A stretch of DNA of 64,000 nt, from assembly GCA_964592425.1 (NCBI GenBank), contig CAZQCG010000004.1, positions 74,257 through 138,256 of the forward strand. The letters run 5' to 3'. Below are positions 1 to 64,000 of this stretch, in pieces. The position numbers and the translations under genes were made by a program. Numbering within the stretch: position 1 is the first letter of the stretch; every line of letters starts with the position of its first letter. A model generated the notes under the pieces. That model saw only the letters and a program-made list of their open reading frames with translations, searched no databases and was not told the DNA's origin. Source of the stretch: an uncultured Chloroflexaceae bacterium (GTDB lineage: Bacteria > Chloroflexota > Chloroflexia > Chloroflexales > Chloroflexaceae).

Positions 1-313
1 AGAGCTGGAGCATCCCGATGCCATAGGGGCCGTCACGCACCACCGTCGGCGGCACCAGGCCAAAGCCCAGACTCTCCGAGATCAGGTAGGCCGCCACCTC
101 ACGCCGGTACAACGTCCCACGGGGAAAGTCCCACAATGGACGCTCACCGCGCCGTGGTTTATAGATCGCCAGGAGCTCATGATCCTCGTGCGTCACCCTG
201 GTCAGCAAGGTGTAGTTGCTGCTGTAGGGCATAGCCGCCTCGAGCGTGATCTGACCACGTGCCAGAATCTCCAGCACCCGTGCCACACCGATCGTTTGCG
301 GTGGCTCATCCAT
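1..313 (-). CDS. SCO1664-family protein (PI3/4-kinase-like), partial, runs off the left edge
   Basis: Not in the ORF track. Hand translation from ATG 313 gives MDEPPQTIGVARVLEILARG...SSNYT...IYKPRRGERPLWDFPRGTLYRREVAAY...LVPPTVRDGPYGIG, typical SCO1664 motifs; usual neighbour of DUF3090. Confidence 0.88.
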   Translation of the reverse strand, partial: MDEPPQTIGVARVLEILARGQITLEAAMPYSSNYTLLTRVTHEDHELLAIYKPRRGERPLWDFPRGTLYRREVAAYLISESLGFGLVPPTVVRDGPYGIGMLQL

Positions 314-323
314 ACCAGCATCC

Positions 324-430
324 TACAACGGTTCTCAGAAAGGTTGAGCCGACCTGCGCACAATGGATGGCACCAGACACGGCAAGCCCCAGCCCCTAAC
401 CCCCAACCCCAGCGCGAAGCGCTCTAGGCT
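324..430. repeat. Dispersed ~108 bp MITE-like element, copy 1
   Basis: About 85% identical by hand alignment to 49822-49930; imperfect terminal inverted repeats bounded by TA. Confidence 0.8.
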
Positions 431-951
431 GGCACAGGGCCGTGGCCATTGCGCTGCGGGCAGAAGTGACCAGCCGGATCGATCGGGCGTCCGCAATTTC
501 CACAGATCGGGCGACCTGCGGCCACGACCTGCTGAGCGTGACTGGACAGGGCACGCATCTGCGGTCGCGAGGCCGAGAAACGCGCACTCTGCACCTCCTC
601 TCCCTCCGTATCGCTCATGCCCTGGATCAGCAGCACCACCAGATCACGCTCGGCATCATAGCCCAGGCCCATCTGGCCGACGCGGAACTCCGGCTCCAGC
701 GGCTCTTCCAGGCTCATATCGGCCACAAAGAGATCATCCGACGTGCTCAGGCGCGGGTTCTTCTCAGCCAGGCTATCGAGCAAGCGCTCGATCGCATCAG
801 CGAGCGCCCGTATCTGCTCCTTCTCGGCCAGCAAGGTAAGCACGCGCCGCCCACGGCGTGCCTGCAAAAAGAAGGCCCGCTGACCCTTCGGCCCAACCGC
901 GCCGGCCGTAATCCGCTGTACCGAGTCGAGATCGAAGGTGAACTCAGACAT
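424..951 (-). CDS. DUF3090-family protein
   Basis: MSEFTFDLD...ITAGAVGPKGQRAFFLQA...EKEQ...P.CG.CG.PIDP.GHFCP; AGGAG RBS before ATG 951 (the track start at 1074 is too long). Confidence 0.9.
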   Translation of the reverse strand: MSEFTFDLDSVQRITAGAVGPKGQRAFFLQARRGRRVLTLLAEKEQIRALADAIERLLDSLAEKNPRLSTSDDLFVADMSLEEPLEPEFRVGQMGLGYDAERDLVVLLIQGMSDTEGEEVQSARFSASRPQMRALSSHAQQVVAAGRPICGNCGRPIDPAGHFCPQRNGHGPVPA

Positions 952-955
952 GCTC

Positions 956-1699
956 CTACTCTGGCTGGGGCGCAGCATGCTGCGCCCCCTCAGGGGCTGG
1001 CTCCGCACTGGGTGATCGCTGGCCGTCTGTCTCTGTCTCAGCAAGCGGCCCCTCGCTGGCTGGTTGCGCCTCAACTGCTGCTTCGGGTCGCGGGCGCAAA
1101 TGCTCTAGCGAACCAAGATCGTTCAAGGCTAGCAACCGCGGACCCATCCGCTCAAAGGCAATTGCCGTCAACGAGCACGGGTTGATCACCAGCCGCTGGA
1201 AGAGATCGATATGCATGCCGACATAATAGGCCACGGCCAGCTTGATAATATCGGCATGCGAGACGACTGCGACCGTCTGCTTTGGGTGCATATCACGCAG
1301 CCGATCAAGGGCCTGCACCATACGTACCTGGGCTTCGCCCAGAGTCTCGCCATTGGGAAAACGGGTGCCACTCGGGTAGAACTGGACGCCCGGCCAGAGA
1401 TCGTGCTTGTAGAGCTCTTTCAGTTCGGCACCTTGCCATTCGCCATAGCGTACCTCGCCGATCTGCTCATTCAATCTGAGCGGCAGGGCTCGCGGCTGGG
1501 CAATTGCTGTTGCCGTCTCGACACAGCGCTCGAGCGGGCTGGAATAGAGCGCAGCAATTGGCAGATCACCCAGGCGCGCACTCAACGCCGCCGCCTGCGC
1601 CCGGCCCTCCTCATTCAGATGCACCCCCGGCGTCCATCCTGCCAGCCGCCCGTGAACCCAGTCATTGATGCCATGGCGAATCAGCAAGAGCAGGGTCAC
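956..1699 (-). CDS. MSMEG_4193-family histidine phosphatase / putative phosphomutase
   Basis: LLIRHG and VSHAD histidine-phosphatase motifs; AGGAG RBS; first gene of the conserved trio with DUF3090 and SCO1664. Confidence 0.9.
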   Translation of the reverse strand: MTLLLLIRHGINDWVHGRLAGWTPGVHLNEEGRAQAAALSARLGDLPIAALYSSPLERCVETATAIAQPRALPLRLNEQIGEVRYGEWQGAELKELYKHDLWPGVQFYPSGTRFPNGETLGEAQVRMVQALDRLRDMHPKQTVAVVSHADIIKLAVAYYVGMHIDLFQRLVINPCSLTAIAFERMGPRLLALNDLGSLEHLRPRPEAAVEAQPASEGPLAETETDGQRSPSAEPAPEGAQHAAPQPE

Positions 1700-1775
1700 G
1701 TAACACTCCTTCGGCTCGCGCAGGTTTCAGCCTCTATCATACCACAAACCACCCTCCATAGCCTGAAAACGAGGG

Positions 1776-3566
1776 CTATCCAGCTACCTGTTGTTCGGCA
1801 AACTGTAGCTGATAGAGCCGGTAGTAGTATCCACGTCGGGCCAGCAACTCCTCATGGCTGCCATCCTCGACCACCCGCCCCTGGTGCAGCACGATGATCC
1901 GGTCAACATGGCGAATCGTACTCAAACGATGGGCAATGATAATGCTGGTACGGCCACGCAACAGCCGGGCCAGCGCCTCCTGGATCAGCGCTTCAGTCGC
2001 GGTATCAACACTGCTGGTCGCCTCGTCCAGAATCAGCAAGATCGCAGGGTTGAAGGCCAGGGCCCGGGCGAAGGCCAACAGCTGGCGCTGGCCCAATGAG
2101 AGATTCGCACCACGCTCACGCACCTCATGCGCATAGCCGCCCGGTAGCCGCTCGATAAAGCTAGCCGCATTAACCAGTTCGGCCGCCCAACGCATCTGGG
2201 CATCATCAATCGCCGTGTTATGCAGGCGAATGTTACTGGCGATTGTCCCTGAAAAGCAGACCGGATCCTGCGGCACAGCGGCAATATGGCGGCGCAGTTC
2301 ATGCTGCCGTAAACGACGCAGATCGACCCCATCAAGGGTGATCGTGCCCTGCTGCACATCGTAGAAACGCGCCAGCAGCCCCACCAGGCTACTCTTGCCA
2401 GCCCCGGTTGCCCCCACGATCGCCACCGCCTGACCCGCCGGGATATGCAACGAAATGCCCTTCAGCACCGGCTCGTCAGGGCTGTAGCCAAAGACCACTC
2501 CTTGCAGATCGATCGTTCCACGCACTGGCGTTGGTAGGCTCAGCGGCTGCTCCGGGTCACGCACCTCCTCCTGTGTATCAAGGATCTGCACAATTCGCTC
2601 GGCGGCGGCCATCGCCGCCTGCAAGATCGTGTAACGCTCGGCCAGGTTACGGATCGGCTCGAAGGCCCGCTGGGTGTACTGCACAAAAGCCACCAGCATA
2701 CCCAGCGAGGCCCAGCCCGCCAGCACGCCCTGGCCACCCCACCAGAGCAAGGCCGCTGTGCCAATAGCCGCCATCAGCTGCACCATCGGCATAAAAGTGG
2801 CGAAAATGCGCAGCGCACCAAGGTTGGCCTCTAGATACTCGGCGCTCAACGCGGCAAAATGGGTCCGACTCTGTGCCTCACGCCCAAAAAGCTGCGTCAC
2901 CAGCACCCCACTGATCTGCTCGTTCAGAAAGGCATTGATCCGTGCCAGGCGCTGACGCACCAGGCGGTAGGTTGCCCGCATCAGCCGCTGGAAGAAGGCC
3001 ACAATCAAAGCCAACACTGGTAGCGTCACCAGGCTCACCAGCGCCAGACGCCAGTTGAGGAAGAACATCATCCCCACAATGCTCACCAGGGTCACCAGGT
3101 CGGCGAGGATTAAGACCAGACCCTGGGTCAAAAACTCATTCAGCGCATCAACATCATTGGTAATGCGCGTCAGCAGACGCCCCACCGGGTTACGGTCGTG
3201 AAAGCTCAGGCTCAACTGCTGGATATGGCGAAAAAGATAGAGGCGCAGATCCATCATCACCGTCTGGCCGACACTATTGATGATGTAGGTATGGCTATAA
3301 CGCAGGGCGAAGGTGGCCAGCAGCAGTCCGGCATACGTGGCAAAGATCGGCCAGAGCCCATCCGTCTCACCGACACTGATCGGCCCATCAATCGCCCGTT
3401 GCACAAGCAGCGGTGGCCCCAACTCGGCCAGGGCTGCCCCAACCAGCAGCAGCACCGCCAGACCCAGCCGCTGCCAGTAGGGCCGCACAAAGACGGCCAT
3501 GCGCCGCATCAGGCGCCCGTCATAGGCTTTACCCAGAATGGTATCGTCCTCAAAGCCGCGGCTCAT
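1776..3566 (-). CDS. ABC exporter, TMD+NBD subunit (heterodimeric multidrug type)
   Basis: GATGAGKS Walker A, LSLGQ signature, ILDE Walker B, AHR switch; N-terminal TM domain. Confidence 0.92.
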   Translation of the reverse strand: MSRGFEDDTILGKAYDGRLMRRMAVFVRPYWQRLGLAVLLLVGAALAELGPPLLVQRAIDGPISVGETDGLWPIFATYAGLLLATFALRYSHTYIINSVGQTVMMDLRLYLFRHIQQLSLSFHDRNPVGRLLTRITNDVDALNEFLTQGLVLILADLVTLVSIVGMMFFLNWRLALVSLVTLPVLALIVAFFQRLMRATYRLVRQRLARINAFLNEQISGVLVTQLFGREAQSRTHFAALSAEYLEANLGALRIFATFMPMVQLMAAIGTAALLWWGGQGVLAGWASLGMLVAFVQYTQRAFEPIRNLAERYTILQAAMAAAERIVQILDTQEEVRDPEQPLSLPTPVRGTIDLQGVVFGYSPDEPVLKGISLHIPAGQAVAIVGATGAGKSSLVGLLARFYDVQQGTITLDGVDLRRLRQHELRRHIAAVPQDPVCFSGTIASNIRLHNTAIDDAQMRWAAELVNAASFIERLPGGYAHEVRERGANLSLGQRQLLAFARALAFNPAILLILDEATSSVDTATEALIQEALARLLRGRTSIIIAHRLSTIRHVDRIIVLHQGRVVEDGSHEELLARRGYYYRLYQLQFAEQQVAG

Positions 3567-5374
3567 GGCTCCTCCCCCAGTTCAGCAGCGATCAACTCGC
3601 GCCGATACATCGCCGCGTAGCGCCCACCTGAGTTGACCAGGACGTTATGGCTACCCTGCTCAACAATCCGTCCCTCATCCAGGACAATGATCTGGTCGGC
3701 CTCACGCACCGAAGCAATGCGCTGGGCGATCATAATGCTGGTGCGTCCACGCAACACCTCACGCAGCCCGGCCAGGATCTGCGCCGCGGTATGCGTATCG
3801 ACACTGCTCAAAGCATCGTCCAGAACCAGCACCACCGGGTCGCGCAATACCGCCCGGGCAATGGCCACCCGCTGCTTCTGCCCGCCCGAAAGGGTCACAC
3901 CACGCTCGCCAACCAGCGTATCCAACCCGGCAGGGAACTGGCCCAGATCGTTCGAGAGCCGCGAAACGGTTACAGCATGGGCCAGGCGTGCCTCATGTTC
4001 GGCCTCGTCAAGCTGCTCGTCCACGCCAAAGCTGACATTCTCGCGTAGCGGCACACTGAAGAGGAAGGTCTCCTGAGGCACATAGCCCACCGCCCGGCGC
4101 AGGTCTTGCAGCTTCAGCCGCCGTAGATCAATGCCATCAAGCAATACTGCGCCCTGGTCGGGATCACGCACCCGCGCCAGCAGGTTGACCAGGGTTGTCT
4201 TGCCCACCCCGGTCGCCCCCACAATCGCCAGCGAGCTACCGGCGGGCACCCGGAAGGAGATGTCTTGCAAGAGCCAGGCCCCTGGGGATCGCTCGGTGGG
4301 CAGGGCCACCTGAAGTGGGCGATCAGTACGCTCATCGGCATAGCGTATGCTCACATGACACAGCTCAACCTCGCCGCGTGGGGTGGGCAAGGCCAGCGCA
4401 TCAGGAGGGCTGGTGATCGCTGGCTCGCGCCGCAGCACCTCAAGCAGCCGGCCCATCGAAGCGGCCGCCTGCTGGTAGAGCGAGACCATCCAACCAAGCA
4501 TGATCATCGGGAAGCTCAGCAGGCCCAGGTAGGCGTTAAACTGCACCAGCTCACCGACCGTCAATGCACCAGCCGCCACCAGGCGCCCACCGATCAGCAG
4601 CACCAGAGCCGCCACCACCCCCAGGCAGAGCGACATCGCTGGCCAGAGCGCACCGCTGAGCAGCACATAACGCAGGCTCAGCTGGCGGTAGCGCCCATTA
4701 TCAGCCCCAAAGACCGCTAGCTCGGCCTCTTCCTGGGCATAAGCCTTGATCGTGCGGATGCCGGAGAAATTCTCCTGCACCCGGGTCGAGATCGCCCCAA
4801 ACTGATCCTGCACCCTGGTATAGGTACTACGCATGCGCGTACCAACCAGGACAAAGACCAGCGTCGCAATCGGCATCAGCAGCATCACCACCAGGGCCAG
4901 GGTGACATGCATCGACAGCATCAGGCCAGCGGCAACCCCAAAGGTCAGCAGGGCCGTAGCAGTACCGTTCAGACCCGGGCCAAGCAACTGGCGCACCGCA
5001 CTGAGGTCGTTCGTAGCGCGGGCCATCAGATCGCCCGTATGGTTCACCCCAAAGAAGCCCTGGTCAAGGCTCACATACCGCTTAAAGAGCTCGGCGCGCA
5101 GGTCATACTCAACCTGATAGGCCGTACCACCGATCAGCATACGCTGGATAAACTTGAAGATACCCTCAGCAAGCGCAGCAACCAGCAACATCGCGCTAAA
5201 ACGCAGCAGCGTGGCGGGCAACAGATGGCCCTGGTTCAACTCATCAACCGCCAGACGCAACAGATAAGGGCCAGCGGTACTCACCGAGGCCCCCAGGACA
5301 GCGCAGAGCAAGCCGGCGAGCAGCGCGGCGCGGTAGCGGGCCAGATAGGGCAGTAGGTAACGCAGGTGAACCAT
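3563..5374 (-). CDS. ABC exporter, TMD+NBD subunit with degenerate catalytic residues
   Basis: GATGVGKT, LSGGQ, Walker B VLDD, switch AQR; 4-nt overlap with partner gene. Confidence 0.92.
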   Translation of the reverse strand: MVHLRYLLPYLARYRAALLAGLLCAVLGASVSTAGPYLLRLAVDELNQGHLLPATLLRFSAMLLVAALAEGIFKFIQRMLIGGTAYQVEYDLRAELFKRYVSLDQGFFGVNHTGDLMARATNDLSAVRQLLGPGLNGTATALLTFGVAAGLMLSMHVTLALVVMLLMPIATLVFVLVGTRMRSTYTRVQDQFGAISTRVQENFSGIRTIKAYAQEEAELAVFGADNGRYRQLSLRYVLLSGALWPAMSLCLGVVAALVLLIGGRLVAAGALTVGELVQFNAYLGLLSFPMIMLGWMVSLYQQAAASMGRLLEVLRREPAITSPPDALALPTPRGEVELCHVSIRYADERTDRPLQVALPTERSPGAWLLQDISFRVPAGSSLAIVGATGVGKTTLVNLLARVRDPDQGAVLLDGIDLRRLKLQDLRRAVGYVPQETFLFSVPLRENVSFGVDEQLDEAEHEARLAHAVTVSRLSNDLGQFPAGLDTLVGERGVTLSGGQKQRVAIARAVLRDPVVLVLDDALSSVDTHTAAQILAGLREVLRGRTSIMIAQRIASVREADQIIVLDEGRIVEQGSHNVLVNSGGRYAAMYRRELIAAELGEEP

Positions 5375-5481
5375 AACGGCTCCAACAAGGTTTCAGACCA
5401 GGCGAAGAGTGAGTATAGCACTCAGAGACACCATCCAAACAATCTGGCCACAGAATCGTCCTTTTGCTTAAAAGCAACGGA

Positions 5482-5510
5482 TTGACAATTTTCCTTGACT
5501 CCTATATAAT
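5482..5510 (+). promoter_or_regulatory. Consensus sigma70-type promoter of pufBA
   Basis: TTGACA (5482-5487), 17 nt spacer, TATAAT (5505-5510); TTGCT-N4-AGCAA palindrome at 5464-5477 just upstream. Confidence 0.85.
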
Positions 5511-5657
5511 TTGGGCCAGGTTTAGGACGCTTCACTCTTCATCCCAGGTTTACCACTTCCGTCCGGTCACGGATATGGTGCGACGATGACAGCCAGGCGC
5601 GCTGGTCGTACCAGGTGGTTAGCGCCCGTGGTTTCCGCCTGTTAAGGAGGTTCGCCC

Positions 5658-5828
5658 ATGCGCGACGACGACGATCTGGTTCCCCCGAAGTGGCGGTCGC
5701 TGTTCAACAACCAGGACTGGCTGATGCACGACATTATGGTCAAGTCGTTCTGGGCCTTCGGTGTGATTGCTGCCATCGCCCACCTGCTGGTCTGGGTCTG
5801 GCGGCCCTGGTTGAGCCCCGTGATTTAA
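5658..5828 (+). CDS. pufB: B808-866 light-harvesting beta subunit (56 aa)
   Basis: Below the ORF-track cutoff. MRDDDDLVPPKWRSLFNNQDWLMHDIMVKSFWAFGVIAAIAHLLVWVWRPWLSPVI with BChl-binding His; AAGGAGG RBS. Confidence 0.95.
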   Translation: MRDDDDLVPPKWRSLFNNQDWLMHDIMVKSFWAFGVIAAIAHLLVWVWRPWLSPVI

Positions 5829-5915
5829 GAGCGGTCTGGTTTCAGGTGACATGCGACAACATCCGACAACCGATCGCCGTAGCAGGCTCAGTCCTGGCAC
5901 CTCAAGGAGTTGACT

Positions 5916-6101
5916 ATGCAAGCTCGCAGTTCCGTCCGGACAAACATCGTAATCTTCACCATTCTCGGTTTTGTGGTCGCGTTACTCATTCACTTCATTG
6001 TGCTGAGCTCGACGCGCTACAACTGGCTCGACAACCTCACCCCCGCAGGTACGACGCCGGCGGCAATGATCAGCTTCTACCTGACCTTCCTCTTGGGCTA
6101 G
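5916..6101 (+). CDS. pufA: B808-866 light-harvesting alpha subunit
   Basis: [36 protein letters not shown], Chloroflexus-type alpha; AAGGAG RBS before ATG 5916. Confidence 0.95.
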
Positions 6102-6150
6102 CGCCGGCGGTGCCGTGGCGTCGCCGACAGTGGAAGCGTCGTGAACGGAA

Positions 6151-6185
6151 CAACAGCCGCCAGCAGACTCTGCTGGCGGCTGTTG
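6151..6185 (+). other. Perfect 16-bp stem-loop 3' of pufA
   Basis: CAACAGCCGCCAGCAG-act-CTGCTGGCGGCTGTTG; no U-tract follows. Confidence 0.8.
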
Positions 6186-6231
6186 ACATCAGGGCGTGTA
6201 GTATGCACCTCTTTTGCACATATAACAAAAT

Positions 6232-6260
6232 TTGACCTCATAAAACAACAGGTGTATACT
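6232..6260 (+). promoter_or_regulatory. Internal sigma70-type promoter for pufC
   Basis: TTGACC (6232-6237), 17 nt, TATACT (6255-6260) in an AT-rich patch. Confidence 0.7.
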
Positions 6261-6425
6261 TGGCAGCACAATGGAGGATCGCCGCACACGCCAGCCCCAG
6301 CCTCCTGACGCACCACGTCCGCCCTCACCACGCAATCGCGCTTCCCGCTCGCAGTGCTGCACGTCGGAGCCGATCCTCCACAGCGGCGCCGCCGGGCTCC
6401 TGACTCGGAGTTGAGGAGACCCCCT

Positions 6426-7679
6426 ATGCAATCGCCAACTCGTCCATCCGATCGACAGGCGGCGATCTTTGTCTCGGTGGCCGTCGGCATCGTCGTCGCG
6501 GTGATAACTACTGCCACCTTCTGGTGGATCTACAGCCTGGTACGCACCTCTGATGCGCCTGCCGTCGCCCTTGCCGAAGCTGCCATCGCCCCCTGGAGTC
6601 CCAGCGACGGCATTAAGGCAATCACCGCCGCCGCGCCGAATACGCCCACCGATGGCCGGGCCGTCTGGCTTGGTGAGGCCGCCTGGACAGAGGGTGTTCA
6701 GGCTGGCCAGGCCTGGGTTCAGACCAACCCCAATACGGTCAATGTCCAAGTGCTCGCCGGTATGACCTCGGCCCAGGTCTGGACCTACATGCAACAGTAC
6801 GTCTCAGGTGGTCTGGGCGTTGGCTGCCAGTATTGCCACAACATCAACAACTTTGCCGCCGATGACTATCCACAGAAGGTCGCCGCACGTAACATGCTCT
6901 ACCTGGTCAGCGATGTGAACACCCAGTTCGTCGTTGGCCTGCCCAACTGGCGCGGCAACTATGTCCAGTGCGCAACCTGCCACAATAACGCGCCGAAGAA
7001 TCTCGAGTCGGTGGCTCCGCAGTTCATCACGAGTGTGCCTGATATTCCGGTGGTGGTCGATCCGCTCGATGCGAACGGTGCGGCAATCACCGACCCGGCC
7101 CTCAAGCCCGAAGAGTTGCGCGGTCAGATCCGTCTGCAAGACGCCGTGCTCTGGTACATCTATAACTATCAGGTCTGGAAGCCCTTTGACCCGGCTGTCG
7201 CGGAGAGCGGGCGCGGTTCGTTGGCCCTGACCCTGGACGGCGGACGTACCCAGGAGCAAGTCACGATCAACCAGAACGTGATGAACAACAACGGTTGGGC
7301 GCTGGGCGTCGGCTGTGTCTTCTGCCACAACTCGCGCAACTTCATCGATTATGAACTGAACACTGCCAGTGGGATCACCAACCAGGTCTACGGCTACAAC
7401 AAGCTCAAGGCCCAGCGCATGCTGGAACTCACCACCTGGCTGGCTGAGAACTGGTCGACCTACGGTGCCATCCCGGTCGCGACCGTGCCCACCGCGCTCG
7501 AAGGTGGGGCCAGTCGCTTCTCCTACCGCACCCTCGGCGATGGGCAGACCTACAACTTGCCCGGCTGCTACACCTGCCACCGTGGGCTCAGTGTGCCGCG
7601 GGCATCAATCAACCAGAGCCTGATCGGTGAAGGTGACGCCGGTGTGGTAGTCCTCCCGCCGATCCTCCGCGGCCAGTAG
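6426..7679 (+). CDS. pufC: Reaction-centre tetraheme cytochrome c-554
   Basis: Four CxxCH motifs (CQYCH, CATCH, CVFCH, CYTCH), N-terminal TM anchor; GAGGAG RBS before ATG 6426. Confidence 0.96.
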   Translation: MQSPTRPSDRQAAIFVSVAVGIVVAVITTATFWWIYSLVRTSDAPAVALAEAAIAPWSPSDGIKAITAAAPNTPTDGRAVWLGEAAWTEGVQAGQAWVQTNPNTVNVQVLAGMTSAQVWTYMQQYVSGGLGVGCQYCHNINNFAADDYPQKVAARNMLYLVSDVNTQFVVGLPNWRGNYVQCATCHNNAPKNLESVAPQFITSVPDIPVVVDPLDANGAAITDPALKPEELRGQIRLQDAVLWYIYNYQVWKPFDPAVAESGRGSLALTLDGGRTQEQVTINQNVMNNNGWALGVGCVFCHNSRNFIDYELNTASGITNQVYGYNKLKAQRMLELTTWLAENWSTYGAIPVATVPTALEGGASRFSYRTLGDGQTYNLPGCYTCHRGLSVPRASINQSLIGEGDAGVVVLPPILRGQ

Positions 7680-7695
7680 GCGCAATATACGCAAG

Positions 7696-7726
7696 TCGGG
7701 GTGCAGGCTCGCTGGCTGCACCCCGA
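7696..7726 (+). other. 11-bp stem-loop between pufC and bchG
   Basis: TCGGGGTGCAG-9 nt-CTGCACCCCGA. Confidence 0.6.
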
Positions 7727-7753
7727 ACTCCGGCCCCTAGAATCGAGCCCTTA

Positions 7754-8698
7754 ATGCGTGACCTCCGCAATGGCCCCCGCGTCGCCTCAGCTCCACCTCC
7801 CAGCACCCGCCCCATCGCCCCGCCCGTAGCCGGTCTCCGTGGCATCCTTGGGCGCTCGGTCAGGCTGATGAAGCCAGTGACCTGGTTTGCGCCAGCCTGG
7901 GCTTTTCTCTGTGGCGCAGTGGCTAGCGGTATGCTCAACTGGCAGGTTGAGCCGCTCGGACGCCTGGCCCTTGGCATCCTGATGGCTGGCCCTATTCTCA
8001 CGGGCCTCTCGCAGGTGGTCAACGACTACTGCGACCGCGATGTCGATGCGATCAATGAGCCCCATCGACTCATCCCTTCCGGTCAGGTCTCACTGCGCCA
8101 TGTCTATCTACTGACGATTGTGCTCACCTTGTTCGGCACGAGCATCGCCCTGGTGCTCGGTGGCCAGGTGGCCCTCTTCGTCGGTCTTGGCCTGATCTGT
8201 GCCCTGGCCTACAGCCTCAAACCGATCCGCGCCAAGCGTAATGGCTGGTTCGGCAACGCCCTCGTCGCCATCTCCTACGAGGGCCTGGCCTGGATGGCTG
8301 GCCACGTTGCCTTTGCCCCGCTCACCAGTCAGAGCGTGATCATTGCCCTGCTCTATTCCTTCGGTGCCCATGGTATTATGACGGTGAACGATTTTAAGAG
8401 CATCAAGGGCGATACCGCGATGGGCATCCGCTCCATCCCGGTGCAGTATGGCAAAGTTACGGCCGCCCGTATGGTCGTGACAATTATGGGCGTGGCCCAG
8501 ATTGCCGTGATTGGCCTGCTCTTCTGGTGGGGCCACCCAATCGCCGCCGGGATCGTCACCCTCCTGCTCGCTGCTCAGAGCATTCCCAATGTGCGCTTTA
8601 TCCGCGACCCCGAACATAACGAGGTCTTCTTCAACGCCACGGCGATTATGCTCTATGTCTGGGGCATGCTTGTGGCCGCAATTGGCCTGGCTGCATAG
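7754..8698 (+). CDS. bchG: Bacteriochlorophyll synthase (UbiA family), probably the BChl a-specific copy
   Basis: LMKPVTWFAP, NDYCDRDVDAINEP.R, NDFKS..GD motifs; position after pufC. Confidence 0.93.
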   Translation: MRDLRNGPRVASAPPPSTRPIAPPVAGLRGILGRSVRLMKPVTWFAPAWAFLCGAVASGMLNWQVEPLGRLALGILMAGPILTGLSQVVNDYCDRDVDAINEPHRLIPSGQVSLRHVYLLTIVLTLFGTSIALVLGGQVALFVGLGLICALAYSLKPIRAKRNGWFGNALVAISYEGLAWMAGHVAFAPLTSQSVIIALLYSFGAHGIMTVNDFKSIKGDTAMGIRSIPVQYGKVTAARMVVTIMGVAQIAVIGLLFWWGHPIAAGIVTLLLAAQSIPNVRFIRDPEHNEVFFNATAIMLYVWGMLVAAIGLAA

Positions 8699-8718
8699 GC
8701 AAAAACGGATCCGGTACG

Positions 8719-8797
8719 CAGAGGGGCAAGGGCCGTCGCACAGGTTGAGCGCACCGCGCTGCTGTGCTGCTGCTCTTGCCCCCTCTGTGTTTTTGTT
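8719..8797 (+). terminator. Terminator-like stem-loop between bchG and bchP
   Basis: CAGAGGGGCAAGGGC pairs with GCTCTTGCCCCCTCTG, inner GCACAG/CTGTGC stem, followed by TGTTTTTGTTT. Confidence 0.45.
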
Positions 8798-8814
8798 TGC
8801 GACGAAAGGTTGGA

Positions 8815-10053
8815 ATGATGACGCGACGTGTGCTGATTGTCGGGGCGTCGGTGGGTGGAGCCACTGCGGCAATCACCCTGCGCGGGCTTGGCGTTGAAAC
8901 AGTGCTGCTGGAGAAGGAGTTGGTGCGTGCCAAGCCCTGCGGCGGTGCGGTGCCTCCCGCCGCCTTCAGCGAGTTTGACCTGCCCCAGAGCCTGATCGAC
9001 CGTAAGGTCAAACAGTGCCTGATCGTCTCGCCCTCAGGCCAGGAGACCCATGTGCCGGTCGCCGGGAGCACCGCGACCGCCAACGATTTTGTGGCTATGG
9101 TGCGACGTGAGGTCTTCGACGGCTTCCTCCGCAAACGGGCCCAGGAACGCGGTGCCGAACTGATCCACGGCCAACTGACCGGCTTGCGTATCGAGCCCAA
9201 TGGTGTCAAGGCTACCTACCGTTCGATCAGTGACGGTAACACCCACACCCTTGAGGCCGCCGTGGTGATTGGGGCCGATGGGGCCTACTCGCCAACAGCG
9301 CGTATGCTCGGCCTGCCTAATCTGCCCCGCGCCGTAGCCATCCAGGAGCGCATCAGCCTGCCTGAAGCCCAGATGGCCCGCTGGGAAGAGACGGCCGACC
9401 TCTACCTCGGCCACGAAGTTAGCCCCGACCTCTACGCCTGGGCTTTTCCCAAGTGCGATCATATCGCTGTGGGGATCGGCGCAGGGCCTGGCCACACCGA
9501 GAAGGCGCGCACACTCCTGGCCAACCTCAAAGCCCGCCTCGGGCCAGCCCTCGAAGGTGGACGGCTGATCCTGCGCGAAGCCCATGCCCTACCGATGGAG
9601 CCACGCAAGCAACTGGCCTTCGACCGCGCCATGTTGATTGGCGACGCAGCCGGGCTGGTTGTGCATACCTCAGGTGAAGGGATCTACTGGGCAATGAAGA
9701 GTGGGCAGATTGCCGCTGAGACTCTAGCCCAACACCTCGAGGCACCCTCGGCAGCTAACCTGCGCGCCTATGAGCGTATCTGGTGGCAACGGTACGGCAC
9801 CATGTACCGCTTCCTACGCTGGCTTCAGCGCTGGGGCTACGGTAACGAACGGCAGATGGAGGTCTTCACCGAAATGTGCCGCAACCCCGATGTGCAGCGG
9901 CTCACCTTTGATAGCTACATGCACAAGCAGATGGCCCCCGCCCCCTGGGTGACCCAGCTTGGCATGACCTGGGATATTTTGCGGGCCCAGGCCCGCAATT
10001 ATATGCGCCGCCGGACACCCCTGCGTGAACAGCAACAGTATGTTGTTGCGTAG
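8815..10053 (+). CDS. bchP: Geranylgeranyl reductase
   Basis: KPCGGAV, VIGADG, IGDAAG.V...SGEGIYWAMKSG motifs; start at ATG 8815 or 8818. Confidence 0.93.
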   Translation: MMTRRVLIVGASVGGATAAITLRGLGVETVLLEKELVRAKPCGGAVPPAAFSEFDLPQSLIDRKVKQCLIVSPSGQETHVPVAGSTATANDFVAMVRREVFDGFLRKRAQERGAELIHGQLTGLRIEPNGVKATYRSISDGNTHTLEAAVVIGADGAYSPTARMLGLPNLPRAVAIQERISLPEAQMARWEETADLYLGHEVSPDLYAWAFPKCDHIAVGIGAGPGHTEKARTLLANLKARLGPALEGGRLILREAHALPMEPRKQLAFDRAMLIGDAAGLVVHTSGEGIYWAMKSGQIAAETLAQHLEAPSAANLRAYERIWWQRYGTMYRFLRWLQRWGYGNERQMEVFTEMCRNPDVQRLTFDSYMHKQMAPAPWVTQLGMTWDILRAQARNYMRRRTPLREQQQYVVA

Positions 10054-10117
10054 GGGTTTTGGGCAACCATCCCCCCAAACCACGCCACAAACCACCCACC
10101 ATCCCCCCCAAACCAAC

Positions 10118-10153
10118 GTAGGGGCGTAGCAGCGAACGCTGCTACGCCCCTAC
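10118..10153. repeat. GTAG-type REP-like palindrome between convergent bchP and auracyanin genes
   Basis: GTAGGGGCGTAGCAGCG-aa-CGCTGCTACGCCCCTAC, perfect 17-bp stem; related copy at 35120-35158. Confidence 0.8.
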
Positions 10154-10173
10154 TACGCCCCTCCGGATAACGC

Positions 10174-10956
10174 CTAATTCACTACCAGGGTGCCTTTCAT
10201 TCCGGCGAGGTAATGGCCGGGGAAGGTGCAAATGAACTGGTAGGTACCGGGGCCAGGCGTCTGGAAGGTAACGGTGGTGGAATCACCGGCATTGAGCATC
10301 GGGAGCGCTACCAGCAGGCCAGGGGTGTCGGCCGGCGGCACGGCCCCGGCGGCGTCACGGGTAACCCGCACCTGGGCCTGGGCGGCATCGTTGACCGTAT
10401 TCACGGCCGTATCATCGCCCTCCACCAGCACCCAGTTGTGCTGCACGGCTGTGGCGGTGTTGTTAAAGGTCAGTGTAACCAGGCCGTTGGCCACACTCAA
10501 ATTGGGCTGATCGAAGGCCAGCAGGTCACCATCGGAGTTGAGGGTAATCGCGGTGCCGCTCCCACTGGCCAGGGCCGGGCCAATCGGCTCGGTGGGAATA
10601 CCACCGCCAGTCGTGGGCGCACTGGTCGCCGCAGTCGCAGCAGCCTCAGTCGCAGCAGGGGCGGCAGTTGCTACCGGGGCTGCCGTCGGGCGGGCCGGGG
10701 CCGCCGTAGGCTGGCTGGCCGTCTGGGTGCCACCCTGACCAAGCGTTCCGCCAAGGGCCACAGCCAGACCGAGGCCAACCAGGCCAACGACGACTGCGGC
10801 GATGATCAAGGCCTGCAAGGTTGGATCAAGCAACTGTGGGCCATTACTTTTGCCGCTGCCGCCATTGCCCGTGGGACTCGGGCTACGCTTCTGTGGACTA
10901 CTCTTCTGCGGGCTGCTCTTCTTGAAATCTCCCCCACCGGAAGGACGCCAACTCAT
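10174..10956 (-). CDS. Auracyanin (B-like) blue copper protein
   Basis: MSWRPSGG start with AGGAGG RBS, TM helix, Pro/Thr/Ala linker, cupredoxin with HNWVLV and CTFPGHYLAGM ligands. Confidence 0.9.
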   Translation of the reverse strand: MSWRPSGGGDFKKSSPQKSSPQKRSPSPTGNGGSGKSNGPQLLDPTLQALIIAAVVVGLVGLGLAVALGGTLGQGGTQTASQPTAAPARPTAAPVATAAPAATEAAATAATSAPTTGGGIPTEPIGPALASGSGTAITLNSDGDLLAFDQPNLSVANGLVTLTFNNTATAVQHNWVLVEGDDTAVNTVNDAAQAQVRVTRDAAGAVPPADTPGLLVALPMLNAGDSTTVTFQTPGPGTYQFICTFPGHYLAGMKGTLVVN

Positions 10957-11111
10957 GCCCCTACCTCCTTCGACAACCAGCTTGTGAGAATCTGCACGGG
11001 CATAGTGTAGCATAAAAGCAGGCTGCCGCAGCAAGAATCGACGCGGGGCCGATCAATGGTACACTGGCGCTACGAGAGTGCCAGCAGGCACCTGACAACA
11101 GAGCGCATACA

Positions 11112-11873
11112 ATGAGTCCAATCCAGCTGACGCTCCTTTTTCTGGCAGCCCTGGCGGCAGGGGTGATCAATTCGGTGGCCGGTGGCGGCAGCTTCATCTC
11201 CTTCCCGGCCCTCGTCGTGGCGGGTGTGCCAGCTATCAGTGCCAATGCAACCAATACGGTTGCGCTCTGGCCAGGCGTGCTGGCCAGTGTCGGGGCTTAC
11301 CGGCGTGAACTGGCCCAGCAGCGCCAGGGAGTAGTGCTCTTCAGCCTGATCAGCCTGAGTGGCGGGTTGGTCGGGGCTTTGATCTTGCTCCAGACCCGCG
11401 AGGCTGTCTTCGAGCAACTGATTCCCTACCTGCTGCTCCTGGCAACCCTGGTCTTCGCCCTGAGTCCCCAGTTGACCAAGCTGGCACGCCGGTTTGGCAC
11501 ACAGGGGCGCAGTAAACGACAGCAGCGGGTGGTGGTGCTTGCCGTTTACTTCCTGATTGCCGTCTATGGCGGCTTCTTCGGGGCTGGGTTGGGTATTCTG
11601 ACCCTGGCCGTGCTTAGTCTGCTCGGCCTCGACAATATCCACGAGATGAATGCCCTGAAGACCTTGCAGGCCGGGCTGGTCAATGCGATGGCCGTCATAA
11701 CCTTCGCCGTGGCAGGCGTGGTGCAATGGCCGGTGGCCCTGCTGATGGCTGTGGGGGCGATCATCGGGGGCTACGGCGGCGCAGCGATTGCCCGACGTAT
11801 CCCGCCGCGCTATGTGCGCTACCTGGTGATCGCTATCAGTGTGAGCCTGACGATCTATTTTTTTGTGCGTTAA
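11112..11873 (+). CDS. TauE/SafE-family sulfite exporter
   Basis: AGVINSVAGGG and YGGFFGAGLG repeats, about 8 TM segments. Confidence 0.88.
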   Translation: MSPIQLTLLFLAALAAGVINSVAGGGSFISFPALVVAGVPAISANATNTVALWPGVLASVGAYRRELAQQRQGVVLFSLISLSGGLVGALILLQTREAVFEQLIPYLLLLATLVFALSPQLTKLARRFGTQGRSKRQQRVVVLAVYFLIAVYGGFFGAGLGILTLAVLSLLGLDNIHEMNALKTLQAGLVNAMAVITFAVAGVVQWPVALLMAVGAIIGGYGGAAIARRIPPRYVRYLVIAISVSLTIYFFVR

Positions 11874-11884
11874 AAAAGCGTGTC

Positions 11885-13393
11885 TCAGCGAGTGCAAAGG
11901 GTGGCCAGCGTATGCGGCACACCGCTGAAGGTGCCGAGACGCAATTCGGGGGGGAGCACCTGACAGGTGTAGCCCTGCTCGGGGCCAAAGAGACCGTCAT
12001 ACCAGCGTACGTCGGGCAGCAGCACGGAGCGGAATGCGCCTGAGGCCAGGCGCTGGTTGAGGTTTACCTGGTAGTCGTCCAGCCGTGCGCGTACATCCGG
12101 GTTGTGCTGCGCTGCGACCGCCAGGTCACCCTGTGAAGAGGCATGGAAATGCAGCGGGCGGCTGGTTGCACCGAGCAGGTGTAGCGCGGTCGAGGCAAAA
12201 GTCGGCTCGTCTGTTGCGGCCAACTTTGCCAGTAGTGCCTCACCGGCACGCCAGTCACGCTGGGCAGGAATGACCTGGGTTGGGTCATAGCGCAGCATGA
12301 CCAACTGGCCGAGTAGCAGGAGCATGACGCTAATCCCGGCGAGCCATGCTGTGGGGCGGTGTGATCGCTCAGTGACAACCATCCGCACATGCTGCGCCGC
12401 CTCTGCCGCCATCAGGGCCAGCGCAGCCGTCAGCGGCATCAGCCCATTGATGAAGCCGTACAGCTTGATCATCGACATGAGGCTCATCAGCAAGAGCGGC
12501 AGGCCAAGCACGATGATCAACTCCAGGTAGTCGATCAAACGACGTCGGTGATCATAGCTACTAAGCAGCAGCAGCAGGCAGAGCAGGATGGCCATCAGGG
12601 CTGGGAGGAGCACGGACAGGTGAATCGTCCAGAATTCAGTGAAGAGCCCTGGGATGATCGGGGCACTGCCCGGAACAGTGACGGTGTAAAACCAGAACCA
12701 ACCTGCCGAGGACTGGTTGGCGAGCAACAGGCTGATCAGCAGGCTCACCAGAAAGGCTAATCCAAACCCCATCGCCTTGCTCCACACACGGCGGGCCAGC
12801 AGATCGACAAGGAGCAAAGGGAAGGCCAGGGCCGCCGACTGCTTGCTGAAAAAGGCCAGGCAGAGCAAGAGGCCCGCAAGAGCCCCGTGCAACCAACTGA
12901 CGCGCGAGCGGTCAAGCACCAGCAGGTAGCTCAGCAAGAGCAGGGCCAGCAAGAGCGAGTCAACCCTGCTGACATCGAACCAGTAGCCGCTCAAGGCATA
13001 GGTGGCCGCAAAAAGTCCTACGGCCAGTATACGCAGGGCAGGTGCCAGGCCGCGCACATAGGCAATAGCGTAGATCGTCGCAAAGCTGACCAGTGATGCA
13101 CCTACCGAGACAAGCCGCATCGCCAGGACAATATTCTGGAGTGGCCATGCCAGGGCCGCCGCAAGGTAGTAGTAGAGCGGCGGGTAGATCATCGGGATGT
13201 AGTCGAAGCTTGGTGGCCCGTAGAGCGGCTGGCCTGCAAGTACCCGTGCGACATGCAGATAGAAGTTCGGCTCGATCCACTCAAGTGCAAAGGGGTAAGT
13301 CAGGCGTAGGGCAGCAACCACCAGGTAGGTGCCCAGGGCAAGCGTCGCTCCGAGCAGGGCGGTCAGGTTAAAGAGGCGGTTGAGCTGATCCAT
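11885..13393 (-). CDS. GT-C-fold membrane glycosyltransferase-like protein (ArnT/PMT-like)
   Basis: Polytopic; EWIE acidic loop, YPPLYYY, RVDSL and KQ motifs; starts 15 nt after the dnaB stop. Confidence 0.6.
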   Translation of the reverse strand: MDQLNRLFNLTALLGATLALGTYLVVAALRLTYPFALEWIEPNFYLHVARVLAGQPLYGPPSFDYIPMIYPPLYYYLAAALAWPLQNIVLAMRLVSVGASLVSFATIYAIAYVRGLAPALRILAVGLFAATYALSGYWFDVSRVDSLLLALLLLSYLLVLDRSRVSWLHGALAGLLLCLAFFSKQSAALAFPLLLVDLLARRVWSKAMGFGLAFLVSLLISLLLANQSSAGWFWFYTVTVPGSAPIIPGLFTEFWTIHLSVLLPALMAILLCLLLLLSSYDHRRRLIDYLELIIVLGLPLLLMSLMSMIKLYGFINGLMPLTAALALMAAEAAQHVRMVVTERSHRPTAWLAGISVMLLLLGQLVMLRYDPTQVIPAQRDWRAGEALLAKLAATDEPTFASTALHLLGATSRPLHFHASSQGDLAVAAQHNPDVRARLDDYQVNLNQRLASGAFRSVLLPDVRWYDGLFGPEQGYTCQVLPPELRLGTFSGVPHTLATLCTR

Positions 13394-13408
13394 CCGACTA
13401 CCAACTAC

Positions 13409-16249
13409 TCAATAACCTTCCGGGGCCTGGTAACGCTCAAGGTTCTGGAAACGGGTCGTGCGGGCCTCGAAACGGAGCGGGATGATCCCTAGCGGCCCAT
13501 TGCGATGTTTGGCCAGGTGGATCTCGGCGAGGCCCTTTTTATCGGTCTCTTTGTCGTAGAGCTCTTCGCGGTAGATGAACATCACAATGTCGGCATCCTG
13601 CTCAATTGAATTATGCACCGTGATCTGGTTGGCTACAAAGTTATGCAGCCCTGCGACTGTCAAGTCGTAGACTGCCGTGGTGCCAGCAGGCTCGATCAGG
13701 CTGATAGATTCCCAGGCAACCGTGCCGCGATAGCCCTCACTGAACACCTGATCAAGCGTCGCCGTAGCATATTCAGGTGATTGCTGCGGTACGGCAAGGC
13801 GATCCTGGGCCGTCAGTCGGTCGAGCCGCTGCCAGCCGGCGGGGGTGAGAAATTTATGGTTGCCGGTAGCACGGATGGTGCGCCCGGACACGGTGGTGAG
13901 CCGGTAGACTGGCTGCGTTCCGGTACTGAAGGCGTTGAGCACCGGGCGCAACTCTAATTGCCAGGTGGCGGGGTTGAGGGCCAGAATATTGAAGCCCGTC
14001 CGGCCGACCAGATCGGCGATCGGACATGAGGTACCTTCATCGGGTAGGTAGACCAGGCTCTCGCCAGCCAGGCAACCCGACTCACGCAGGTCGCTGAGCA
14101 TCGGTACATGGGACTGGCGGCCCTCAACGGCGCGGGAGAGTTGGGAGAGCGCGATCACCGGCACGTTCAACTCACGGGCCAGGGCCTTGAGCCCGCGGCT
14201 AATCTCACTCACCTCCTGCACACGGTTGTCGCTGCGCCGCCCGGACATCAGCTGAAGATAGTCGATCATCAGCATGTCAATGCCAGCCTCGGCATGTAGC
14301 CGGCGCGCTTTGGCCCGCACTTCGGTGATCGTCAGACCGGGCGTATCCTCAATATAGATCGGCAACTCGGAGAGCACACCCATGCCCTCAAAGGCCAGGT
14401 TCAATTCATCAGCACGCAGATTGCCGGTGCGCAGACGCTGCATGTCAATCCCCGTGTGCATCGCCAGAATGCGCTGCACCAGTTGCTCGCGGCTCATCTC
14501 CAGGCTGAAGACGCCGACCGTGCCGCGTGAGAGGTAGGCAACGTTGTAGGCGAGTGAGAGGGCCAGGGAGGTGTTGTGGACACAGATGTCCTCAGCAATA
14601 AAGTTGGCCCCGTCGGGCACACACAGGTCATAAACCTGATGTGCGCCGATGGGCGTGATGCTCTCCAGGGCATCCCAGACGATCGCATTGCTGGGATCGG
14701 CAAGCTGTGCTTCGGCAGCCAGAACGGGGGCTGCCTGTTCGGCGAGGTGGGCGATCTGCGTATGGTAGCGCTGCAACGAGGCCGGATCGTTCAGGACAAG
14801 TTGCCAGGCCTGATCGCAAGTCTGCTCACGCCGGGCAAGCAGGCCGAAGCGCACAAAGGCATGCTGCAGATCAGCCGCCAGCCGCGCTGAGCGCATAGAC
14901 AGGCTGATCGCGTCTGGCGCACCGGACTGACGGGACAGGCCATGGCAAACGACTAGGATGCGCAGAAACTCGGCGAGGTAGCAGCGGCTCCAGCGCCAGA
15001 CACAGGCAGGCAGGTGTAGCTTGTGGGCTGGCCGCCTCAGCAGGCCCACTTCGGCGAGCCACCGGCTCAGCGGGTCAAACGATCTGGCGCTGGCCTTGCG
15101 ACGATGCCCGGGGCGAGCCAGCAGGACAGCATAAGTGTTGCCACGGCGGCGAAGTCGGCTGGTGGGAAAATGGCTCGCCATGAGCGCCCCGAAGTCGTGC
15201 ATAGCCTGCGGGTCGCTGCTGGTGAAGGTGAGCATGAAGCCGGTCAGTTCACCTCCGCCAAGCAGATAGGCAAGCAGGCGCACCAGGCCAATCGACCAAC
15301 GCTCATCGTTGCCGAAGATCGGCAACGCACGGGGCACAGCGATGCATACCCCTGGTTGCAGGTCGTGCAGCGGCTGCCAGCCACTCCGGGTACGAAAGGG
15401 ATGGTGGGCAGTGACATCAACCTGGCGTCCGCTGTGTGTACGCACCCGGAAGCAGGGCTGCACCCCGCTATCGACCCAGGCACTAACGCGGGTCGGGCGC
15501 ACCATACCTGCGGCTGAGAGGCCGTAGATCGAAGGCAGTTGCCGGCGTACCGCCTCCTCGATGGTCATCCGCTCGCCAGTAACGGGATCGTCAACCAGCG
15601 ACCAGTGGGCCAGACACTTGCCGACCGAAGGGCGAGCCGCAAGGATGATCAGGTCGCTCCGTTGCAAGCCACCAGTCAGACTATCAAGATCGTTATAGCC
15701 CGTTGCGACGCCAGCCACCTCGCCGCGGCGCTCCTGGAGCGACTCGATCTGGGTGAAGAGCTGGTTGACGACCTGACTGATCGGCACGAAGTCCTGCGTA
15801 CTACGGCGCTGCGAGACATTAAAGAGCTCGGCCTCAGCCTTATCAAGGGTTGCCTCAAGCTCATTGGTCTCATCATAGCCAAGGGCCGCGATCTTCCCGC
15901 CCGCCTCGATCAGCCGGCGCAACACGGCAGTGCGCTCCACGATGCGTGCGTAGTACTCGACATGCACAGCAGTAGGCACCTCGGCGGAGATCTCGCCCAG
16001 GAAGGCAAGTCCACCGACAAGGTCGAGGCGCTCGTGGCGGCGCAGCTCAGCAGCAACCGTACCCAGGTCAGGCGGCTCGCGGCGATTGTAGCAGGCGAGC
16101 ATGGCATCATAGACCAGGGCATGTTTTTCGAGGTAGAAATAGTCGGACGAGAGCCAGGGCGCAATCGCGATGATCGCGTCACGCTCCAGCAGAATCGCGC
16201 CGAGGGTTGCGCGTTCGGCCTGCAGATCAAAGGGAACCGTGCGTTCCAC
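13409..16249 (-). CDS. dnaB: Replicative DNA helicase with two inteins
   Basis: AARPSVGK|TSL, FSLEMS, IDYLQL, LSQLSR, LRESG|SIEQDAD, AKHRNGP; 946-348-155 = 443 aa after splicing. Confidence 0.97.
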   Translation of the reverse strand: MERTVPFDLQAERATLGAILLERDAIIAIAPWLSSDYFYLEKHALVYDAMLACYNRREPPDLGTVAAELRRHERLDLVGGLAFLGEISAEVPTAVHVEYYARIVERTAVLRRLIEAGGKIAALGYDETNELEATLDKAEAELFNVSQRRSTQDFVPISQVVNQLFTQIESLQERRGEVAGVATGYNDLDSLTGGLQRSDLIILAARPSVGKCLAHWSLVDDPVTGERMTIEEAVRRQLPSIYGLSAAGMVRPTRVSAWVDSGVQPCFRVRTHSGRQVDVTAHHPFRTRSGWQPLHDLQPGVCIAVPRALPIFGNDERWSIGLVRLLAYLLGGGELTGFMLTFTSSDPQAMHDFGALMASHFPTSRLRRRGNTYAVLLARPGHRRKASARSFDPLSRWLAEVGLLRRPAHKLHLPACVWRWSRCYLAEFLRILVVCHGLSRQSGAPDAISLSMRSARLAADLQHAFVRFGLLARREQTCDQAWQLVLNDPASLQRYHTQIAHLAEQAAPVLAAEAQLADPSNAIVWDALESITPIGAHQVYDLCVPDGANFIAEDICVHNTSLALSLAYNVAYLSRGTVGVFSLEMSREQLVQRILAMHTGIDMQRLRTGNLRADELNLAFEGMGVLSELPIYIEDTPGLTITEVRAKARRLHAEAGIDMLMIDYLQLMSGRRSDNRVQEVSEISRGLKALARELNVPVIALSQLSRAVEGRQSHVPMLSDLRESGCLAGESLVYLPDEGTSCPIADLVGRTGFNILALNPATWQLELRPVLNAFSTGTQPVYRLTTVSGRTIRATGNHKFLTPAGWQRLDRLTAQDRLAVPQQSPEYATATLDQVFSEGYRGTVAWESISLIEPAGTTAVYDLTVAGLHNFVANQITVHNSIEQDADIVMFIYREELYDKETDKKGLAEIHLAKHRNGPLGIIPLRFEARTTRFQNLERYQAPEGY
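13610..14074 (-). mobile_element. DnaB mini-intein (155 aa) at the ESG|S site
   Basis: CLAGESLV...TGNHKF...NFVANQITVHN|S; no endonuclease domain. Confidence 0.95.
14573..15616 (-). mobile_element. DnaB intein (348 aa) in the Walker A motif with degenerate LAGLIDADG domain
   Basis: GK|CLAHWSLV...TAHHPF...LLAYLLGGG...FLRILVVCHG...NFIAEDICVHN|T. Confidence 0.95.
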
Positions 16250-16320
16250 AGCCTCTCCCCCTTGCGTGCGCCGCCTGAGCGTACTTGCTGGTCACACTCG
16301 GATCAACTGTGGCCAACCAC

Positions 16321-16354
16321 AAGAGAACGAAATGCCGCGGTAACGACCGCGGCA
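16321..16354 (-). terminator. Intrinsic terminator after rplI
   Basis: TGCCGCGGT-4 nt-ACCGCGGCA followed on the minus strand by TTTCGTTCTCTT. Confidence 0.6.
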
Positions 16355-16417
16355 CTCAAGCCTCGAACTGATTTGATGCGGGTCACAGGTCCAAGCGACT
16401 CCAGGGCAGAGCGCAGC

Positions 16418-16891
16418 TCATGCCGCAGGGTCACTCTCAGGCTGCACCACTACATTAACGACCGGCACGATCCCGGCTGCCAGGCGGATGTTGACAGGGT
16501 GAGTGCCGGTGCTCTTGATCGGCTCATCAAGCTCAATCTTACGCCGGTCAAGCTCGAGCTTGAGTTGGGCATTGAGCCGCTCGGCAATATCGGCGCTGGT
16601 GACGGAGCCGTAGAGCCGGCCCTGCTCGCCAACCTTAACGACAAAGCTCAGATTGACGCCGTTGATGCGTGCGGCGAGGGCCTCAGCATCTTTGCGGGCC
16701 ACTTCGCTACGACGGTGCTGAGCGGCAAGGCGCTCTTCCGCCTGCTTGATCTGGCCACGGGTAGCCATGACGGCGTAGCCCTTCGGTAGCAGGTAGTTGC
16801 GCCCAAAGCCACCGGAGACATCTTTTAGTTCGCCTGCTTTGCCCAGATGATCAACATCCTGCACCAGCAGCACCTTCATTTTTGTGCTCAC
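16418..16891 (-). CDS. rplI: 50S ribosomal protein L9
   Basis: MKVLLVQDV..LGKAGE...V..GFGRNYLLP, GRLYGSVT; start GTG 16891 or ATG 16879. Confidence 0.97.
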   Translation of the reverse strand: MSTKMKVLLVQDVDHLGKAGELKDVSGGFGRNYLLPKGYAVMATRGQIKQAEERLAAQHRRSEVARKDAEALAARINGVNLSFVVKVGEQGRLYGSVTSADIAERLNAQLKLELDRRKIELDEPIKSTGTHPVNIRLAAGIVPVVNVVVQPESDPAA

Positions 16892-16931
16892 AACCTACTC
16901 CTCAGAATGTTTCGCTCATGCAACGGCGGGT

Positions 16932-16960
16932 ATCTTACCATGACGGGGCTATCCCGTCAA
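16932..16960 (-). promoter_or_regulatory. rplI promoter
   Basis: TTGACG, 17 nt, TAAGAT with extended -10 TG. Confidence 0.65.
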
Positions 16961-16979
16961 CGCAGGAAGCAGGCTTCCC

Positions 16980-18842
16980 TCACGCCTCCACCTGGTGCCA
17001 GAGCATGACCCCGCTAGCAGGCAGGCCCGCCAAGGGCAGGTGGCCATGCGCTACACGGGCCTCGCTCCCAGAGAGCAAGTCGCGCAGGCTGGCACCGTCG
17101 GGCAGACCGGCATGGCGGACAGGCAGGGCCGTCAGGCCATCATCGGCGCGCCGGGCCACAATAAGCAAGCGCTCGCCAGGGGCCTCGCGCTGGAATGCAA
17201 GCGTATGGCCTTCGGCATAGACCTGCTGGAAGCCACCTTCGCTAAGGGCCAAGGATTGGCGGCGCAGGCGAGCCAGGCGCTGGACAAAGCCACGCAGGTC
17301 ATGATCCCAACTGCTTGCGTCCCAGGGCATACAGCTGCGTGAGCCAGGATCGGCCCCACCATTCAGGCCCACTTCGTCGCCGTAGTAGAGGCAGGGCACG
17401 CCCGGATAGGTGAAGAGCAGGACGAAGGCAATGCGCAGCAATTGGGGATCGTTGCGCAGAATCGTGCGCAGGCGCGGCGTGTCGTGGCTACCGAGCAGGT
17501 TGAACTGCTGCACCGTGATCGCCCAGGGCATCGCCGCCCGGAAGGCCGTCCATTGGGCTGCCACGGCGGCGCTATCCAGGGGCCGCCGGTCGGCCCAGGC
17601 CTGTTTCGTGATCAGGCCGTGGGACTGGCCGCTGAGCCAGTGCCAGATGGGGAAGGTAAAACCACGGTAGTTCATTGACGCATCAAGCTCGTCGCCCTGC
17701 AGATGGGGCGTACCGTCAAAGAAGTGCTCACCGATCAGATAAGCCTCAGGTGCCTCGGCCTTGATGGCCTGCCTGATGGCGCGCCCTAGCTCGTGGGCAT
17801 GCTGATCGGCCCCCTGACGCCCAAGCATATTGGCAACGTCGATGCGCCAGCCATCAATGGCATAGGGTGGGCGCAACCAGCGGCGCAAGATTGCCTCGGG
17901 GCCAGCATACATCAGCTGGCGCAACCGCTCACTGCGGTAGTTGAGCCGCGGCAGTGACGCTACCCCCAGCCAGCTTGCATACTGGTCGGGGTGGCGGCTG
18001 AAGCTGAAAAACTCGGCGCTCGGCGCATGCGGATCAGCCTGGGCCGCAGTAAACCAGGGGTGAGTCGCGCCACAGTGGTTAGGCACAATGTCGAGCATCA
18101 GGCGCATGGCACGTTCGCTCAGGGCCGTGCGCAACTCAACGAGGGCCTGATTACCGCCCAGGTGTGGATCAACCTGCTCATAGCTGGCAACATCATATTT
18201 ATGGTTGCTTGGTGCCGTAAAGATCGGGTTCAAGTAGAGGGCATTCACGCCCAGATCTTCCAGGTAATCAAGGCGCTGAACAATGCCCTGTAGGTCGCCG
18301 CCGAAAAACTCACGGCTACCGCTGGCTGGGTCGGGTGGGGTGCCCCAGGGACGGGCCAGCACGGGCTTGCCCGCATAACGATATTCAGCATCACGCACAT
18401 TGTTGTGCGGATCGCCATCACAGAAGCGGTCGGGAAAGATCTGGTAGAAGACAGCGCGACGTGCCCAGGCTGGCCCGTGCGCCCCGGCAAGCAACTGAAA
18501 ATCGTTGGCATCGGGCGGGTAGTAGCTAAGCGGCCCGGTGGCGTTATACCAGAGGTTGCCCTGAGCAGTGACCAGCAGGAAACGGTAGCTGTTGCGCGGC
18601 ATACTCAGGGGCATTTCGGCACGCCACCAGCGGCAGACTGGATCGTGCTCGGCGGCGACCATTGGTGTCATGGTCTCCTCGCCATCGGGGTAAGTGCGTA
18701 GCCAGACTGCATCGACCGGGGCATCATGGTCAACCCGCAGGCGCAGAGCAACCCGCGCGCCAAGCTGCCAATCAGTGGCCTGCACATAGAGCGGTGAGCC
18801 GTCGTGATGGATCGAGCGTGTCCAGTCAGGGGTCATTGCCAT
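16980..18842 (-). CDS. GH13 maltodextrin glucosidase / neopullulanase-type enzyme
   Basis: FYQIFPDRF, GGDLQG, DIVPNH, GWRIDVAN, GEH, SHD, YYGDEVG. Confidence 0.9.
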   Translation of the reverse strand: MAMTPDWTRSIHHDGSPLYVQATDWQLGARVALRLRVDHDAPVDAVWLRTYPDGEETMTPMVAAEHDPVCRWWRAEMPLSMPRNSYRFLLVTAQGNLWYNATGPLSYYPPDANDFQLLAGAHGPAWARRAVFYQIFPDRFCDGDPHNNVRDAEYRYAGKPVLARPWGTPPDPASGSREFFGGDLQGIVQRLDYLEDLGVNALYLNPIFTAPSNHKYDVASYEQVDPHLGGNQALVELRTALSERAMRLMLDIVPNHCGATHPWFTAAQADPHAPSAEFFSFSRHPDQYASWLGVASLPRLNYRSERLRQLMYAGPEAILRRWLRPPYAIDGWRIDVANMLGRQGADQHAHELGRAIRQAIKAEAPEAYLIGEHFFDGTPHLQGDELDASMNYRGFTFPIWHWLSGQSHGLITKQAWADRRPLDSAAVAAQWTAFRAAMPWAITVQQFNLLGSHDTPRLRTILRNDPQLLRIAFVLLFTYPGVPCLYYGDEVGLNGGADPGSRSCMPWDASSWDHDLRGFVQRLARLRRQSLALSEGGFQQVYAEGHTLAFQREAPGERLLIVARRADDGLTALPVRHAGLPDGASLRDLLSGSEARVAHGHLPLAGLPASGVMLWHQVEA

Positions 18843-18851
18843 GTCTTCGCT

Positions 18852-20357
18852 TCAGACAAGGGCGGCGCTAGCGGCGGCGATCCGTGCCAGGCTGCGCTCG
18901 CGCCCAAGGGCGGCGAGCATATCGAAGAGCGGCGGGGCAACGGTGCGCCCGCTGACCGCCACGCGCACGGTGCCGAAGAGTGGCCCCGGCTTGAAACCCT
19001 GTGCTTCGGCCAGGCTGCGCATAGCCGCCTCAAGCGCGGCAGGTTCCCAGTCATTGACGGCAGCCAGGGTGCTATGGGCCGCAGCGAGCAGCGCCTTAGT
19101 CTGGGGTGAGTCAAACTTCTTCGGCACGAGCAGGGTCGGGTCGTAGCCAGCGGGGCCAGGTACCAGGTCAAGGAAGAAGAAGTCAAGCAGGGCCGGGGCC
19201 TGGCTCAGTTCTTCCAGCCGCTCGTGGATGAGCGGGGTCAGACGCTGCACATAAGCCACCTCAGCCGCAGAGGGCGGGTCAACCACCAGGCCAGCCTGGA
19301 TCATAAAGGGCATGATCCGCTCGGCAACCTCGGCGGTGCTGAGTTTGCGGATGTAGATGCCGTTCATATCGCGCAGCTTATCGGGATTCCAGCGTGCTCC
19401 GCTTGGCTGCACCCGTTCGAGGCTGAAACGGGCGACAAGCTCCTCCCGGCTCATGATCTCCGTCTTATCGTCGTAGCTCCAGCCTTGGAGGGCAAGGTAG
19501 TTAAACATCGCCTCGGGCAGGTAGCCGCGCTCCCAGAAGCGGTTGGTAGATACATCGTCCTTGCGCTTGGAGAGCTTGCCGCGCCCATCCTGGCGCAGGA
19601 TGACCGGCAGGTGCGCAAAGGCGGGTACGCTCCAGCCGAAGGCATGGTAGAGCAGAACGTGGTAGGGAGTCGAAGGCACCCACTCCTCGGCGCGCATGAC
19701 ATGGGTGATGCCCATCAGGTGGTCATCAACCAGGTGGGCAAAGTGGTAGACGGGCATACCGGAGGCTTTGATCAGCACGATATCCTGCAACTGGTCGTGC
19801 TGCACCACAATTGCCTCGCCGCCGCGCACCAGATCGCTAAAGCGGGTCTCACCGCTGAGGGGAGTCTTGAGGCGCATCGTGTAGGGCTTACCGCTGGCGG
19901 CCAGTTCTCGCTGACGGGCAAGGGGCCAATCGCGTTCGGGGCCACGGAAGCGGAAGGACTTATAGCCACGCGCCTCGGCCTCGGCGCGCATGGCGACCAG
20001 TTCTTCCTCGGTGGTGAAGGACAGATAGGCCAGGCCAGCCTCGAGCAACTGCTGGCTGTAGGTGGCATAGAGGCCCAGATCGCTACGCTGGGACTGGACA
20101 TAGGGGGCGTGGGGGCCGCCGCAATCGGGGCCTTCGTCCCAATCGAGGCCGAGCCAGCGCAGGGAGGCGATGATATCGTCGGCGGCACCAGCAACGAAGC
20201 GTTTTTCGTCGGTATCTTCGAGGCGCAGGATAAACTGGCCACCGTAGTGGCGGGCGAAGAGCCAGTTAAAGAGGGCGGTACGCACGCCGCCGATATGCAG
20301 ATAGCCAGTCGGACTGGGTGCAAAACGCACTCGCACAGGCGCATCAGGCGCGATCAT
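18852..20357 (-). CDS. gltX: Glutamate--tRNA ligase
   Basis: RFAPSPTGYLHIG (HIGH) and KLSKR (KMSKS) motifs. Confidence 0.97.
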   Translation of the reverse strand: MIAPDAPVRVRFAPSPTGYLHIGGVRTALFNWLFARHYGGQFILRLEDTDEKRFVAGAADDIIASLRWLGLDWDEGPDCGGPHAPYVQSQRSDLGLYATYSQQLLEAGLAYLSFTTEEELVAMRAEAEARGYKSFRFRGPERDWPLARQRELAASGKPYTMRLKTPLSGETRFSDLVRGGEAIVVQHDQLQDIVLIKASGMPVYHFAHLVDDHLMGITHVMRAEEWVPSTPYHVLLYHAFGWSVPAFAHLPVILRQDGRGKLSKRKDDVSTNRFWERGYLPEAMFNYLALQGWSYDDKTEIMSREELVARFSLERVQPSGARWNPDKLRDMNGIYIRKLSTAEVAERIMPFMIQAGLVVDPPSAAEVAYVQRLTPLIHERLEELSQAPALLDFFFLDLVPGPAGYDPTLLVPKKFDSPQTKALLAAAHSTLAAVNDWEPAALEAAMRSLAEAQGFKPGPLFGTVRVAVSGRTVAPPLFDMLAALGRERSLARIAAASAALV

Positions 20358-20374
20358 AAGGGGGCTTTCTTTGG

Positions 20375-20941
20375 CTAGGAAGCCTGTTCCAGGCGCTCAA
20401 AGTGCTCATTGAGGGCCGCCAGCAGGGCGGCGGGATGCGGATAGACCTCGATCAAGTCAAGGTGAGTGGAGTGAATAAAACCATTGGCAACGGCGTGCTG
20501 GAAGAAGGCCAGGAGCGGGTCGTAGAAACCGGCACTGTTGAGCAGATAGATCGGGCGGTTGTGGTAGCGCAGTTGGCGGAGGGTAAGCGTCTCGACCAAC
20601 TCTTCGAGCGTCCCGAAGCCTCCGGGCATCGCGATAAAAGCATCGCTACGCTCGAACATGATCGCCTTGCGTTCGCGGAGCGTCTCGGTAACCACCAGCT
20701 CGGAGACGGCATCAAGACCCTGTTCACGCTCGAAGAGGGCACGAGGGATGACCCCGATCACGTTGCCACCGGCGGCAAGGGCGGCACGGGCGGCAATGCC
20801 CATCAGGCCGACCCCACCACCACCATAGACCAGGCACCAGCCGGAGTCGGCCAGGGCCGCACCAAGCTCTGCGGCAACTTCGGCATAGAGGGGATTATTA
20901 CCAGTGCGGGCACCGCAATAGAGACAGATCGTTCGCTGCAT
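20375..20941 (-). CDS. LOG-family nucleotide phosphoribohydrolase
   Basis: LVYGGGGVGLMG, RKAIM, PGGFGTLEE; ATG 20941 lies 6 nt after a TACAAT -10 box. Confidence 0.92.
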   Translation of the reverse strand: MQRTICLYCGARTGNNPLYAEVAAELGAALADSGWCLVYGGGGVGLMGIAARAALAAGGNVIGVIPRALFEREQGLDAVSELVVTETLRERKAIMFERSDAFIAMPGGFGTLEELVETLTLRQLRYHNRPIYLLNSAGFYDPLLAFFQHAVANGFIHSTHLDLIEVYPHPAALLAALNEHFERLEQAS

Positions 20942-21127
20942 AGGACTATTGTACACCAGACCGGGCGGCAGGGATACGGTCGGGGCGTTTGAGCTGGGCG
21001 GTCAGAAAATGCCAGGTAGTGCACAAGGCTCACCTGGCTGATTCACAGCATACAACAGGAGAATCAGGATACCCACTCGTTTAATCTACACGAGACTATA
21101 GAGATTTCGGTTTTTGCAGGAATAATC

Positions 21128-21233
21128 GTACTACAAAGCCAAAAGATTACGAGAAGATTACAAAGATTACAAAAACATTACCGTTTATGTCAATATTAAA
21201 CTTGCCCCGAGAGAATAATACTATTTGTAGTAC
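21128..21233. promoter_or_regulatory. AT-rich regulatory array: four AA(G/C)ATTAC direct repeats inside a 10-bp inverted repeat
   Basis: AAGATTAC at 21143, 21154, 21163; AACATTAC at 21174; GTACTACAAA 21128-21137 and TTTGTAGTAC 21224-21233. Confidence 0.55.
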
Positions 21234-21409
21234 TAACTATCTCAGGAAAGAGTAGTTCTTTTATTCACAAAAGGATGTACCCACGACATATATAAGAAAG
21301 GAGAACCAGCCTTTATACTTGACGCAACAAGGCGCTCACAGGACCAGAGCCGTGCATAGCTTATCAAAGGGTTACAGTGGGTAACCTCCAGCTTCGGAGT
21401 AGTAGCACT

Positions 21410-22180
21410 ATGACATACGCTGCTTATAACGCCTGGAAAACGACGCCGATCGAGCATGAGCCGCACCTTTCGATTGTCATTCCGGCCTACAACGAAGCCG
21501 AGCGCATCGTTCCGACGATCGGGGCGATCGCCGCGCACGTTGCCGGGATGGGCTTCCCCTGGGAGTTGATCATCGCCGATGACGGTTCCCGCGACGAGAC
21601 AGTGGCCCTGGTGGAAGAGTTGGGGCTGGTCAATCTGCGCTTGCTGCGCACGGCGACGAACGGGGGCAAGGGCAGTGCGGTGCGCCGGGGGGTGCTAGCG
21701 GCGCAGGGCCGCTACATTCTTTTCGATGACGCCGACAACTCGACGCCGATTGAAGAGATCAGCAAGCTGCTAGCGAAGCTCGAGCAGGAGGGCTATGACG
21801 TTGCCGTCGGCTCGCGAGCAGCAGGTGGGACGGAAGAGGCCCATAAGAGCCTGTTGCGCCGCACGCTGAGCGGTGGCCTACGCTGGATCGTGCGCTACGT
21901 CTTTCGTATTGGTGTGCGCGATACCCAGTGCGGTTTCAAGCTCTTCACCCGCGAGGCAGCCCATCGGCTCTATGCCGCCCAGACGATCACAGGCTTCTCT
22001 TTTGACCTGGAGATCCTCTACCTGGCCGAGCGGTTGGGCTACCGCGTTGCCGAAGTGCCGGTCGCCTGGATTGATGCGCCCGGCTCCAAAGTGGATACCA
22101 CCCGCGAGATCCAGCGCTTTCTGCGTGATCTGGTGCGGATCAAGATGAACGACCTACGCGGAGTCTACGCCCACGCCTGA
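21410..22180 (+). CDS. GT2 polyprenol-phosphate hexose synthase-like glycosyltransferase
   Basis: SIVIPAYNE, ADDGSRD, NGGKG.AVR.G, DAD, DTQCGFK; GGAG RBS before ATG 21410. Confidence 0.9.
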   Translation: MTYAAYNAWKTTPIEHEPHLSIVIPAYNEAERIVPTIGAIAAHVAGMGFPWELIIADDGSRDETVALVEELGLVNLRLLRTATNGGKGSAVRRGVLAAQGRYILFDDADNSTPIEEISKLLAKLEQEGYDVAVGSRAAGGTEEAHKSLLRRTLSGGLRWIVRYVFRIGVRDTQCGFKLFTREAAHRLYAAQTITGFSFDLEILYLAERLGYRVAEVPVAWIDAPGSKVDTTREIQRFLRDLVRIKMNDLRGVYAHA

Positions 22181-22222
22181 GCCGCTTCATCCGTTCCATC
22201 GCAAAGTGAAAAGGGCCTAGCT

Positions 22223-23458
22223 ATGCGCATCGCGATTGTCTCGCCTTACCCGCCCAGTGCCGGTTCGCTCAACGAGTACGCCTTTCACTTCATCCGCTTT
22301 TTGCGGCAGAAGCCGGAGGTAGACGAAGTCATCGTCTTGAGCGATAGCCTGCCCGCTGGCCAGCGTTACCCCAGCGAACCGGACCGACAGCCCGGCCTGG
22401 CCCCCCTGCGCGTGCTGTCCTGCTGGCGTTTCGGCGCCCTCGACAATGCGCTGCGGATTATGCGTGCGGCAAACGAGTTGAAGCCCGACGTGGTGGTCTT
22501 CAACATCCAGTTCGCCTCTTTCGGTAGCTCCAAGCCAGCGGCGGCCCTGGGGCTGTTGACCCCAGCGCTGGTGCGGGCCAAAGGCATCGCCACGATTGTG
22601 CTGCTGCACAACATTATGGAGACGGTTGACCTGAAGAGTGCTGGCTTCGGGGCCAATCCCGTGGTCGAGAAGCTGATCCGTACCTTTGGGACGCTCACCA
22701 CGCGCATGTTGCTGCGTGCCGATCTGCTGGCGGTCACGATCCCACGCTATGTCGAAATCCTTGAGCAGAAGTACGGGGCCCAAAACGTGCTGCTGGCCCC
22801 CCACGGGGCCTTCGACGAAGCACCGCCGCCCTCCTTCGAGCAGCCACCCGGCCCTTTGCAGATCATGACCTTCGGCAAGTTCGGCACCTATAAGAAGGTT
22901 GAGCCGCTGATTACTGCTTTTCGGCTGTTGCAGGGCGGAGCGCACGATCTGGAACTGGTGATCGCTGGCACTGATAGCCCGAACGCGCCCGGCTATCTGG
23001 AGAGTGTGCGCCAGGCCAATGCCGACCTGCAGGGGCTGCGCTTCACTGGCTATGTCGCCGAAGAAGATGTGCCGCGCATCTTCCAGGAGGCCAGTGTGGT
23101 TGTCTTCCCCTACACCAGCACCACCGGCAGCTCGGGAGTGTTGCACCAGGCTGGCAACTACGGGCGGGCGGTCGTCTTACCGCAGCTGGGCGACCTGGCC
23201 GAGTTGATTGCTGAAGAGGGCTACACCGGCGAGTTTTTTGAGCCCGATCAGCCAGCCAGCCTGGCCACCGCGATTGCGCGCCTGCTTGATGACCCGGCCT
23301 ACCGCCGGGCGATGGGAACCCAAAACTACCTGGCCGCCTGTGGTCTGCCGATGAGCGAGGTGGTCGAGTGGTACCTGCTGCATGCCCATCAACTGCTGAA
23401 AAACCGTGCCACCCGACGCGGCCCTGCGGGCGCAGCCAGTGGGCTGGCACGCCATTGA
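22223..23458 (+). CDS. GT4 (GT-B) glycosyltransferase
   Basis: FGKFGTYK, FTGYVAEE, VVFPYTSTTGSSG. Confidence 0.88.
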   Translation: MRIAIVSPYPPSAGSLNEYAFHFIRFLRQKPEVDEVIVLSDSLPAGQRYPSEPDRQPGLAPLRVLSCWRFGALDNALRIMRAANELKPDVVVFNIQFASFGSSKPAAALGLLTPALVRAKGIATIVLLHNIMETVDLKSAGFGANPVVEKLIRTFGTLTTRMLLRADLLAVTIPRYVEILEQKYGAQNVLLAPHGAFDEAPPPSFEQPPGPLQIMTFGKFGTYKKVEPLITAFRLLQGGAHDLELVIAGTDSPNAPGYLESVRQANADLQGLRFTGYVAEEDVPRIFQEASVVVFPYTSTTGSSGVLHQAGNYGRAVVLPQLGDLAELIAEEGYTGEFFEPDQPASLATAIARLLDDPAYRRAMGTQNYLAACGLPMSEVVEWYLLHAHQLLKNRATRRGPAGAASGLARH

Positions 23459-23473
23459 CGAAAGGCTCCTCCG

Positions 23474-23797
23474 ATGGCGCTTACCACACGCACGTCCGGC
23501 AAGGTGACCGTCCTGGAACTGAAGGGCCGCTTTGACGCCCATGTGGCCCCTGCCGTACTCGAATGGTACGGTCAGATGCGCAGCCCCTACATCGTAGTCA
23601 ACCTGGCCGGGGTCAACTTTATCGACTCGAGTGCCCTGGCCGCCCTGGCTGGTGGCATGAAACGTTGTCGCCAACATGATGGTGACCTGCGCCTCTGCGC
23701 ACTCCAACAGCCGGTACAGGTCATCTTTGAGCTGACACGTATGAACCGGGCTTTTGCAATCTTTGCCAGCGAAGCTGAGGCGGTGGCTTCTTTTTAA
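23474..23797 (+). CDS. STAS anti-sigma-factor antagonist (RsbV-like) 1
   Basis: LKGRFD, FIDSSAL with phosphorylatable Ser. Confidence 0.93.
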   Translation: MALTTRTSGKVTVLELKGRFDAHVAPAVLEWYGQMRSPYIVVNLAGVNFIDSSALAALAGGMKRCRQHDGDLRLCALQQPVQVIFELTRMNRAFAIFASEAEAVASF

Positions 23798-23826
23798 CAG
23801 CCATACTGCTAATAAGGGCATCCTAA

Positions 23827-25131
23827 ATGAGTGCTATCCCTGTACGAGAGAGCGCAGGGCTCCGCTTCCAGAGCGAAGTTGAGGCGCGACTGCGCCTTCA
23901 ACTCCGCCAGGCCGAGGGGGAGATCGAGCAACTAGCCGGTCAGCTTGTAGAGACCCAGGATCTGCTCCTGGCAATGTACGAGCTCTCCCGGGCAACCCGC
24001 AGCCAGATCGGCATGGCTGAGACCCTGCGCAACCTCACGCGGGAGGCAACACGCCTTGTGAATGTGCAGGGTGCAGTGCTGGCAGTTGGCCCGACGGTGA
24101 TTCAATATCCGTCCGGTATGATCGACGATCAAAGTTTGCACCGGCTGATCGAGATAAGCCGCCACTATCCCGGCCAACTCGCCCTTGATGCCTCCCAGGG
24201 CAGCTTACCGGCTGGCCTGGCCAATCTCTGCCTGATGCCGATGCAGATCCTTGGCCAGACCGAGGCCGTGCTTGGGCTGTTGAACCGCGAAGGTGGCTTC
24301 AGGGCCCCTGAGCTCAAACTGGCCCAGGCGATTGCCGAGCAAGCTGGCGCCCATATCGAACACGCCCTGCTCCACCAGGAGACGCTCGACCAGGCCCGGC
24401 TGCAGGCCGAGATGGCCGTGGCCCGGCGGGTGCAACTGCAACTACTGCCGCAGGGTCGCCCGCATACCGCTAGCCTGGACTTCTACGCCGAGTCGCGCCC
24501 GGCCCTGCATGTGGGCGGCGATTTCTACGACTTTGTGGAAGAGCCGGGCCGCCCGTTACTGCTGATGCTCGGCGATGTGGCGGGCAAAGGCATCTCGGCG
24601 GCAATGATTATGGGCCTGATCCACACCGCTAGCCGGATCGCGGCCCGCTTTATGCCCAATCCGACCCCGGCCTCGGTGCTCAGGCGCACCAATATCGATC
24701 TCTACGAAGAGCTGACCCTGCTTGATGCCTTCACCACGGCCTTCACTGTCCAGTACGAGCCGGAGCAACAGCGCATTTGCTACGCCAACGCTGGCCATGC
24801 GCCAGTGATCTTCCGCCCGCCGGAGGGGCCAGCGCGTATGCTCGAAGCCGATGGGGTGCCGATTGGTGTCTTGCCAATGACCCTCAGCGAAGACTATTAC
24901 CTTGATTTTCCGCCCGGTGCACTGCTGGTCGTTACGACTGACGGCTTCAGTGAGGCGCGTGACTTTGCTGGCCAACTCTTCGGTTATGAGCGGCTGATCG
25001 ATCTGGTTGACGCCCTAGCCGATCGTTCAGCCCAGGCTATCGGCCAGAGTCTCTACAAGGCGATTAACGACTATTCGGCGGGACAACCCCAGGATGACGA
25101 CCAGACCCTGCTGGTCATCAAGGGAGTTTGA
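23827..25131 (+). CDS. GAF + PP2C/SpoIIE phosphatase (RsbU-like)
   Basis: Coiled coil and GAF-like N-terminus; GGDFYD, GDVAGKG, TDGFSE, DDQT. Confidence 0.93.
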   Translation: MSAIPVRESAGLRFQSEVEARLRLQLRQAEGEIEQLAGQLVETQDLLLAMYELSRATRSQIGMAETLRNLTREATRLVNVQGAVLAVGPTVIQYPSGMIDDQSLHRLIEISRHYPGQLALDASQGSLPAGLANLCLMPMQILGQTEAVLGLLNREGGFRAPELKLAQAIAEQAGAHIEHALLHQETLDQARLQAEMAVARRVQLQLLPQGRPHTASLDFYAESRPALHVGGDFYDFVEEPGRPLLLMLGDVAGKGISAAMIMGLIHTASRIAARFMPNPTPASVLRRTNIDLYEELTLLDAFTTAFTVQYEPEQQRICYANAGHAPVIFRPPEGPARMLEADGVPIGVLPMTLSEDYYLDFPPGALLVVTTDGFSEARDFAGQLFGYERLIDLVDALADRSAQAIGQSLYKAINDYSAGQPQDDDQTLLVIKGV

Positions 25132-25559
25132 TCGTGAAAGCACACACCGACGAGCTCCGGCTTGATCTGCCGGCAGACAACAAATACCTCAATGTCGTCG
25201 GGGCCTGTCTTGAAGCCTTCATCGAGCGGATCGACCATCTGGAAGATGCGCATAGTACCGCCTACAACATCCAGCTCGCGGTCAACGAGATCTTCGCCAA
25301 CATTGTTGTGCATGCCTATGAAGGCATGGTGGGGCAACGCATCGGTATGACGATCCGGCTGATCCCTGGCCCACGTCGGCTGCTGGTTGAACTGGCCGAT
25401 ACCGGCAATCCCTTCGACCCAAGCCTGGTGCCTGAGCCGAATCTTGAGGATGTGCAGATCCACGGCTACGGCCTCTTCCTCGCCCGCAACCTGATGGATG
25501 ACGTGAGCTATACGCGGCATCCCGACGGCAATACCTGGCAGCTGATCAAGCATCTGTAG
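25128..25559 (+). CDS. RsbW-like anti-sigma factor / Ser kinase
   Basis: AVNEIFANIVVHAY, DTGNPFDP, GYGLFL. Confidence 0.92.
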   Translation: MIVKAHTDELRLDLPADNKYLNVVGACLEAFIERIDHLEDAHSTAYNIQLAVNEIFANIVVHAYEGMVGQRIGMTIRLIPGPRRLLVELADTGNPFDPSLVPEPNLEDVQIHGYGLFLARNLMDDVSYTRHPDGNTWQLIKHL

Positions 25560-25572
25560 GAGTCAGCCCATT

Positions 25573-25911
25573 ATGGATCTTAACCTACGTGAACACCTTG
25601 TGCGTACCGTCGTGATTACCCCACAGCAGCGGATCGATGCCTTTAATGCCCCCGATCTGCGGGCAGCCCTGGATCAGCAACTCGAGCGTGGCGTGAATCG
25701 CTTTGTGCTTGACCTGTCGGCCGTGCCGTTTCTCGATAGTGCGGGCATGGCAGTGCTGGTGCGGCTGCTCAAGCGCGCCCGTGAGCATGGCGGCGATGTG
25801 CGCCTGGTCTGGCCCAACGAAGAAGCCGCACGGCGGATCATCAAGCTGACCAAGTTCGACCGGGTCTTCACCATGGCCGAAAGCGCTGAAGCAGCACTCG
25901 TCAATTTTTGA
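25573..25911 (+). CDS. STAS anti-sigma-factor antagonist (RsbV-like) 2
   Basis: RIDAFNA, FLDSAGM. Confidence 0.93.
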   Translation: MDLNLREHLVRTVVITPQQRIDAFNAPDLRAALDQQLERGVNRFVLDLSAVPFLDSAGMAVLVRLLKRAREHGGDVRLVWPNEEAARRIIKLTKFDRVFTMAESAEAALVNF

Positions 25912-25918
25912 GGCAGCT

Positions 25919-26317
25919 ATGGCCAGCATCCTGGTAGTAGACGATTCAGCGGTGATCCGGCACATCCTCGGCTATACGCTTAAGCGCGAGGGCTATGACG
26001 TGACTGCGGTCAGTAGCGGTCAGGAAGCCCTTGCGCACCTGGCAAATACGGTGGTTGACCTGGCAATTGTCGATCTGGACATGCCGGAGATGAATGGGAT
26101 TGCGCTGTTACAGGCGATCCGTGCTGAGGAGCAACTGGCCCCGGTGCAACTGATTATGTTGACTGCCAGTGGGCAGGATCAGGATCGCCTTAAGGCCGAG
26201 GCCGCCGGGGTCAACAGTTTTCTGACCAAGCCAGCCAGTTCGCGTGACTTGCTCGACGCGGTCGGGCAGGTGCTTGAGCAGGCCGGGCGTAGTGATGAGG
26301 TACACCCACCAGCCTGA
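25919..26317 (+). CDS. Single-domain response regulator
   Basis: ILVVDDS, VDLDMP, MLTA, LTKP. Confidence 0.93.
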   Translation: MASILVVDDSAVIRHILGYTLKREGYDVTAVSSGQEALAHLANTVVDLAIVDLDMPEMNGIALLQAIRAEEQLAPVQLIMLTASGQDQDRLKAEAAGVNSFLTKPASSRDLLDAVGQVLEQAGRSDEVHPPA

Positions 26318-26331
26318 AAGTTGCAAGGGTC

Positions 26332-28749
26332 ATGGGTATGCAGCAGCCGAGCGTCTCAATCCCACCTGAGGTCTTTCCGCAGACCTTCCCCTTCCATATC
26401 GCCTTTGGCCGCGACCTGCGCATTGTCCAACTCGGACCAGCCCTCGCGCAGCTTTGCCCGCAGCCAGCCGTCGGTCGTGACCTGACCGAGCTCTTTCGCA
26501 TTGAGCAGCCAGCCCTGGCAGCCGATTTTGAGACGATCAGCCGCCAGGTACATATGCCCTTCCTGCTGGCTCCAAGCTGTGGCGGACTGTTGCTGCGTGG
26601 GCAGATGTTGCCCTTGCCCGAGGCTGAACTGATGCTCTTTCTGGGCGTGCCCACGCTCAGCAGCCTGGAGGATCTGAAGCAGGTCGAGGCGGGGCTGCAC
26701 GAATTGCCGATCTATGACCCAAGCGGCCCGCTGATCAGCCTGCTGGCGGCCCAACTGCGCACCAATGAGGTGTTGATGCTGCGGCTGGCCGAGACTGAGC
26801 AGGCTGCGGCGATCTCACGAGCTAATACCTCGCGCCTGACGGCACTGATCGAGAGTCTGCGGGGGGGGGTGCTGGTTGAGGATCAGCATGGGCGGATCGT
26901 CCTGGCTAACCAGAGCCTCTGTACGCTCTTTGCCATTCCGGTGCCACCCGAAGCCCTCATTGGTGCCGACTGTGCCAAAGCCGCCGAGGATCTCAAGAAC
27001 CTCTTTGAGGGGCCGGAGCAGTTTCTGGCCCGCATCGAAGAGTTACTCCACGCTCAGCGCATTGTGGTCAGCGAAGAGCTGCGGCTGGTCGATGGACGCA
27101 CCTTCGAACGCGATTATGTGCCGATCTGGATCGACAGTAACTATGGCGGGCACCTCTGGCAGTACCGCGACATCAGCGAGCGCAAGGCGACCGAGCAGGC
27201 CCTGGCCCGCGCCCGTGACGAGGCCCTCGCCGCCTCGCGCCACAAGTCCGAGTTTCTGGCCATGGTCAGCCACGAGCTCCGTACCCCGATGAGTGGGGTG
27301 ATCGGGATGACTGAACTGCTGCTCGATACCCACCTTGATCAAGAACAGCGTGAGCTGGCGACGACGATCAGCGAAGCGGCGGCAGCGCTGCTGGCCATTC
27401 TCAACGATATTCTTGACTACTCGAAGATCGAGGCCAACCGGCTGATCCTCGACCGGGTGTCGCTTGCTCCGGCCACATTGATCACCGGCGTGGTGGGGGT
27501 ACTCAACGCGCAGGCCCAGGCGCGGGGCTTGCAACTACTCACAACCATCGACCCGCGCATCCCACCCATGATCTACGGCGATGCCGGGCGGCTGCGCCAG
27601 ATTTTGCTCAACCTGCTCGGGAATGCGATCAAGTTCACGCGGGTCGGCACGGTGAGTCTCAACGCAAGTGTGCTTGATCTGGATACACAGCGAGTCACCC
27701 TGCGCCTGGAGATCAGCGATACAGGTATCGGCATCCCGCTGGAGGCCCAGGGGCGGCTCTTCCAATCCTTCAGCCAGGCCGACGGCTCGGTCACCCGTGA
27801 ATTTGGCGGCACCGGCCTGGGCCTGGCAATCTGCAAGCGCCTGGTCGAGTTGATGGGCGGCACGATCGGCTTCCACAGCGTGGTCAACCAGGGCTCGATC
27901 TTCTGGTTCGAAATCGGCTTTGAGCTCGCCTCGCTCAGCCAACCTGAGCCACCCGTCGCCCCGCCACAACTGCCGACAGCCAATCAGCAACCAGCGGCAG
28001 GGCACATCCTGCTGGTGGAAGATATGCAGGTGAACCAGCGCCTGGCCCTCAGGCAGTTGGCCCGGCTGGGCTATAGCGCCGACGTGGCCTCCAACGGACG
28101 CGAGGCCCTGGCGCTGTTGCGCAGTGCGCCGACACGCTACAGCCTGATCCTGATGGATTGCCAGATGCCCGAACTGGATGGCTACAGCACCACCAGGATC
28201 ATTCGCAGCGACGAGCAAGTCCGGGGCGGTCATCTCCCGATCATCGCTATGACTGCCAATGCCCTGCAGAGTGACCTTGTAGCTTGCCTGGAGGCAGGCA
28301 TGGACGATGTGCTGGTCAAGCCGGTCAACCGCCACACCTTGCAGGCCCGGCTTGAACAGTGGCTCCATCATCCGAGCCGGGTTGTAGCGCTTGAAGAGGA
28401 GCTTACGAGCGACCTGATGCTGTTGAGTGCGGAAGATCCAGACGCCTTTGCGGAGTTAGTCGAGCAGTACAGCCTGGAGCAGCACCGGCTGATCAATGAG
28501 TTGTGGGTAGCCCTGGGGCTGAACGATAGCGCACACCTGGCGCGGGCCGCCCATAGTCTGCGCGGCAGCAGTGCCAGTATCGGCGCACAGGCCCTGGCTG
28601 AACAGTGCGCCCGGCTAGAGCAACTGGCCCGGGCTAACCAGTTGGACAATGCTGACACCCTCCTCAAGACGATTGTCAAGCTCGCCGACCGCGCCTGCAG
28701 CAGCCTGAAAGCCCGGCTCACCTCAGTCACCGCAGTGGTTCAGCCGTAG
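26332..28749 (+). CDS. Hybrid histidine kinase HNOBA-PAS-HisKA-HATPase-REC-HPt
   Basis: FPFHIAFGRDL...LRGQM..LPE...LFLG.P (HNOBA-like); SHELRTP, NAIKFT, DTGIG, GGTGLG; MDCQMP; AHSLRGSS. Confidence 0.9.
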   Translation: MGMQQPSVSIPPEVFPQTFPFHIAFGRDLRIVQLGPALAQLCPQPAVGRDLTELFRIEQPALAADFETISRQVHMPFLLAPSCGGLLLRGQMLPLPEAELMLFLGVPTLSSLEDLKQVEAGLHELPIYDPSGPLISLLAAQLRTNEVLMLRLAETEQAAAISRANTSRLTALIESLRGGVLVEDQHGRIVLANQSLCTLFAIPVPPEALIGADCAKAAEDLKNLFEGPEQFLARIEELLHAQRIVVSEELRLVDGRTFERDYVPIWIDSNYGGHLWQYRDISERKATEQALARARDEALAASRHKSEFLAMVSHELRTPMSGVIGMTELLLDTHLDQEQRELATTISEAAAALLAILNDILDYSKIEANRLILDRVSLAPATLITGVVGVLNAQAQARGLQLLTTIDPRIPPMIYGDAGRLRQILLNLLGNAIKFTRVGTVSLNASVLDLDTQRVTLRLEISDTGIGIPLEAQGRLFQSFSQADGSVTREFGGTGLGLAICKRLVELMGGTIGFHSVVNQGSIFWFEIGFELASLSQPEPPVAPPQLPTANQQPAAGHILLVEDMQVNQRLALRQLARLGYSADVASNGREALALLRSAPTRYSLILMDCQMPELDGYSTTRIIRSDEQVRGGHLPIIAMTANALQSDLVACLEAGMDDVLVKPVNRHTLQARLEQWLHHPSRVVALEEELTSDLMLLSAEDPDAFAELVEQYSLEQHRLINELWVALGLNDSAHLARAAHSLRGSSASIGAQALAEQCARLEQLARANQLDNADTLLKTIVKLADRACSSLKARLTSVTAVVQP

Positions 28750-28760
28750 GAGCACACCCT

Positions 28761-30281
28761 ATGCGTGCCCAGTCTCGTCTTACCCAACTCCGCACCCGTC
28801 TCCCTGAGGGCCTGGCTGGCGGTGCCCTGCTGCTGATCAGCACGACCGTGGTCAATGCGGGCAACTACGCCTATAACCTGATCATGGGGCGCTGGCTAGG
28901 CCCGGCAGCCTTTGCCGACGCCAGCCTGATCGTGACCCTCTTCCTGGTGATCACCTTTGTGACGGTGGCCTTGCAGACAACCACGGCGAAATTTGCGGCC
29001 GTCTACAGTGCCTCAGCCCGACCAGCGGCAAATGAGGCCCTGCGGCGCTGGCTCGGACGGGGGGCCTGGCTGGGTGGGCTGGGCCTGCTGCTGATCTTTG
29101 GCCTTGGAGCACCGCTCTGGCAGCGCTTCTTCCATACAAGTTCGATCTGGCCCTTTGTGATCTTCGCCCTGGGCGTGCCCTTCTACATCATTCTGGGCGT
29201 CGAGCGCGGCATGCTCCAGGGCGCAACGCGCTTCAGCGTCCTGGCCTTGAGTTTCCAGGCCGAGATGTGGGCGCGTCTGGTGATCGGCATCGCCCTGGTA
29301 GCTCTGGGCTGGTCGGTCTTCGGGGCCGTCGCCGGGCTGAGTCTCTCGCTGGTGGTCGCATGGCTTGTCTCACACCGGGCCAACGGGAACCAGATGCACG
29401 CTGAGCCACTCAGCGCCAGCGAGCGCCGGGCAATCATCGGTTTTACCGGGCCGGTGCTGGCAGCCCTGGCCGGGCAGATCTTGATCAATAACAGCGATGT
29501 GCTGATTGTCAAACACTTCTTCAGCGCGGCTGAGGCCGGACTCTACGCGGCCCTGGCGCTGATCGGGCGGATCGTCTTCTTTGCAACCTGGTCGGTGGTG
29601 ACAGTGCTCTTTCCGATTGTGGCCCGCCGTCATCACCAGGGCGACCCGCATCGCCACCTGCTCTACACTGGCCTGGCGATTGTGCTGCTGGTCTCAGCCC
29701 CGATCGTCCTGCTGACGATTGCCGTGCCTGAGTTGATCGTCGGCCTGATCTTTGGTGAGGCCTACCTGCCGATGGCGTCGCTGCTGGGGGGCTATGCTCT
29801 GGCGACAACCTTCTACGCCCTGGCCAATGTGGTAATCAGCTATCGACTCTCGCTTGACGACTCGAGCGGCAGCCTGCTGGCCCTGGCCGCCGGACTGACC
29901 CAGGTTGGCCTGCTCTGGCTGCTGCACGCTGACCTGGCCCAGGTGGTACAGCTACAGGTCTATGTGATGGGCGGGCTCTTTGTGGCCCTGGTGCTCTGGG
30001 ATGGCTGGATGCTGCTCTGGCCACGACTACAACGCAGCCAGCCCGCAAGTCCCACGCCCGTACAACCCACACCCACGTCGAACGCTCCCGTAGCAGGCTC
30101 GGGAGATAGCGTAGCCAAACAGCCTACGCCAGTCACCCCGGTGGCAGGCTCAGGTGATGGGGTAGCTGAGCAGCCTGGGCCGGTCGCCCCAGTGGCGGGT
30201 GCAGACGATGGGGCAACTGAGCAGCCTGGGCCGGTAGGTCACAACGACGTAGAGAAGCAGCCTGTGCCGGTAGGTGCTTAG
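28761..30281 (+). CDS. Wzx/MOP-family oligosaccharide flippase with repetitive C-terminal tail
   Basis: GNYAYNLIMGRWLGPAAFA, INNSDVLIVKHFFS.AEAGLYAA; 12+ TM segments. Confidence 0.85.
   Translation: MRAQSRLTQLRTRLPEGLAGGALLLISTTVVNAGNYAYNLIMGRWLGPAAFADASLIVTLFLVITFVTVALQTTTAKFAAVYSASARPAANEALRRWLGRGAWLGGLGLLLIFGLGAPLWQRFFHTSSIWPFVIFALGVPFYIILGVERGMLQGATRFSVLALSFQAEMWARLVIGIALVALGWSVFGAVAGLSLSLVVAWLVSHRANGNQMHAEPLSASERRAIIGFTGPVLAALAGQILINNSDVLIVKHFFSAAEAGLYAALALIGRIVFFATWSVVTVLFPIVARRHHQGDPHRHLLYTGLAIVLLVSAPIVLLTIAVPELIVGLIFGEAYLPMASLLGGYALATTFYALANVVISYRLSLDDSSGSLLALAAGLTQVGLLWLLHADLAQVVQLQVYVMGGLFVALVLWDGWMLLWPRLQRSQPASPTPVQPTPTSNAPVAGSGDSVAKQPTPVTPVAGSGDGVAEQPGPVAPVAGADDGATEQPGPVGHNDVEKQPVPVGA
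30087..30275 (+). repeat. 51-nt (17-aa) tandem repeat, about 3.5 units, in the flippase tail
   Basis: PVAGSGDSVAKQPTPVT / PVAGSGDGVAEQPGPVA / PVAGADDGATEQPGPVG / ...VEKQPVPVG. Confidence 0.85.
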
Positions 30282-30316
30282 GGTAGAGCTTTGGAGGGAG
30301 AGAGATGTCTGATACC

Positions 30317-30358
30317 CGCTCCTCGCTCCTCGCTCTTCGCTTCTCGCTCTTCACTCAC
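30317..30358. repeat. Intergenic heptamer tandem repeat CGCT(C/T)(C/T)T x5-6
   Basis: cgctcct cgctcct cgctctt cgcttct cgctctt cactcac. Confidence 0.75.
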
Positions 30359-30378
30359 TTGTCGTCAGGTAGAAGCCT

Positions 30379-32115
30379 ATGGCTACTTTGCTCACACATC
30401 TGCGCAACCGAAACTGGATGCAAGTCTTTCGGCTCCGTCGCTTGCTGATCATCGGTCTCTTTGTCGGGATGCTGGCGATTGGCGGCCTGCTGGCGCTGCG
30501 CCTGCTACGCCCCAGTGTACCGCTTCAGATTCTGCCGGGCCAGGCCGTCGCCAATGCGCTGGTGCGCAGTATGGCTGGCAGCGGTGAGGTGCAGTTTGTC
30601 TCCGGCGCCTATGTGCCCGGTGAACAACTGCTGCTCTATACACGCCTGCCTGAAAGCGACCTGGGGCGTATCCGCAGCTGGGCCGTTGTGCAGCTTGAGC
30701 CCTTTGCCGATGAACTGGCCCGGCTGCCCGACCAGGAAGACCTGACCTGGATGATCGACTATGGCCCCGACCCGGCCTTGCAGGAACTCCTGGTTGTGCC
30801 GCTGCAACGGGTGCGTGAACCGGCCTTCTACCGCTATATCAGCGGGGCACCCAGCCTGCCGACAAGTGTAGCCGTCGTACCAACTGCCGCCGCCGCAGCG
30901 CCCCTGGTCGTCCCCGTGCCCGTATCGACGGCCGCCCCGGTAGCGACAGCTGGATCGGTGGCACCAACAATCTCAGTGGCGGTTCCGTCGGTTGAGTCGG
31001 GCCGGCCTGGTGAGGTGACCTCCCTCCTGAGCACGGGCTTCGAGGGTGAGGGCAGTGCAGCGAGCCTCTGGCGGCCCCTCTCCGGTGACTGGAGTATGGT
31101 GGACGGAATCTATCTCCAACGTGACCCGAATGGCTATGACTATACAACCCTGCTTGACCTGCCACCCCTGGCCCATAGCAGCATTGACGCTCGCTTGCGC
31201 CTAGTCGAAGGCGCGATGGGCGGTGGGATCGTCTATAACGCACCAGACCTGACCGCACGCAACGGGGCGCAACTGGTCGATCTTGATCGCAGTGGGGCCT
31301 TCCTGCGCTGGGGACACTATAACGAGGACGGCACCTACATCTATGGTGGAGGGGTGGCCCTCGACCCGCCGCTCAACGATGAGCAGTGGCACACGCTGCG
31401 CATCGTCACCCACGCCGCGGAGAGCACGGTCTGGGTTGATGGGCGCGAGATAGCCCGCATCAGTAATGACAGCACCGAGGGCTACGTCGGCCTTTCGACC
31501 TCCCAGGCCCAGGTTGAGTTTGATGATGTGGTGGTACTGGCGCTGCCCGAAGGCATCGATCTGCCGTTGAGTACGTCCGTGCCGATGACGGTGACGGGCG
31601 GGCTCAGCGACGATTTTGAAGATGGTGACAGCAAAGGCTGGCAGGTTTTGAGCGGGGCCTGGCAGAGTCGCGACGGGGCCTACCTGCAGACGAGTACAAG
31701 TGGAGCCGACCTGAGCAGTATTTCGCTCTTCCAGGGAGCAAACTTCACCGCAACGGTGCGGCTGCAATGGCTGGACGGCACACTGGGTGCGGGCGTGATC
31801 TATAACATGGCCCGCCGTGATGCCAACGCACGCAGCCAGATTGTCAACTATACCGAAGACGGTACGTTGTTGCAGTGGGGCCACTTTGACGAGGGTGGCA
31901 ATTTCGTCTTTGAGGGCAGCGCCGAGGTGCCTGACGGCAGCGATGGTGAGTGGCACAGCCTTGAACTGCGCGTGGCCGACGGGCTGGCCGACTTCCTGCT
32001 TGATGGCGAACTGGTGGCCGAACAGGTTGAACTGACCTACAGCAGCGGCTACCTGGGCTTGCTGGCCAGTAACGGCAGTGTCGCTTTTGATGATGTGCAG
32101 ATTATGTCACGCTGA
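30379..32115 (+). CDS. Membrane-anchored protein with two DUF1080/LamG-like beta-sandwich domains
   Basis: N-terminal TM, Pro/Ala/Val linker, two homologous domains (F....W...SG.W....G.Y.Q ... WH.L.. ..GY.GL......V.FDDV). Confidence 0.75.
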   Translation: MATLLTHLRNRNWMQVFRLRRLLIIGLFVGMLAIGGLLALRLLRPSVPLQILPGQAVANALVRSMAGSGEVQFVSGAYVPGEQLLLYTRLPESDLGRIRSWAVVQLEPFADELARLPDQEDLTWMIDYGPDPALQELLVVPLQRVREPAFYRYISGAPSLPTSVAVVPTAAAAAPLVVPVPVSTAAPVATAGSVAPTISVAVPSVESGRPGEVTSLLSTGFEGEGSAASLWRPLSGDWSMVDGIYLQRDPNGYDYTTLLDLPPLAHSSIDARLRLVEGAMGGGIVYNAPDLTARNGAQLVDLDRSGAFLRWGHYNEDGTYIYGGGVALDPPLNDEQWHTLRIVTHAAESTVWVDGREIARISNDSTEGYVGLSTSQAQVEFDDVVVLALPEGIDLPLSTSVPMTVTGGLSDDFEDGDSKGWQVLSGAWQSRDGAYLQTSTSGADLSSISLFQGANFTATVRLQWLDGTLGAGVIYNMARRDANARSQIVNYTEDGTLLQWGHFDEGGNFVFEGSAEVPDGSDGEWHSLELRVADGLADFLLDGELVAEQVELTYSSGYLGLLASNGSVAFDDVQIMSR

Positions 32116-32123
32116 GAGCTACT

Positions 32124-35078
32124 ATGCTGAAGCGCATCCCCTTTCGCCGCTTCCTGCCCGACCTGCTGGCCCTGCTCCTGCTAGCTACCCTACCGCTGCT
32201 CGTCTTCTGGCAAGTCTGGGCACCCAACCCGGCCGACCGGGTGATCTTCGGCGGTGACATTTTGATGGGGGCCTACCCCACGCGGGTCTTTGTCCATCGG
32301 CTCTTCGACGCTGGCATGGTACCCCTCTGGAATCCCTACCAGCTTGGCGGGATGCCTCTGCTGGGTGATGTGCAGGTAGCGCCCTACTACCTGCCCAACC
32401 TGCTGCTCGACTGGCTCTATCGGGGTCAGGAGTTATCGTACCTGGCCTTTGAGTTACTAGTCGTTGCGCATTATGCTCTGGGCGGGCTCTTCCTCTATGC
32501 CTACCTGCGCGGGCTGGGTGTAATCCCGACAGCGGCGTTAATTGGTTCAATCGCCTTTCAGTTCAACGGCTTCTTTGTCGGCCATCGTGGGCACTACAGC
32601 ATGCTTGCGGTCACGGTCTGGTTGCCCGCCGTACTCTGGACGCTCGACCGAAGCTGGCATACACCACGCCCAGCCGCCATGATCGCCTGGAGTGTCGCCG
32701 CCGGTCTGGCCCTCAGCCAGATGGTGATGGCCGGCCATCCGCAACTGACACTCTACTGTGCGCTGGCCATTGCCGCCTACGCTGCCTATCGCTGGGCCGA
32801 CGCCTGGAAGCATCCCGCCAGCAAGTGGGAGCGCCTGCGTGTTCCAGCCACCTTCGCCCTGGCTGGCCTGCTGGCCCTCGGCATCGCCGCCGTCACCCTC
32901 TTGCCCGTCGCCGAGTTGCTCGGGCGCTCACGGCGCGGCGATCTCTCCTATACCTTCACAGCCCAGCACTCGCTCATGCCACGCAACCTGCTCAGCCTGC
33001 TCATGCCCGAATTTTTGAACTGGAGCGGCACCGAGTACCGCATCTACGCCGGTATTCTCACCCTGGCCCTGGTGGCGGTTGCCTGGGCAGTGCCGGAACA
33101 TGCCCGGCCTGAGCGGCGCTTCTTTACGGTGACGATTGCCGTGGCACTGATCATTGCCCTGGGTGGCTTCACCGCCCTGCACGGCCTGCTCTACCGCTTT
33201 GTACCGGGCCTCGGCTCGGTGCGCGTCAGCGCCCGCGCCTTCTACATCGCCAACCTGGCCCTGGCTGTACTGGCGGCCTTCGGTGCCGAACACCTGCTGC
33301 GTGGCTGTACGATCATCGAGCAGCAACGTCTGCGCCGGCTTGTGCATGGGGCAATGATCATGCTAACCGGGGCACTGCTGGTTGGGATCGGAGCCTATGC
33401 CCTGCTGGTCGGCAACTATCGCCCGGTCGGCGAGGAGTTCTACTTCGCCGAGAATCTCTTTAACCGCGACCCCTCCTCAGATACCTACACCCTGCTGACC
33501 CAGACCGTCAACGCTTACGGCGTCTTCCTGGTGCTGCTGACCACCGCGATTGTGCTGCTCTGGACCTACGCCTTCGGGCGCTTGAGCCGGCCGGGGCTGG
33601 CCCTGGCGATGATCCTCTTGATCGTGCTCGATATGGCCACCTTCACGCCCTATCACGATACAATTCGGGCCGATCCCGACACGGCCCGTTTTACCGTACG
33701 CCAGTACGCCACGACCATGCTGACGGAAGATTGGCAGATCATCGACCAGGATGTACTGATCGAGCGCCTGGCCGCCCTACCCGATGCCCTACGGGTAGAC
33801 AACGCCGCCGAGGTCTTGCCCGACAACTACAGCCAGATCTACCGCATCGCCTTTGCCACTGGCTATAACGTGCTCGACCTGCAAGAGCGTTTTACCTTGC
33901 TCTCGCAATGGCCCTACCTGAGTGATGCCGCCCGCCGCGACCTGCTCAACACCGGCTATGTGCTCACTGCGCCTGAGACAACCGATCCGCCCGAAGAGGG
34001 TGCGCGCCTGATCGTGGAGAACAGCCAGGGTCGGCTCTGGGAGCGGGCGGTGCAGCCAGCCTACACTCACTTCAGCACCAGCCTGCGCCCTGCCTCCACC
34101 CTGATCACACTGAACGGCCTGCTCAACCTGCCGGGTGACAGCCTGAACACCCGGCCCACCCTGAGCGCCGATGAGGGCAATCTCCACACGACCCTCGCCG
34201 AACTCTGGCCCGAAGCAGTCGATCCGGCTCTCTATATGATCGGCACAAGCGGCGTGCAGAGCCCGGTGGCGCTCAGTGTGCTGGCGGGCGGGCCGATCCG
34301 CTACAGCGCGGTCATCGTTGACGGCGTGACCGTCACGCCTAAACAGCGCGGGATCGTGATCGCCATGATCGACCCACAGAACGGAACCGTGCTCAAAGCG
34401 GGCGGCTTCGACACCTACCAATCAGCAGCAGAGGCCGATCGGCTGGTGAGTATGATCGAGGCAGCCCCGAACGGCACGATTGTTGCTCTGGCCACCTATG
34501 ACGAAGGGCTGGCGAAGATTGGCCCGGCGGCCCAGGCCGCAATTGGAGGGCTGGGCGGACAGATCAACCTGGCAAACCAGGTTGGTGCGGCCTACGCCCT
34601 GATCGGCGTCAAAGGCGCTCCCGCAGGCTCGGCCCTTGAGGCGCTCGACCGGGTGCCGGTCATGCTTGATCTTGGGCCGGGGGCCATGCCAGCAGGCCCG
34701 GCGCAGGTGCGCAGCCACATGCTAAGCTACACAGCGGAGCGCATCAGCCTGAGTGTGGAGAATGATGTGCGTGGCCTGCTAACGATCAGCGAGAGTACCT
34801 ATCCCGGTTGGGAAGCCTACGTGGACGGTATGGCCACCCCGATCCTGCGGGCCAACGGCCTGCTGCGGGCCATCATCCTGCCGCCGGCCCTGGCCGGACA
34901 TCCCCACGAAGTCACCTTCGTCTACCGTCCGCTGAGTGCGCGCCTGGGTGGGGCCGTCAGCCTGCTCAGCCTGGCCCTGGCCGCCGCCATCAGCCTGAGC
35001 TGCGCCGTGGCCCTGGTGCCGCCTCTGACCTGGCCCCGCCGCCGCCGGACGGTGCTCAGTTTGCCACCGGCACGCTAG
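32124..35078 (+). CDS. YfhO-family GT-C membrane protein with ILEI/FAM3-like insert
   Basis: PLWNPYQLGGMPLLGD, AGHPQ, C-terminal SESTYPGWEAYVDG...RANGLLRAI (YfhO); insert RGIVIAMID...FDTY...VALATYDE...AYALIGVKG. Confidence 0.8.
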   Translation: MLKRIPFRRFLPDLLALLLLATLPLLVFWQVWAPNPADRVIFGGDILMGAYPTRVFVHRLFDAGMVPLWNPYQLGGMPLLGDVQVAPYYLPNLLLDWLYRGQELSYLAFELLVVAHYALGGLFLYAYLRGLGVIPTAALIGSIAFQFNGFFVGHRGHYSMLAVTVWLPAVLWTLDRSWHTPRPAAMIAWSVAAGLALSQMVMAGHPQLTLYCALAIAAYAAYRWADAWKHPASKWERLRVPATFALAGLLALGIAAVTLLPVAELLGRSRRGDLSYTFTAQHSLMPRNLLSLLMPEFLNWSGTEYRIYAGILTLALVAVAWAVPEHARPERRFFTVTIAVALIIALGGFTALHGLLYRFVPGLGSVRVSARAFYIANLALAVLAAFGAEHLLRGCTIIEQQRLRRLVHGAMIMLTGALLVGIGAYALLVGNYRPVGEEFYFAENLFNRDPSSDTYTLLTQTVNAYGVFLVLLTTAIVLLWTYAFGRLSRPGLALAMILLIVLDMATFTPYHDTIRADPDTARFTVRQYATTMLTEDWQIIDQDVLIERLAALPDALRVDNAAEVLPDNYSQIYRIAFATGYNVLDLQERFTLLSQWPYLSDAARRDLLNTGYVLTAPETTDPPEEGARLIVENSQGRLWERAVQPAYTHFSTSLRPASTLITLNGLLNLPGDSLNTRPTLSADEGNLHTTLAELWPEAVDPALYMIGTSGVQSPVALSVLAGGPIRYSAVIVDGVTVTPKQRGIVIAMIDPQNGTVLKAGGFDTYQSAAEADRLVSMIEAAPNGTIVALATYDEGLAKIGPAAQAAIGGLGGQINLANQVGAAYALIGVKGAPAGSALEALDRVPVMLDLGPGAMPAGPAQVRSHMLSYTAERISLSVENDVRGLLTISESTYPGWEAYVDGMATPILRANGLLRAIILPPALAGHPHEVTFVYRPLSARLGGAVSLLSLALAAAISLSCAVALVPPLTWPRRRRTVLSLPPAR

Positions 35079-35119
35079 TACAGCGTCCGAGCAAACAAGA
35101 CGGGAAGACTACGCATCCG

Positions 35120-35158
35120 GTAAGGGCGCAGCAGCGCTGGCCGCTGCTGCGCCCCAAC
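35120..35158. repeat. REP-like palindrome, degenerate relative of 10118-10153
   Basis: GTAAGGGCGCAGCAGCG-ctggc-CGCTGCTGCGCCCCAAC, 13-bp perfect core. Confidence 0.7.
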
Positions 35159-35255
35159 GCCGTCAACCCATCAGCATTACTCGGACGCAGTACTAGTGGC
35201 AATACGTTTCAAATAGGGGCAAGCGCAGATCGATCAAGGCCGATCAGACGCAGAA

Positions 35256-35279
35256 GCTTTGCGGCTTTGCGGCTTTGCG
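35256..35279. repeat. Octamer tandem repeat (GCTTTGCG)x3
   Basis: Direct reading. Confidence 0.7.
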
Positions 35280-35435
35280 TGAGCTTATCTGAAAGGTATT
35301 GCTACTCACCAGGCTTTCAGGGGTCGGGGACAGGTCTCAGACTGCACACATCAGGTCAAAGCCGCTGACAAGCAGATCGCCTGAGACGGGTATAATGCTG
35401 CCTGGATTGAGCGCATAGCTGCACCACAGCCTGGC

Positions 35436-36077
35436 ATGGAGAAGAGCATCACGATCAGCAGCAGTCAGCAGCGGCTTGGGCGACGTCTGGGCCTCACACC
35501 CTATTACCGGATCGCCACCCAGGAACCGAACCTGCTACAGCTCGAGTCCTACCCGGAGGCCAACCGGGGCATGGGCCTGGCTGTGCTGGCAGGCGGCATC
35601 ACACTGATCCTGCTCGCGCTCGTCGTGGGTCTGAGCGGGCTGAGTAGCGCCGCTGCTGGCTCTGGCTTTGCCGTCGCGGCCCTGGCGGCAGTCATTGCGG
35701 CCGCCCTGGCCGGGTTGGGCTACCAGCGCGTGGTTGGCGGCTATGCCGTGCTGACCACCCGCAACAGCATTATTGCCAACAGCGAGGCTGCCGACCTCAG
35801 CTTTCGCCAGCACAGTGCCGTTGGTGGCGAGCGCATCCAGGTGCTCAGCTTTGCTCAGATCAGTGGCCTGCGCCTACGCCGGCGCCCCCTGGCGACCGGC
35901 TGGCCCATCCGGCGCATCCAGCCGATTGTCGCCCTTGAGCTGATGGTCGGTGAGCAAATCTGGGTCGTCGACACCTCCGCCGACCCGGCCACCCTCCAGC
36001 CAACCGCGCTGGCCCTGGGCGAACTCCTGGGCCGCACGGCGATCAACAGCGATGGTTCTTCGCCAGCAGGGAATTAG
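35436..36077 (+). CDS. Hypothetical membrane protein (two TM helices)
   Basis: 213-aa ORF with two hydrophobic segments; TATAAT at 35391-35396 upstream. Confidence 0.7.
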   Translation: MEKSITISSSQQRLGRRLGLTPYYRIATQEPNLLQLESYPEANRGMGLAVLAGGITLILLALVVGLSGLSSAAAGSGFAVAALAAVIAAALAGLGYQRVVGGYAVLTTRNSIIANSEAADLSFRQHSAVGGERIQVLSFAQISGLRLRRRPLATGWPIRRIQPIVALELMVGEQIWVVDTSADPATLQPTALALGELLGRTAINSDGSSPAGN

Positions 36078-36089
36078 GCAAGCCCTGCC

Positions 36090-36237
36090 CAGCGCCTAAG
36101 CAAAGTCGCAAAGCAAACGCCCCCTGGCTACCGCCTGCGCTGCGGCCTACTCCAGATGCGTTCCACGCTTTGATACACGCTTCGCGCTCCTCTCGCGCTC
36201 CTCAGGATGCACAAACCGCAACTTTGCTCAGACCCTA
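36090..36237. repeat. Degenerate ~148 bp MITE-like element
   Basis: Left CAGCGCCTAAGCAAAGT vs reverse complement of right end TAGGGTCTGAGCAAAGT (13/17). Confidence 0.45.
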
Positions 36238-36512
36238 AATCTCTACCATCTTGCCGTTCCAGGCGTGTACAGAGTATGTTATATTGTCAGCATACAATTG
36301 TGGTTTGTCATATTTTGAGCCAGACAATCTAGAGTAATCCTACCTGGGGTTACGAAGGCTCTGGCAGCAACTTCGACCGGTAAGGCTTCAGAATGCCGTG
36401 GAGTTATTGAAGGCTTCACGACCCTGATGGGCTTGCTATACCCATACAAATAAGACAAACTGCAAACTAGAAGTCGTGTTGATGGCGTACCAGATCAAGG
36501 AGGATCGCACCC

Positions 36513-39257
36513 ATGCGGAAGAAGACCCTGACCGTCAATGGCTCGCAGCAAACGGTGATCGCTAACCCTGAGGCTTCCCTTGTTGACGTGTTACGCAAAC
36601 AACTCCACCTCACGGGAACCAAAGTTTCTTGTGACACTGGTCACTGCGGTGCATGCTCCGTCATCGTCAACAACAAGCTGACCCTGGCCTGTCTTACTCC
36701 GCTGAGCAAGGTTCCCGATGGTGCAACCATCACGACCGTGGAAGGGATCGGCCAGCCCGCCGCGCTGCACCCCCTCCAGCTGGCAATGACCACGCGTGGT
36801 GCCGCACAGTGCGGCTTCTGTACACCCGGCTTCGTCGTCTCAGCAAAGGCCTTACTCGACCAGAACCCCAATCCCAGCCGTGAGCAGGTGCGTGACTGGT
36901 TCACCAAGCAGCACAACGCCTGCCGCTGCACCGGCTACAAGCCCATCGTCGATGCAGTGATGGACGCCGCAGCCGTCATGCGCGGCGAGGTTCCGGTCGA
37001 GTTCCTTGAGTACAAGCCCGAACCAGACGGTCGCATCTGGGGCAGCAGTTACCCCCGCCCTAGCGCTGTCGCAAAGGTCACCGGCACCCTCGACTTTGGC
37101 CAGGATCTCGGCCTCAAGCTGCCCCCAGATACCCTCCAGCTCGCGCTCGTCCAGGCGACGGTCTCTCACGCCAACATCCTCTCCATTGATACGCGTGAGG
37201 CCGAGCAAATGCCGGGTGTGGCGGCGGTACTCACCCACAAAGATGTCAAGGGCAAGAATCGCATTACTGGTCTGATCACCTTCCCCACTAACAAGGGTGA
37301 TGGCTGGGATCGTCCGATCCTCTGTGATACCAAGGTCTTCCAGTATGGCGACGCGATCGCGATCGTCTGTGCCGACACGATCGCGCAAGCCAAGGCGGCA
37401 GCCGCAAAGGTCAAAGTCGAATTGGAATTGCTCCCGGCGTATATGAGTGCGCCCGAAGCTATGGCCGACGACGCGATCGCGATCCACCCCGGGACACCAA
37501 ATGTCTACTACCATCAGCGGATTGCGAAAGGCGAGGAGACGACACCCCTGATGAGCAGTGCTGCCCACACCGTCGAGGGCAGTTTCTACCTCCAACGTCA
37601 GCCCCACCTGACCATTGAAGCGGACATGGGCTTCGCCTACTTCGACGAGGAGGATCGGCTCACGATTCACTCAAAGAGCATCGGCCTTTACCTCCACCAC
37701 GCTATGATTGCCCCCGGACTTGGCATCGCACCAGAGAAACTGCGCATGGTGCTCAACCCGGCTGGCGGCACCTTCGGCTACAAGTTCTGCCCAACCATCG
37801 AGGCCCTCTTGGGCGTCGCTGCGATGGCTACCCAACGCCCAGTCTATCTCGAGTATGACTACGAGCAATTCATCACCTACACCGGCAAACGCTCGCCCTT
37901 CTGGGTCACCGTCAAGCTCGGGGCCGACGCTGACGGGAAGCTGGTGGCGATGGAGAGCGACTGGACGGTAGATCACGGCCCCTACTCGGAGTTTGGCGAC
38001 CTGCTCACCCTGCGCGGGGCTCAGTTCATCGGCGCAGGCTACCATATCCCCAACATCCGGGGACAGGGACGCACGGTGGCAACGAACCACGCCTGGGGGG
38101 CCCCCTTCCGCGCCTACGGCTCGCCACAGAGCTTTCTCGCCTCGGAGAGTCTGATGGATGAGTTGGCCGAGAAGATGGGCATCGACCCATTGGAGTTGCG
38201 CGAGCGCAACATCTATCGCCCCGGCGCGACGACACCGACTGGCCAGGCACCGGAGGTTTACCCCTTCCCGCAGATGTTTGAGCAACTGCGCCCGCTCTAC
38301 CTCGAGGCTAAGAAGCGCACCGCCCGCGAGTCGACAGAGCAGGTCAAACGTGGGGTCGGTATCTCTGTCGGTGTCTATGGTGCTGGCCTTGACGGCGTAG
38401 ATGGTGCCGAGGCATGGGCCGAGTTGACCAAGCGTGGGGTGACGATTGCGACAACCTGGCAAGATCACGGGCAAGGCGCAGACATCGGTGCGCTCGGCAC
38501 GGCCCACGAGGCCCTGCGCGCCCTTGAACTCGATGCCAACGAGATCTCTCTCATTCTCAATGATACGGCTCTCGCGCCCAACGGTGGCCCCTCGGGTGGC
38601 AGTCGCAGCCAGGCGGTGATCGGCCAGGCAATCAAGAATGCCTGCGACAACCTGCTCGACGCGCTGCGCAAGGAGGATGGGAGCTACCGCACCTACAACG
38701 AGATGGTCAGCGAGGGGAAGCCGCTACGCTACACGGGCAACTGGGCCGCGACCATGAACAGCAACTGCGATGAGAACGGCCAGGGTAACCCGTTCGCGAC
38801 ATATATGTATGGGGTATTCATGGCTGAGGTGGCCGTGAACATGAAGAGCGGCAAAGCGACCGTAGAGGGTATGACCGTCTTCGCCGACGTAGGCAAGATC
38901 AACAATCGCCTGGCGGTGGATGGGCAGATCTATGGCGGCGTCGCACAGGGCATCGGCCTGGCGCTGAGCGAGGACTTCGAGGATCTGACCAAGCATCGCA
39001 CGCTACGTGACTGTGGCATCCCCTACCCGCGCGATGTCCCTGACCGTTTTGCCATCCATTACATCGAAAGCCCGCGCGAGCATGGAGTCTTTGGCGCAAC
39101 CGGCGTCGGCGAGTTGCCACTCACCTCGCCCCATGTGGCGATCATGAACGCCATCAAGGCTGCTACTGGTGTGCGCATCACCAACCTGCCCGCCCGCCCT
39201 GAGAAGATTCTCGCCGGACTGAGGGCCATCTCGGGTGACCCCGTCACAGCAGGGTGA
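36513..39257 (+). CDS. mop: Molybdopterin aldehyde oxidoreductase, single-chain Desulfovibrio Mop type
   Basis: CDTGHCGAC..C and CGFC..CRC [2Fe-2S] motifs; KNRITGLITFPTNKGDGWDRPILCD, DHGPYSEFGDLLTLRGAQ, GVGELPL match D. gigas Mop as recalled; AAGGAGG RBS. Confidence 0.93.
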   Translation: MRKKTLTVNGSQQTVIANPEASLVDVLRKQLHLTGTKVSCDTGHCGACSVIVNNKLTLACLTPLSKVPDGATITTVEGIGQPAALHPLQLAMTTRGAAQCGFCTPGFVVSAKALLDQNPNPSREQVRDWFTKQHNACRCTGYKPIVDAVMDAAAVMRGEVPVEFLEYKPEPDGRIWGSSYPRPSAVAKVTGTLDFGQDLGLKLPPDTLQLALVQATVSHANILSIDTREAEQMPGVAAVLTHKDVKGKNRITGLITFPTNKGDGWDRPILCDTKVFQYGDAIAIVCADTIAQAKAAAAKVKVELELLPAYMSAPEAMADDAIAIHPGTPNVYYHQRIAKGEETTPLMSSAAHTVEGSFYLQRQPHLTIEADMGFAYFDEEDRLTIHSKSIGLYLHHAMIAPGLGIAPEKLRMVLNPAGGTFGYKFCPTIEALLGVAAMATQRPVYLEYDYEQFITYTGKRSPFWVTVKLGADADGKLVAMESDWTVDHGPYSEFGDLLTLRGAQFIGAGYHIPNIRGQGRTVATNHAWGAPFRAYGSPQSFLASESLMDELAEKMGIDPLELRERNIYRPGATTPTGQAPEVYPFPQMFEQLRPLYLEAKKRTARESTEQVKRGVGISVGVYGAGLDGVDGAEAWAELTKRGVTIATTWQDHGQGADIGALGTAHEALRALELDANEISLILNDTALAPNGGPSGGSRSQAVIGQAIKNACDNLLDALRKEDGSYRTYNEMVSEGKPLRYTGNWAATMNSNCDENGQGNPFATYMYGVFMAEVAVNMKSGKATVEGMTVFADVGKINNRLAVDGQIYGGVAQGIGLALSEDFEDLTKHRTLRDCGIPYPRDVPDRFAIHYIESPREHGVFGATGVGELPLTSPHVAIMNAIKAATGVRITNLPARPEKILAGLRAISGDPVTAG

Positions 39258-39272
39258 CGATCAATCGGGCCG

Positions 39273-39305
39273 AGACCTCGCAGGTCTGGCAGATCTGCGA
39301 GGTCT
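39273..39305. repeat. Intercistronic palindrome
   Basis: AGACCTCGCAGGTCT-ggc-AGATCTGCGAGGTCT (14/15 complementary). Confidence 0.7.
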
Positions 39306-39324
39306 GGGATAGCCGGAAGCCTCT

Positions 39325-41634
39325 ATGGAACAGATTGAGCTGCGGGCGCTTGAAGCTCGCTGTATTCAAGAAGAGCCGCCACCCTGCCAGGCAACATGTC
39401 CTGTCCACGTTGATGTGCGCGCCCTGGCAGGATCGGTAGGCAAGGGCAACTTTGCGGAAGGCCTCGCGATCTTTCGCCGCACGATCCCTTTCCCTCACCT
39501 CGTCGCCCGTATCTGTGATGAGCCTTGCCGATCATTATGCACGCGTGGTGCCGTTGGTGAGCCGATTCAGATCCGTGAATTGGAGCTCGCCTGCGTCAAC
39601 CACGGGACGGTTGCCGCGGAAAAACCCCGTCAGCTACCGCGCCGGCAAGGCCGTGTGGCGGTGGCTGGTGGGGGCCTCAGCGGCATGACAGCCGCCTTCG
39701 ACCTGGCCCGTAAGGGCTACCGCGTAACGCTCTTCGAGGCATGCGATCGCCTTGGCGGGGATCTGTGGCAAACGCCGCCCGACGACTTGCCCTGGGAGCT
39801 TATCAATACCGAGTTGTCCGTGCTTGTCACACTCGGAGTTGAGTTGCGCCTTGGTGAGCCCGTCAACTCCGCCTACACCCTGCGTCAAAACTTCGACGCT
39901 GTCTATGTTGCAACCGGCTCTGGGGCGCAACTGGCTGACCTACCCCAGACGTCCGCAGGCGGAATTGTCACTGAACTAACCACCTTTGCCACCAACCTGG
40001 ACGGCGTCTTTGCTGGCGGCGCTCTGCTGCGCCCCGGTCAGCCACCCTCACCAATCACTGCCATCGCCGATGGGCGTCGAGCCGCGATCTCGATCGACCG
40101 CTACCTTCAGAAGGTTTCGCTTACGGCCTCACGCAGCGCTGAGGGCACCCAGACGACACGGCTCTTCACTAACACAACGGGCATTGTGCCGCTGCTGGCT
40201 GTTCGCCCGGCCCGGCCCGCCGATGGCTTTCACCCCGATGAAGCTGTTGCTGAAGCTGCACGCTGTCTCCTCTGCGAGTGCATGGAGTGCGTGAAGGTTT
40301 GCCCCTACCTTGAGCACTATGATCGCTACCCGCGTAAGGGTATTCGCGAAGTCTACAATAATCTGGCGATCGTCCAGGGCGAGCGCAAGGCCAACCGCTT
40401 CATCAATAGCTGTAGCCTTTGTGGCCTCTGCGCTGAGGTCTGTCCCACCAATCTGAGTATGGGCACCGTCTGCAAGCATGCCCGTCAGGCAATGGTGCGC
40501 CAGGGACGTATGCCGCCCTCGGCCCACGACTTCGCGCTGCGCGACATGGCCTTCAGCAACGGCCCACAGTTCACCGTAGCTCGTCACCAGCCCGGCACAA
40601 CCGCAAGCACCTATGTCTTCTTCCCTGGCTGCCAGCTCAGCGCCTCGACGCCAGAACACGTCGAACGGGTCTACGCCGACCTGCGCCAGCGTATGGGTGC
40701 ATCTGTCGGGCTACTGTTGCACTGCTGCGGTGTCCCAGCTGACTGGGCCGGTCGCCCCGAGTTATTCGCTACGAGCCTGGCTGCGCTCAGCGACCAGTTA
40801 CGCAGCCTGGGAAATCCCACCGTCATCCTGCCCTGCTCGAGTTGCTACCAGACCTTCAAGCTGCATCTGCCTGAGATACGCATCGTCTCGCTCTGGGATC
40901 TCTATGCCGAGCGCGGGCTGCCGCCAGATGCACGAACCGGGGCGTTGACCGTGGCAGTCCATGACCCGTGCAGCACGCGCTATGAGGTGGGCATCCAGGA
41001 GGGTGCGCGAACGATTATTGACCAACTGGGGTACGCCGTCGAAGAATTGTCTCTCAGCCGTCAGAGGACGACCTGCTGTAGCTACGGAGGAGTCCAATGG
41101 CTGGCCAACCCCGCAGTGGCGCGCAAGGTGGTCGAACGCCGCGTCGCCGAGAGCACCCGCGACTACGTGACCTACTGCGCGATGTGTCGCGACTTCTTCG
41201 CGGCCTATGGCAAACGCACACTTCACCTGCTTGACCTTATCTATGGTGATGACGGGCGCAACGGCGGGCGTGGCCCCGGTTTCTCGCAGCGCCACGAAAA
41301 CCGTGCCCGGCTCAAGCGGAGACTGCTTCTGGAGGTCTGGGGAGAGACGATGGATAATCAGGCAAGCTACGAGGCCATCCAGCTCTTTGTTTCCGACGAG
41401 ATCCGCGCACGGATGGAGGAGCGGCACATCCTTGACGAGGATCTGCGCCGCGTGATCGAGCATGCCGAGCGTACCGGCGCACGCTTTCACAACCAGGCCA
41501 GCGGACGCTGGTTAGCAAGCTACAAACCTACGGCAGTCACCTATTGGGTCGAATATGAGCCTCAGGGCGATGGCTTCCTGATCACCAATGCGTACAGCCA
41601 CCGCATGGAGATTGTCGAGGATCACCACGCATGA
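39325..41634 (+). CDS. Flavin/Fe-S oxidoreductase: GltD-like N-terminus, ferredoxin motifs, two CCG domains, small C-terminal domain
   Basis: CQATCP..RICDEPC..C, VAGGGLSG, CLLCECMECVKVCP, CSLCGLCAEVCP, FPGC/CCG/PCSSC, HDPC/CCSYGG/YCAMC. Confidence 0.85.
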   Translation: MEQIELRALEARCIQEEPPPCQATCPVHVDVRALAGSVGKGNFAEGLAIFRRTIPFPHLVARICDEPCRSLCTRGAVGEPIQIRELELACVNHGTVAAEKPRQLPRRQGRVAVAGGGLSGMTAAFDLARKGYRVTLFEACDRLGGDLWQTPPDDLPWELINTELSVLVTLGVELRLGEPVNSAYTLRQNFDAVYVATGSGAQLADLPQTSAGGIVTELTTFATNLDGVFAGGALLRPGQPPSPITAIADGRRAAISIDRYLQKVSLTASRSAEGTQTTRLFTNTTGIVPLLAVRPARPADGFHPDEAVAEAARCLLCECMECVKVCPYLEHYDRYPRKGIREVYNNLAIVQGERKANRFINSCSLCGLCAEVCPTNLSMGTVCKHARQAMVRQGRMPPSAHDFALRDMAFSNGPQFTVARHQPGTTASTYVFFPGCQLSASTPEHVERVYADLRQRMGASVGLLLHCCGVPADWAGRPELFATSLAALSDQLRSLGNPTVILPCSSCYQTFKLHLPEIRIVSLWDLYAERGLPPDARTGALTVAVHDPCSTRYEVGIQEGARTIIDQLGYAVEELSLSRQRTTCCSYGGVQWLANPAVARKVVERRVAESTRDYVTYCAMCRDFFAAYGKRTLHLLDLIYGDDGRNGGRGPGFSQRHENRARLKRRLLLEVWGETMDNQASYEAIQLFVSDEIRARMEERHILDEDLRRVIEHAERTGARFHNQASGRWLASYKPTAVTYWVEYEPQGDGFLITNAYSHRMEIVEDHHA

Positions 41635-41849
41635 GCCAGGATGAACGCGCCGTGTGGGTTAACCACCCCGATCTGGTCTGTGGACGCTGCAACATGGCGC
41701 TCCAGGTGCGTCGGGTGAATGTGACCTACCTGGGAAATGCGTTCCCCGTAGAGTTGCTACGCTGTCCACATTGCGGGCTGACCTTCGTGCCCGAGGTGCT
41801 GGCTATGGGCAAGATGGCCGAAATTGAACAGGCCCTCGAGGACAAGTAG
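41631..41849 (+). CDS. Small Zn-ribbon protein (DVU_1557-like)
   Basis: CGRC...CPHCG, C-terminal EQALEDK; ATGA overlap with upstream gene. Confidence 0.85.
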   Translation: MSQDERAVWVNHPDLVCGRCNMALQVRRVNVTYLGNAFPVELLRCPHCGLTFVPEVLAMGKMAEIEQALEDK

Positions 41850-41850
41850 G

Positions 41851-42594
41851 ATGCTGGCCGACCTGCAGAACCCGCCAATCCGGGCAGGCAACCACTGCCA
41901 TCTGAACCCTCAGCTTGCGGCCTGCGCCCCGCCGATCCACCCTGGCGGGCTGGCCCTGACCCGACATGCCCTGGCACTCTGCGGGGCGCTGCCGGGGGCC
42001 TTGCTACTCGACCTGGGCTGCGGCGGGGGAGCCAGCGTGGCTCTCGCCGCCAGAGAGTTTGGCCTGGTAGCGTTAGGCCTTGATGTGCGTGTGACACCCT
42101 TGCCGCATGGCCAGATCCTCCCCGCTGGAGCGCTGCTTATTCAGGCGATCGCCGAGAGGCTACCGTTGCGCTGCGGCATTATCGACCTTATCCTGGCCGA
42201 ATGCAGCCTGTCGGTGGTCAGTGACCGGGCAGCCACGCTCAGCGAGATTCAGCGAGTGCTCCGTCCCGGCGGTGCGCTGATTATCAGCGATGTCTATCTG
42301 CGCAGCCCCGAGCGTGCACCTGATGTGGGCAACTTGCTGACTACAATGAGGCGTGGGCTGGCCCACTCGTGCGAGGCGATCTGCGCTGAGCTTGCCACGT
42401 ACGGGCTCACGGTCGAACATTGGGAGGATTGCTCAGTGGCTCTACACGATTTCGCCTGTGCAGCACCCCCAGAGGCAATAGCGACCTACTGGCAAGCCGC
42501 GCCAGGTGTCAACCCATTCGACGCCGCGTTGGCCATAGCTCGGGCCCGGCCAGGCTACTTGCTGCTGCTTGCCCGACGGATGGGAAGAGCATAA
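41851..42594 (+). CDS. Class I SAM-dependent methyltransferase (DVU_1556-like)
   Basis: PGGLALT, LLDLGCGGG, AECSLS, RVLRPGG.LIISDVY; ATG 1 nt after the upstream stop. Confidence 0.85.
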   Translation: MLADLQNPPIRAGNHCHLNPQLAACAPPIHPGGLALTRHALALCGALPGALLLDLGCGGGASVALAAREFGLVALGLDVRVTPLPHGQILPAGALLIQAIAERLPLRCGIIDLILAECSLSVVSDRAATLSEIQRVLRPGGALIISDVYLRSPERAPDVGNLLTTMRRGLAHSCEAICAELATYGLTVEHWEDCSVALHDFACAAPPEAIATYWQAAPGVNPFDAALAIARARPGYLLLLARRMGRA

Positions 42595-42596
42595 CA

Positions 42597-43040
42597 ATGG
42601 ACAATTTCAGCCAGACGATCAGCCTTGGGCGGCAAGGTTTTTTCTGCAGCCAGATCCTCATGCTCCAGGGGCTGGCGCTCCAGGGCAAGGAGAATCCCGA
42701 TCTGGTGCGGGCGATCCAGGGCCTCGCGGGCGGTATTGGCTTCACCGGCGGAAACTGCGGCGCATTGAGTGGTGGTGCATGCCTGCTCGGACTCTATGCA
42801 GGTAAGGGTCATGCCGATGAAGAAGAGGATCTACGCCTGATGCTGATGATCGGTGAACTGGTTGCCTGGTTCAAGGATCGCTTTGGGCAAGCGTACGGCG
42901 GGATCGATTGCAGCACGATCCTCGGTGACGGTATGGGCAGTCAACTAACCCGCTGCCCACTCATTGTCGAAGAGACCCTCCAGAAGGTCAAGGAATTACT
43001 CGTCTCGCATGGCTTCGACCTGATGGGCGAAAGCTTCTAA
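42597..43040 (+). CDS. C-GCAxxG-C-C family putative redox protein (DVU_1555-like)
   Basis: CSQ...CGALSGGACL...DC..I...CP; real start ATG 42597 (track start 42420 overlaps the upstream gene). Confidence 0.88.
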   Translation: MDNFSQTISLGRQGFFCSQILMLQGLALQGKENPDLVRAIQGLAGGIGFTGGNCGALSGGACLLGLYAGKGHADEEEDLRLMLMIGELVAWFKDRFGQAYGGIDCSTILGDGMGSQLTRCPLIVEETLQKVKELLVSHGFDLMGESF

Positions 43041-43054
43041 AGATACCTAAACCT

Positions 43055-44434
43055 ATGCTTGACCAGATCCTCGCCGAGACCGAGAGTGTGTGCCCGCAGT
43101 GTCTCGTCCGCATCCCTGCACAACGAGTGGCACGCGGCGAAAACGTCTACCTGCGCAAGGTCTGCCCGGAACATGGACCATTTGAGACGGTGATCTGGCG
43201 TGGGAAACCCACGCTGTCGACCTGGGTCAGCCCAAAGACACCGAGCTTTCCGGTGGCCCCACTCACCAGCGTAACCCATGGCTGCCCCTACGACTGTGGC
43301 CTCTGCGCCGAGCACCAGCAACACTCCTGCTGCGTGCTGTTGGAGGTAACCCAGCGCTGTGACCTGCGCTGTGCCGTTTGTTTCGCCAATGCAGGCAAGA
43401 GTGCCCCACCTGATCCCGACCTGGCGACGATCACGGGCTGGTTCCAGCACCTGCTCGACAGCAGCGGCCCCTGCAATATCCAACTATCGGGCGGGGAACC
43501 ATGTGTGCGCGACGACCTGCCCGAGATCGTCGCAGTGGGGCGGACACTAGGCTTCAGCTTCTTTCAAGTCAACACCAATGGCCTGCGGCTGGCCCGCGAT
43601 CCGGCGTTCGCGACCCGTTTACGTGAGGCAGGCGTCTCTACCATCTTTCTCCAGTTCGATGGCATCAATGATGCGGCCTACATCGCCCTGCGCGGGCGTC
43701 CATTGCTTGCTCAGAAGCAGGCTGCCATCGAACACTGCGCCGCTGCCGGTCTTGGTGTCGTCCTGGTGCCAACCCTGGTACCGGGCGTAAACGTCGATCA
43801 GATCGGTATGATGCTCAGCTTCGCCCTGGAACACATGCCGTCCGTACGAGGGGTTCACTTCCAGCCGATCAGCTACTTCGGGCGCTACCCGCAGCCGCCC
43901 GACGACACTATGCGGATCACTATCCCCGAGGTGATCCGCGCCATCGCAGAGCAGACCGACGGGCGTATGCCCGTCGCCAGCTTCATCCCTGCAGGGGCTG
44001 AGCACGCAATGTGTTCATTCCATGGGAACTTCGTGCTTATGCCAGACGGGCACGTGCTACCCCTTATGCGCAGCCGACCCTCGTCATGCTGTGGCCCATC
44101 AGTACCCGTGATCGCCGAGGAGGGTGCCCGCCGCTCACGCGCCTTTGTGGCCACCCACTGGGCCGCTCCAGTCATCACGCCTTGTAAAAATGAAAATGAT
44201 GGGGCGAGCCTCTTCGGTGAGTGGGATCGTTTCGTCCAGCGGGCAAAAACCCATACCTTCTGCGTTTCGGGGATGGCCTTCCAAGACGCCTGGACCCTCG
44301 ACCTTGAACGACTACGCCTCTGCTATATCCACAACATCAGCCCCAAGGGCCTGGTCGTACCGTTCTGCGCTTACAACCTGACGACTCAGGATGGCCGATC
44401 ACTCTACCGCGTGTCGCACGCCGATCAAGTATGA
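43055..44434 (+). CDS. Radical SAM protein, TrsS/MJ0619-like
   Basis: TESVCPQC..K.CPEHG, CPYDCGLC.EH.QHSC, CDLRCAVC, QLSGGEP, FQPISYFGRY, MAFQDAW, PFCAYN. Confidence 0.88.
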   Translation: MLDQILAETESVCPQCLVRIPAQRVARGENVYLRKVCPEHGPFETVIWRGKPTLSTWVSPKTPSFPVAPLTSVTHGCPYDCGLCAEHQQHSCCVLLEVTQRCDLRCAVCFANAGKSAPPDPDLATITGWFQHLLDSSGPCNIQLSGGEPCVRDDLPEIVAVGRTLGFSFFQVNTNGLRLARDPAFATRLREAGVSTIFLQFDGINDAAYIALRGRPLLAQKQAAIEHCAAAGLGVVLVPTLVPGVNVDQIGMMLSFALEHMPSVRGVHFQPISYFGRYPQPPDDTMRITIPEVIRAIAEQTDGRMPVASFIPAGAEHAMCSFHGNFVLMPDGHVLPLMRSRPSSCCGPSVPVIAEEGARRSRAFVATHWAAPVITPCKNENDGASLFGEWDRFVQRAKTHTFCVSGMAFQDAWTLDLERLRLCYIHNISPKGLVVPFCAYNLTTQDGRSLYRVSHADQV

Positions 44435-45774
44435 CCGCGACTGTCGTCAGCACCACTCATACCGTACTCAACCCTGCGCTCACCCCGCTGGAGCCGTGGA
44501 TCGCAGCAACGATTGGGGCTCCTTCTCCGCTGGCACGGGATGCCCTCATACGCTGGCAGTTGAATCGGCTACAGGCGACGGTGAACCTGGCTCGGCAGCG
44601 AAGCCCTTTCTACCGCAAACGCCTTGTCGGAGCACCAGAGGAACTGACGAGTCTCGCTGATCTGGCCTTGCTACCTTTTACCACGGCTGACGACCTGCGG
44701 GCCAACCCACTACAACTCCTCTGTGTCTCACAGGACGCTATCCAGCGCATGATCACCCTGAGCAGTTCAGGCACCACCGGCGCGCCCAAGCGGGTCGCCT
44801 TCACCCATGCCGATCAGGAGTTAACCCTGCGCTTCTTCCAGGTGGGGATGAGTACCTTTACCCATCCAGGCGAGCGGGTTCTGGTCATGCTCCCTGGCCA
44901 GACGCCAGGCAGCGTAGGTGAACTGTTGCTCACCGCTCTGAGGCGCCTGGGTGCTGAAGGTATCCTGCACGACCCACTGGCGGATCCACACATGACAGCG
45001 CAGGTGATCGCAGCTAGTGGGGCAACTGTCCTGATCGGCACGCCCAGGCAGGCCATCATCCTGGCGCGCCACCCTGCCACAGCTGGTGCACGGCTGCGCA
45101 GTGCATTGCTCACTACGGATCATGTGCCGCACGCCATCGTTAGCGCCGTCGAGGCGGCCTGGGGCTGCACCGTCTACAACCATTACGGTATGACTGAAAT
45201 GGGGCTCGGCGGGGGCGTCGAATGCCAGGCGCGGCACGGTTACCACTTGCGCGAGGCGGATCTGCTCATCGAAATTGTGAACCCGGTGAGCGGAGTACCG
45301 CTCCCAGAGGGCGAGGCTGGCGAGATTGTCTTTACTACCCTCACACGAGAGGGGATGCCGCTCATCCGCTACCGCACCGGCGACGCCGGGCACTTCATCC
45401 CTGAGGCATGCCCCTGTGGGACAACGCTGCGAACCCTTGCACGGGTCACCCATCGGCCAGGTAGCTCGCCGAGGTTAGGGCATGCGCTGCTGACGATGGC
45501 TGATCTGGATGAAGCCCTCTTTCCGCTAGAGGGGGTCGTGGGCTTCACCGCTACACTCACCTATGAAGCCTCTGACCAATCCATTCTCATCGTGGAGATC
45601 GAGGCGCTGTCCAACTTCATGCTGGATAGGCGGATAGTCGAGCAAAGCCTGATGACGCTACCGGCGCTGAGCTATGCGGTCAACCTGGGTAGATTGGATC
45701 TGGTCATCAAGCAGCGGGCCTACGATCCGACGTGCAGGCACTCCTTCCAGAAGCGCGCCATTCAATGCCGATGA
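44431..45774 (+). CDS. AMP-dependent CoA-ligase-like protein (PaaK/F390-synthetase-like, DVU_1553-like)
   Basis: SSSGTTGAPKR, HYGMTEMG, GEIVFTTL.REGMPLIRYRTGD. Confidence 0.88.
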   Translation: MTATVVSTTHTVLNPALTPLEPWIAATIGAPSPLARDALIRWQLNRLQATVNLARQRSPFYRKRLVGAPEELTSLADLALLPFTTADDLRANPLQLLCVSQDAIQRMITLSSSGTTGAPKRVAFTHADQELTLRFFQVGMSTFTHPGERVLVMLPGQTPGSVGELLLTALRRLGAEGILHDPLADPHMTAQVIAASGATVLIGTPRQAIILARHPATAGARLRSALLTTDHVPHAIVSAVEAAWGCTVYNHYGMTEMGLGGGVECQARHGYHLREADLLIEIVNPVSGVPLPEGEAGEIVFTTLTREGMPLIRYRTGDAGHFIPEACPCGTTLRTLARVTHRPGSSPRLGHALLTMADLDEALFPLEGVVGFTATLTYEASDQSILIVEIEALSNFMLDRRIVEQSLMTLPALSYAVNLGRLDLVIKQRAYDPTCRHSFQKRAIQCR

Positions 45775-45800
45775 CGGGTGATTCTTCACCCGAAGGTTCA

Positions 45801-45834
45801 AAGAAAAAACAGAGCCGCCCCCGGGGGCGGCTCT
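45801..45834 (-). terminator. Intrinsic terminator of pufLM (likely bidirectional)
   Basis: 24-bp palindrome AGAGCCGCCCCCGGGGGCGGCTCT followed on the minus strand by GTTTTTTCTT. Confidence 0.85.
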
Positions 45835-45859
45835 AAAGATCATGTGGATCGGACAACAG

Positions 45860-46777
45860 TTACGGTGTGGGTGGCGGGAACTGCGGATAGGCGATCCCGG
45901 CCTCAACGCCCCACTGGAACCAGTTGTTGACGAAGTCGGGCATCGAGAGGAAGATGCCGATTGCCCCGGTCACCCCACAGAGCCAGGCAAACCAGAAGGC
46001 CCAGAGGTGGATCGAGTAGGCATTAGCATTAAAGCCCATACACCAGCGCCAGAAGAGTTGCGCCCGCTCGGTGCCTGTGCCGGGTGCCTGCATCTCGTCC
46101 CACTCCTCGTGCGCCGCATACTTCTCAAGCGCCCAGATCGTGCCGGCGTGCATGGCCAGCACCACCGTCGAGCCAAGCAGGAAGAAGATCGAGAGCATGT
46201 GGAAGGGATTGTAGTAGAAGTTGCCGTAGCGGACACTAACGTTGTTCGTCCAATCAAGCAGGGCCTTGAGGCCATGCGGCGGGGCCTCGGACCAGTCACC
46301 CATCCACATCGGACGGATGATATAGATCACCAGATAGAGAATGATCGCCCCGCTGAAGCCGTAGGCCAGATAGGGCTTAATCCCCAGAGTCGTGGCCCGC
46401 GAGTAGAGGAACATAAACCAGCAGAGGATCGACACTGTCAGGAAGAAAGTCGCGATCAACCACCAACCGCCCTGTTCAAGGGGGGCAAAGCTAAGGCCAT
46501 AGGCGGTGGAGGGTGGGTCGATCTGCAAGACGAAGAAATACTTGGCGAAGGCGATCGGGTTCCAGTTCACCTGGGCCGCCATCACCACGAGCCAGATAAA
46601 GGTGAAGATCGCGCCGGTCACATAGGCAGCGGCATTCCAGAAACCAAGGAAGGTCGGACCAATCTGACTATCGAGGCCGAAGTTCTCAAGAATCGGCAGT
46701 TCAATCGCCTTGCCGATGCGGCCTTTTGCGCGGGGCCCCAGCTCAAGGTCGCCGGGGATTGAATTCATCGTTGCCAT
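45860..46777 (-). CDS. pufM: Type II reaction centre M subunit
   Basis: YYNPFHMLSIFFLLGS..LAMHAG, WRWCMGFNAN; KALLDW has Leu in place of the accessory-BChl His; ATG 46777 after GGGAG. Confidence 0.97.
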   Translation of the reverse strand: MATMNSIPGDLELGPRAKGRIGKAIELPILENFGLDSQIGPTFLGFWNAAAYVTGAIFTFIWLVVMAAQVNWNPIAFAKYFFVLQIDPPSTAYGLSFAPLEQGGWWLIATFFLTVSILCWFMFLYSRATTLGIKPYLAYGFSGAIILYLVIYIIRPMWMGDWSEAPPHGLKALLDWTNNVSVRYGNFYYNPFHMLSIFFLLGSTVVLAMHAGTIWALEKYAAHEEWDEMQAPGTGTERAQLFWRWCMGFNANAYSIHLWAFWFAWLCGVTGAIGIFLSMPDFVNNWFQWGVEAGIAYPQFPPPTP

Positions 46778-46868
46778 AGTCACTCCCTATTGCGATTGTG
46801 AATTTTGGAGGCTGGGTGCGCAAGCACCCGACGGCCATCCAGCGGCACCAACCCAAAACTCAAAATCG

Positions 46869-47804
46869 TTACACGCCGCTCCACCAGGGCAGTACATTCC
46901 AGAAGTTCCAGAAGCTCACCCAATCCTGCACCAGCCAGCCGGAGAACAAGATGCAGAGGTTCGCCGAGAGAACACCGCCACAGGCGAAGAGGAAGCCCAG
47001 GCGGTGAATGCCCGACTCGCCGACGGAGTAGATGATCGCGTCGCGGAAGAACTGGTTCTCGATGTCGCCGCCCTCAGGGCCACGGTACTGGGCCGCGCTG
47101 AGGATAAGCGAGCCGTGACAGGCGAGCAGCCAGGTGGAGCCAAAGAGCCCAGCGATGCCCAGGGCGTGGAAGGGGTTGTAGAAGAAGTTGTTGTAGCGAT
47201 AACCGAAGTTAGAGACCCAGTCCAAGTGCGGCATCACGCCAAGCACAAAACCCTCGTGCCACTGACCCATCGCAATCGGGCGGATGATCTGCAAGGTCAC
47301 CCAGGCAGAGAAGACAACGCCGTAGGCCACCGCAATGTGGTAGCCCATATTCAGCTTCATGCTGATGTCTACCTGGCGCATCATCCAACCGAAGAAGGCG
47401 ATGGTGGCAAAGAGCACCGTCATCTGCCAGGCAAAGCCGGGTTGACCCGGACTGACCAGAGCCAGGCCAAGCTCAGCCGGGGGCGGATCAATGCGCCCGG
47501 CAAAGAAGTTCTGCGGATAGGAGAAAGGCCCACGCCACACAACCGCATCGAGGTAGAAGAACGTGCCGAAGATAACCCCGAGCACCGAGATGAAGCCCCA
47601 GAAGCCGACATAGAAGGGGCCGACCCAAAAATCAAACGGGTCATACTTGAACAGGCTGCTGAAGGTTGTCCGACCCTTGATCTTGTACTCCGGCTCCAAC
47701 TCCGCAACCGTCCGCCCTCCCGGCACCCGCGTCGAGCGTGCGCCGTCCAGGACAGTAAAGCCAAAGTCCGGGAAGCGGGGATCCTTTGCCTTGGTACCAC
47801 TCAT
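46869..47804 (-). CDS. pufL: Type II reaction centre L subunit
   Basis: MSGTKAKDPRFPDF, FDFWVGPFYVGF, HLDWVSNFGY, YNPFH, ACHGSLILS; ATG 47804 after GGGAG (track start 47984 runs into the promoter). Confidence 0.97.
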   Translation of the reverse strand: MSGTKAKDPRFPDFGFTVLDGARSTRVPGGRTVAELEPEYKIKGRTTFSSLFKYDPFDFWVGPFYVGFWGFISVLGVIFGTFFYLDAVVWRGPFSYPQNFFAGRIDPPPAELGLALVSPGQPGFAWQMTVLFATIAFFGWMMRQVDISMKLNMGYHIAVAYGVVFSAWVTLQIIRPIAMGQWHEGFVLGVMPHLDWVSNFGYRYNNFFYNPFHALGIAGLFGSTWLLACHGSLILSAAQYRGPEGGDIENQFFRDAIIYSVGESGIHRLGFLFACGGVLSANLCILFSGWLVQDWVSFWNFWNVLPWWSGV

Positions 47805-47927
47805 AACAGGCTCCCTTTCCAGAGGAGACGATGCACGGGGCCGTGGTGTGGTGGCCGTCGCCGTCTGCCGGTAACAGCCATGAAGAAAGAAGTTGCGGAA
47901 AAGAAAAAAGTTGATGCGCTCACGCGA

Positions 47928-47956
47928 AGTATAATACGCCGCAAAATCCTTGTCAA
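47928..47956 (-). promoter_or_regulatory. pufLM promoter
   Basis: TTGACA (47956-47951), 17 nt, TATACT (47933-47928). Confidence 0.8.
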
Positions 47957-48131
47957 GCAAGGCTTTGGGTGGTGTTTTCTGCACTCTAAAGCGTAACAGT
48001 AGCTTGAGCGCCCATGAACGGCTGATCCGTTCACGGGCGCTCTGCTTTGCATATATACAATCATGCCCTCTCAGCGTTGCGGCAAAACCTGAGCCGCCCC
48101 ACTTCGCCCCACCAAAGGTGGGGGGGGGCGG

Positions 48132-49691
48132 TCAGAGCATAAGCAGGTAGATCCCAGCCCCCACCATATAAACAATCAGCCCACTGGCCAGCAGCCAGGG
48201 CGGAGTGCGGCGTAGCCTGGGCAGAAGCAAGAGCGTCACACCCAAAATGGCGGGAGTACACAACAGGGCCAACCCGGCCATACTCGGCACACCCGCACCC
48301 GTCAACAACCCTGTCGCCAGGCTCTGGCGCTCAGCAGCGACATACGGCCGCACACCGAACCAGTCCAGCGGGTGGAATAGCAGGTGCATCCATGTCCGCG
48401 CTTGCCAGTTCACACCGAGTGAAAGACCCTCGCGATATGCATACGGGTCGAACCAACCCTCAAGGATATGCTCGAAGGCAAAAAGTAGTGCCAGCTGGTG
48501 CAGGCTCAAGCCAAGCACCAACATGGAGGCACCGATCAGCCAGAAGCGCCGCTCAGGCAGACGGCGCATCAAGCAGACAACCCCAATCGTGATCAGCGGG
48601 AGCAGGTCAACAAAGTAGCGACTGCCAAAGCCGCCACCGCCATACCAGTCCTTGCGATAAGCGAAAAGCACGATCTGGGCTACGATCGTGCTAATCATCG
48701 TCCAGCGCACGATGCGATCAGGGATCAGGGGCAGTCCAGCCAGGCCGAACACAGCCAGAGGCAGCCAGAAGATCAAGCCACGGTTGGTTGAGAGAAGAAT
48801 GTGCGGCAGATTGATCGGCAGGAGCGTTTTGGTGAAGAAGTAGGCTCCCTGCGGCATCACGAAGGCATTGCCATAAAGACGCTGCCAGAGTGCGAGCTGC
48901 GGGCTGATCACCAGGACAAGACTTAGCCCCAGAATCAGGGCCTGGATCAATACGGCACCAACCATCTGGCCTGAGCGCTGCTTGAAGGCCTTGAGCAGGT
49001 GTTCTCCCAGATAACTGGCGGGAATGATGGCCAGTAGAGCGCCATTCCAACGCATCAGAAAGGCTAGAGCGAGCCCAACTCCCAGCAACAACCCGCTATC
49101 GCGGCGCAACTCCGGTTGCTGTCGTAACTCCAGGTAGATCAATACCAGCCCTGCCACTGCAAAGAGCCCAGCTGTGTGGGCCATAATCGGCTGGCGAAAC
49201 ATATAGAAAAAGAGGGGCGTGGCCATCAAGCAGAGGGCTGTGGCGATAAGGGCATGGCGAGGTTCACCAAAATGACGCCCAATGCGATAGCAGAGGAAGA
49301 GGCCCAGCATCCCGTACAACGCTGAACCCAGGCTGACCATCACAATATAGGCTGGACCGAAACCATCAAGCCAGGCCGGGTGGATCCACAGTGCCAGCAC
49401 ATGCCCAAGCGCAAAGAATGGCATCCAGAGCAGACCTGGTCCAATTGGCCAGAAACTGCCCTGCAGGCCGGTCACGGTGTATGGCAACTCTGCCGTGCCG
49501 ATCACCGTCTCATTCCGAAAGTCAAGATCACCCTCGATCAGCGGCGAGCGCAACTGGGCATAGTAGAACGAAGGATCCCACATCCAGTTGTCAGTTGGGC
49601 CAAAGAAGAGGGCCACCATCAGCAACGCCAGTCCAAGCAAGCCAATCCTGGTACCACCCGGTGAACGAAGCCATGCCCATCGGATATGCAT
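48132..49691 (-). CDS. GT-C-fold membrane glycosyltransferase-like protein
   Basis: D...YYAQLRS...GDLDF, WPIGPGLLW, WYGGGGFGSRYF; polytopic. Confidence 0.65.
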   Translation of the reverse strand: MHIRWAWLRSPGGTRIGLLGLALLMVALFFGPTDNWMWDPSFYYAQLRSPLIEGDLDFRNETVIGTAELPYTVTGLQGSFWPIGPGLLWMPFFALGHVLALWIHPAWLDGFGPAYIVMVSLGSALYGMLGLFLCYRIGRHFGEPRHALIATALCLMATPLFFYMFRQPIMAHTAGLFAVAGLVLIYLELRQQPELRRDSGLLLGVGLALAFLMRWNGALLAIIPASYLGEHLLKAFKQRSGQMVGAVLIQALILGLSLVLVISPQLALWQRLYGNAFVMPQGAYFFTKTLLPINLPHILLSTNRGLIFWLPLAVFGLAGLPLIPDRIVRWTMISTIVAQIVLFAYRKDWYGGGGFGSRYFVDLLPLITIGVVCLMRRLPERRFWLIGASMLVLGLSLHQLALLFAFEHILEGWFDPYAYREGLSLGVNWQARTWMHLLFHPLDWFGVRPYVAAERQSLATGLLTGAGVPSMAGLALLCTPAILGVTLLLLPRLRRTPPWLLASGLIVYMVGAGIYLLML

Positions 49692-49821
49692 ACGCAGCGT
49701 CCTCCAAATAGCCGTAGAAGGCTTACTGCCCTACATAATGCCACGTCTAGCTTTCGGTATGGATAGAGGCACAGTGTGCTGGGCCCCACAACCCGCTCCG
49801 ATACACTCTTGTGGTTCCATT

Positions 49822-49930
49822 TACAGCGGTTCTCAGAAAGGTTGAGCCGACCTACGCGTCGTGGATGGCGTCCAGACGCATCGAGCCCCATCCCCCTAAC
49901 CCCCAACCCCAGCACGAAGCGCTCTAGGCT
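49822..49930. repeat. Dispersed ~108 bp MITE-like element, copy 2
   Basis: Matches 324-430; begins at the stop codon of the MshA-like gene. Confidence 0.8.
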
Positions 49931-51213
49931 CAAGAGACCTGGGCAAAGGGGCGTTGAGCCGCCCGTGCGGCCCGGTGGGTTGCCATCAGGTCGCTGTAGA
50001 GCGTCGTGATGCGACGAGCGATGTTGGCCCAACCATACTCGCTGGCCCGCGTATGCGCCGCGGCTCGTAACTGTTGCGCCAGCTCCGGTTGATCCAGCAG
50101 GCCAGCGATCTGCCTGGCCAGGGCCTGATGATCGTTGGGTGCTACGAGCAGCCCACTGCGCCCGTCTTCGATCGTCAGGGCCAGGCCCCCGGCATTGGAG
50201 GCGACCACCGCGGCACCTACGGCCATGGCTTCGAGCGCAACCATACCGAAGGACTCGTAGTGCGAGGGCACAGCCACTACGTCAGCGGCGGCAAAGTAGG
50301 CCGGCAGCAAGCTTTGGGGCTGTGCGCCGACAAAATGGACATGCGCACGTACACCCAGCTCACGGCGCAGCGTATCGAGACGGCGCTGCTCGCTGTTCCA
50401 GTGCAGTGGGCGGTTCTCTGGCTCGCCCCCAACCAGCAGCACCTGTAGATCGCTGGCCCAGGCTGCCCCGGAGGCACGCAACAGGGCCAGGGCACGGATC
50501 AGGGCATCCATTCCCTTCAGCGGCTCCATCCGTCCCACACAGAGCAGCAGGCGCGCAGCAGGGTCAAGCCCAAGTTGCGCACGGGCCTCGCTCTGGGGCT
50601 GGGGCTGGAAGCGGCGCAGATCAACCCCGCAGGGCACGACACGGATGCGCTCGGCCTCGGCCCCATAGTGCCAGACCATCTGCGCCCGGTCGAGGGACGT
50701 TGCTGCGACCACGGCATCAACCTCGTGCATCAGACGGCGCTCAATCGCAATCCGCTGGCCGGTCTCGGTCTCTTCACGACTGCGCGCCACGCTGTTCTTC
50801 ATCGCCCCAAGGGTATGGAACATATGCACCACTGGCACGCCCCAACTGCGCCGCAGACGCAAGGCTGCCTCACCGGAAAGCCAGTAGTGGCTATGGATCA
50901 CGTCATAGGAGAGATCCTCGCCGTCGGCGAAGCAGCGTACCCGGCTGACAAACTCGGGCAGATAGGTCAGCAGCCAGTTCTTATCATAGGGGGCACTGGG
51001 GCCAGCGTGTAGGTTCACCACGCGCACTCCGCAGGCAACCGTCTCAATGGTCGGTGCGGCACGATCCTGGCTCCGCGTGAAGATATCGACCGGTACGCCT
51101 CGGCTACCAAGTTCGCGGGCCAGCTCACGCACGTAGACATTCATCCCACCAGCTTCTTTGCCACCGAGACGGGCCAGGGGACTGCTATGCACACTCAACA
51201 TCGCCACTCGCAA
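49930..51213 (-). CDS. MshA-like GT4 glycosyltransferase (D-inositol-3-phosphate glycosyltransferase family)
   Basis: SVHSSPL...GG.EAGGMNVYV, HSHYWLSG, HMFHTLG..KN, PS.YESFG.VALEA. Confidence 0.8.
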   Translation of the reverse strand: MRVAMLSVHSSPLARLGGKEAGGMNVYVRELARELGSRGVPVDIFTRSQDRAAPTIETVACGVRVVNLHAGPSAPYDKNWLLTYLPEFVSRVRCFADGEDLSYDVIHSHYWLSGEAALRLRRSWGVPVVHMFHTLGAMKNSVARSREETETGQRIAIERRLMHEVDAVVAATSLDRAQMVWHYGAEAERIRVVPCGVDLRRFQPQPQSEARAQLGLDPAARLLLCVGRMEPLKGMDALIRALALLRASGAAWASDLQVLLVGGEPENRPLHWNSEQRRLDTLRRELGVRAHVHFVGAQPQSLLPAYFAAADVVAVPSHYESFGMVALEAMAVGAAVVASNAGGLALTIEDGRSGLLVAPNDHQALARQIAGLLDQPELAQQLRAAAHTRASEYGWANIARRITTLYSDLMATHRAARAAQRPFAQVS

Positions 51214-51373
51214 GGGCTTACTCCTATGAGCCGCGAAAAAGGGCGGCGATCATCCGGGTATGCCCGTGTTCGTCCGCCCCAACTTCGGGTACAGCTTGAT
51301 TGTCGTCCTACCGGAAGAGGCCTGCTGATCCGTTATACCACCATTTGGCTACCCAAACAAACCGCAAGTTCGG

Positions 51374-52066
51374 CTATCCCGTCAGGCGGTAGCGCAGCAA
51401 GGCCAGGATGGCATAAAAGCCCTGGCTGGGCTTCATCTTCTTGCCCTCTTCGTAGGTGCGCCCGATGTAGGAGATTGGTACCTCAAGGATGCGATGGCCC
51501 CGCAGGAGTGCCTTGGCCGTGATCTCCGGCTCGAGTCGAAAGTCGTTGCTCTCAAGCTCGAGGCTACGCAAAATCTCGGTGCGCATCACCTTGTAGCAGG
51601 TCTCCATATCCGAGATCCAGCAGTTGAAGAGGAAGTTGGTCAAAAAAGTCAGGCCCTTATTGCCGATGGCGTTCCAGAAATACATACCGGTGTGGCTTCC
51701 CAAAAAACGGCTGCCGTAGACCACATCGACGCGCCGATCAAGAATGGGCCGCACCAGGCGGTAGTAATCATCCGGGTCGTACTCGAGATCGGCGTCCTGG
51801 ATGATCGTAATCTCGCCACGGGCATGGGCCAGGCCACTCCGTACCGCAGCCCCTTTGCCCCGGTTGAACGGATGGCTGATTACTGTCAACTGCGGGTTGC
51901 GCTGAGCCTCGACCTGCAACAGCGCCAGCGTCCCGTCGGAGGAGTGGTCATCAACCGCAATGATCTCTTTATCGAGATCCACCGCCATCACCCGCTCCAG
52001 GATCGCTGGTAGGGTTTCCACCTCGTTATAACAGGGCATGATCACCGAAATCAGTGGACGTTGCAT
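51374..52066 (-). CDS. GT2 polyprenol-phosphate glycosyltransferase
   Basis: SVIMPCYNE, DDHSSDGT, NRGKGAA, QDADLEYDP, SDMETCYK. Confidence 0.9.
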   Translation of the reverse strand: MQRPLISVIMPCYNEVETLPAILERVMAVDLDKEIIAVDDHSSDGTLALLQVEAQRNPQLTVISHPFNRGKGAAVRSGLAHARGEITIIQDADLEYDPDDYYRLVRPILDRRVDVVYGSRFLGSHTGMYFWNAIGNKGLTFLTNFLFNCWISDMETCYKVMRTEILRSLELESNDFRLEPEITAKALLRGHRILEVPISYIGRTYEEGKKMKPSQGFYAILALLRYRLTG

Positions 52067-52186
52067 AATTGCAGCTTTTGGATTGTAGATTGCCGTAAAT
52101 CCTGCGCTCGCCTCATCACTCGTCACTGATCACTCGTCACTGGTATAACGTGGTTGCGCAGAGCGCAGGCGATTGTAGCAGAAGGC

Positions 52187-53788
52187 TCAAGCAGCGTCAA
52201 CGGGTTGCAGCACTACAACAATGAATTGACGTGCGGCACGGATCAAGGCCAGGAGATAGAGGGTTAGCAGCACCAGGTAGAAGGGTGGCCAGCCCGGCAA
52301 GCCCGGCTTCTGCGCAGCGAGCACGGTCAGCGGCCAGGGCATACCGTAGTAGTAGCTGATCACGGCCGCCAGCCCGGCAAAGTTGATCAGCATAAAACAG
52401 GCGGTTGTCCCAAGCGCAACCAGCGGACGCCGGTGGATAGGAGCCAGCCGCTGCAACCCGAAGAGCAAAAGGATCACCATCCCGGCCAACCCGCCAAAGA
52501 GGTAACGCCCATGGGGAATATAGGAGTGGTTGGCATAGGGTGGTAATGGATGCACCCGGACGCTCACGGCGATCAGCCCGACCAGCAGGGTCGCAAAAAA
52601 GAGCCAGATCGTCCGCCTGCGCCACAACGGAAGATTCTCGGGACGCCAGGCAGCTAGCAGCAGCCCGCTCCCGGCCAGGGCCAGCAAGGCCATGATCAGC
52701 AGATACCAGCCCTGGCCAATCCGTACATGACCCCAGGCAAGGGTGGCCCAGTAGGTCAGGGGGATGACCTCGGCAAGCTGTGCGTAGGTCGGCAGGCTGT
52801 TGGGCAGGTCGGCCAGGGAGTGTACGGTCGCATCCAGGTAGAAGTGCAGGTAACGGTCGTCGAGTTCCATCACCCAGGGGCGAATGGCCAGGGCCGTTGT
52901 GCCACTGGTAACATCCAGACGCAGCGTAGTCCCTGCAACGATGGCACTTACCACAAGCAGCGCCAACACCAGCCAGATGGGATTCTGGCGCTTGCGCACA
53001 ACGGCCCAGACCAGGGCCATAGCCAGCGGCAACGCACCGATCAGCGCAGTGCGTTTGGCCATCACCGCAACCAGAAGGCTCAGCAAAGCCAGCACCAGTG
53101 GCAAGGGACGCAATCCGTCACGCACCAACAATACACAGCCCAGCAGGAGGATAACCCCGGTGAAGTTGATCAGCACATCGTTATTGACTGCACTCATGAT
53201 CGCGGCGAAAGGCGGGACGGCTGCGTAGATCAGGGGCACGGCCAATTGAAAGGCTGGCTCGTCCGGAGCAAAGACCTGGGCCAGGCGCCAGGCGGTGGCC
53301 ACCGCCAGGGTGTAGAGCAGCACACTGATCAGGCGGGCCGTGTAGAGCTGGCTCTCTACCGGCAGGGCAAGGGTCGCCCGCACGGCGGCAGCGTTTAAGG
53401 CATAGTAGAGCGGTGGATGCTGGCGCTGGTCGAAGCCGATGGAAGGCAGTGAGTCACTACGCAAGTCAGGACTCACTTCAGGCTTCCAGAAGTTAAAGCG
53501 CTGCATCGAGACGGCCAACTCCCGACGGATGGCCGGGGGAACCTTCGTTGCCATCTCAGTCGCGGGGGCACCAAGCACGGCAAGTAGCCGGGCATACTCG
53601 AAATGGCCCGGCTCGTCATAGTGCTGCCAGGGCGGCAGCAGCGTCAGGTAGAGCAGGCCCTGCAGCAGGACTAGCGGGAGCAGCCAGTTCAGAATCTTCC
53701 AGGCCGCCCGTGCCTCTGTGGTAAGGTCGGACGCCTTCATAGAACGAGCCAGCTGATCAGAGGTCGGTACAGATGAGGGGAGGTTCAC
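52187..53788 (-). CDS. DUF2142-like GT-C membrane protein
   Basis: PPWQHYDEPGH, QHPPLYY, VNND, GRYLF. Confidence 0.7.
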   Translation of the reverse strand: MNLPSSVPTSDQLARSMKASDLTTEARAAWKILNWLLPLVLLQGLLYLTLLPPWQHYDEPGHFEYARLLAVLGAPATEMATKVPPAIRRELAVSMQRFNFWKPEVSPDLRSDSLPSIGFDQRQHPPLYYALNAAAVRATLALPVESQLYTARLISVLLYTLAVATAWRLAQVFAPDEPAFQLAVPLIYAAVPPFAAIMSAVNNDVLINFTGVILLLGCVLLVRDGLRPLPLVLALLSLLVAVMAKRTALIGALPLAMALVWAVVRKRQNPIWLVLALLVVSAIVAGTTLRLDVTSGTTALAIRPWVMELDDRYLHFYLDATVHSLADLPNSLPTYAQLAEVIPLTYWATLAWGHVRIGQGWYLLIMALLALAGSGLLLAAWRPENLPLWRRRTIWLFFATLLVGLIAVSVRVHPLPPYANHSYIPHGRYLFGGLAGMVILLLFGLQRLAPIHRRPLVALGTTACFMLINFAGLAAVISYYYGMPWPLTVLAAQKPGLPGWPPFYLVLLTLYLLALIRAARQFIVVVLQPVDAA

Positions 53789-53809
53789 GGTACTTGCTCG
53801 TTCTACACC

Positions 53810-54862
53810 TCAGCGGGTCTCGGCTTGCGGTTCAGCCTCAGAAGCGGGCGAAGTCTGCCGTTCGTGGGCCAGTTCCGGGCCAGGTGCCACCTGATCGGCG
53901 GCCAGCGCAGCCTGCCGGGGCGCCCGCAGAGTCGCCAGGCCAGCCAGCACCATTGGCAGGTAGACCAGCACATGCAATAACACGCCAAAACTGAGGGCTT
54001 GATCCTGAGGGACACCAAAGACGGCCAGGCCCAGCACACAGAGGTACTCGAAGACACCGATGCGGGCAGGTGCCGAAGGTAGATTGATCCCTGCCACCAT
54101 AATAAAGAGCAAAAAGAGTGAGGCGACAAAGGGAACCTCAATCGCCAGGGCCTGCAGCGTCCAGGCATTGGTCAGGGCGGCGGTAAGCCAGATCAGGGCT
54201 GACCAGGCAACAATCCGCAGGCTCTGGCGACTATCGGCCAGCACATAGAGACTGGCCAGCAGATTGTGCAGCACCAGCCCGGCACGGGCCTGCAGCCTGA
54301 GAGGCAGCCAGTTGAGCATCCAGGGAGGAGGATCGGGGCGGCGGTGGAGGAAGAACAGGCTCACCAGGCCAACCACCGTCAGCGTGGTCGCCACGACCAT
54401 AAAATAAGCCGGTTGGCTAACCCAATCCGGCAGGGGCATTAGCATAAGCAGCAAAACAAAGAGTAGGACATAGAAGATCAGATCGACAACCTTCTCGACA
54501 GCAACCGTGCCAAGCGCAAAGCTGCGTGAAAGACCAAGCTCAGCGGCCATATAGGCCCGGCTGAGATCACCAATACGAGCCGGGAGCAGGTTGTTGAGTA
54601 ACTGACCGACCAGGTGCAAGCGCAAGGCTGGCCCAACGCGCACCTGGGCACCACGCTCGCCCATCAGGATTTTCCAGCGCACTGCCTTGGCAAGATTGTT
54701 GATCAGCGTGCTCAGCAGGGCGAGCGTGATCAGGGGCAGGCTGGCCTGGCGCAAACTGGCCCAGACAGAGGCATAGTCAACCCCTGAGACAGCCAGGTAG
54801 AGCGCCGCGATGCTCACCACCAGACCAAGGAGGGTCTGCACAACGTGCCTACGTTGCATCAT
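53810..54862 (-). CDS. Lysylphosphatidylglycerol-synthase TM-region family (putative flippase)
   Basis: KAVRW..L, NNLLPARIGD..RAY, VEKVVD, PSAPARIGVFE. Confidence 0.85.
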   Translation of the reverse strand: MMQRRHVVQTLLGLVVSIAALYLAVSGVDYASVWASLRQASLPLITLALLSTLINNLAKAVRWKILMGERGAQVRVGPALRLHLVGQLLNNLLPARIGDLSRAYMAAELGLSRSFALGTVAVEKVVDLIFYVLLFVLLLMLMPLPDWVSQPAYFMVVATTLTVVGLVSLFFLHRRPDPPPWMLNWLPLRLQARAGLVLHNLLASLYVLADSRQSLRIVAWSALIWLTAALTNAWTLQALAIEVPFVASLFLLFIMVAGINLPSAPARIGVFEYLCVLGLAVFGVPQDQALSFGVLLHVLVYLPMVLAGLATLRAPRQAALAADQVAPGPELAHERQTSPASEAEPQAETR

Positions 54863-56186
54863 CACTCCCTGAGGCGGGTAGCCCTGCCTGTTGCTGCGAC
54901 GGCGGGGCTTGCGGCACAGCAAGCTGCCAAAGCGCCACCGAGGTACCCCAGATCGCCCAGATCAAGACAGCAGGACGCACCATGCCCCAGGTCACCGCAT
55001 CGAAGATGCCATGGACCTGGATCACCACCTGACTGGCGAGGATACCAGCGGCGAGACCGGCCAGATCAGTGCCGGTGCCGGATGTACGCCAGGTGCGCAG
55101 CGCACGCCAGGTTATCAGCAGGATGCTCACGAAGATGAGCAGGTAGGTGATCAGGCCGGGCAAGCCCAGATCGACAGCAACCTGGATCAGCAGATTATGG
55201 GCATGGGGCACATCAGCACCAGCAGCAAGGAAGAAGGGGTAGAGCAGTTCGGCGACATATTGGAACGAGCCCATACCGATGCCGGTGAAGGGGAAATCCT
55301 GGATCATATACCAGCCACGCGACCAGATCTCCATCCGTTCGGGCAAGCCGTCGATACTACTCCCACTATTGACGATGCCAGCGAACTGCTGCCAGCCACC
55401 GAAAGCCAGGCCGAGGAGGCCAGCCATCAGCAGCAAGAGGCCCAGGATCAGCGCCCAGCGCCAGCGTAGAGCAACCAGCACCAGCAGGCCCAACCCCGCA
55501 GCAACCAGTGCGCCACGCGATTGGGTCAGCAGCATGATCGGCAGGATTGCCAGCGGCATCAGGCTATGGATGGCACGGGCAAGTCGACCCATGACCGGCC
55601 AGCCGAAGAGCGGCAGCCCGACAATGATCGGCAAGAGCAGCGCCAGGTAGCCAGCCATCACATTGGGGTTGACCGTATCATCCCCAAGGATCTGGAAACG
55701 GGCGGCGATACTTGCCGGGATCGGCAAGCGCACCCCACTGCCAGCCCAATCAACACTGCCCAGCGCACCGAGGGCCAGGGCCAGGCCGACGGCACAGTAG
55801 CCCAGGGCGATCAGGCGTATGCGGGCAGGGCTGTGCGCCCAGGCAACAACCGCATAGTAGAGAGCCATACCCAGCAACAAGCGGCCCACCTGCGGGCCGG
55901 TGAGATCCATCCGTGCCGTGACGGCCAGCGAGAGCAGGCCCATCAGGGCCAGGCCAAAGATCGGCCAGTCGGCGGGGGTGCGCGGGAGTGGCCGCCCATA
56001 GGCCAGCCAGCGTACAAGGATCTGCACGCCAGCGACGATCAACGCAAAGGGCAGGGCACGCTCGGTGATCACACTTGCCGCGACAGCAGCCCCAAACAGC
56101 CAGATACTGTAATCAGCAAGCCGGCCCAACTGGTGCTGCAAGGTCGGCGGCTTACGCGCGGTCTCAGCTTGTCTGAAACGATGCAT
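54849..56186 (-). CDS. O-antigen ligase / Wzy-like membrane protein
   Basis: NPNVMAGYL, TQSRGA, R.EIW......DFPFTGIG, HAHNLLIQVAVDLGLPG. Confidence 0.85.
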   Translation of the reverse strand: MHRFRQAETARKPPTLQHQLGRLADYSIWLFGAAVAASVITERALPFALIVAGVQILVRWLAYGRPLPRTPADWPIFGLALMGLLSLAVTARMDLTGPQVGRLLLGMALYYAVVAWAHSPARIRLIALGYCAVGLALALGALGSVDWAGSGVRLPIPASIAARFQILGDDTVNPNVMAGYLALLLPIIVGLPLFGWPVMGRLARAIHSLMPLAILPIMLLTQSRGALVAAGLGLLVLVALRWRWALILGLLLLMAGLLGLAFGGWQQFAGIVNSGSSIDGLPERMEIWSRGWYMIQDFPFTGIGMGSFQYVAELLYPFFLAAGADVPHAHNLLIQVAVDLGLPGLITYLLIFVSILLITWRALRTWRTSGTGTDLAGLAAGILASQVVIQVHGIFDAVTWGMVRPAVLIWAIWGTSVALWQLAVPQAPPSQQQAGLPASGSDDAT

Positions 56187-56195
56187 ACGTCTGTG

Positions 56196-57563
56196 CTAGC
56201 GCACGGATCCTTCTGTTACCGCTGTGTCGGTAGTGACAGGCCGGCTAACGCTGCCACGACGCTGTGCAGAGAAGGCCAGCCCCAATGCAGCAATGATGCC
56301 GATCACGATCCCAAATACAAAGCCGATCGTACTGTTCACCAGTAGTCGCCACAGCAGTGATGGCTGAAGATCCTGGCTGACACTGATCAGACGCATATCG
56401 ATCTGTGGGGCCAGTTCAACGATACGCTGCTCTTCCTGCTTGCGCTTGAGCAGACTAAGCGACTCTAAGGCCAGATCACGCACCTGACCCAACTGACGCA
56501 AATTTGAGTTAAGCTGTTCAGCCTCAATCCTGAGCGCAGTTTGCTGTTCCATGTAGCGCCTGCTCGTCTCAGGATTCAGACCGGTCAGGGCAGGCTCGCC
56601 ATTGGCAATGGCGTCGGCAACCCGGGCAAGCTCCACCTCCAGATAATCACGCTGCTTGGTAAGCAGGGCAATCAGGGCATCAATATCAGTAGGGGTCGGC
56701 GCACCCCCAACGATCAACGCCGGGTCGTCCAGGTTTAGCTGGATCGGCAGGCCGGTAGCGCCATTAGTGCGTGAACGCAGGGAAAGCAGAGCCAGCGCAT
56801 TGCTAAAATCGTTGGCGTTCCCTTCAAGCACCTGCTCACGCAGAGTCTGGGCATCCTGCAGGATCAGGTCGAGCGTTTGAGCCCGCTGCACATAGAGCCG
56901 GTAGAGCTGCTGGGCCGCATCGAGTGAGCTATCGAGCAGATTCTGCAAACTCTGGCGGCGACGGTCAAGTTGTTCCTGACGACCACTGGCAATAAACGCC
57001 TCAACAGCCGCCTGCGCCGTATCGTAGCGCTGCTGGGCATCAGCCAGGGCTGTATCGGTCTGGGCGCTCATAGCAGGGTTACGACTATAGATCTCAATGA
57101 CCATCTGCCGATATTGCGTGCCCCAGGTCTCGGCCAGGGTCAACGCCTCAGCCTGATCAGGAGCCGAGGCGACGATATTGATCAGATCACCTTGAGTAGC
57201 AAGCTCGATCTGCTCGATCAACGCTTCCAGATCTTCGCGGGTCAGCTCCGGCTCGCCCAGATCAGCGACAACCCGCCGGGCAAGTTCAACACTGGTGGCC
57301 AGTTCAATCAGCGCCATGCGCTGCGGCGAGGTATTGGCAGCCTCAAGAATGGGATCGGTGGTCACAAAACGTTCATCAAGGGTGACCTGGGAATTGGTTG
57401 ATACCAGGAGCAGCGTCGCAGTCGCCTGATGGTCAGGCATTATAAAAAGGGTCAAACTGGCAGCAAGCAGCGCCAGCAGCAACGCCAGGCTCAGCACGAT
57501 GCGCCAGCGCTCGATGATCGCAAACAGCCAGGGCCGCAGATCAAGCTCGTCTTCTTCAGTCAT
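56196..57563 (-). CDS. Wzz/GumC-like chain-length determinant (polysaccharide co-polymerase)
   Basis: EDELDLR..L..I..RW, two TM helices flanking a long coiled coil. Confidence 0.8.
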   Translation of the reverse strand: MTEEDELDLRPWLFAIIERWRIVLSLALLLALLAASLTLFIMPDHQATATLLLVSTNSQVTLDERFVTTDPILEAANTSPQRMALIELATSVELARRVVADLGEPELTREDLEALIEQIELATQGDLINIVASAPDQAEALTLAETWGTQYRQMVIEIYSRNPAMSAQTDTALADAQQRYDTAQAAVEAFIASGRQEQLDRRRQSLQNLLDSSLDAAQQLYRLYVQRAQTLDLILQDAQTLREQVLEGNANDFSNALALLSLRSRTNGATGLPIQLNLDDPALIVGGAPTPTDIDALIALLTKQRDYLEVELARVADAIANGEPALTGLNPETSRRYMEQQTALRIEAEQLNSNLRQLGQVRDLALESLSLLKRKQEEQRIVELAPQIDMRLISVSQDLQPSLLWRLLVNSTIGFVFGIVIGIIAALGLAFSAQRRGSVSRPVTTDTAVTEGSVR

Positions 57564-57639
57564 CCGTGTAGGGCTCCTCTTCAACAATCCTTCGTGATCC
57601 CGGCCAAAGCTGGCAGGCTTGCCTCACTCCCACAGTGGA

Positions 57640-59040
57640 TCAAAAGGCACCCTGACCCTGCCAGACAACCTGGGGCGTCTTGAGCAGGATGCGCAGATCG
57701 AGCCAGAAGGAGTAGTTCTGAATATAGTAGAGATCATCTTCGGTATGCAAATGCATCGGGCGATCACTGCGCCCATTGATCTGCCACCAGCCGGTCATGC
57801 CGGGCGGCACACGGAAACGCTGCCACTGCCAGGGTTCATAGTGAGCAGCAATATAGGGCAGTTCGGGACGTGGGCCAACCAGGCTCATTTCGCCACGCAG
57901 GACATTGATCAACTGGGGCAGTTCATCAAGGGAAGCGCGGCGAAGACGACGCCCAACGCGGGTCACCCGCAGGTCATCACTCTGCTTATGCACGAGTTGA
58001 CCATGGGTATTCTCACGAACCACCTCCTGCCAGCGCTGGTCGGCATCGGCATACATGCTGCGAAACTTGATCACCCTGAAACGCCGCCCATGCTCACCGA
58101 TGCGCTCCTGGACGAAAAAGACCGAGCCGGGCGACTCGAGCTTAATCAGGATCGCGATCAAGAGTAAGAGTGGCGCAAGCAGCAGTAAGAGGGTTGCACT
58201 TGCCAGCAGGTCGAAGATCCGTTTGAGTATGCGCTGGCCGGGGGTCAGGGCCGACTCACGCAAGGAGATGAGCGGGATGCCGCCGATCGTTGCAACGGGG
58301 GTACGGGCGAAAGCCAGGTCAAGCACCCCTGGGAGCATATGCAACATCACCGGCTGATTGAGCAGGGCCAGCGAGAGCTCAGCCACCCGTTCGTGCTGCT
58401 GGGGCGGCATAGCAAAGATAGCCTCATCGATCCGCTGGTCGGCGATGATCGCTGGCAGCATCGCCGTAGAGCCGAGGTAGGGCAGGAGCGCAGCGGTTGC
58501 CGTCTCATCACTGACATAACCAACCACCCTGAGACCGGCCCAGGGGCGCTGATCAAATTCGCTGGCCAGGCGTCGACCGATGGCGGGATCGCCAATGATC
58601 AGTACACGACGCTGCCAGGCTGGCTGGTGATGACGATTACTAAAGATGCGGGCCAGCAGATGCACGATCAGCAGGAGGACGAGATCGAGCAGGACGAAAT
58701 AAAGAAATTGCAGGCGTGAAACATCACGAAAAGAGAAGTAGAGCAGGCCCGCAAAGCTGGCCGAACCAAGCGCCACCATACCGATCAGGCGTCCGGTCGC
58801 TTCGAGCAGGCCGGCGCTGAAGACGGCCCGTTGGGGGGCCAAGACGAGGCTCACCCCCAGCCAGATCAGCACCACGGCGGGGTAGAGCGGCCAGGGCACC
58901 TGCACATCAACCGGCTTCAGATCATAGCCAAGATCGATCCGCAGGCGAAGCTGTGCAGCCGCCCAGAGCGCAAAGAGGGTCATCAGCAGATCGAAGCAGA
59001 GAAGTGATGCCGTCAGGCGCACCCGCAGGCGTTCTAGCAT
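57640..59040 (-). CDS. Priming polyprenyl glycosylphosphotransferase (WcaJ/GumD-like)
   Basis: [55 protein letters not shown]. Confidence 0.95.
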
Positions 59041-59215
59041 AAGTGCAGGCCCTGTGTCTCACCTGACGGCATCAGTACCCGCTGCACCGACGAGCAGAAG
59101 AGCGCGGTGAAGCAAGGGGAGCATCGCAACGATCAGCTTTCTAATCAGGATAGTGTACCACCGGGGCATTGTTCGATCAACCCGATTGATTGGCGGGCAG
59201 GCTGGCTAACGCTCA

Positions 59216-60007
59216 TCACTGATCGTCGGTGCGAGCCAGCCATTGGCGGGCGATCAGGTAGAGGAAGCGCGGGTTATTCTTGAGATAGCGCCCGGCCAGA
59301 CGGCGCGGCTCGCTAAGCATACGAAAGAGCCACTCAAAACCGCTGCGTTGCACCCAGCGCGGGGCCTGGGGCTTGAGTCCGGCATGAAAATCAAAGGCAG
59401 CCCCCACCCCAATCAACACAACCGGGTTGAGCCGCTCAACATAGGCGGCCATCCAGCGTTCCTGCTTGGGTGTACTAAGACCAACCCAGACGATCTGCGG
59501 TGCCGCCGTGTTGATCCGTTCCAGCAGTTCGGCATCTTCATCCAGGGTCAGTGGGCGAAAAGGCGGGCTGTACGTACCGACAATCTGGGTTGCCGGAAAG
59601 CGCGTCTGGAGACGGGCGGCAAGACGCTCGGGAACGCCGGGAGCGCCACCATAGAAAAAGTGGCGATAGCCCCGCTGAGCCGAAATGGCGAAGATTGCCA
59701 GCATCAGATCAGGGCCGTAGACCCGTTCAACCTGGCGCTGTCCGGCCATACGCATTAACCAGACCAGCGGCATCCCATCGGGAGTCACCAGACCAGCCTG
59801 GTTGAAGATCTGCCAGAGTTGCGGATCATCCTGGCATTCAACCAGGCCATGCACCCCCGCCACACAGACATAGCGGGGCAGACGCTGGGTAATCCAGGCA
59901 TCAATCTGGGCCAGAGCCAGATCCATATTGATCGCGCTGACCCTGATGCCCAGGATGGTATGCTGCACGAGCGGAGGTGCAGGGCTAACATGTGGTGAGT
60001 TCTGCAT
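59216..60007 (-). CDS. WecB/TagA/CpsF-family glycosyltransferase
   Basis: PDGMPLVW, RVYGPDLM, YSPPF, VWVGLSTPKQE, GVGAAFDF, RAPRW-like APRW, GFEWLFR; ATG 60007 (track start 60106 lies in the pseudogene). Confidence 0.92.
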   Translation of the reverse strand: MQNSPHVSPAPPLVQHTILGIRVSAINMDLALAQIDAWITQRLPRYVCVAGVHGLVECQDDPQLWQIFNQAGLVTPDGMPLVWLMRMAGQRQVERVYGPDLMLAIFAISAQRGYRHFFYGGAPGVPERLAARLQTRFPATQIVGTYSPPFRPLTLDEDAELLERINTAAPQIVWVGLSTPKQERWMAAYVERLNPVVLIGVGAAFDFHAGLKPQAPRWVQRSGFEWLFRMLSEPRRLAGRYLKNNPRFLYLIARQWLARTDDQ

Positions 60008-60438
60008 CACCCCAGATCTCGATCTCGGGATTGCCGGTGAGTTTAGCATAGGCCACTTTACGACAGATGGCCGCCGGAGCTTTTTCGCGTCCACCTTCCC
60101 ATGCACCTAGAGGGCCGAAGATATTGTGAAAACGCACAATGCGTGCTGATCAGCAGGTTGTTATGCAAAATCTGGGCGTGGTGCTGCGAGATAAAGCCCA
60201 TCCCGCCCATATCGGAGGCGAGGTTGTAGACAAGTTCCATGCCTGCCGCAGCGCTCAGACACTGTTCCCAACGCCGCAGGTCGAGCAGGAGGAATTCGTC
60301 GGCCTCGCTCGGTGTGTAGGCAGGTCGTTTCAGATCAACGCCACGCACCCAGTAGCCGGCACGCTTGAGCGCAGCGACCAGGTGATGACCAATAAAACCG
60401 CCAGCCCCCGTTACCAATACCCGTTGCTGTGACATCAT
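60006..60438 (-). pseudogene. GDP-mannose 3,5-epimerase-like gene with internal and C-terminal deletions
   Basis: Fragment 1 VTGAGGFIG...ASDMGGMGFI...NLLISTH; fragment 2 in another frame from 60143 RIVRFHNIFGPLGAWEGGREKAPAAICRKVA...EIEIWGD, then the wecB ATG. Confidence 0.85.
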
Positions 60439-60445
60439 TCAGAAC

Positions 60446-62416
60446 TCACGATCCTGCGACGATGATGATCGGCTCAAAGCCAACGCTGATCTGATCGGTC
60501 GTTAATGGCAGTGCTTCGCCAAGCATCGAGTAGATCGCTCGTAGGCTCGGCGGTGACGGAACGGTTGTTTGGGAGCCATCATTGGTCCAATAGATCTGTA
60601 CGGTGCGCGTGCCAACGGCGAAGGCATAACCCTCCAGGCTGCCGGAGCCGAGCGTGCGGATCAAACGTGCCCCACGCAGCTGGGTGCCCAGGAAGCGAGC
60701 CGCATGGAAGACCGGGCGTGGCTGCTGGTTGGCATCAAGCATGCCGCCGTCCTGCCAGCCTGGACCGTTGAGCGTGTACCAGATTGCCCCAAGCAGGTCG
60801 CTTGCAGCGACCCGGGTGTAGAGACGTACGGCATGGTTGGCCTGATCCTGGTAGAAACCGAGCCGGGCACATGCCGGGTCGGCACGGTAGCAGAGCAAGC
60901 CGCCTTCATTCATAATCAGTGGCTTGGCATAGCCATAGCGGGCCAGGGTCGCCATCAGCATCGCCCGCTTGCCCAGCAGTGGCCCGCCAAGGTGATCCCA
61001 CAAGGGGGCACGCTGATACCAGTCACGCCGCTCGGGATTCCAGTAGACATAGCTGTGGTAGCCCAGCACGTCGAAATAGCCACCACCGCCAGCGCGGAGC
61101 ACGCCTTCGAGAAACTGTCCTGCCTGGCAAGGCTCTGCGGCGGAAGGGCGGGCCGGATCACAGTAGAGCAGCAGACCACCAACCACAACCTGGGCCGCCG
61201 GATCGGCAGCTTTGATCGCTGGATAGACCGCTTTGAGCATGGCCGCGTAGGCTGCGCCGTTGTAGAAGGGCTGATCCGTATCGCCCCAGCAACCGAAAGG
61301 TTCGTCGCCACGCACAAGGCGGTAGTCCACATCCGGCTCGTTGCCCAACTCCCAGTATTTGACATTGTAGGGCGGAAGGCTGTAGCGGGTCACCAGTTCG
61401 CCCATAAAATCGGCGAAGGCGGCCAGGGCCTCAGGCCGTATCGGGCCGCAGATGCGGTCGGGGCGGGCCTGGGCCCAAGCAGGGGTACCCCGCACGACAA
61501 GCATGGTTCGCCCGCCCTGCTCGGCGATGGCGGTTAACTCTTGCTCGACCTGCTGGAGTTGCGACCAGTCACGCTGACCGGACTGAGGCTCAACCTCGCT
61601 CCACAGCACACCGTTGTAGCGCACCCAGTTGAAGCCACCTTCGGCGATGCGTGTAGCTGTAGCACCGACGGTGCCCCGGTTCGGCTCAACGCCAAAGATC
61701 TCGCGCTCAGGGGTGGGAAGTGATGGGGTGGCAGCGCGCACCTCCTGACCAAGCCGGCCCAGTAGCACCCGAAAATTGGCAGGATTTGCCGGGTGCCACT
61801 CAAAGCGCGCACGCTCGAACCACTGGGTAAGGATCAGGGTACCGTCAGGGCCAAGCTCAGGCATCGCGCTGGTAAGCGGCAGGCCAAAGAGGGCCAACGA
61901 GCGCTGGTAGGGCGTTAGGCCAGGGAGACTCAGACCGTTACGCTCCCAGTAACTCCGGAAGCCTGTCCCCTCCGCCTGATCGCAGACGTTCCGCCCCGTC
62001 TCGGCAAACCAGAGGCAGCCAGGCTGCGGGCCGGGCTCAGGTGGCTCAGCCGACCAGTCACGCCCAAGCTGGGCCAGGCGCTCGGCCCCGATCCGCCCCA
62101 GTTGCACCTGGTAGTCCGGCGGGCTCTGCGGGTGCAACTCAAGGCGGTGCCGTTCCATCCACTGCACATTCAGGCTGGGACCTTCAGGGGTGGCCCAGGC
62201 GATCGTCGGTGTCAGCGGGTAGCCAAAGACTGGCAACCCGCCATTCACACGCCAATAACCGGCGAAGGTTGGGTCGATACATGCCGTGATGCCGGGCACG
62301 CCGGTGAAGCAGATCGGGGCGTTCTGCTGCGCCTGGGCACCCGCCATCAGCGCGGGCACCTGGCTAAGCAAGAGGGTCAAGATCAGGGAAACGATTATGG
62401 GTAACCGGCGCATCAC
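60446..62416 (-). CDS. Exported clan-A glycoside hydrolase (GH39/GH5-like) with N-terminal Chloroflexi-type repeat domain
   Basis: Signal peptide; FGYPLT...QW.ER.R.E.H...V.LGR.G twice; WELGNEPD and MNEGG catalytic Glu motifs. Confidence 0.78.
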   Translation of the reverse strand: MMRRLPIIVSLILTLLLSQVPALMAGAQAQQNAPICFTGVPGITACIDPTFAGYWRVNGGLPVFGYPLTPTIAWATPEGPSLNVQWMERHRLELHPQSPPDYQVQLGRIGAERLAQLGRDWSAEPPEPGPQPGCLWFAETGRNVCDQAEGTGFRSYWERNGLSLPGLTPYQRSLALFGLPLTSAMPELGPDGTLILTQWFERARFEWHPANPANFRVLLGRLGQEVRAATPSLPTPEREIFGVEPNRGTVGATATRIAEGGFNWVRYNGVLWSEVEPQSGQRDWSQLQQVEQELTAIAEQGGRTMLVVRGTPAWAQARPDRICGPIRPEALAAFADFMGELVTRYSLPPYNVKYWELGNEPDVDYRLVRGDEPFGCWGDTDQPFYNGAAYAAMLKAVYPAIKAADPAAQVVVGGLLLYCDPARPSAAEPCQAGQFLEGVLRAGGGGYFDVLGYHSYVYWNPERRDWYQRAPLWDHLGGPLLGKRAMLMATLARYGYAKPLIMNEGGLLCYRADPACARLGFYQDQANHAVRLYTRVAASDLLGAIWYTLNGPGWQDGGMLDANQQPRPVFHAARFLGTQLRGARLIRTLGSGSLEGYAFAVGTRTVQIYWTNDGSQTTVPSPPSLRAIYSMLGEALPLTTDQISVGFEPIIIVAGS

Positions 62417-62431
62417 AGCCTCCTGACTCGC

Positions 62432-63001
62432 TCACACCTGGCCGAAGACAAAGGCCGGGTGTTCAGCATACTGGGCCAGGCTGAGGGCCGCCTGGTCGCG
62501 TGGCGAGATGATCGGCTCCGTGATCGGCCAGCTGATCGCAAGCTGTGGATCATCCCAGCGCACAGCACCCTCAGCCGCAGGATTGTAATAGCCAGAACAC
62601 TTGTACTGCACCTCAGCCACTGGCGAGAGGGTGAGAAAGCCATGACCAAAGCCAACCGGGACAAACAGCTGGCGCGCATTATCGGCGCTCAACTCGACAG
62701 CCACCCAACGCCCAAAGCTGGATGAACCAAGGCGCAGATCAACCGCCACGTCAAGGATGCTACCCTGCGAGCAACGCACCAGCTTGGCCATCGGAACCGA
62801 CATATCCTGGTAGTGCAGGCCGCGCAAGACGCCCTGGCGCGATTGGGAGTGGTTATCCTGCACAAAGGTACACGTGATGCCATGGTCAGCGTAGCGCGCC
62901 TGGTGGTAGCTCTCAAGGAAGAAGCCACGCTCATCACGGAAAAGGTCGGGTTCGACGATCAGGACACCATCTAGCTCAGTAGCGATCACACGCATAGCCA
63001 T
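62432..63001 (-). CDS. rfbC: dTDP-4-dehydrorhamnose 3,5-epimerase
   Basis: FRDERGFF.E, QDNHSQS..GVLRGLH, KLVRC, PVGFGHGF, YKC, WDDP. Confidence 0.95.
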   Translation of the reverse strand: MAMRVIATELDGVLIVEPDLFRDERGFFLESYHQARYADHGITCTFVQDNHSQSRQGVLRGLHYQDMSVPMAKLVRCSQGSILDVAVDLRLGSSSFGRWVAVELSADNARQLFVPVGFGHGFLTLSPVAEVQYKCSGYYNPAAEGAVRWDDPQLAISWPITEPIISPRDQAALSLAQYAEHPAFVFGQV

Positions 63002-63014
63002 GCTTGAATCCCCA

Positions 63015-64000
<986 letters not shown>

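Follow-up and report, generated by a model that had tools for sequence, protein, structure and literature searches.

What does a partner switch act upon when no sigma factor accompanies it? This question is raised by a cluster of eleven genes on a contig of a filamentous Chloroflexaceae bacterium, all on the + strand between positions 21377 and 35078 of the window (the whole stretch of 64,000 nucleotides that was analysed). A sequence-only reading of this DNA had described eleven co-directional, tightly spaced genes, and its open reading frames were confirmed in place: the gaps between them are, in order, 42, 15, 29, −4, 13, 7, 14, 11, 97 and 8 nt, i.e. −4 to 42 nt with one of 97 nt. This spacing suggests that the eleven genes are co-transcribed. 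In order, the features are:

21100–21376, + strand: AT-rich upstream region shared with a divergent LOG gene, a probable promoter region
21377–22180, + strand: GT2 glycosyltransferase (Pfam Glycos_transf_2, 1e-30), 267 aa, soluble
22223–23458, + strand: GT4-type glycosyltransferase (Pfam Glyco_trans_1_4, 8.5e-21), 411 aa
23474–23797, + strand: STAS1, a single-domain protein (Pfam STAS, 2e-17) with phosphorylatable Ser52
23827–25131, + strand: GAF-PP2C (SpoIIE-type) serine phosphatase (Pfam SpoIIE, 2e-40), 434 aa
25128–25559, + strand: RsbW/SpoIIAB-like serine kinase (Pfam HATPase_c_2, 1e-23), 143 aa, its gene overlapping the PP2C gene by 4 nt
25573–25911, + strand: STAS2, a single-domain protein (Pfam STAS, 2e-21) with phosphorylatable Ser56
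25919–26317, + strand: stand-alone REC protein (Response_reg, 1e-28), 132 aa
26332–28749, + strand: cytoplasmic hybrid histidine kinase (Pfam HNOBA(H-NOXA)-PAS-HisKA-HATPase_c-REC-Hpt), 805 aa
28761–30281, + strand: Wzx-like MOP-family flippase (Polysacc_synt_3, 6e-14), 506 aa
30379–32115, + strand: membrane-anchored protein with two DUF1080 stretches (3keto-disac_hyd PF06439, 6e-17), 578 aa
32124–35078, + strand: YfhO-like GT-C with an ILEI domain (YfhO, 3e-13; ILEI, 1.5e-16), 984 aa

Around the upstream end of the cluster, the GC content goes down to 0.58 (20001–22000). The upstream region has no Rfam match and contains three AGATTAC direct repeats (at 21144, 21155 and 21164), and a single sigma70-like site lies at 21099–21126, without excess over shuffle expectation. 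Translation of the first gene may start at the GTG at 21377 (267 aa) or at the ATG at 21410 chosen in the sequence-only reading (256 aa).

The signalling motifs had been described as intact, and indeed all catalytic and phospho-acceptor residues of the cluster are present. Ser52 of STAS1 and Ser56 of STAS2 stand within a DS motif that is invariant among the 12 orthologues compared, as is the whole DSAG motif of STAS2 (12 orthologues), and STAS1 matches the NCBIfam anti-sigma factor antagonist family at 3e-21. The RsbW-like kinase displays its N-box (E54/N58/H62), G1 (D91-x-G93) and G2 (G113-x-G115) residues and matches NCBIfam RsbW at 4e-14, under the cut-off. In the phosphatase, the metal-binding aspartates D232, D250, D372, D424 and D425 are invariant among 14 orthologues, and the fold of the AF2 model (pLDDT 83.5) matches the PP2C domains of SiaA (the best structural match), RssB and Rv1364c; its GAF domain gives a weak Pfam match in the window, and GAF_2 matches 13 of the 14 orthologues (best 7e-09). 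The stand-alone REC protein, found in 8 of 12 loci compared, possesses D8/D9/D52/T82/K104, and the hybrid kinase, in which no transmembrane helix was found, possesses H314, receiver D609 and Hpt H741. As had also been claimed, no sigma factor, nucleotide cyclase or DNA-binding domain was found among the eleven products.

The glycan genes had been read as one coherent path, which is plausible. GT2, in which no transmembrane helix was found, is most like a polyprenyl-phosphate sugar synthase by sequence: its best PDB match is the P. furiosus DPMS (5MLZ, 1e-15), followed by ArnC and GtrB, and its top NCBIfam matches are PpgS, AglJ, PgfS and ArnC, every equivalog cut-off being missed. In some relatives GT2 and GT4 form a single protein, and the 120 best GT4 homologues show no other type of fusion. 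The extra GT4 and this fusion suggest that the lipid carries an oligosaccharide instead of a monosaccharide. In this the pathway resembles the Dol-P pathways of archaea that are of the AglJ/AglR type. The flippase has about 12 transmembrane segments and a repetitive C-terminal tail, and is 55% identical to a Roseilinea orthologue whose model matches the WzxE, MurJ and MATE folds. The DUF1080 protein carries an N-terminal transmembrane segment and 3-keto-disaccharide hydrolase/ConA-like domains, and a DUF1080 protein adjoins GT-C at loci L001–L005, L036, L037 and L044. GT-C itself shows about 12 transmembrane segments, a loop of ~440 aa and a final transmembrane segment, with the ILEI domain in the large extracytoplasmic loop, a topology matching that reported for B. 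subtilis YfhO (PMC5836110). Its family is swappable between loci (YfhO or the non-orthologous PMT_2/Mannosyl_trans2), and both GT-C and the DUF1080 protein recur in the cluster despite the swap.

Co-conservation of the signalling and glycan halves, which the sequence-only reading had put forward as the test of its proposal, was found: the two recur together at 18 further loci from several Chloroflexota classes, with the core GT2-GT4-STAS-PP2C-RsbW-STAS(-REC)-Wzx, extended at some by a histidine kinase before Wzx (GT2-GT4-STAS-PP2C-RsbW-STAS(-REC)(-HK)-Wzx). Such recurrence shows that the arrangement is not due to chance. Among 401 sampled Chloroflexota genomes, 10 (from at least six families) contain a GT4 orthologue, with 56–82% identity to that of the window. 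The distribution is patchy, probably through horizontal spread. One GT4 paralogue in a further genome (L015) is without signalling genes beside it.

An indication of what the switch may control comes from gene fusions. The 120 best database clusters of Roseilinea flippase homologues include about 55 with N-terminal RsbW-like HATPase_c_2 domains (identity down to 42%), and the genes of these fused flippases stand in this cluster where the unfused one does. The N-box and G1 residues of the fused domains are invariant in the aligned set, and a model of the fusion reaches a pLDDT of 81. The window's own flippase is without such domains. As a free RsbW is retained in fusion-bearing clusters, the fused domains may have another role, e.g. 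that of a docking site for STAS.

Together with published precedents, these fusions lead us to regard the cluster as probably a sigma-factor-less partner switch dedicated to a lipid-linked glycan pathway, whose assembly or flipping it would gate post-translationally. What is observed is the gene content with its intact motifs, its co-conservation and its fusions, together with the lack of H-NOX and of a SigB-type sigma factor; the steps that follow are our inference. GT2 would load a sugar onto polyprenyl phosphate, GT4 would extend it and the Wzx-like flippase would carry the lipid-linked glycan over the membrane, where GT-C, with the DUF1080 protein, would pass it on to an acceptor outside the cytoplasm. 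This acceptor would be either a wall polymer or a protein, for which the DUF1080 protein is itself a candidate. Following the paradigm of these families, the RsbW-like kinase would phosphorylate the conserved serine of STAS1, STAS2 or both, and GAF-PP2C would remove the phosphate; the balance would be set by the GAF domain and the stand-alone REC, itself phosphorylated by the hybrid kinase through its Hpt domain. The output would be the glycan machinery instead of a sigma factor. The flippase is the most likely target: the RsbW-like protein would dock on Wzx and keep it inactive or active until unphosphorylated STAS pulls it off; GT2/GT4 would be the second candidate.

Alternatively, the switch might target the cytoplasmic transferases and not the flippase, with unphosphorylated STAS1 binding GT4 or GT2 and activating or inhibiting it; this has a rather low probability. 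The STAS1 gene lies directly 3′ of GT4, and the most invariant adjacency is GT2-GT4-STAS1-PP2C: the GT4 orthologue adjoins GT2 and the PP2C gene in 10/10 genomes, with the STAS gene in between in nine, whereas Wzx is in the cluster in about 7/9 evaluable genomes. The switch is hence linked more tightly to GT2-GT4 than to Wzx. Indeed, the adjacency is kept in G361 and G212, in which Wzx is located elsewhere or no Wzx was found; both G361 and an Oscillochloris MAG encode the Wzx orthologue away from the cluster, in fusion with a pyruvyl transferase. Regulation of a sugar transferase via STAS serine phosphorylation has moreover been demonstrated in Anabaena, where the All4160 STAS acts in cis (PMC13555669). 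However, neither a STAS-GT2 nor a STAS-GT4 fusion occurs among the 120 best GT4 homologues, whereas RsbW-like-flippase fusions are abundant. The two targets are compatible, since the switch could bring GT and flippase together in one complex.

The sequence-only reading had considered both direct control of the enzymes and a remote sigma factor as outputs. The second, in which the RsbW-like protein would be the anti-sigma factor of a remote, non-canonical sigma with the glycan genes in its regulon, appears unlikely. The genome does contain ten sigma70-family genes (five primary-like and five ECF), and the RsbW and STAS proteins score best against anti-sigma and anti-anti-sigma families. In organisms devoid of SigB, such as Chlamydia, a primary-like sigma factor can be the binding partner of an RsbW-like protein. 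The csbB-yfhO operon of B. subtilis answers to sigma-B, which a partner switch controls; promoters dependent on sigma-B and on sigma-X are reported to drive it (PMC5836110). Yet the 19 loci are all free of sigma genes, and of the ten in the genome none reaches the SigB/F/G cut-off or adjoins an RsbW, STAS or PP2C gene. The cluster shares with RsbU/RsbV/RsbW-SigB and SpoIIE/SpoIIAA/SpoIIAB-SigF the same three families, intact catalytic motifs and the STAS serine, but both cluster and genome are without a cognate sigma. A transcriptional role would also leave unexplained the RsbW-like-flippase fusions and the location of the flippase gene amid the signalling genes at L032. Direct control is accordingly favoured.

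That a signalling operon was inserted by happenstance in a glycan operon, without functional coupling, is highly improbable: the kinase and GT-C parts do differ between loci, but the core order is kept, despite rearrangements, across several classes at 35–80% protein identity, and gene fusions join the two halves.

Two claims on the input of the switch went too far or found no support. The HNOBA kinase had been taken as part of the system, and the switch as tuning a surface glycan to a gas or redox cue. HNOBA is a PAS-like dimerisation module, not a gas sensor, and occurs in just one or two of the 401 genomes; the N-terminus of the kinase is homologous to the H-NOXA domain of the Nostoc punctiforme STHK (2P04, E 2e-22) and to that of sGC. 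Other loci have GAF or PAS kinases, and three Chloroploca loci have none; the histidine kinase is a variable accessory input, a plug-in rather than a conserved part. In contrast to the H-NOX/HnoK and Nostoc STHK systems, H-NOX genes are absent from this genome, which is 99.6% complete, so that nothing here supports a gas cue. The cluster of one Caldilineaceae relative does include two H-NOX genes, directly 5′ of the kinases.

The arrangement had been presented as undescribed, which stands for the cluster but not for the principle, already published in two bacteria (PMC10120452, PMC13555669). In the syp polysaccharide locus of V. fischeri, a STAS protein of a partner switch acts below transcription (PMC10120452). 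The likeness to SypA (STAS), SypE (RsbW-like kinase-REC-PP2C) and SypF (hybrid kinase), drawn from their descriptions, lies in the glycosyltransferases and flippase of that locus, the lack of a sigma output, hybrid-kinase input through a receiver domain and a STAS Ser56 as switch residue (PMC10120452). Kinase, REC and PP2C, one protein in SypE, are three genes in the Chloroflexaceae cluster, which further differs by the GAF domain of its PP2C, its two STAS proteins, its Chloroflexota host and a GT2/GT4/Wzx/GT-C pathway with no visible priming phosphoglycosyl transferase. In Anabaena PCC 7120, the SpoIIE-type phosphatase HenR and the RsbW-like Alr3423 set the phosphorylation of the STAS serine of All4160, and this phosphorylation exerts direct control over an enzyme of polysaccharide synthesis; the input is proposed to come from a histidine kinase (Harada et al. 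2026, PMC13555669). These elements are shared, but All4160 fuses STAS to a Bac_transf priming transferase and HenR is a REC-PP2C protein encoded among dispersed genes, whereas here STAS is free-standing, the genes are contiguous, none encodes Bac_transf, and it is the kinase-like domain and the flippase that are fused in relatives.

Other known systems also share features with the cluster. CsbB/GtcA/YfhO, GtrA/B/C and mycobacterial PpgS with its GT-C (PMC5836110, PMC8035078) likewise pair a polyprenyl-phosphate sugar synthase-like GT2 with a YfhO-family GT-C of typical topology, but these three-component systems use a small GtrA/GtcA protein in place of the 12-TM MOP/Wzx flippase and have no extra GT4. 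HptB-HsbR-HsbA and SiaABCD of P. aeruginosa are partner switches that receive their input from hybrid kinases or Hpt and whose output is not a sigma factor but FlgM, HsbD or, as a diguanylate cyclase, SiaD; the Chloroflexaceae cluster is without a cyclase.

Control of polysaccharides by a partner switch below transcription is a known principle, exemplified by Vibrio SypE/SypA and Anabaena HenR/All4160, and such regulation was considered lineage-specific to cyanobacteria by Harada et al. 2026 (PMC13555669). In this Chloroflexaceae bacterium, a complete partner switch without a sigma factor, located between sugar-transferase and flippase genes, points to a probable direct, protein-level control of surface-glycan assembly.

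Eleven consecutive open reading frames occupy positions 21377-35078 of the plus strand, separated successively by 42, 15, 29, -4, 13, 7, 14, 11, 97 and 8 nt. The sequence-only reading had described eleven genes joining glycan assembly to a partner switch, and Pfam bears out both this observation and every domain that it named.

Genes of the cluster, in order, as assigned by Pfam
Gene 1, plus strand: GT2
Gene 2, plus strand: GT4 (Glyco_trans_1_4)
Gene 3, plus strand: STAS (STAS1)
Gene 4, plus strand: SpoIIE-type PP2C with a weak GAF match
Gene 5, plus strand: RsbW-like HATPase_c_2
Gene 6, plus strand: STAS (STAS2)
Gene 7, plus strand: stand-alone receiver (REC)
Gene 8, plus strand: hybrid kinase of 805 aa, HNOBA-PAS-HisKA-HATPase-REC-Hpt
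Gene 9, plus strand: Polysacc_synt_3 (Wzx/MOP) flippase of 506 aa
Gene 10, 30379-32115, plus strand: protein with two DUF1080 (3keto-disac_hyd) domains
Gene 11, plus strand: YfhO-family protein of 984 aa with an ILEI domain

Transmembrane (TM) helices are absent from GT2, GT4 and every signalling protein, and about 12 are found in the flippase. The upstream neighbours (LOG, gltX and an amylase) are divergent; downstream follow a gene for a small TM protein and a Mop-type operon, both unrelated. No RNA family was detected by an Rfam scan of 20900-36600, and promoter and terminator scans gave counts no higher than the shuffle expectation. In the AT-rich stretch 5' of GT2, three direct repeats of AGATTAC lie 9-11 nt apart (21144-21170); they are the sole plus-strand occurrences of this motif in the window and are not conserved 5' of the cluster in relatives. 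The 97-nt gap between the Wzx and DUF1080 genes, the only long one within the cluster, carries about 4.7 copies of the heptamer CGCTCCT (30317-30356).

The two halves, which had been taken to form one system, are indeed co-conserved: switch and glycan genes stand together in 19 loci (the window's own and 18 from other Chloroflexota), none of which contains a sigma factor gene. Relatives of the YfhO protein occur in three Ca. Chloroploca species, an Oscillochloris MAG, a Caldilineaceae MAG and Kouleothrix; the Chloroploca loci read GT2-GT4-STAS1-PP2C-RsbW-STAS2-REC-Wzx-DUF1080x2-YfhO, without a histidine kinase, and the Caldilineaceae MAG holds the entire gene set plus additional genes. Orthologues of GT4 (56-82% identity) were found in 10 of 401 Chloroflexota genomes, spanning at least six families and several classes, with a patchy distribution: among about 25 genomes from the window's family, only 3 carry one. 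In all ten, GT4 is flanked by GT2 and a PP2C gene; a STAS gene separates GT4 from PP2C in nine, and lies further down the cluster in L021/L032. The order in L032 (GT2-GT4-PP2C-STAS2-Wzx-STAS1-RsbW-REC) places the flippase gene amid the signalling genes. The core of the extended loci comprises GT2, GT4, STAS1, GAF-PP2C, RsbW, STAS2 and Wzx, to which REC is usually and a kinase often added. Contexts of database homologues show the cluster again in Phototrophicus methaneseepsis, Ca. Roseilinea, Caldilineaceae and other MAGs, and every named protein among the 4709 GT4 homologues (E<=1e-30) belongs to the Chloroflexota. An exception is the second GT4 paralogue of a 12-Mb Caldilineaceae MAG (L015), which has no signalling neighbours.

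Features of related loci (L-numbers) and database protein clusters (P-numbers)
L038:14351-16432 (Ca. Roseilinea, AP024676.1) and P0121-P0190: RsbW-like-Wzx family, one and a half N-terminal HATPase_c_2 domains
P0039, P0048, P0052, P0070, P0098, P0107, P0111 and L037:10001-11980: GT2-GT4 fusions
L003:3640-6684, L045:340-2736 and L038:16446-17636 (the last an adjacent gene): flippase-pyruvyl transferase
L037:3164-9542, L039:1-4304 and L015:6369-11959 (the L015 copy adjoins the lone GT4 paralogue): GH5/Big_1 trio
L032:9020-10949 and L039:12362-14106: PAS-HisKA_3 kinase and NarL/GerE-type response regulator, after the cluster

In some relatives, the trio precedes the cluster in divergent orientation; it consists of a GH5 cellulase/mannosidase-like protein, a Big_1/Invasin_D3 protein and an unknown protein of about 1100 aa. 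The PAS-HisKA_3 kinase and NarL/GerE regulator possibly add a transcriptional layer in two relatives, one that is absent from the window.

The switch proteins resemble those of the canonical RsbV-RsbW-SigB and SpoIIAA-AB-SigF systems, with which the cluster shares a STAS protein bearing a DS serine, an RsbW-type kinase and a SpoIIE-type PP2C. STAS1 and STAS2 are single-domain proteins whose phosphorylatable serines (Ser52 and Ser56, respectively) lie in a DS motif invariant among 12 orthologues of each. The RsbW-like kinase (HATPase_c_2, 1e-23) scores below the RsbW equivalog cut-offs and has its N, G1 and G2 boxes at E54/N58/H62, D91-x-G93 and G113-x-G115. In the PP2C protein (SpoIIE, 2e-40), the metal-binding residues D232, D250, D372, D424 and D425 are all invariant, and its AF2 model (pLDDT 83.5) shows a PP2C fold, with SiaA, RssB and Rv1364c as nearest structures. 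The GAF match is weak in the window's own protein (E 0.007); GAF_2 is matched by 13 of 14 PP2C orthologues (best 7e-09), and the domain is solid at the level of the family. The REC acceptor D52 is present, as are H314, D609 and H741 of the hybrid kinase.

What these canonical systems possess and the cluster does not is the cognate group-3 sigma factor, the kinase's second partner. None of the eleven products is a sigma factor or a nucleotide cyclase, and none has a DNA-binding domain. The genome of the window's organism, 99.6% complete, encodes ten sigma70-family proteins (five primary-like and five ECF-like), and nothing in it exceeds the cut-off of TIGR02980 for SigB/F/G-type sigma factors. 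No sigma gene lies near its few RsbW, STAS and PP2C genes. Three further partner-switching groups were located in this genome (C1:139964-144152, C6:69491-74086 and C42:32861-35013), one of which includes a PP2C of 1016 aa and a STAS-RsbW fusion; no sigma factor gene adjoins any of them.

A different target is suggested by the relatives. In the complete genome of Ca. Roseilinea, the flippase orthologue has 693 aa and is 55% identical to that of the window, and its first 250 or so residues match HATPase_c_2 twice, with 32% and 38% identity to the window's RsbW. This RsbW-like-Wzx architecture was found in about 55 of the 120 best database clusters, at identities down to 42%. In the extension, a complete RsbW-like domain whose N-box is degenerate is accompanied by a half domain in which E206 and N210 of the N-box and D241 of G1 are invariant; an AF2 model (pLDDT 81) has two alpha/beta units followed by a membrane domain of MOP fold, for which WzxE, MurJ and MATE are structural matches. 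The fused protein occupies the position of the window's Wzx in all three clean contexts that were inspected, each of which retains a free RsbW. A REC-RsbW-like-Wzx triple fusion (P0127) was discounted, as the genes of its contig are fragmented, probably by frameshift errors. The window's own flippase has no fused RsbW-like domains.

Since no sigma factor accompanies the switch and the orthologous flippase of many relatives carries covalently linked RsbW-like domains, the simplest interpretation is that the switch would act on the glycan machinery itself. Direct control of the glycosylation enzymes, one of the outputs first envisaged, gains support. Following the paradigm of the family, we infer that RsbW would phosphorylate the STAS serine(s) and GAF-PP2C would reverse this, with the GAF domain and REC biasing the balance and the hybrid kinase feeding REC via its Hpt domain. 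The flippase would be the first candidate target and GT2/GT4 the second, the latter because GT2-GT4-PP2C is the tightest linkage. In a bolder version, which we consider rather unlikely, the RsbW-like kinase would serve as an ‘anti-flippase factor’: partner switching would gate the Wzx/MOP flippase directly, phosphorylation of the two STAS proteins would decide whether the lipid-linked glycan is exported, and the RsbW-like-Wzx fusions would represent the covalent complex.

As for the glycan, GT2 appears closest to polyprenyl-phosphate sugar synthases (best matches DPMS 5MLZ, 1e-15, ArnC, GtrB, PpgS and AglJ), all its NCBIfam scores being below equivalog cut-offs. In some Chloroflexota MAGs, the first gene of the cluster encodes a GT2-GT4 fusion protein of about 660 aa. 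These fusions, and the fact that the clusters encode no priming phosphoglycosyl transferase, suggest a glycan linked to polyprenyl monophosphate, which would be built by GT2 and then GT4, flipped by the MOP flippase and used outside the membrane by the GT-C protein. Archaeal AglJ/AglR-type pathways resemble this proposed route. So do CsbB/YfhO systems (PMC5836110, PMC8035078), and the YfhO-like protein (PF09586, 49.4 bits versus a cut-off of 28.5 bits) has about 12 TM segments, a loop of about 440 residues (509-946) and a final TM, a layout also described for YfhO of B. subtilis (PMC5836110). A YfhO-family GT-C whose large extracytoplasmic loop precedes its final TM is common to the cluster and to GtrB/CsbB + GtrA/GtcA + GT-C systems; these employ a small GtrA/GtcA-type flippase, and the cluster has one of 506 aa and MOP/Wzx type. 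From the Wzx/Wzy pathway, only Wzx is present among the eleven genes, whereas the priming phosphoglycosyl transferase, Wzy and Wzz/PCP are absent.

GH92 and GH5_mannosidase genes lie nearby and, with the PMT_2/Mannosyl_trans2 alternatives, give a weak hint that the sugar may be mannose. In the DUF1080 protein, a Pro/Ala/Val/Ser/Thr-rich linker (residues about 150-215) stands between the N-terminal TM anchor and two ConA-like domains. Such segments are of the type modified by GT-C protein O-glycosyltransferases, and the protein could therefore be a candidate glycan acceptor. At the 3' end of the flippase gene (30093-30235), a 51-nt repeat in 2.3-2.6 copies encodes a repeat of 17 aa rich in Pro, Gly and Ala (PVAGSGDxVAxQPxPVx); it forms part of a C-terminal tail absent from the orthologues.

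Other parts of the cluster vary. The GT-C is either YfhO+ILEI or Mannosyl_trans2/PMT_2, with a DUF1080 protein beside it every time, and the flippase takes three forms: plain (window), fused to a pyruvyl transferase, or N-terminally fused to RsbW-like domains. A CsaB-like polysaccharide pyruvyl transferase is fused to the flippase in L003 and L045 and adjacent in L038 and L043; its presence suggests that the exported glycan may be pyruvylated in these relatives. The window's cluster has no such gene.

The kinase is likewise exchanged: HNOBA-PAS in the window, PAS-PAS in Oscillochloris, GAF in Phototrophicus, GAF-PAS or PAS x3 elsewhere and none in Chloroploca. With HNOBA in only 1-2 of 401 sampled Chloroflexota genomes, the HNOBA kinase, first seen as part of the system, is better described as an accessory input. 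Its N-terminus is an H-NOXA domain (Nostoc STHK 2P04, E 2e-22; also sGC), a PAS-like dimerisation module and not a haem sensor. The HNOB haem partner of H-NOX-dependent kinase signalling is missing from the organism's genome: PF07700 gave 0 matches, and a tblastn search using both H-NOX proteins of L004 (Caldilineaceae MAG, DAOUCA010000169.1) returned nothing credible, the best match (C9, E 0.1) being rejected as a low-complexity coiled-coil/proline-rich ORF. The proposed gas cue is thus unsupported in this genome, although the L004 cluster has two H-NOX genes (2425-2970 and 5767-6381; E 2e-53 and 1e-38), one directly before the HNOBA-kinase and the other before a kinase-REC.

Partner switching is a textbook mode of sigma factor control, and its non-transcriptional outputs are only recently being worked out. 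The syp polysaccharide locus of V. fischeri encodes SypA and SypE, which work at a level below transcription, the target of SypA being unknown (PMC10120452). The Anabaena proteins HenR and Alr3423 toggle a STAS domain carried by All4160, a priming transferase; the authors, writing in 2026, regarded this regulation as specific to cyanobacteria (PMC13555669). As in both cases, the switch of the cluster is, judging from the genes, tied to glycan genes with no sigma output. However, STAS is fused to the regulated transferase in All4160 and separate here, and SypE unites kinase, REC and PP2C in one protein, whereas the cluster encodes them separately. No Bac_transf gene occurs among the eleven. Because of this separation and this absence, the cluster belongs to neither described architecture; from both systems it differs in architecture, phylum and pathway. 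The principle of a partner switch acting on polysaccharide synthesis is already known (PMC10120452, PMC13555669); ‘undescribed’ stands for the cluster itself. A literature search of incomplete coverage, which gives weak evidence of novelty, found no paper on the cluster or on the RsbW-flippase fusions of its relatives.

These loci would represent a second phylum with a complete switch wired into a glycan assembly line, and the RsbW-like-flippase fusions point to a concrete, testable target, the flipping step. We know of no description of a flippase regulated by a protein switch. If the anti-flippase reading were true, the flippase would also be a candidate for what SypA acts on in Vibrio, a long-standing question. 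The cell envelope of Chloroflexota is poorly understood, and the cluster defines a widespread, uncharacterised surface-glycan pathway of this phylum, made of GT2/GT4, Wzx, GT-C, DUF1080 and sometimes a pyruvyl transferase.

Follow-up and report, generated by a model that had tools for sequence, protein, structure and literature searches.

A complete Mop–TrsS gene cassette next to the reaction-centre genes of a phototrophic member of the Chloroflexaceae

The aldehyde oxidoreductase MOP of Desulfovibrio gigas (1VLB, 1SIJ) reportedly passes electrons to flavodoxin in vitro, and flavodoxin is treated in the literature as the "missing flavin" partner of the enzyme (PMC10223205). The closest described gene set is the DVU1553–DVU1559 neighborhood of D. 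vulgaris Hildenborough, which includes the radical SAM enzyme TrsS; a citing paper (PMC13188914) credits TrsS to Haft and Tolstoy (2025, mSystems 10:e0141724). A literature search turned up no paper assigning a function to the accessory genes and no experimental report on the role of the cassette, in keeping with the original prediction. The window that we analyzed, a stretch of 64,000 nucleotides from an uncultured member of the Chloroflexaceae, shares with this neighborhood its seven families, their order, their strand, and their tight coupling. Because all seven products exceed the curated cut-offs of dedicated NCBIfam models, which are named after D. vulgaris DVU1553–1559 or TrsS, the gene set is one that had already been catalogued. 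The locus carries all seven genes of the widespread Mop–TrsS (DVU1553–1559-type) cassette, complete and intact. The proposed match to the D. vulgaris genes held for every family, but the pathway, which had been called cryptic, is not unrecognized, since NCBI curates the gene set.

The cassette spans positions 36513–45774 and consists of seven genes on the + strand, all in the same direction and separated, in order, by gaps of 67, −4, 1, 2, 14, and −4 nt; the ORF listing reproduced exactly the gene count and gaps given at the outset. An inverted repeat with 19-nt arms that are 89% complementary (39270..39309, + strand) was found by repeat search within the 67-nt gap after Mop. Upstream lies a window-specific intergenic region (36078..36512), which presumably drives or regulates expression of the cassette and has an AT-rich stretch at about 36270–36340; no sigma-70 consensus was found on its + strand, and no similarity to the region upstream of the copy of the type found in genome G007. 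The left-flank gene (35436..36077, + strand; 213 aa), which has no family match in Pfam or NCBIfam, is convergent with and next to pufM in congeners. On the right, 86 nt beyond the stop codon of the ligase gene, are two type II reaction-centre genes, pufM-like (45860–46783, − strand) and pufL-like (46869–47984, − strand), whose assignment as M and L is suggested by gene order. They match PF00124 (Photo_RC) with 298.5 and 253 bits (G000:C4:120149–121871 in the host genome, window 45860–47984), and from their presence we conclude that the host is a phototroph. A GC-rich hairpin followed by a T-run (45810..45835, − strand) is read as the terminator of the convergent puf genes and may mark where the insertion ends on the right.

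The order Mop, 1558, 1557, methyltransferase, C-GCAxxG-C-C protein, TrsS, ligase was kept in most of 80 loci spanning Chloroflexota, Thermodesulfobacteriota, Bacillota, Acidobacteriota, and others, a recurrence that places the arrangement far beyond chance; the cassette was also present in Acidobacteriota, Spirochaetota, and Campylobacterota. Such cassettes are common in anaerobes. The original prediction had described the neighborhood as typical of anaerobic Deltaproteobacteria and Firmicutes, but the nearest relatives of the window copy are Anaerolineae, from its own phylum. Compared with DVU1553–DVU1559, the window cassette lacks XdhC, MocA/HD, and MoeA-like genes and a sigma-54 regulator, its TrsS lacks selenocysteine, its sequences are nearest to Anaerolineae versions, and it resides beside pufLM in a phototrophic member of the Chloroflexaceae.

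The first gene (36513–39257, + strand; 914 aa) encodes Mop, a molybdenum aldehyde oxidoreductase that consists of a single chain (NF045668 pterin_aldehy, 1600 bits; cut-off 1100). It has two [2Fe-2S] domains and a Mo-pterin domain and lacks an FAD domain. It is colinear with D. gigas MOP (1SIJ/1VLB) over residues 3–905 (1342 bits), with which it has in common the absence of an FAD domain, the eight [2Fe-2S] cysteines (Cys40/45/48/60 and Cys100/103/137/139), and the glutamate of GVGELP. Unlike the situation described for D. gigas MOP, a flavin/Fe–S/CCG protein is encoded just 3′ of Mop, both in the window and in most sampled loci, and this protein would be a likelier partner for Mop than flavodoxin, although the in vitro transfer reported for the D. 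gigas enzyme counts against such a route. Genes for XdhC and for a MocA-type nucleotidyltransferase are found 3′ of the ligase in 41 and 42, respectively, of 83 related loci; as had been noticed, none is present in the window. The search for them that had been proposed found homologues elsewhere in the genome, XdhC on contig C11 and MocA on contig C30 (161 bits), and thus the trimmed cassette could still give an active Mop.

Do the accessory genes serve Mop itself, through maturation or modification of the enzyme's Mo centre, its pterin cofactor, or its polypeptide? Most loci place the six genes within one operon running from mop to XdhC, MocA, and MoeA-like cofactor genes, and the Pfam name of the N-terminal domain of TrsS is that of a proposed pterin methylase. 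High-resolution structures of D. gigas MOP, however, contain an ordinary MCD cofactor. In two loci (L071 and L080), moreover, the place of Mop, beside the ligase, is taken by an unrelated tungsten-type aldehyde oxidoreductase of the AFOR family, accompanied by a Cys-rich ferredoxin-like ORF and, in L071, by an aldehyde dehydrogenase also beside the ligase; the core is therefore tied to aldehyde oxidation and not to Mop as such. This substitution would fit a maturation role if the clients of the cassette were, in general, Mo/W-pterin enzymes of very low potential. In Dehalococcoidia variants, however, TrsS, the ligase, the methyltransferase, and a D1558-like protein are present alongside an MFS transporter, but the zinc ribbon is missing and no gene for an aldehyde oxidoreductase lies within 10 kb, and so even aldehyde oxidation is not obligatory for the core. 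Finally, the pterin-methylase annotation of MJ0619 is uncorroborated, and MJ0619 is a lipid C–C synthase (PMC9433317). We consider a role in Mop maturation unlikely, and the cofactor biosynthesis originally proposed is disfavored insofar as it concerns the Mop cofactor, given that the core also occurs with an AFOR-family enzyme or with no aldehyde oxidoreductase nearby.

The second gene (39325–41634, + strand; 769 aa) encodes the DVU1558-type fusion protein (NF045663, 1028 bits; cut-off 530). Its N-terminus resembles NfnB/GltD, with Fe–S sites and one FAD Rossmann fold, and is followed by two [4Fe-4S] clusters, two HdrB/EtfD-like CCG domains, and a small alpha/beta domain (41350–41634). Pfam matches were to Fer4_20, NAD_binding_8, Fer4_17, and CCG; sequence comparison with the PDB found NfnB-type chains over residues 6–223 only, and Foldseek matched a homologous fusion of this protein to NfnABC and to EtfD (9OJN). 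The protein has invariant Cys sets, with five invariant Cys in each CCG domain. The two CCG domains, the two ferredoxin-type clusters, and the NfnB-like Fe–S and FAD N-terminus make it comparable to CCG iron–sulfur reductases of the HdrB/HdrD, EtfD, GlpC, and LutA types fused to an NfnB/GltD-like module. It differs in that no separate NAD(P)H domain was detected and in an added C-terminal alpha/beta domain that is paired with or fused to the zinc-ribbon protein.

That zinc-ribbon protein (DVU_1557/DUF7479; 41631–41849, + strand; 72 aa; PF24292; NF045645, 92.9 bits, cut-off 60) has invariant Cys17/20/45/48 and a striking C-terminus: LEDK-stop in 70 of the 72 related loci with a match (LEEK and MEDK in the other two), and, among 150 family representatives, LEDK in 102 and [LMI]E-x-K in at least 130. 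In natural fusions it always follows the C-terminus of a CCG protein (DVU1558-type/CCG), and the fold predicted for such a fusion is compact (pLDDT 92.8, pTM 0.89). The protein recalls the LysW/ArgW carriers and the lipoyl-lysine systems (LplA, LipA) in being a small zinc ribbon with a conserved, putatively functional C-terminus next to an adenylating or ligating enzyme and a radical SAM enzyme. Its tail, however, ends in Lys (LEDK) rather than in the Glu of LysW/ArgW, its partner is an ANL/PaaK-type ligase rather than an ATP-grasp or LplA enzyme, and it has no sequence similarity to any of these proteins. The C-terminal domain of the DVU1558-type protein and the zinc ribbon travel together, the domain being a separate small ORF in variants, and faint Pfam hints (DUF4258, E 0.019, 15.7 bits; MqsA, E 0.14) could be taken to mean a domesticated toxin–antitoxin-like pair (DUF4258/BrnT with an MqsA-type zinc finger). 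But neither match reaches the curated cut-offs (25 and 30 bits), and the two units invariably occur inside a redox operon, often joined to a CCG protein. We know of no toxin–antitoxin parallel for the near-invariant LEDK end, and we regard this reading as extremely improbable.

The fourth gene (41851–42594, + strand; 247 aa) encodes a DVU1556-family class I SAM methyltransferase (NF045667 MTase_DVU1556, 170.7 bits, cut-off 155; Pfam Methyltransf_11) with conserved Cys57 (96%) and Cys118 (100%), and the fifth (42597–43040, + strand; 147 aa) a DVU1555-family C-GCAxxG-C-C protein (NF045669, 161.9 bits; cut-off 103) with invariant Cys17/54/105/120. The latter is predicted to be all-helical (AF2 pLDDT 94), and its sole fold match in the PDB was split-Soret cytochrome c (1H21; prob 0.99, TMq 0.62, E 0.15), an entry whose title names "a novel iron centre"; it is probably a small Fe–S redox protein. 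Of the six accessory proteins, three resemble electron carriers (the flavin/Fe–S/CCG protein, the zinc ribbon, and the C-GCAxxG-C-C protein), and the original view that the accessory genes are not just for electron transfer fits only the remaining three, the methyltransferase, TrsS, and the ligase. ArsM models were the next-best NCBIfam matches of the methyltransferase, the TrsS and C-GCAxxG-C-C families include selenoprotein members by name (PMC13188914), and in a TrsS subclade (L048, L060) the enzyme is joined to, or encoded beside, DUF5714, DUF364/DUF4213 ("putative heavy-metal chelation"), and CbiM. A role for the trio in organo-metalloid or metal-cofactor chemistry (As, Se, Co, or Ni), in the manner of the arsenosugar/arsinothricin radical SAM and ArsM pairs, nevertheless seems very doubtful: the likeness to ArsM is generic and does not extend beyond the part that binds SAM (about 50 bits, where the cut-off is 263), ars genes and metal transporters are absent from the window and from most loci, and a search of 80 loci for selenocysteine codons aligned to Cys found none.

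TrsS (43055–44434, + strand; 459 aa; NF045646, 670 bits, cut-off 490) is a paralogue, in a form without selenocysteine, of the tetraether lipid synthase Tes/GDGT-MAS (MJ0619, 7TOL). It scored 280 bits against 7TOL and 346.7 against the Tes model NF045702, below the cut-off of that model (450). Its ligands match all four metal sites of GDGT-MAS (PMC9433317): the rubredoxin-type C13x2C16x20C37x2H40, the N-terminal auxiliary cluster of three Cys and one His (C77/C81/C84 and H87), the CX3CX2C motif (C102x3C106x2C109), and, at the C-terminal cluster, the labile Met (Met407). Metal sites of this kind suggest that the enzyme abstracts hydrogen from an inert carbon while a cluster holds an intermediate. 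In contrast to GDGT-MAS, residues 315–398 of TrsS do not align, and its gene lies among those for soluble redox proteins, a ligase, and a methyltransferase rather than among lipid synthesis genes.

The last gene (44431–45774, + strand; 447 aa) encodes a DVU1553-family PaaK-like adenylate-forming ligase (NF045666, 455 bits, cut-off 300; 132 bits against PaaK 4R1L) that retains the SSGTTG, YGMTE, YRTGD, and CPCG motifs. Its membership in the phenylacetate-CoA ligase structural family and its position directly beside the aldehyde oxidoreductase in L071 and L080, together with the MFS transporter of the Dehalococcoidia variants and the listing of DVU1559 with ethanol metabolism in a proteomic study of D. 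vulgaris (PMC10920352), could point to a catabolic route, in which Mop would oxidize an aromatic or aliphatic aldehyde, the ligase would make a CoA thioester, TrsS and the methyltransferase would tailor it, and the Fe–S proteins would dump electrons. Such a route is possible but doubtful, as the ligase scores far under the PaaK cut-offs (132–148 versus 646–700 bits), thiolase, hydratase, beta-oxidation, and ring-reduction genes co-occur in none of 83 loci, and the near-invariant, carrier-like zinc-ribbon protein is hard to fit into it.

How did the cassette come to lie beside the puf genes? It is rare in the host's family and order: TrsS exceeded its cut-off in 2 of the 41 relatives compared, in 3 of 401 genomes from the phylum, in 3 of 78 from the host family, and in none of 16 sampled from other families of the order; among the 41 genomes the Mop orthologue was restricted to G000 and G007. 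In three congeners and one other genus (G001, G002, G004, and G006), the 213-aa gene (38–59% identity) and pufM are adjacent, 83–304 bp apart, as compared with 9.8 kb in the window. The flanking puf genes are 87–90% identical in congeners, and DNA similarity to the congeners ends at about 36007 and restarts at about 45869–45885. The sister copy of the G007 type (Mop 87% identical) sits elsewhere, with a DUF4914 gene on one side and a CRISPR array on the other. In both the TrsS and Mop trees the window groups with Anaerolineae, and by sequence its closest kin are Anaerolineae cassettes, not those of Desulfovibrio or Firmicutes. That it is nested inside the Anaerolineae is only moderately supported: an AU test disfavored a separate Anaerolineae clade (p = 0.032), a group named after the tree had been seen, and support fell once the G007-type Mop was added. 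The patchy distribution, the empty site in congeners, and the trees thus support, as originally proposed, lateral gain of the cassette as a 9.8-kb insertion between the 213-aa gene and pufM.

The codon-usage comparison gave no foreign signal; codon usage and GC are typical of the genome. This native composition, a closest kinship within the same phylum, and copies in three Chloroflexaceae genera whose TrsS divergence (76–78% identity) is like that of puf genes between genera (72–75%) would also suit a cassette ancestral to the Chloroflexota or Chloroflexaceae, inherited vertically and lost nearly everywhere. We judge such an origin improbable: it calls for losses in about 75 of the 78 genomes of the family and in every one of the 16 sampled from the other families, and it is at odds with the empty site in three congeners and another genus, the different context of the sister copy, the placement of the Dehalococcoidia and G094 copies elsewhere in the TrsS tree, and the AU test. 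Given the divergence among the three copies, the acquisition may have been old and followed by many losses and a relocation.

Finally, we consider it somewhat probable that the insertion and the function of the cassette are explained jointly, by a laterally gained block in which low-potential electrons derived from an aldehyde feed a radical-SAM tailoring trio, with an electron route and a substrate that we infer from domains and gene order. Mop would oxidize an aldehyde to the acid, and its two [2Fe-2S] clusters would pass low-potential electrons to the DVU1558-type protein, which would serve as the flavin and Fe–S wire missing from Mop and would end in HdrB-like CCG sites. From there, electrons would reach TrsS by way of the C-terminal docking domain, the zinc-ribbon protein, and the Fe–S-type C-GCAxxG-C-C protein. 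Acting as GDGT-MAS does, TrsS would remove hydrogen from an unactivated carbon; its substrate would be a hydrophobic molecule with a carboxylate, previously adenylated by the PaaK-like ligase, and the methyltransferase would then complete the product.

The cassette at positions 36513-45774 of the window comprises seven genes on the + strand, and the ORF listing gave the same intergenic spacings (67, -4, 1, 2, 14, and -4 nt) as had been read from the sequence in the original prediction. The domain content described there was likewise recovered in a Pfam search of all seven products. The resemblance noted there to the DVU1553-1559 neighborhood of Desulfovibrio vulgaris proved correct, because every product exceeded the curated cut-off of its dedicated NCBIfam model, either for that locus or for TrsS. 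The first gene (36513-39257) encodes Mop, a single-chain molybdenum enzyme of the xanthine oxidase family (NF045668, 1600 bits, cut-off 1100), and is followed by genes for a DVU1558-type Fe-S/flavin/CCG fusion protein (39325-41634; NF045663, 1028 bits, cut-off 530), a DUF7479 zinc ribbon (41631-41849; NF045645, "DVU_1557 family," 92.9 bits, cut-off 60), a class I methyltransferase (41851-42594; NF045667, "MTase_DVU1556," 170.7 bits, cut-off 155), a C_GCAxxG_C_C protein (42597-43040; NF045669, "DVU1555 family," 161.9 bits, cut-off 103), the radical SAM enzyme TrsS, which has an N-terminal zinc ribbon (43055-44434; NF045646, 670 bits, cut-off 490), and an AMP-binding enzyme, hereafter the ligase (44431-45774; NF045666, "DVU1553 family," 455 bits, cut-off 300). 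This order is common to most of 80 related loci. Since the products match models of one named locus, this set of genes is one that databases already catalogue; in a review of 2026 (PMC13188914), TrsS (NF045646) is listed and Haft and Tolstoy 2025 is cited. The literature on the function of DVU1553-1558, DUF7479, and C-GCAxxG-C-C proteins yielded proteomic lists and selenoprotein tables only, with no experimental report of function found, in keeping with the earlier view that the accessory genes have no demonstrated function. Within the 67 nt that separate mop from the gene after it is a near-perfect 19-nt inverted repeat (39270-39309), which could set differing expression of Mop and the accessory genes.

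The site at which the cassette resides is empty in relatives. In three congeners (G001, G002, and G004) and in a genome of another genus of the family (G006, genus 3), the homolog of the 213-aa gene that precedes the cassette is convergent with pufM at a spacing of merely 83-304 bp; in the window, 9.8 kb with the cassette lies between the two. DNA similarity between the window and the congeners ends near 36007 and restarts near 45869-45885, and a search of the insertion edges for flanking direct repeats, IS remnants, tRNA-like features, and element scars found none. A complete cassette of the same seven genes, of the type present in G007 (a further genus of the Chloroflexaceae), is carried on a 21-kb metagenome contig, where it is flanked by a DUF4914 gene on one side and a CRISPR array on the other; its identity to the window copy is 87% for Mop, 77% for TrsS, 63% for the ligase, and 50% for the methyltransferase. 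G423 has the third copy in the family, with 76-78% identity to each of these two. Because the site is empty in relatives and the G007-type copy lies in another context, the seven genes appear to act as one unit that has moved. The CRISPR array (L113, 12660-13331) directly follows the G007-type cassette and has a 37-nt repeat, GTCGCGACCACTGCCCCGCGCTGAAGGGGTTTGAAAC. In G004 the spacer between pufM and the 213-aa homolog (L107, 5960-6260) is full of tandem GC-rich repeats, with units like GAGGCGAGGAGGCGCAAGCCCTCGCCTCCTTCGCTTTGAGGATGCGTGAG and GTCCTCGC runs.

On its downstream side the cassette adjoins a pufM-like Photo_RC gene (45860-46783, - strand), which is convergent with the ligase gene and lies 86 nt beyond the ligase stop, and this is followed by a second Photo_RC gene, pufL-like (46869-47984, - strand). 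These two genes (45860-47984) confirm that the host is a phototroph, and pufLM is also found in most genomes of its family. Apparent + strand ORFs at 45842-47996 were rejected as downstream genes, being shadows of the minus-strand pufM and pufL. The pufL-like ORF of 371 aa probably starts about 54 codons further in, since alignment with homologs begins only at residue 55. Between it and a GT4 glycosyltransferase gene lies a 519-aa ORF (48132-49691, - strand) with no Pfam or NCBIfam match; in the congeners an equally long slot (about 1.5 kb) lies at this place, with no detected similarity to the window, and the region, which has a lower GC content (0.58) and strong AT skew, may be either a gene in rapid evolution or noncoding. 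Glycosyltransferase genes lie further downstream, beyond the puf genes. Upstream of the cassette are the 213-aa gene, which has no family hits, and then a glycosylation and signaling operon. This glycosylation/partner-switching operon (21410-35078) was not found beside the 213-aa homolog in the regions fetched from congeners (L107-L109); the flank upstream of the 213-aa gene is also variable among species.

How widely is the cassette distributed? TrsS exceeded the cut-off in only two of the 41 closest genomes, that of the host and G007, and in none of the four congeners or the 16 genomes of the order's three other families among them. Family-wide it was present in 3 of 78 genomes, representing three of 22 genera, and phylum-wide in 3 of 401. 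A Mop ortholog was likewise confined, among the 41 relatives, to the host genome and G007, the remaining matches being paralogs of about 570 bits. A scan of one genome per species returned 595 TrsS relatives. Among the best 80 of these 595 loci, Anaerolineae came first, their TrsS being 57-65% and their Mop as much as 74% identical to the window proteins, followed by Syntrophobacter, Sporomusa, Pelosinus, Desulfosporosinus, Acidobacteriota, and Desulfosarcina, and the set also included Desulfovibrionaceae, Acetobacterium, Clostridium tyrobutyricum, Sulfurospirillum, and a spirochaete. In the TrsS tree the window copy was paired with G007 (SH-aLRT 99) inside an Anaerolineae-dominated Chloroflexota clade (support 93-94), and the copies of G094 and of Dehalococcoidia were placed outside that clade. 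In the Mop tree it shared a clade (support 95) with four sequences of Anaerolineales type, itself part of a Chloroflexota clade of seven members. When the G007-type Mop was added, part of the starred support was lost, and forcing five Anaerolineae-type rows, a group picked after seeing the tree, to be monophyletic was worse by 35.8 log-likelihood units (p-AU 0.032).

Lateral acquisition, as originally proposed, is thus favored by the presence of TrsS in 3 of 78 family genomes, the empty site in congeners, and the placement on the Anaerolineae side of the tree. Codon usage, which had been put forward as a check, carried no signal of transfer: GC content was 0.617 versus 0.625, and GC3 and codon bias were inside the range of the genome. 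Vertical inheritance, with which that compositional match would be compatible, is distinctly improbable given the distribution, and an old gain followed by many losses is a weaker alternative. We favor lateral transfer to the Chloroflexaceae from a donor of Anaerolineae type, with later movement inside the family. Several Chloroflexota (L011-L019, L003-L006), including the congener G001, encode full-length radical SAM paralogs that resemble TrsS and the tetraether lipid synthase Tes and score 180-380 bits with the TrsS model; these may be bacterial enzymes of the Tes type that are not related to the cassette.

Clustering of all ORFs of 83 related loci revealed recurrent neighbors of the cassette. 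An XdhC-like gene (41 of 83 loci) and a gene for a MobA-like nucleotidyltransferase (MocA/HD), often with an HD domain (42 of 83), lie directly 3' of the ligase gene, a MoCF_biosynth gene (21 of 83) lies upstream of mop, and a sigma-54-type regulator, read by eye, occurs at variable positions (16 of 83). None of the four is present in the window. The original prediction had remarked on the missing XdhC-like and nucleotidyltransferase maturases, and both are indeed usual in related loci; the downstream pair is usual but not defining for the DVU1553-1559 neighborhood, and the window cassette lacks both. Elsewhere the host genome encodes an XdhC homolog (contig 11) that shares 40-45% identity with its counterparts in Anaerolineae cassettes, a MocA-like protein (contig 30; 161 bits, below the cut-off of 186), and several further enzymes that belong to the xanthine oxidase family. 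Because these XdhC and MocA-like homologs are encoded elsewhere, the host could mature Mop in trans. That the accessory genes themselves serve the maturation of Mop is a rival explanation, which we judge rather unlikely.

Mop is colinear with the D. gigas enzyme MOP (1SIJ; 1342 bits), with Pfam domains Fer2, Fer2_2, Ald_Xan_dh_C, MoCoBD_1, and MoCoBD_2, and retains all eight [2Fe-2S] cysteines and the Glu of GVGELP. By sequence, it has the MOP-type layout: two [2Fe-2S] and Mo-pterin domains in one chain, a catalytic Glu, and no FAD domain. A review of the D. gigas enzyme (PMC10223205) still turns to flavodoxin for its "missing flavin," and makes no mention of the flavin/Fe-S/CCG protein encoded next door. 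In the DVU1558-type protein the match to NfnB/GltD chains is restricted to residues 6-223, a stretch with Fe-S and a single Rossmann fold. Both of its CxxCxxCxxxC motifs and two full C..CCG..CxxC sets (C436/C467/C468/C504/C507 and C549/C584/C585/C618/C621) are invariant in 47 sequences, and the protein thus has the two CCG domains of an HdrB/HdrD-type reductase (Pfam CCG; fold match to EtfD). By fold comparison, a natural fusion homologous to it resembles NfnABC in its N-terminal part and EtfD, a CCG reductase, in its central part.

Of 72 related loci that gave a match, 70 encode a ribbon protein whose last residues before the stop are LEDK. Among 150 family representatives, chosen at 50% mutual identity or less, LEDK ends 102 and [LMI]E-x-K at least 130, and the ribbon is at the extreme C-terminus in every one; in the fusions examined the partner was always a D1558-like or CCG protein. 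One such fusion, of 852 aa, is predicted to be compact (pLDDT 92.8, pTM 0.89), its tail forming a terminal helix. A ribbon and a near-invariant C-terminus are shared with carriers of the LysW type, but LysW has a Glu tail and an ATP-grasp ligase, whereas here the tail, a helix, has Lys at its end and the adjoining ligase is of the ANL type; the analogy is functional only. We also considered a toxin-antitoxin origin for the D1558 C-terminal domain and the ribbon and rejected it as close to negligible, the best indications being DUF4258 at 15.7 bits (cut-off 25) and MqsA at E 0.14. The C-GCAxxG-C-C protein, confidently predicted to be all-helical (pLDDT 94), has four invariant Cys, and its sole fold match in the PDB is split-Soret cytochrome c, whose entry title names "a novel iron centre"; that center is a Cys-bound [2Fe-2S] cluster.

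TrsS matches GDGT-MAS (Tes; PDB 7TOL, MJ0619) with 280 bits. The rubredoxin motif C-x2-C-x20-C-x2-H, the three-Cys-plus-His auxiliary site, and CX3CX2C are kept; C13/C16/C37/H40, C77/C81/C84/H87, C102/C106/C109, and M407/C423/C438 are invariant in the alignment and match the 7TOL sites, with Met407 aligned to the labile Met439. All four metallocofactor sites of GDGT-MAS (rubredoxin Fe, N-terminal auxiliary cluster, radical SAM cluster, and C-terminal cluster) are thus represented, and the mechanism is likely similar. TrsS nevertheless scores 346.7 on the Tes model NF045702 (cut-off 450), against 670 on NF045646, and by this measure is a paralog of Tes and not Tes. A pterin-methylase reading, after the Pfam name HMPTM, was rejected: the founding annotation was not corroborated, and the protein so annotated is a lipid C-C synthase (PMC9433317). 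Organo-metalloid chemistry as the role of the cassette seems very improbable. The window TrsS ORF is open, with no internal stop or TGA that could encode selenocysteine, and a TGA aligned to Cys was found in 0 of 80 related TrsS loci. In a Syntrophaceae MAG (L042, around 4068-4070) an in-frame TGA stands at the near-invariant Gly388 position (…SL-TGA-YWD), which could reflect selenocysteine, a sequencing error, or a pseudogene. In a subclade from Desulfosporosinus sp. and a Syntrophomonadaceae MAG (L048, 7144-12145; L060, 9986-12857), TrsS is fused or adjacent to DUF5714 and has no adjoining cassette genes; in L060 DUF364/DUF4213 ("putative heavy-metal chelation") adjoins and a partial set lies 4-8 kb off on the opposite strand, and L048 has a CbiM gene about 2 kb upstream. 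The ligase shares its adenylation motifs with PaaK and belongs to the same structural (fold) family, but at 148 bits (cut-off 700) and 132 bits (cut-off 646) it falls far short on the PaaK models, and alongside these scores a catabolic aldehyde-to-acyl-CoA route appears unlikely.

Variants of the cassette bear on the role of Mop. In two loci without it (L071 and L080), the ligase gene adjoins a gene for a tungsten-type aldehyde:ferredoxin oxidoreductase of the AFOR family and an ORF for a Cys-rich protein resembling ferredoxin, accompanied in L071 by an aldehyde dehydrogenase gene; this is a non-orthologous replacement of the aldehyde-oxidizing partner. Dehalococcoidia variants retain TrsS, one to three ligases or TrsS paralogs, the methyltransferase, and a D1558-like protein whose C-terminal domain is a separate ORF of 86-90 aa; no ribbon and no nearby aldehyde oxidoreductase was found in them. 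In a further Mop-less variant (L072, 5509-7938), an 809-aa protein in which a Mop-like N-terminal [2Fe-2S] domain is fused to a bis-PGD molybdopterin oxidoreductase, resembling formate dehydrogenase or thiosulfate reductase, is encoded directly 5' of the core genes for ribbon, methyltransferase, C-GCAxxG-C-C protein, TrsS, and ligase.

Starting from what is observed, namely the identities of the parts, their conservation, the ribbon fusions, and the replacement of Mop, we propose that Mop or a tungsten-type oxidoreductase would oxidize an aldehyde and that the DVU1558-type protein would take the electrons, providing the flavin absent from Mop. The small Cys proteins would relay the electrons onward, and TrsS would spend them on radical chemistry at a hydrophobic carboxylate activated by the ligase and modified by the methyltransferase. 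More speculatively, and in our estimate improbably, the near-invariant terminal Lys of the ribbon (…LEDK-COOH) would hold a novel prosthetic group carried on the protein, built by the ligase, TrsS, and the methyltransferase and cycled by the CCG domains. The PaaK-like ligase would load a hydrophobic acid, perhaps Mop's own product, onto the Lys, TrsS would functionalize an inert chain carbon by forming a C-S or C-C bond via its auxiliary cluster, the methyltransferase would cap the chain, and the CCG domains, docked or fused to the ribbon, would redox-cycle the finished arm. Both the invariance of LEDK and the CCG fusions are consistent with such an arm, which, if true, would swing in the manner of lipoate and serve very-low-potential aldehyde oxidoreductases.

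Finally, we note that the discovery is modest in itself, the gene set being catalogued, and that its value lies in how cleanly the insertion is documented and in the host being a phototroph. The cassette is found in hundreds of anaerobe genomes of at least six phyla, around one of the best-studied molybdenum enzymes, and its function is made testable by the comparative clues of the swap from Mop to a tungsten-type enzyme, the ribbon-CCG fusions, the LEDK end, and the full set of GDGT-MAS metal sites. Because the congener site is empty, the window copy is a clean natural experiment in which the seven genes are seen to move together without cofactor-maturation genes, and it places the system in an anoxygenic phototroph.
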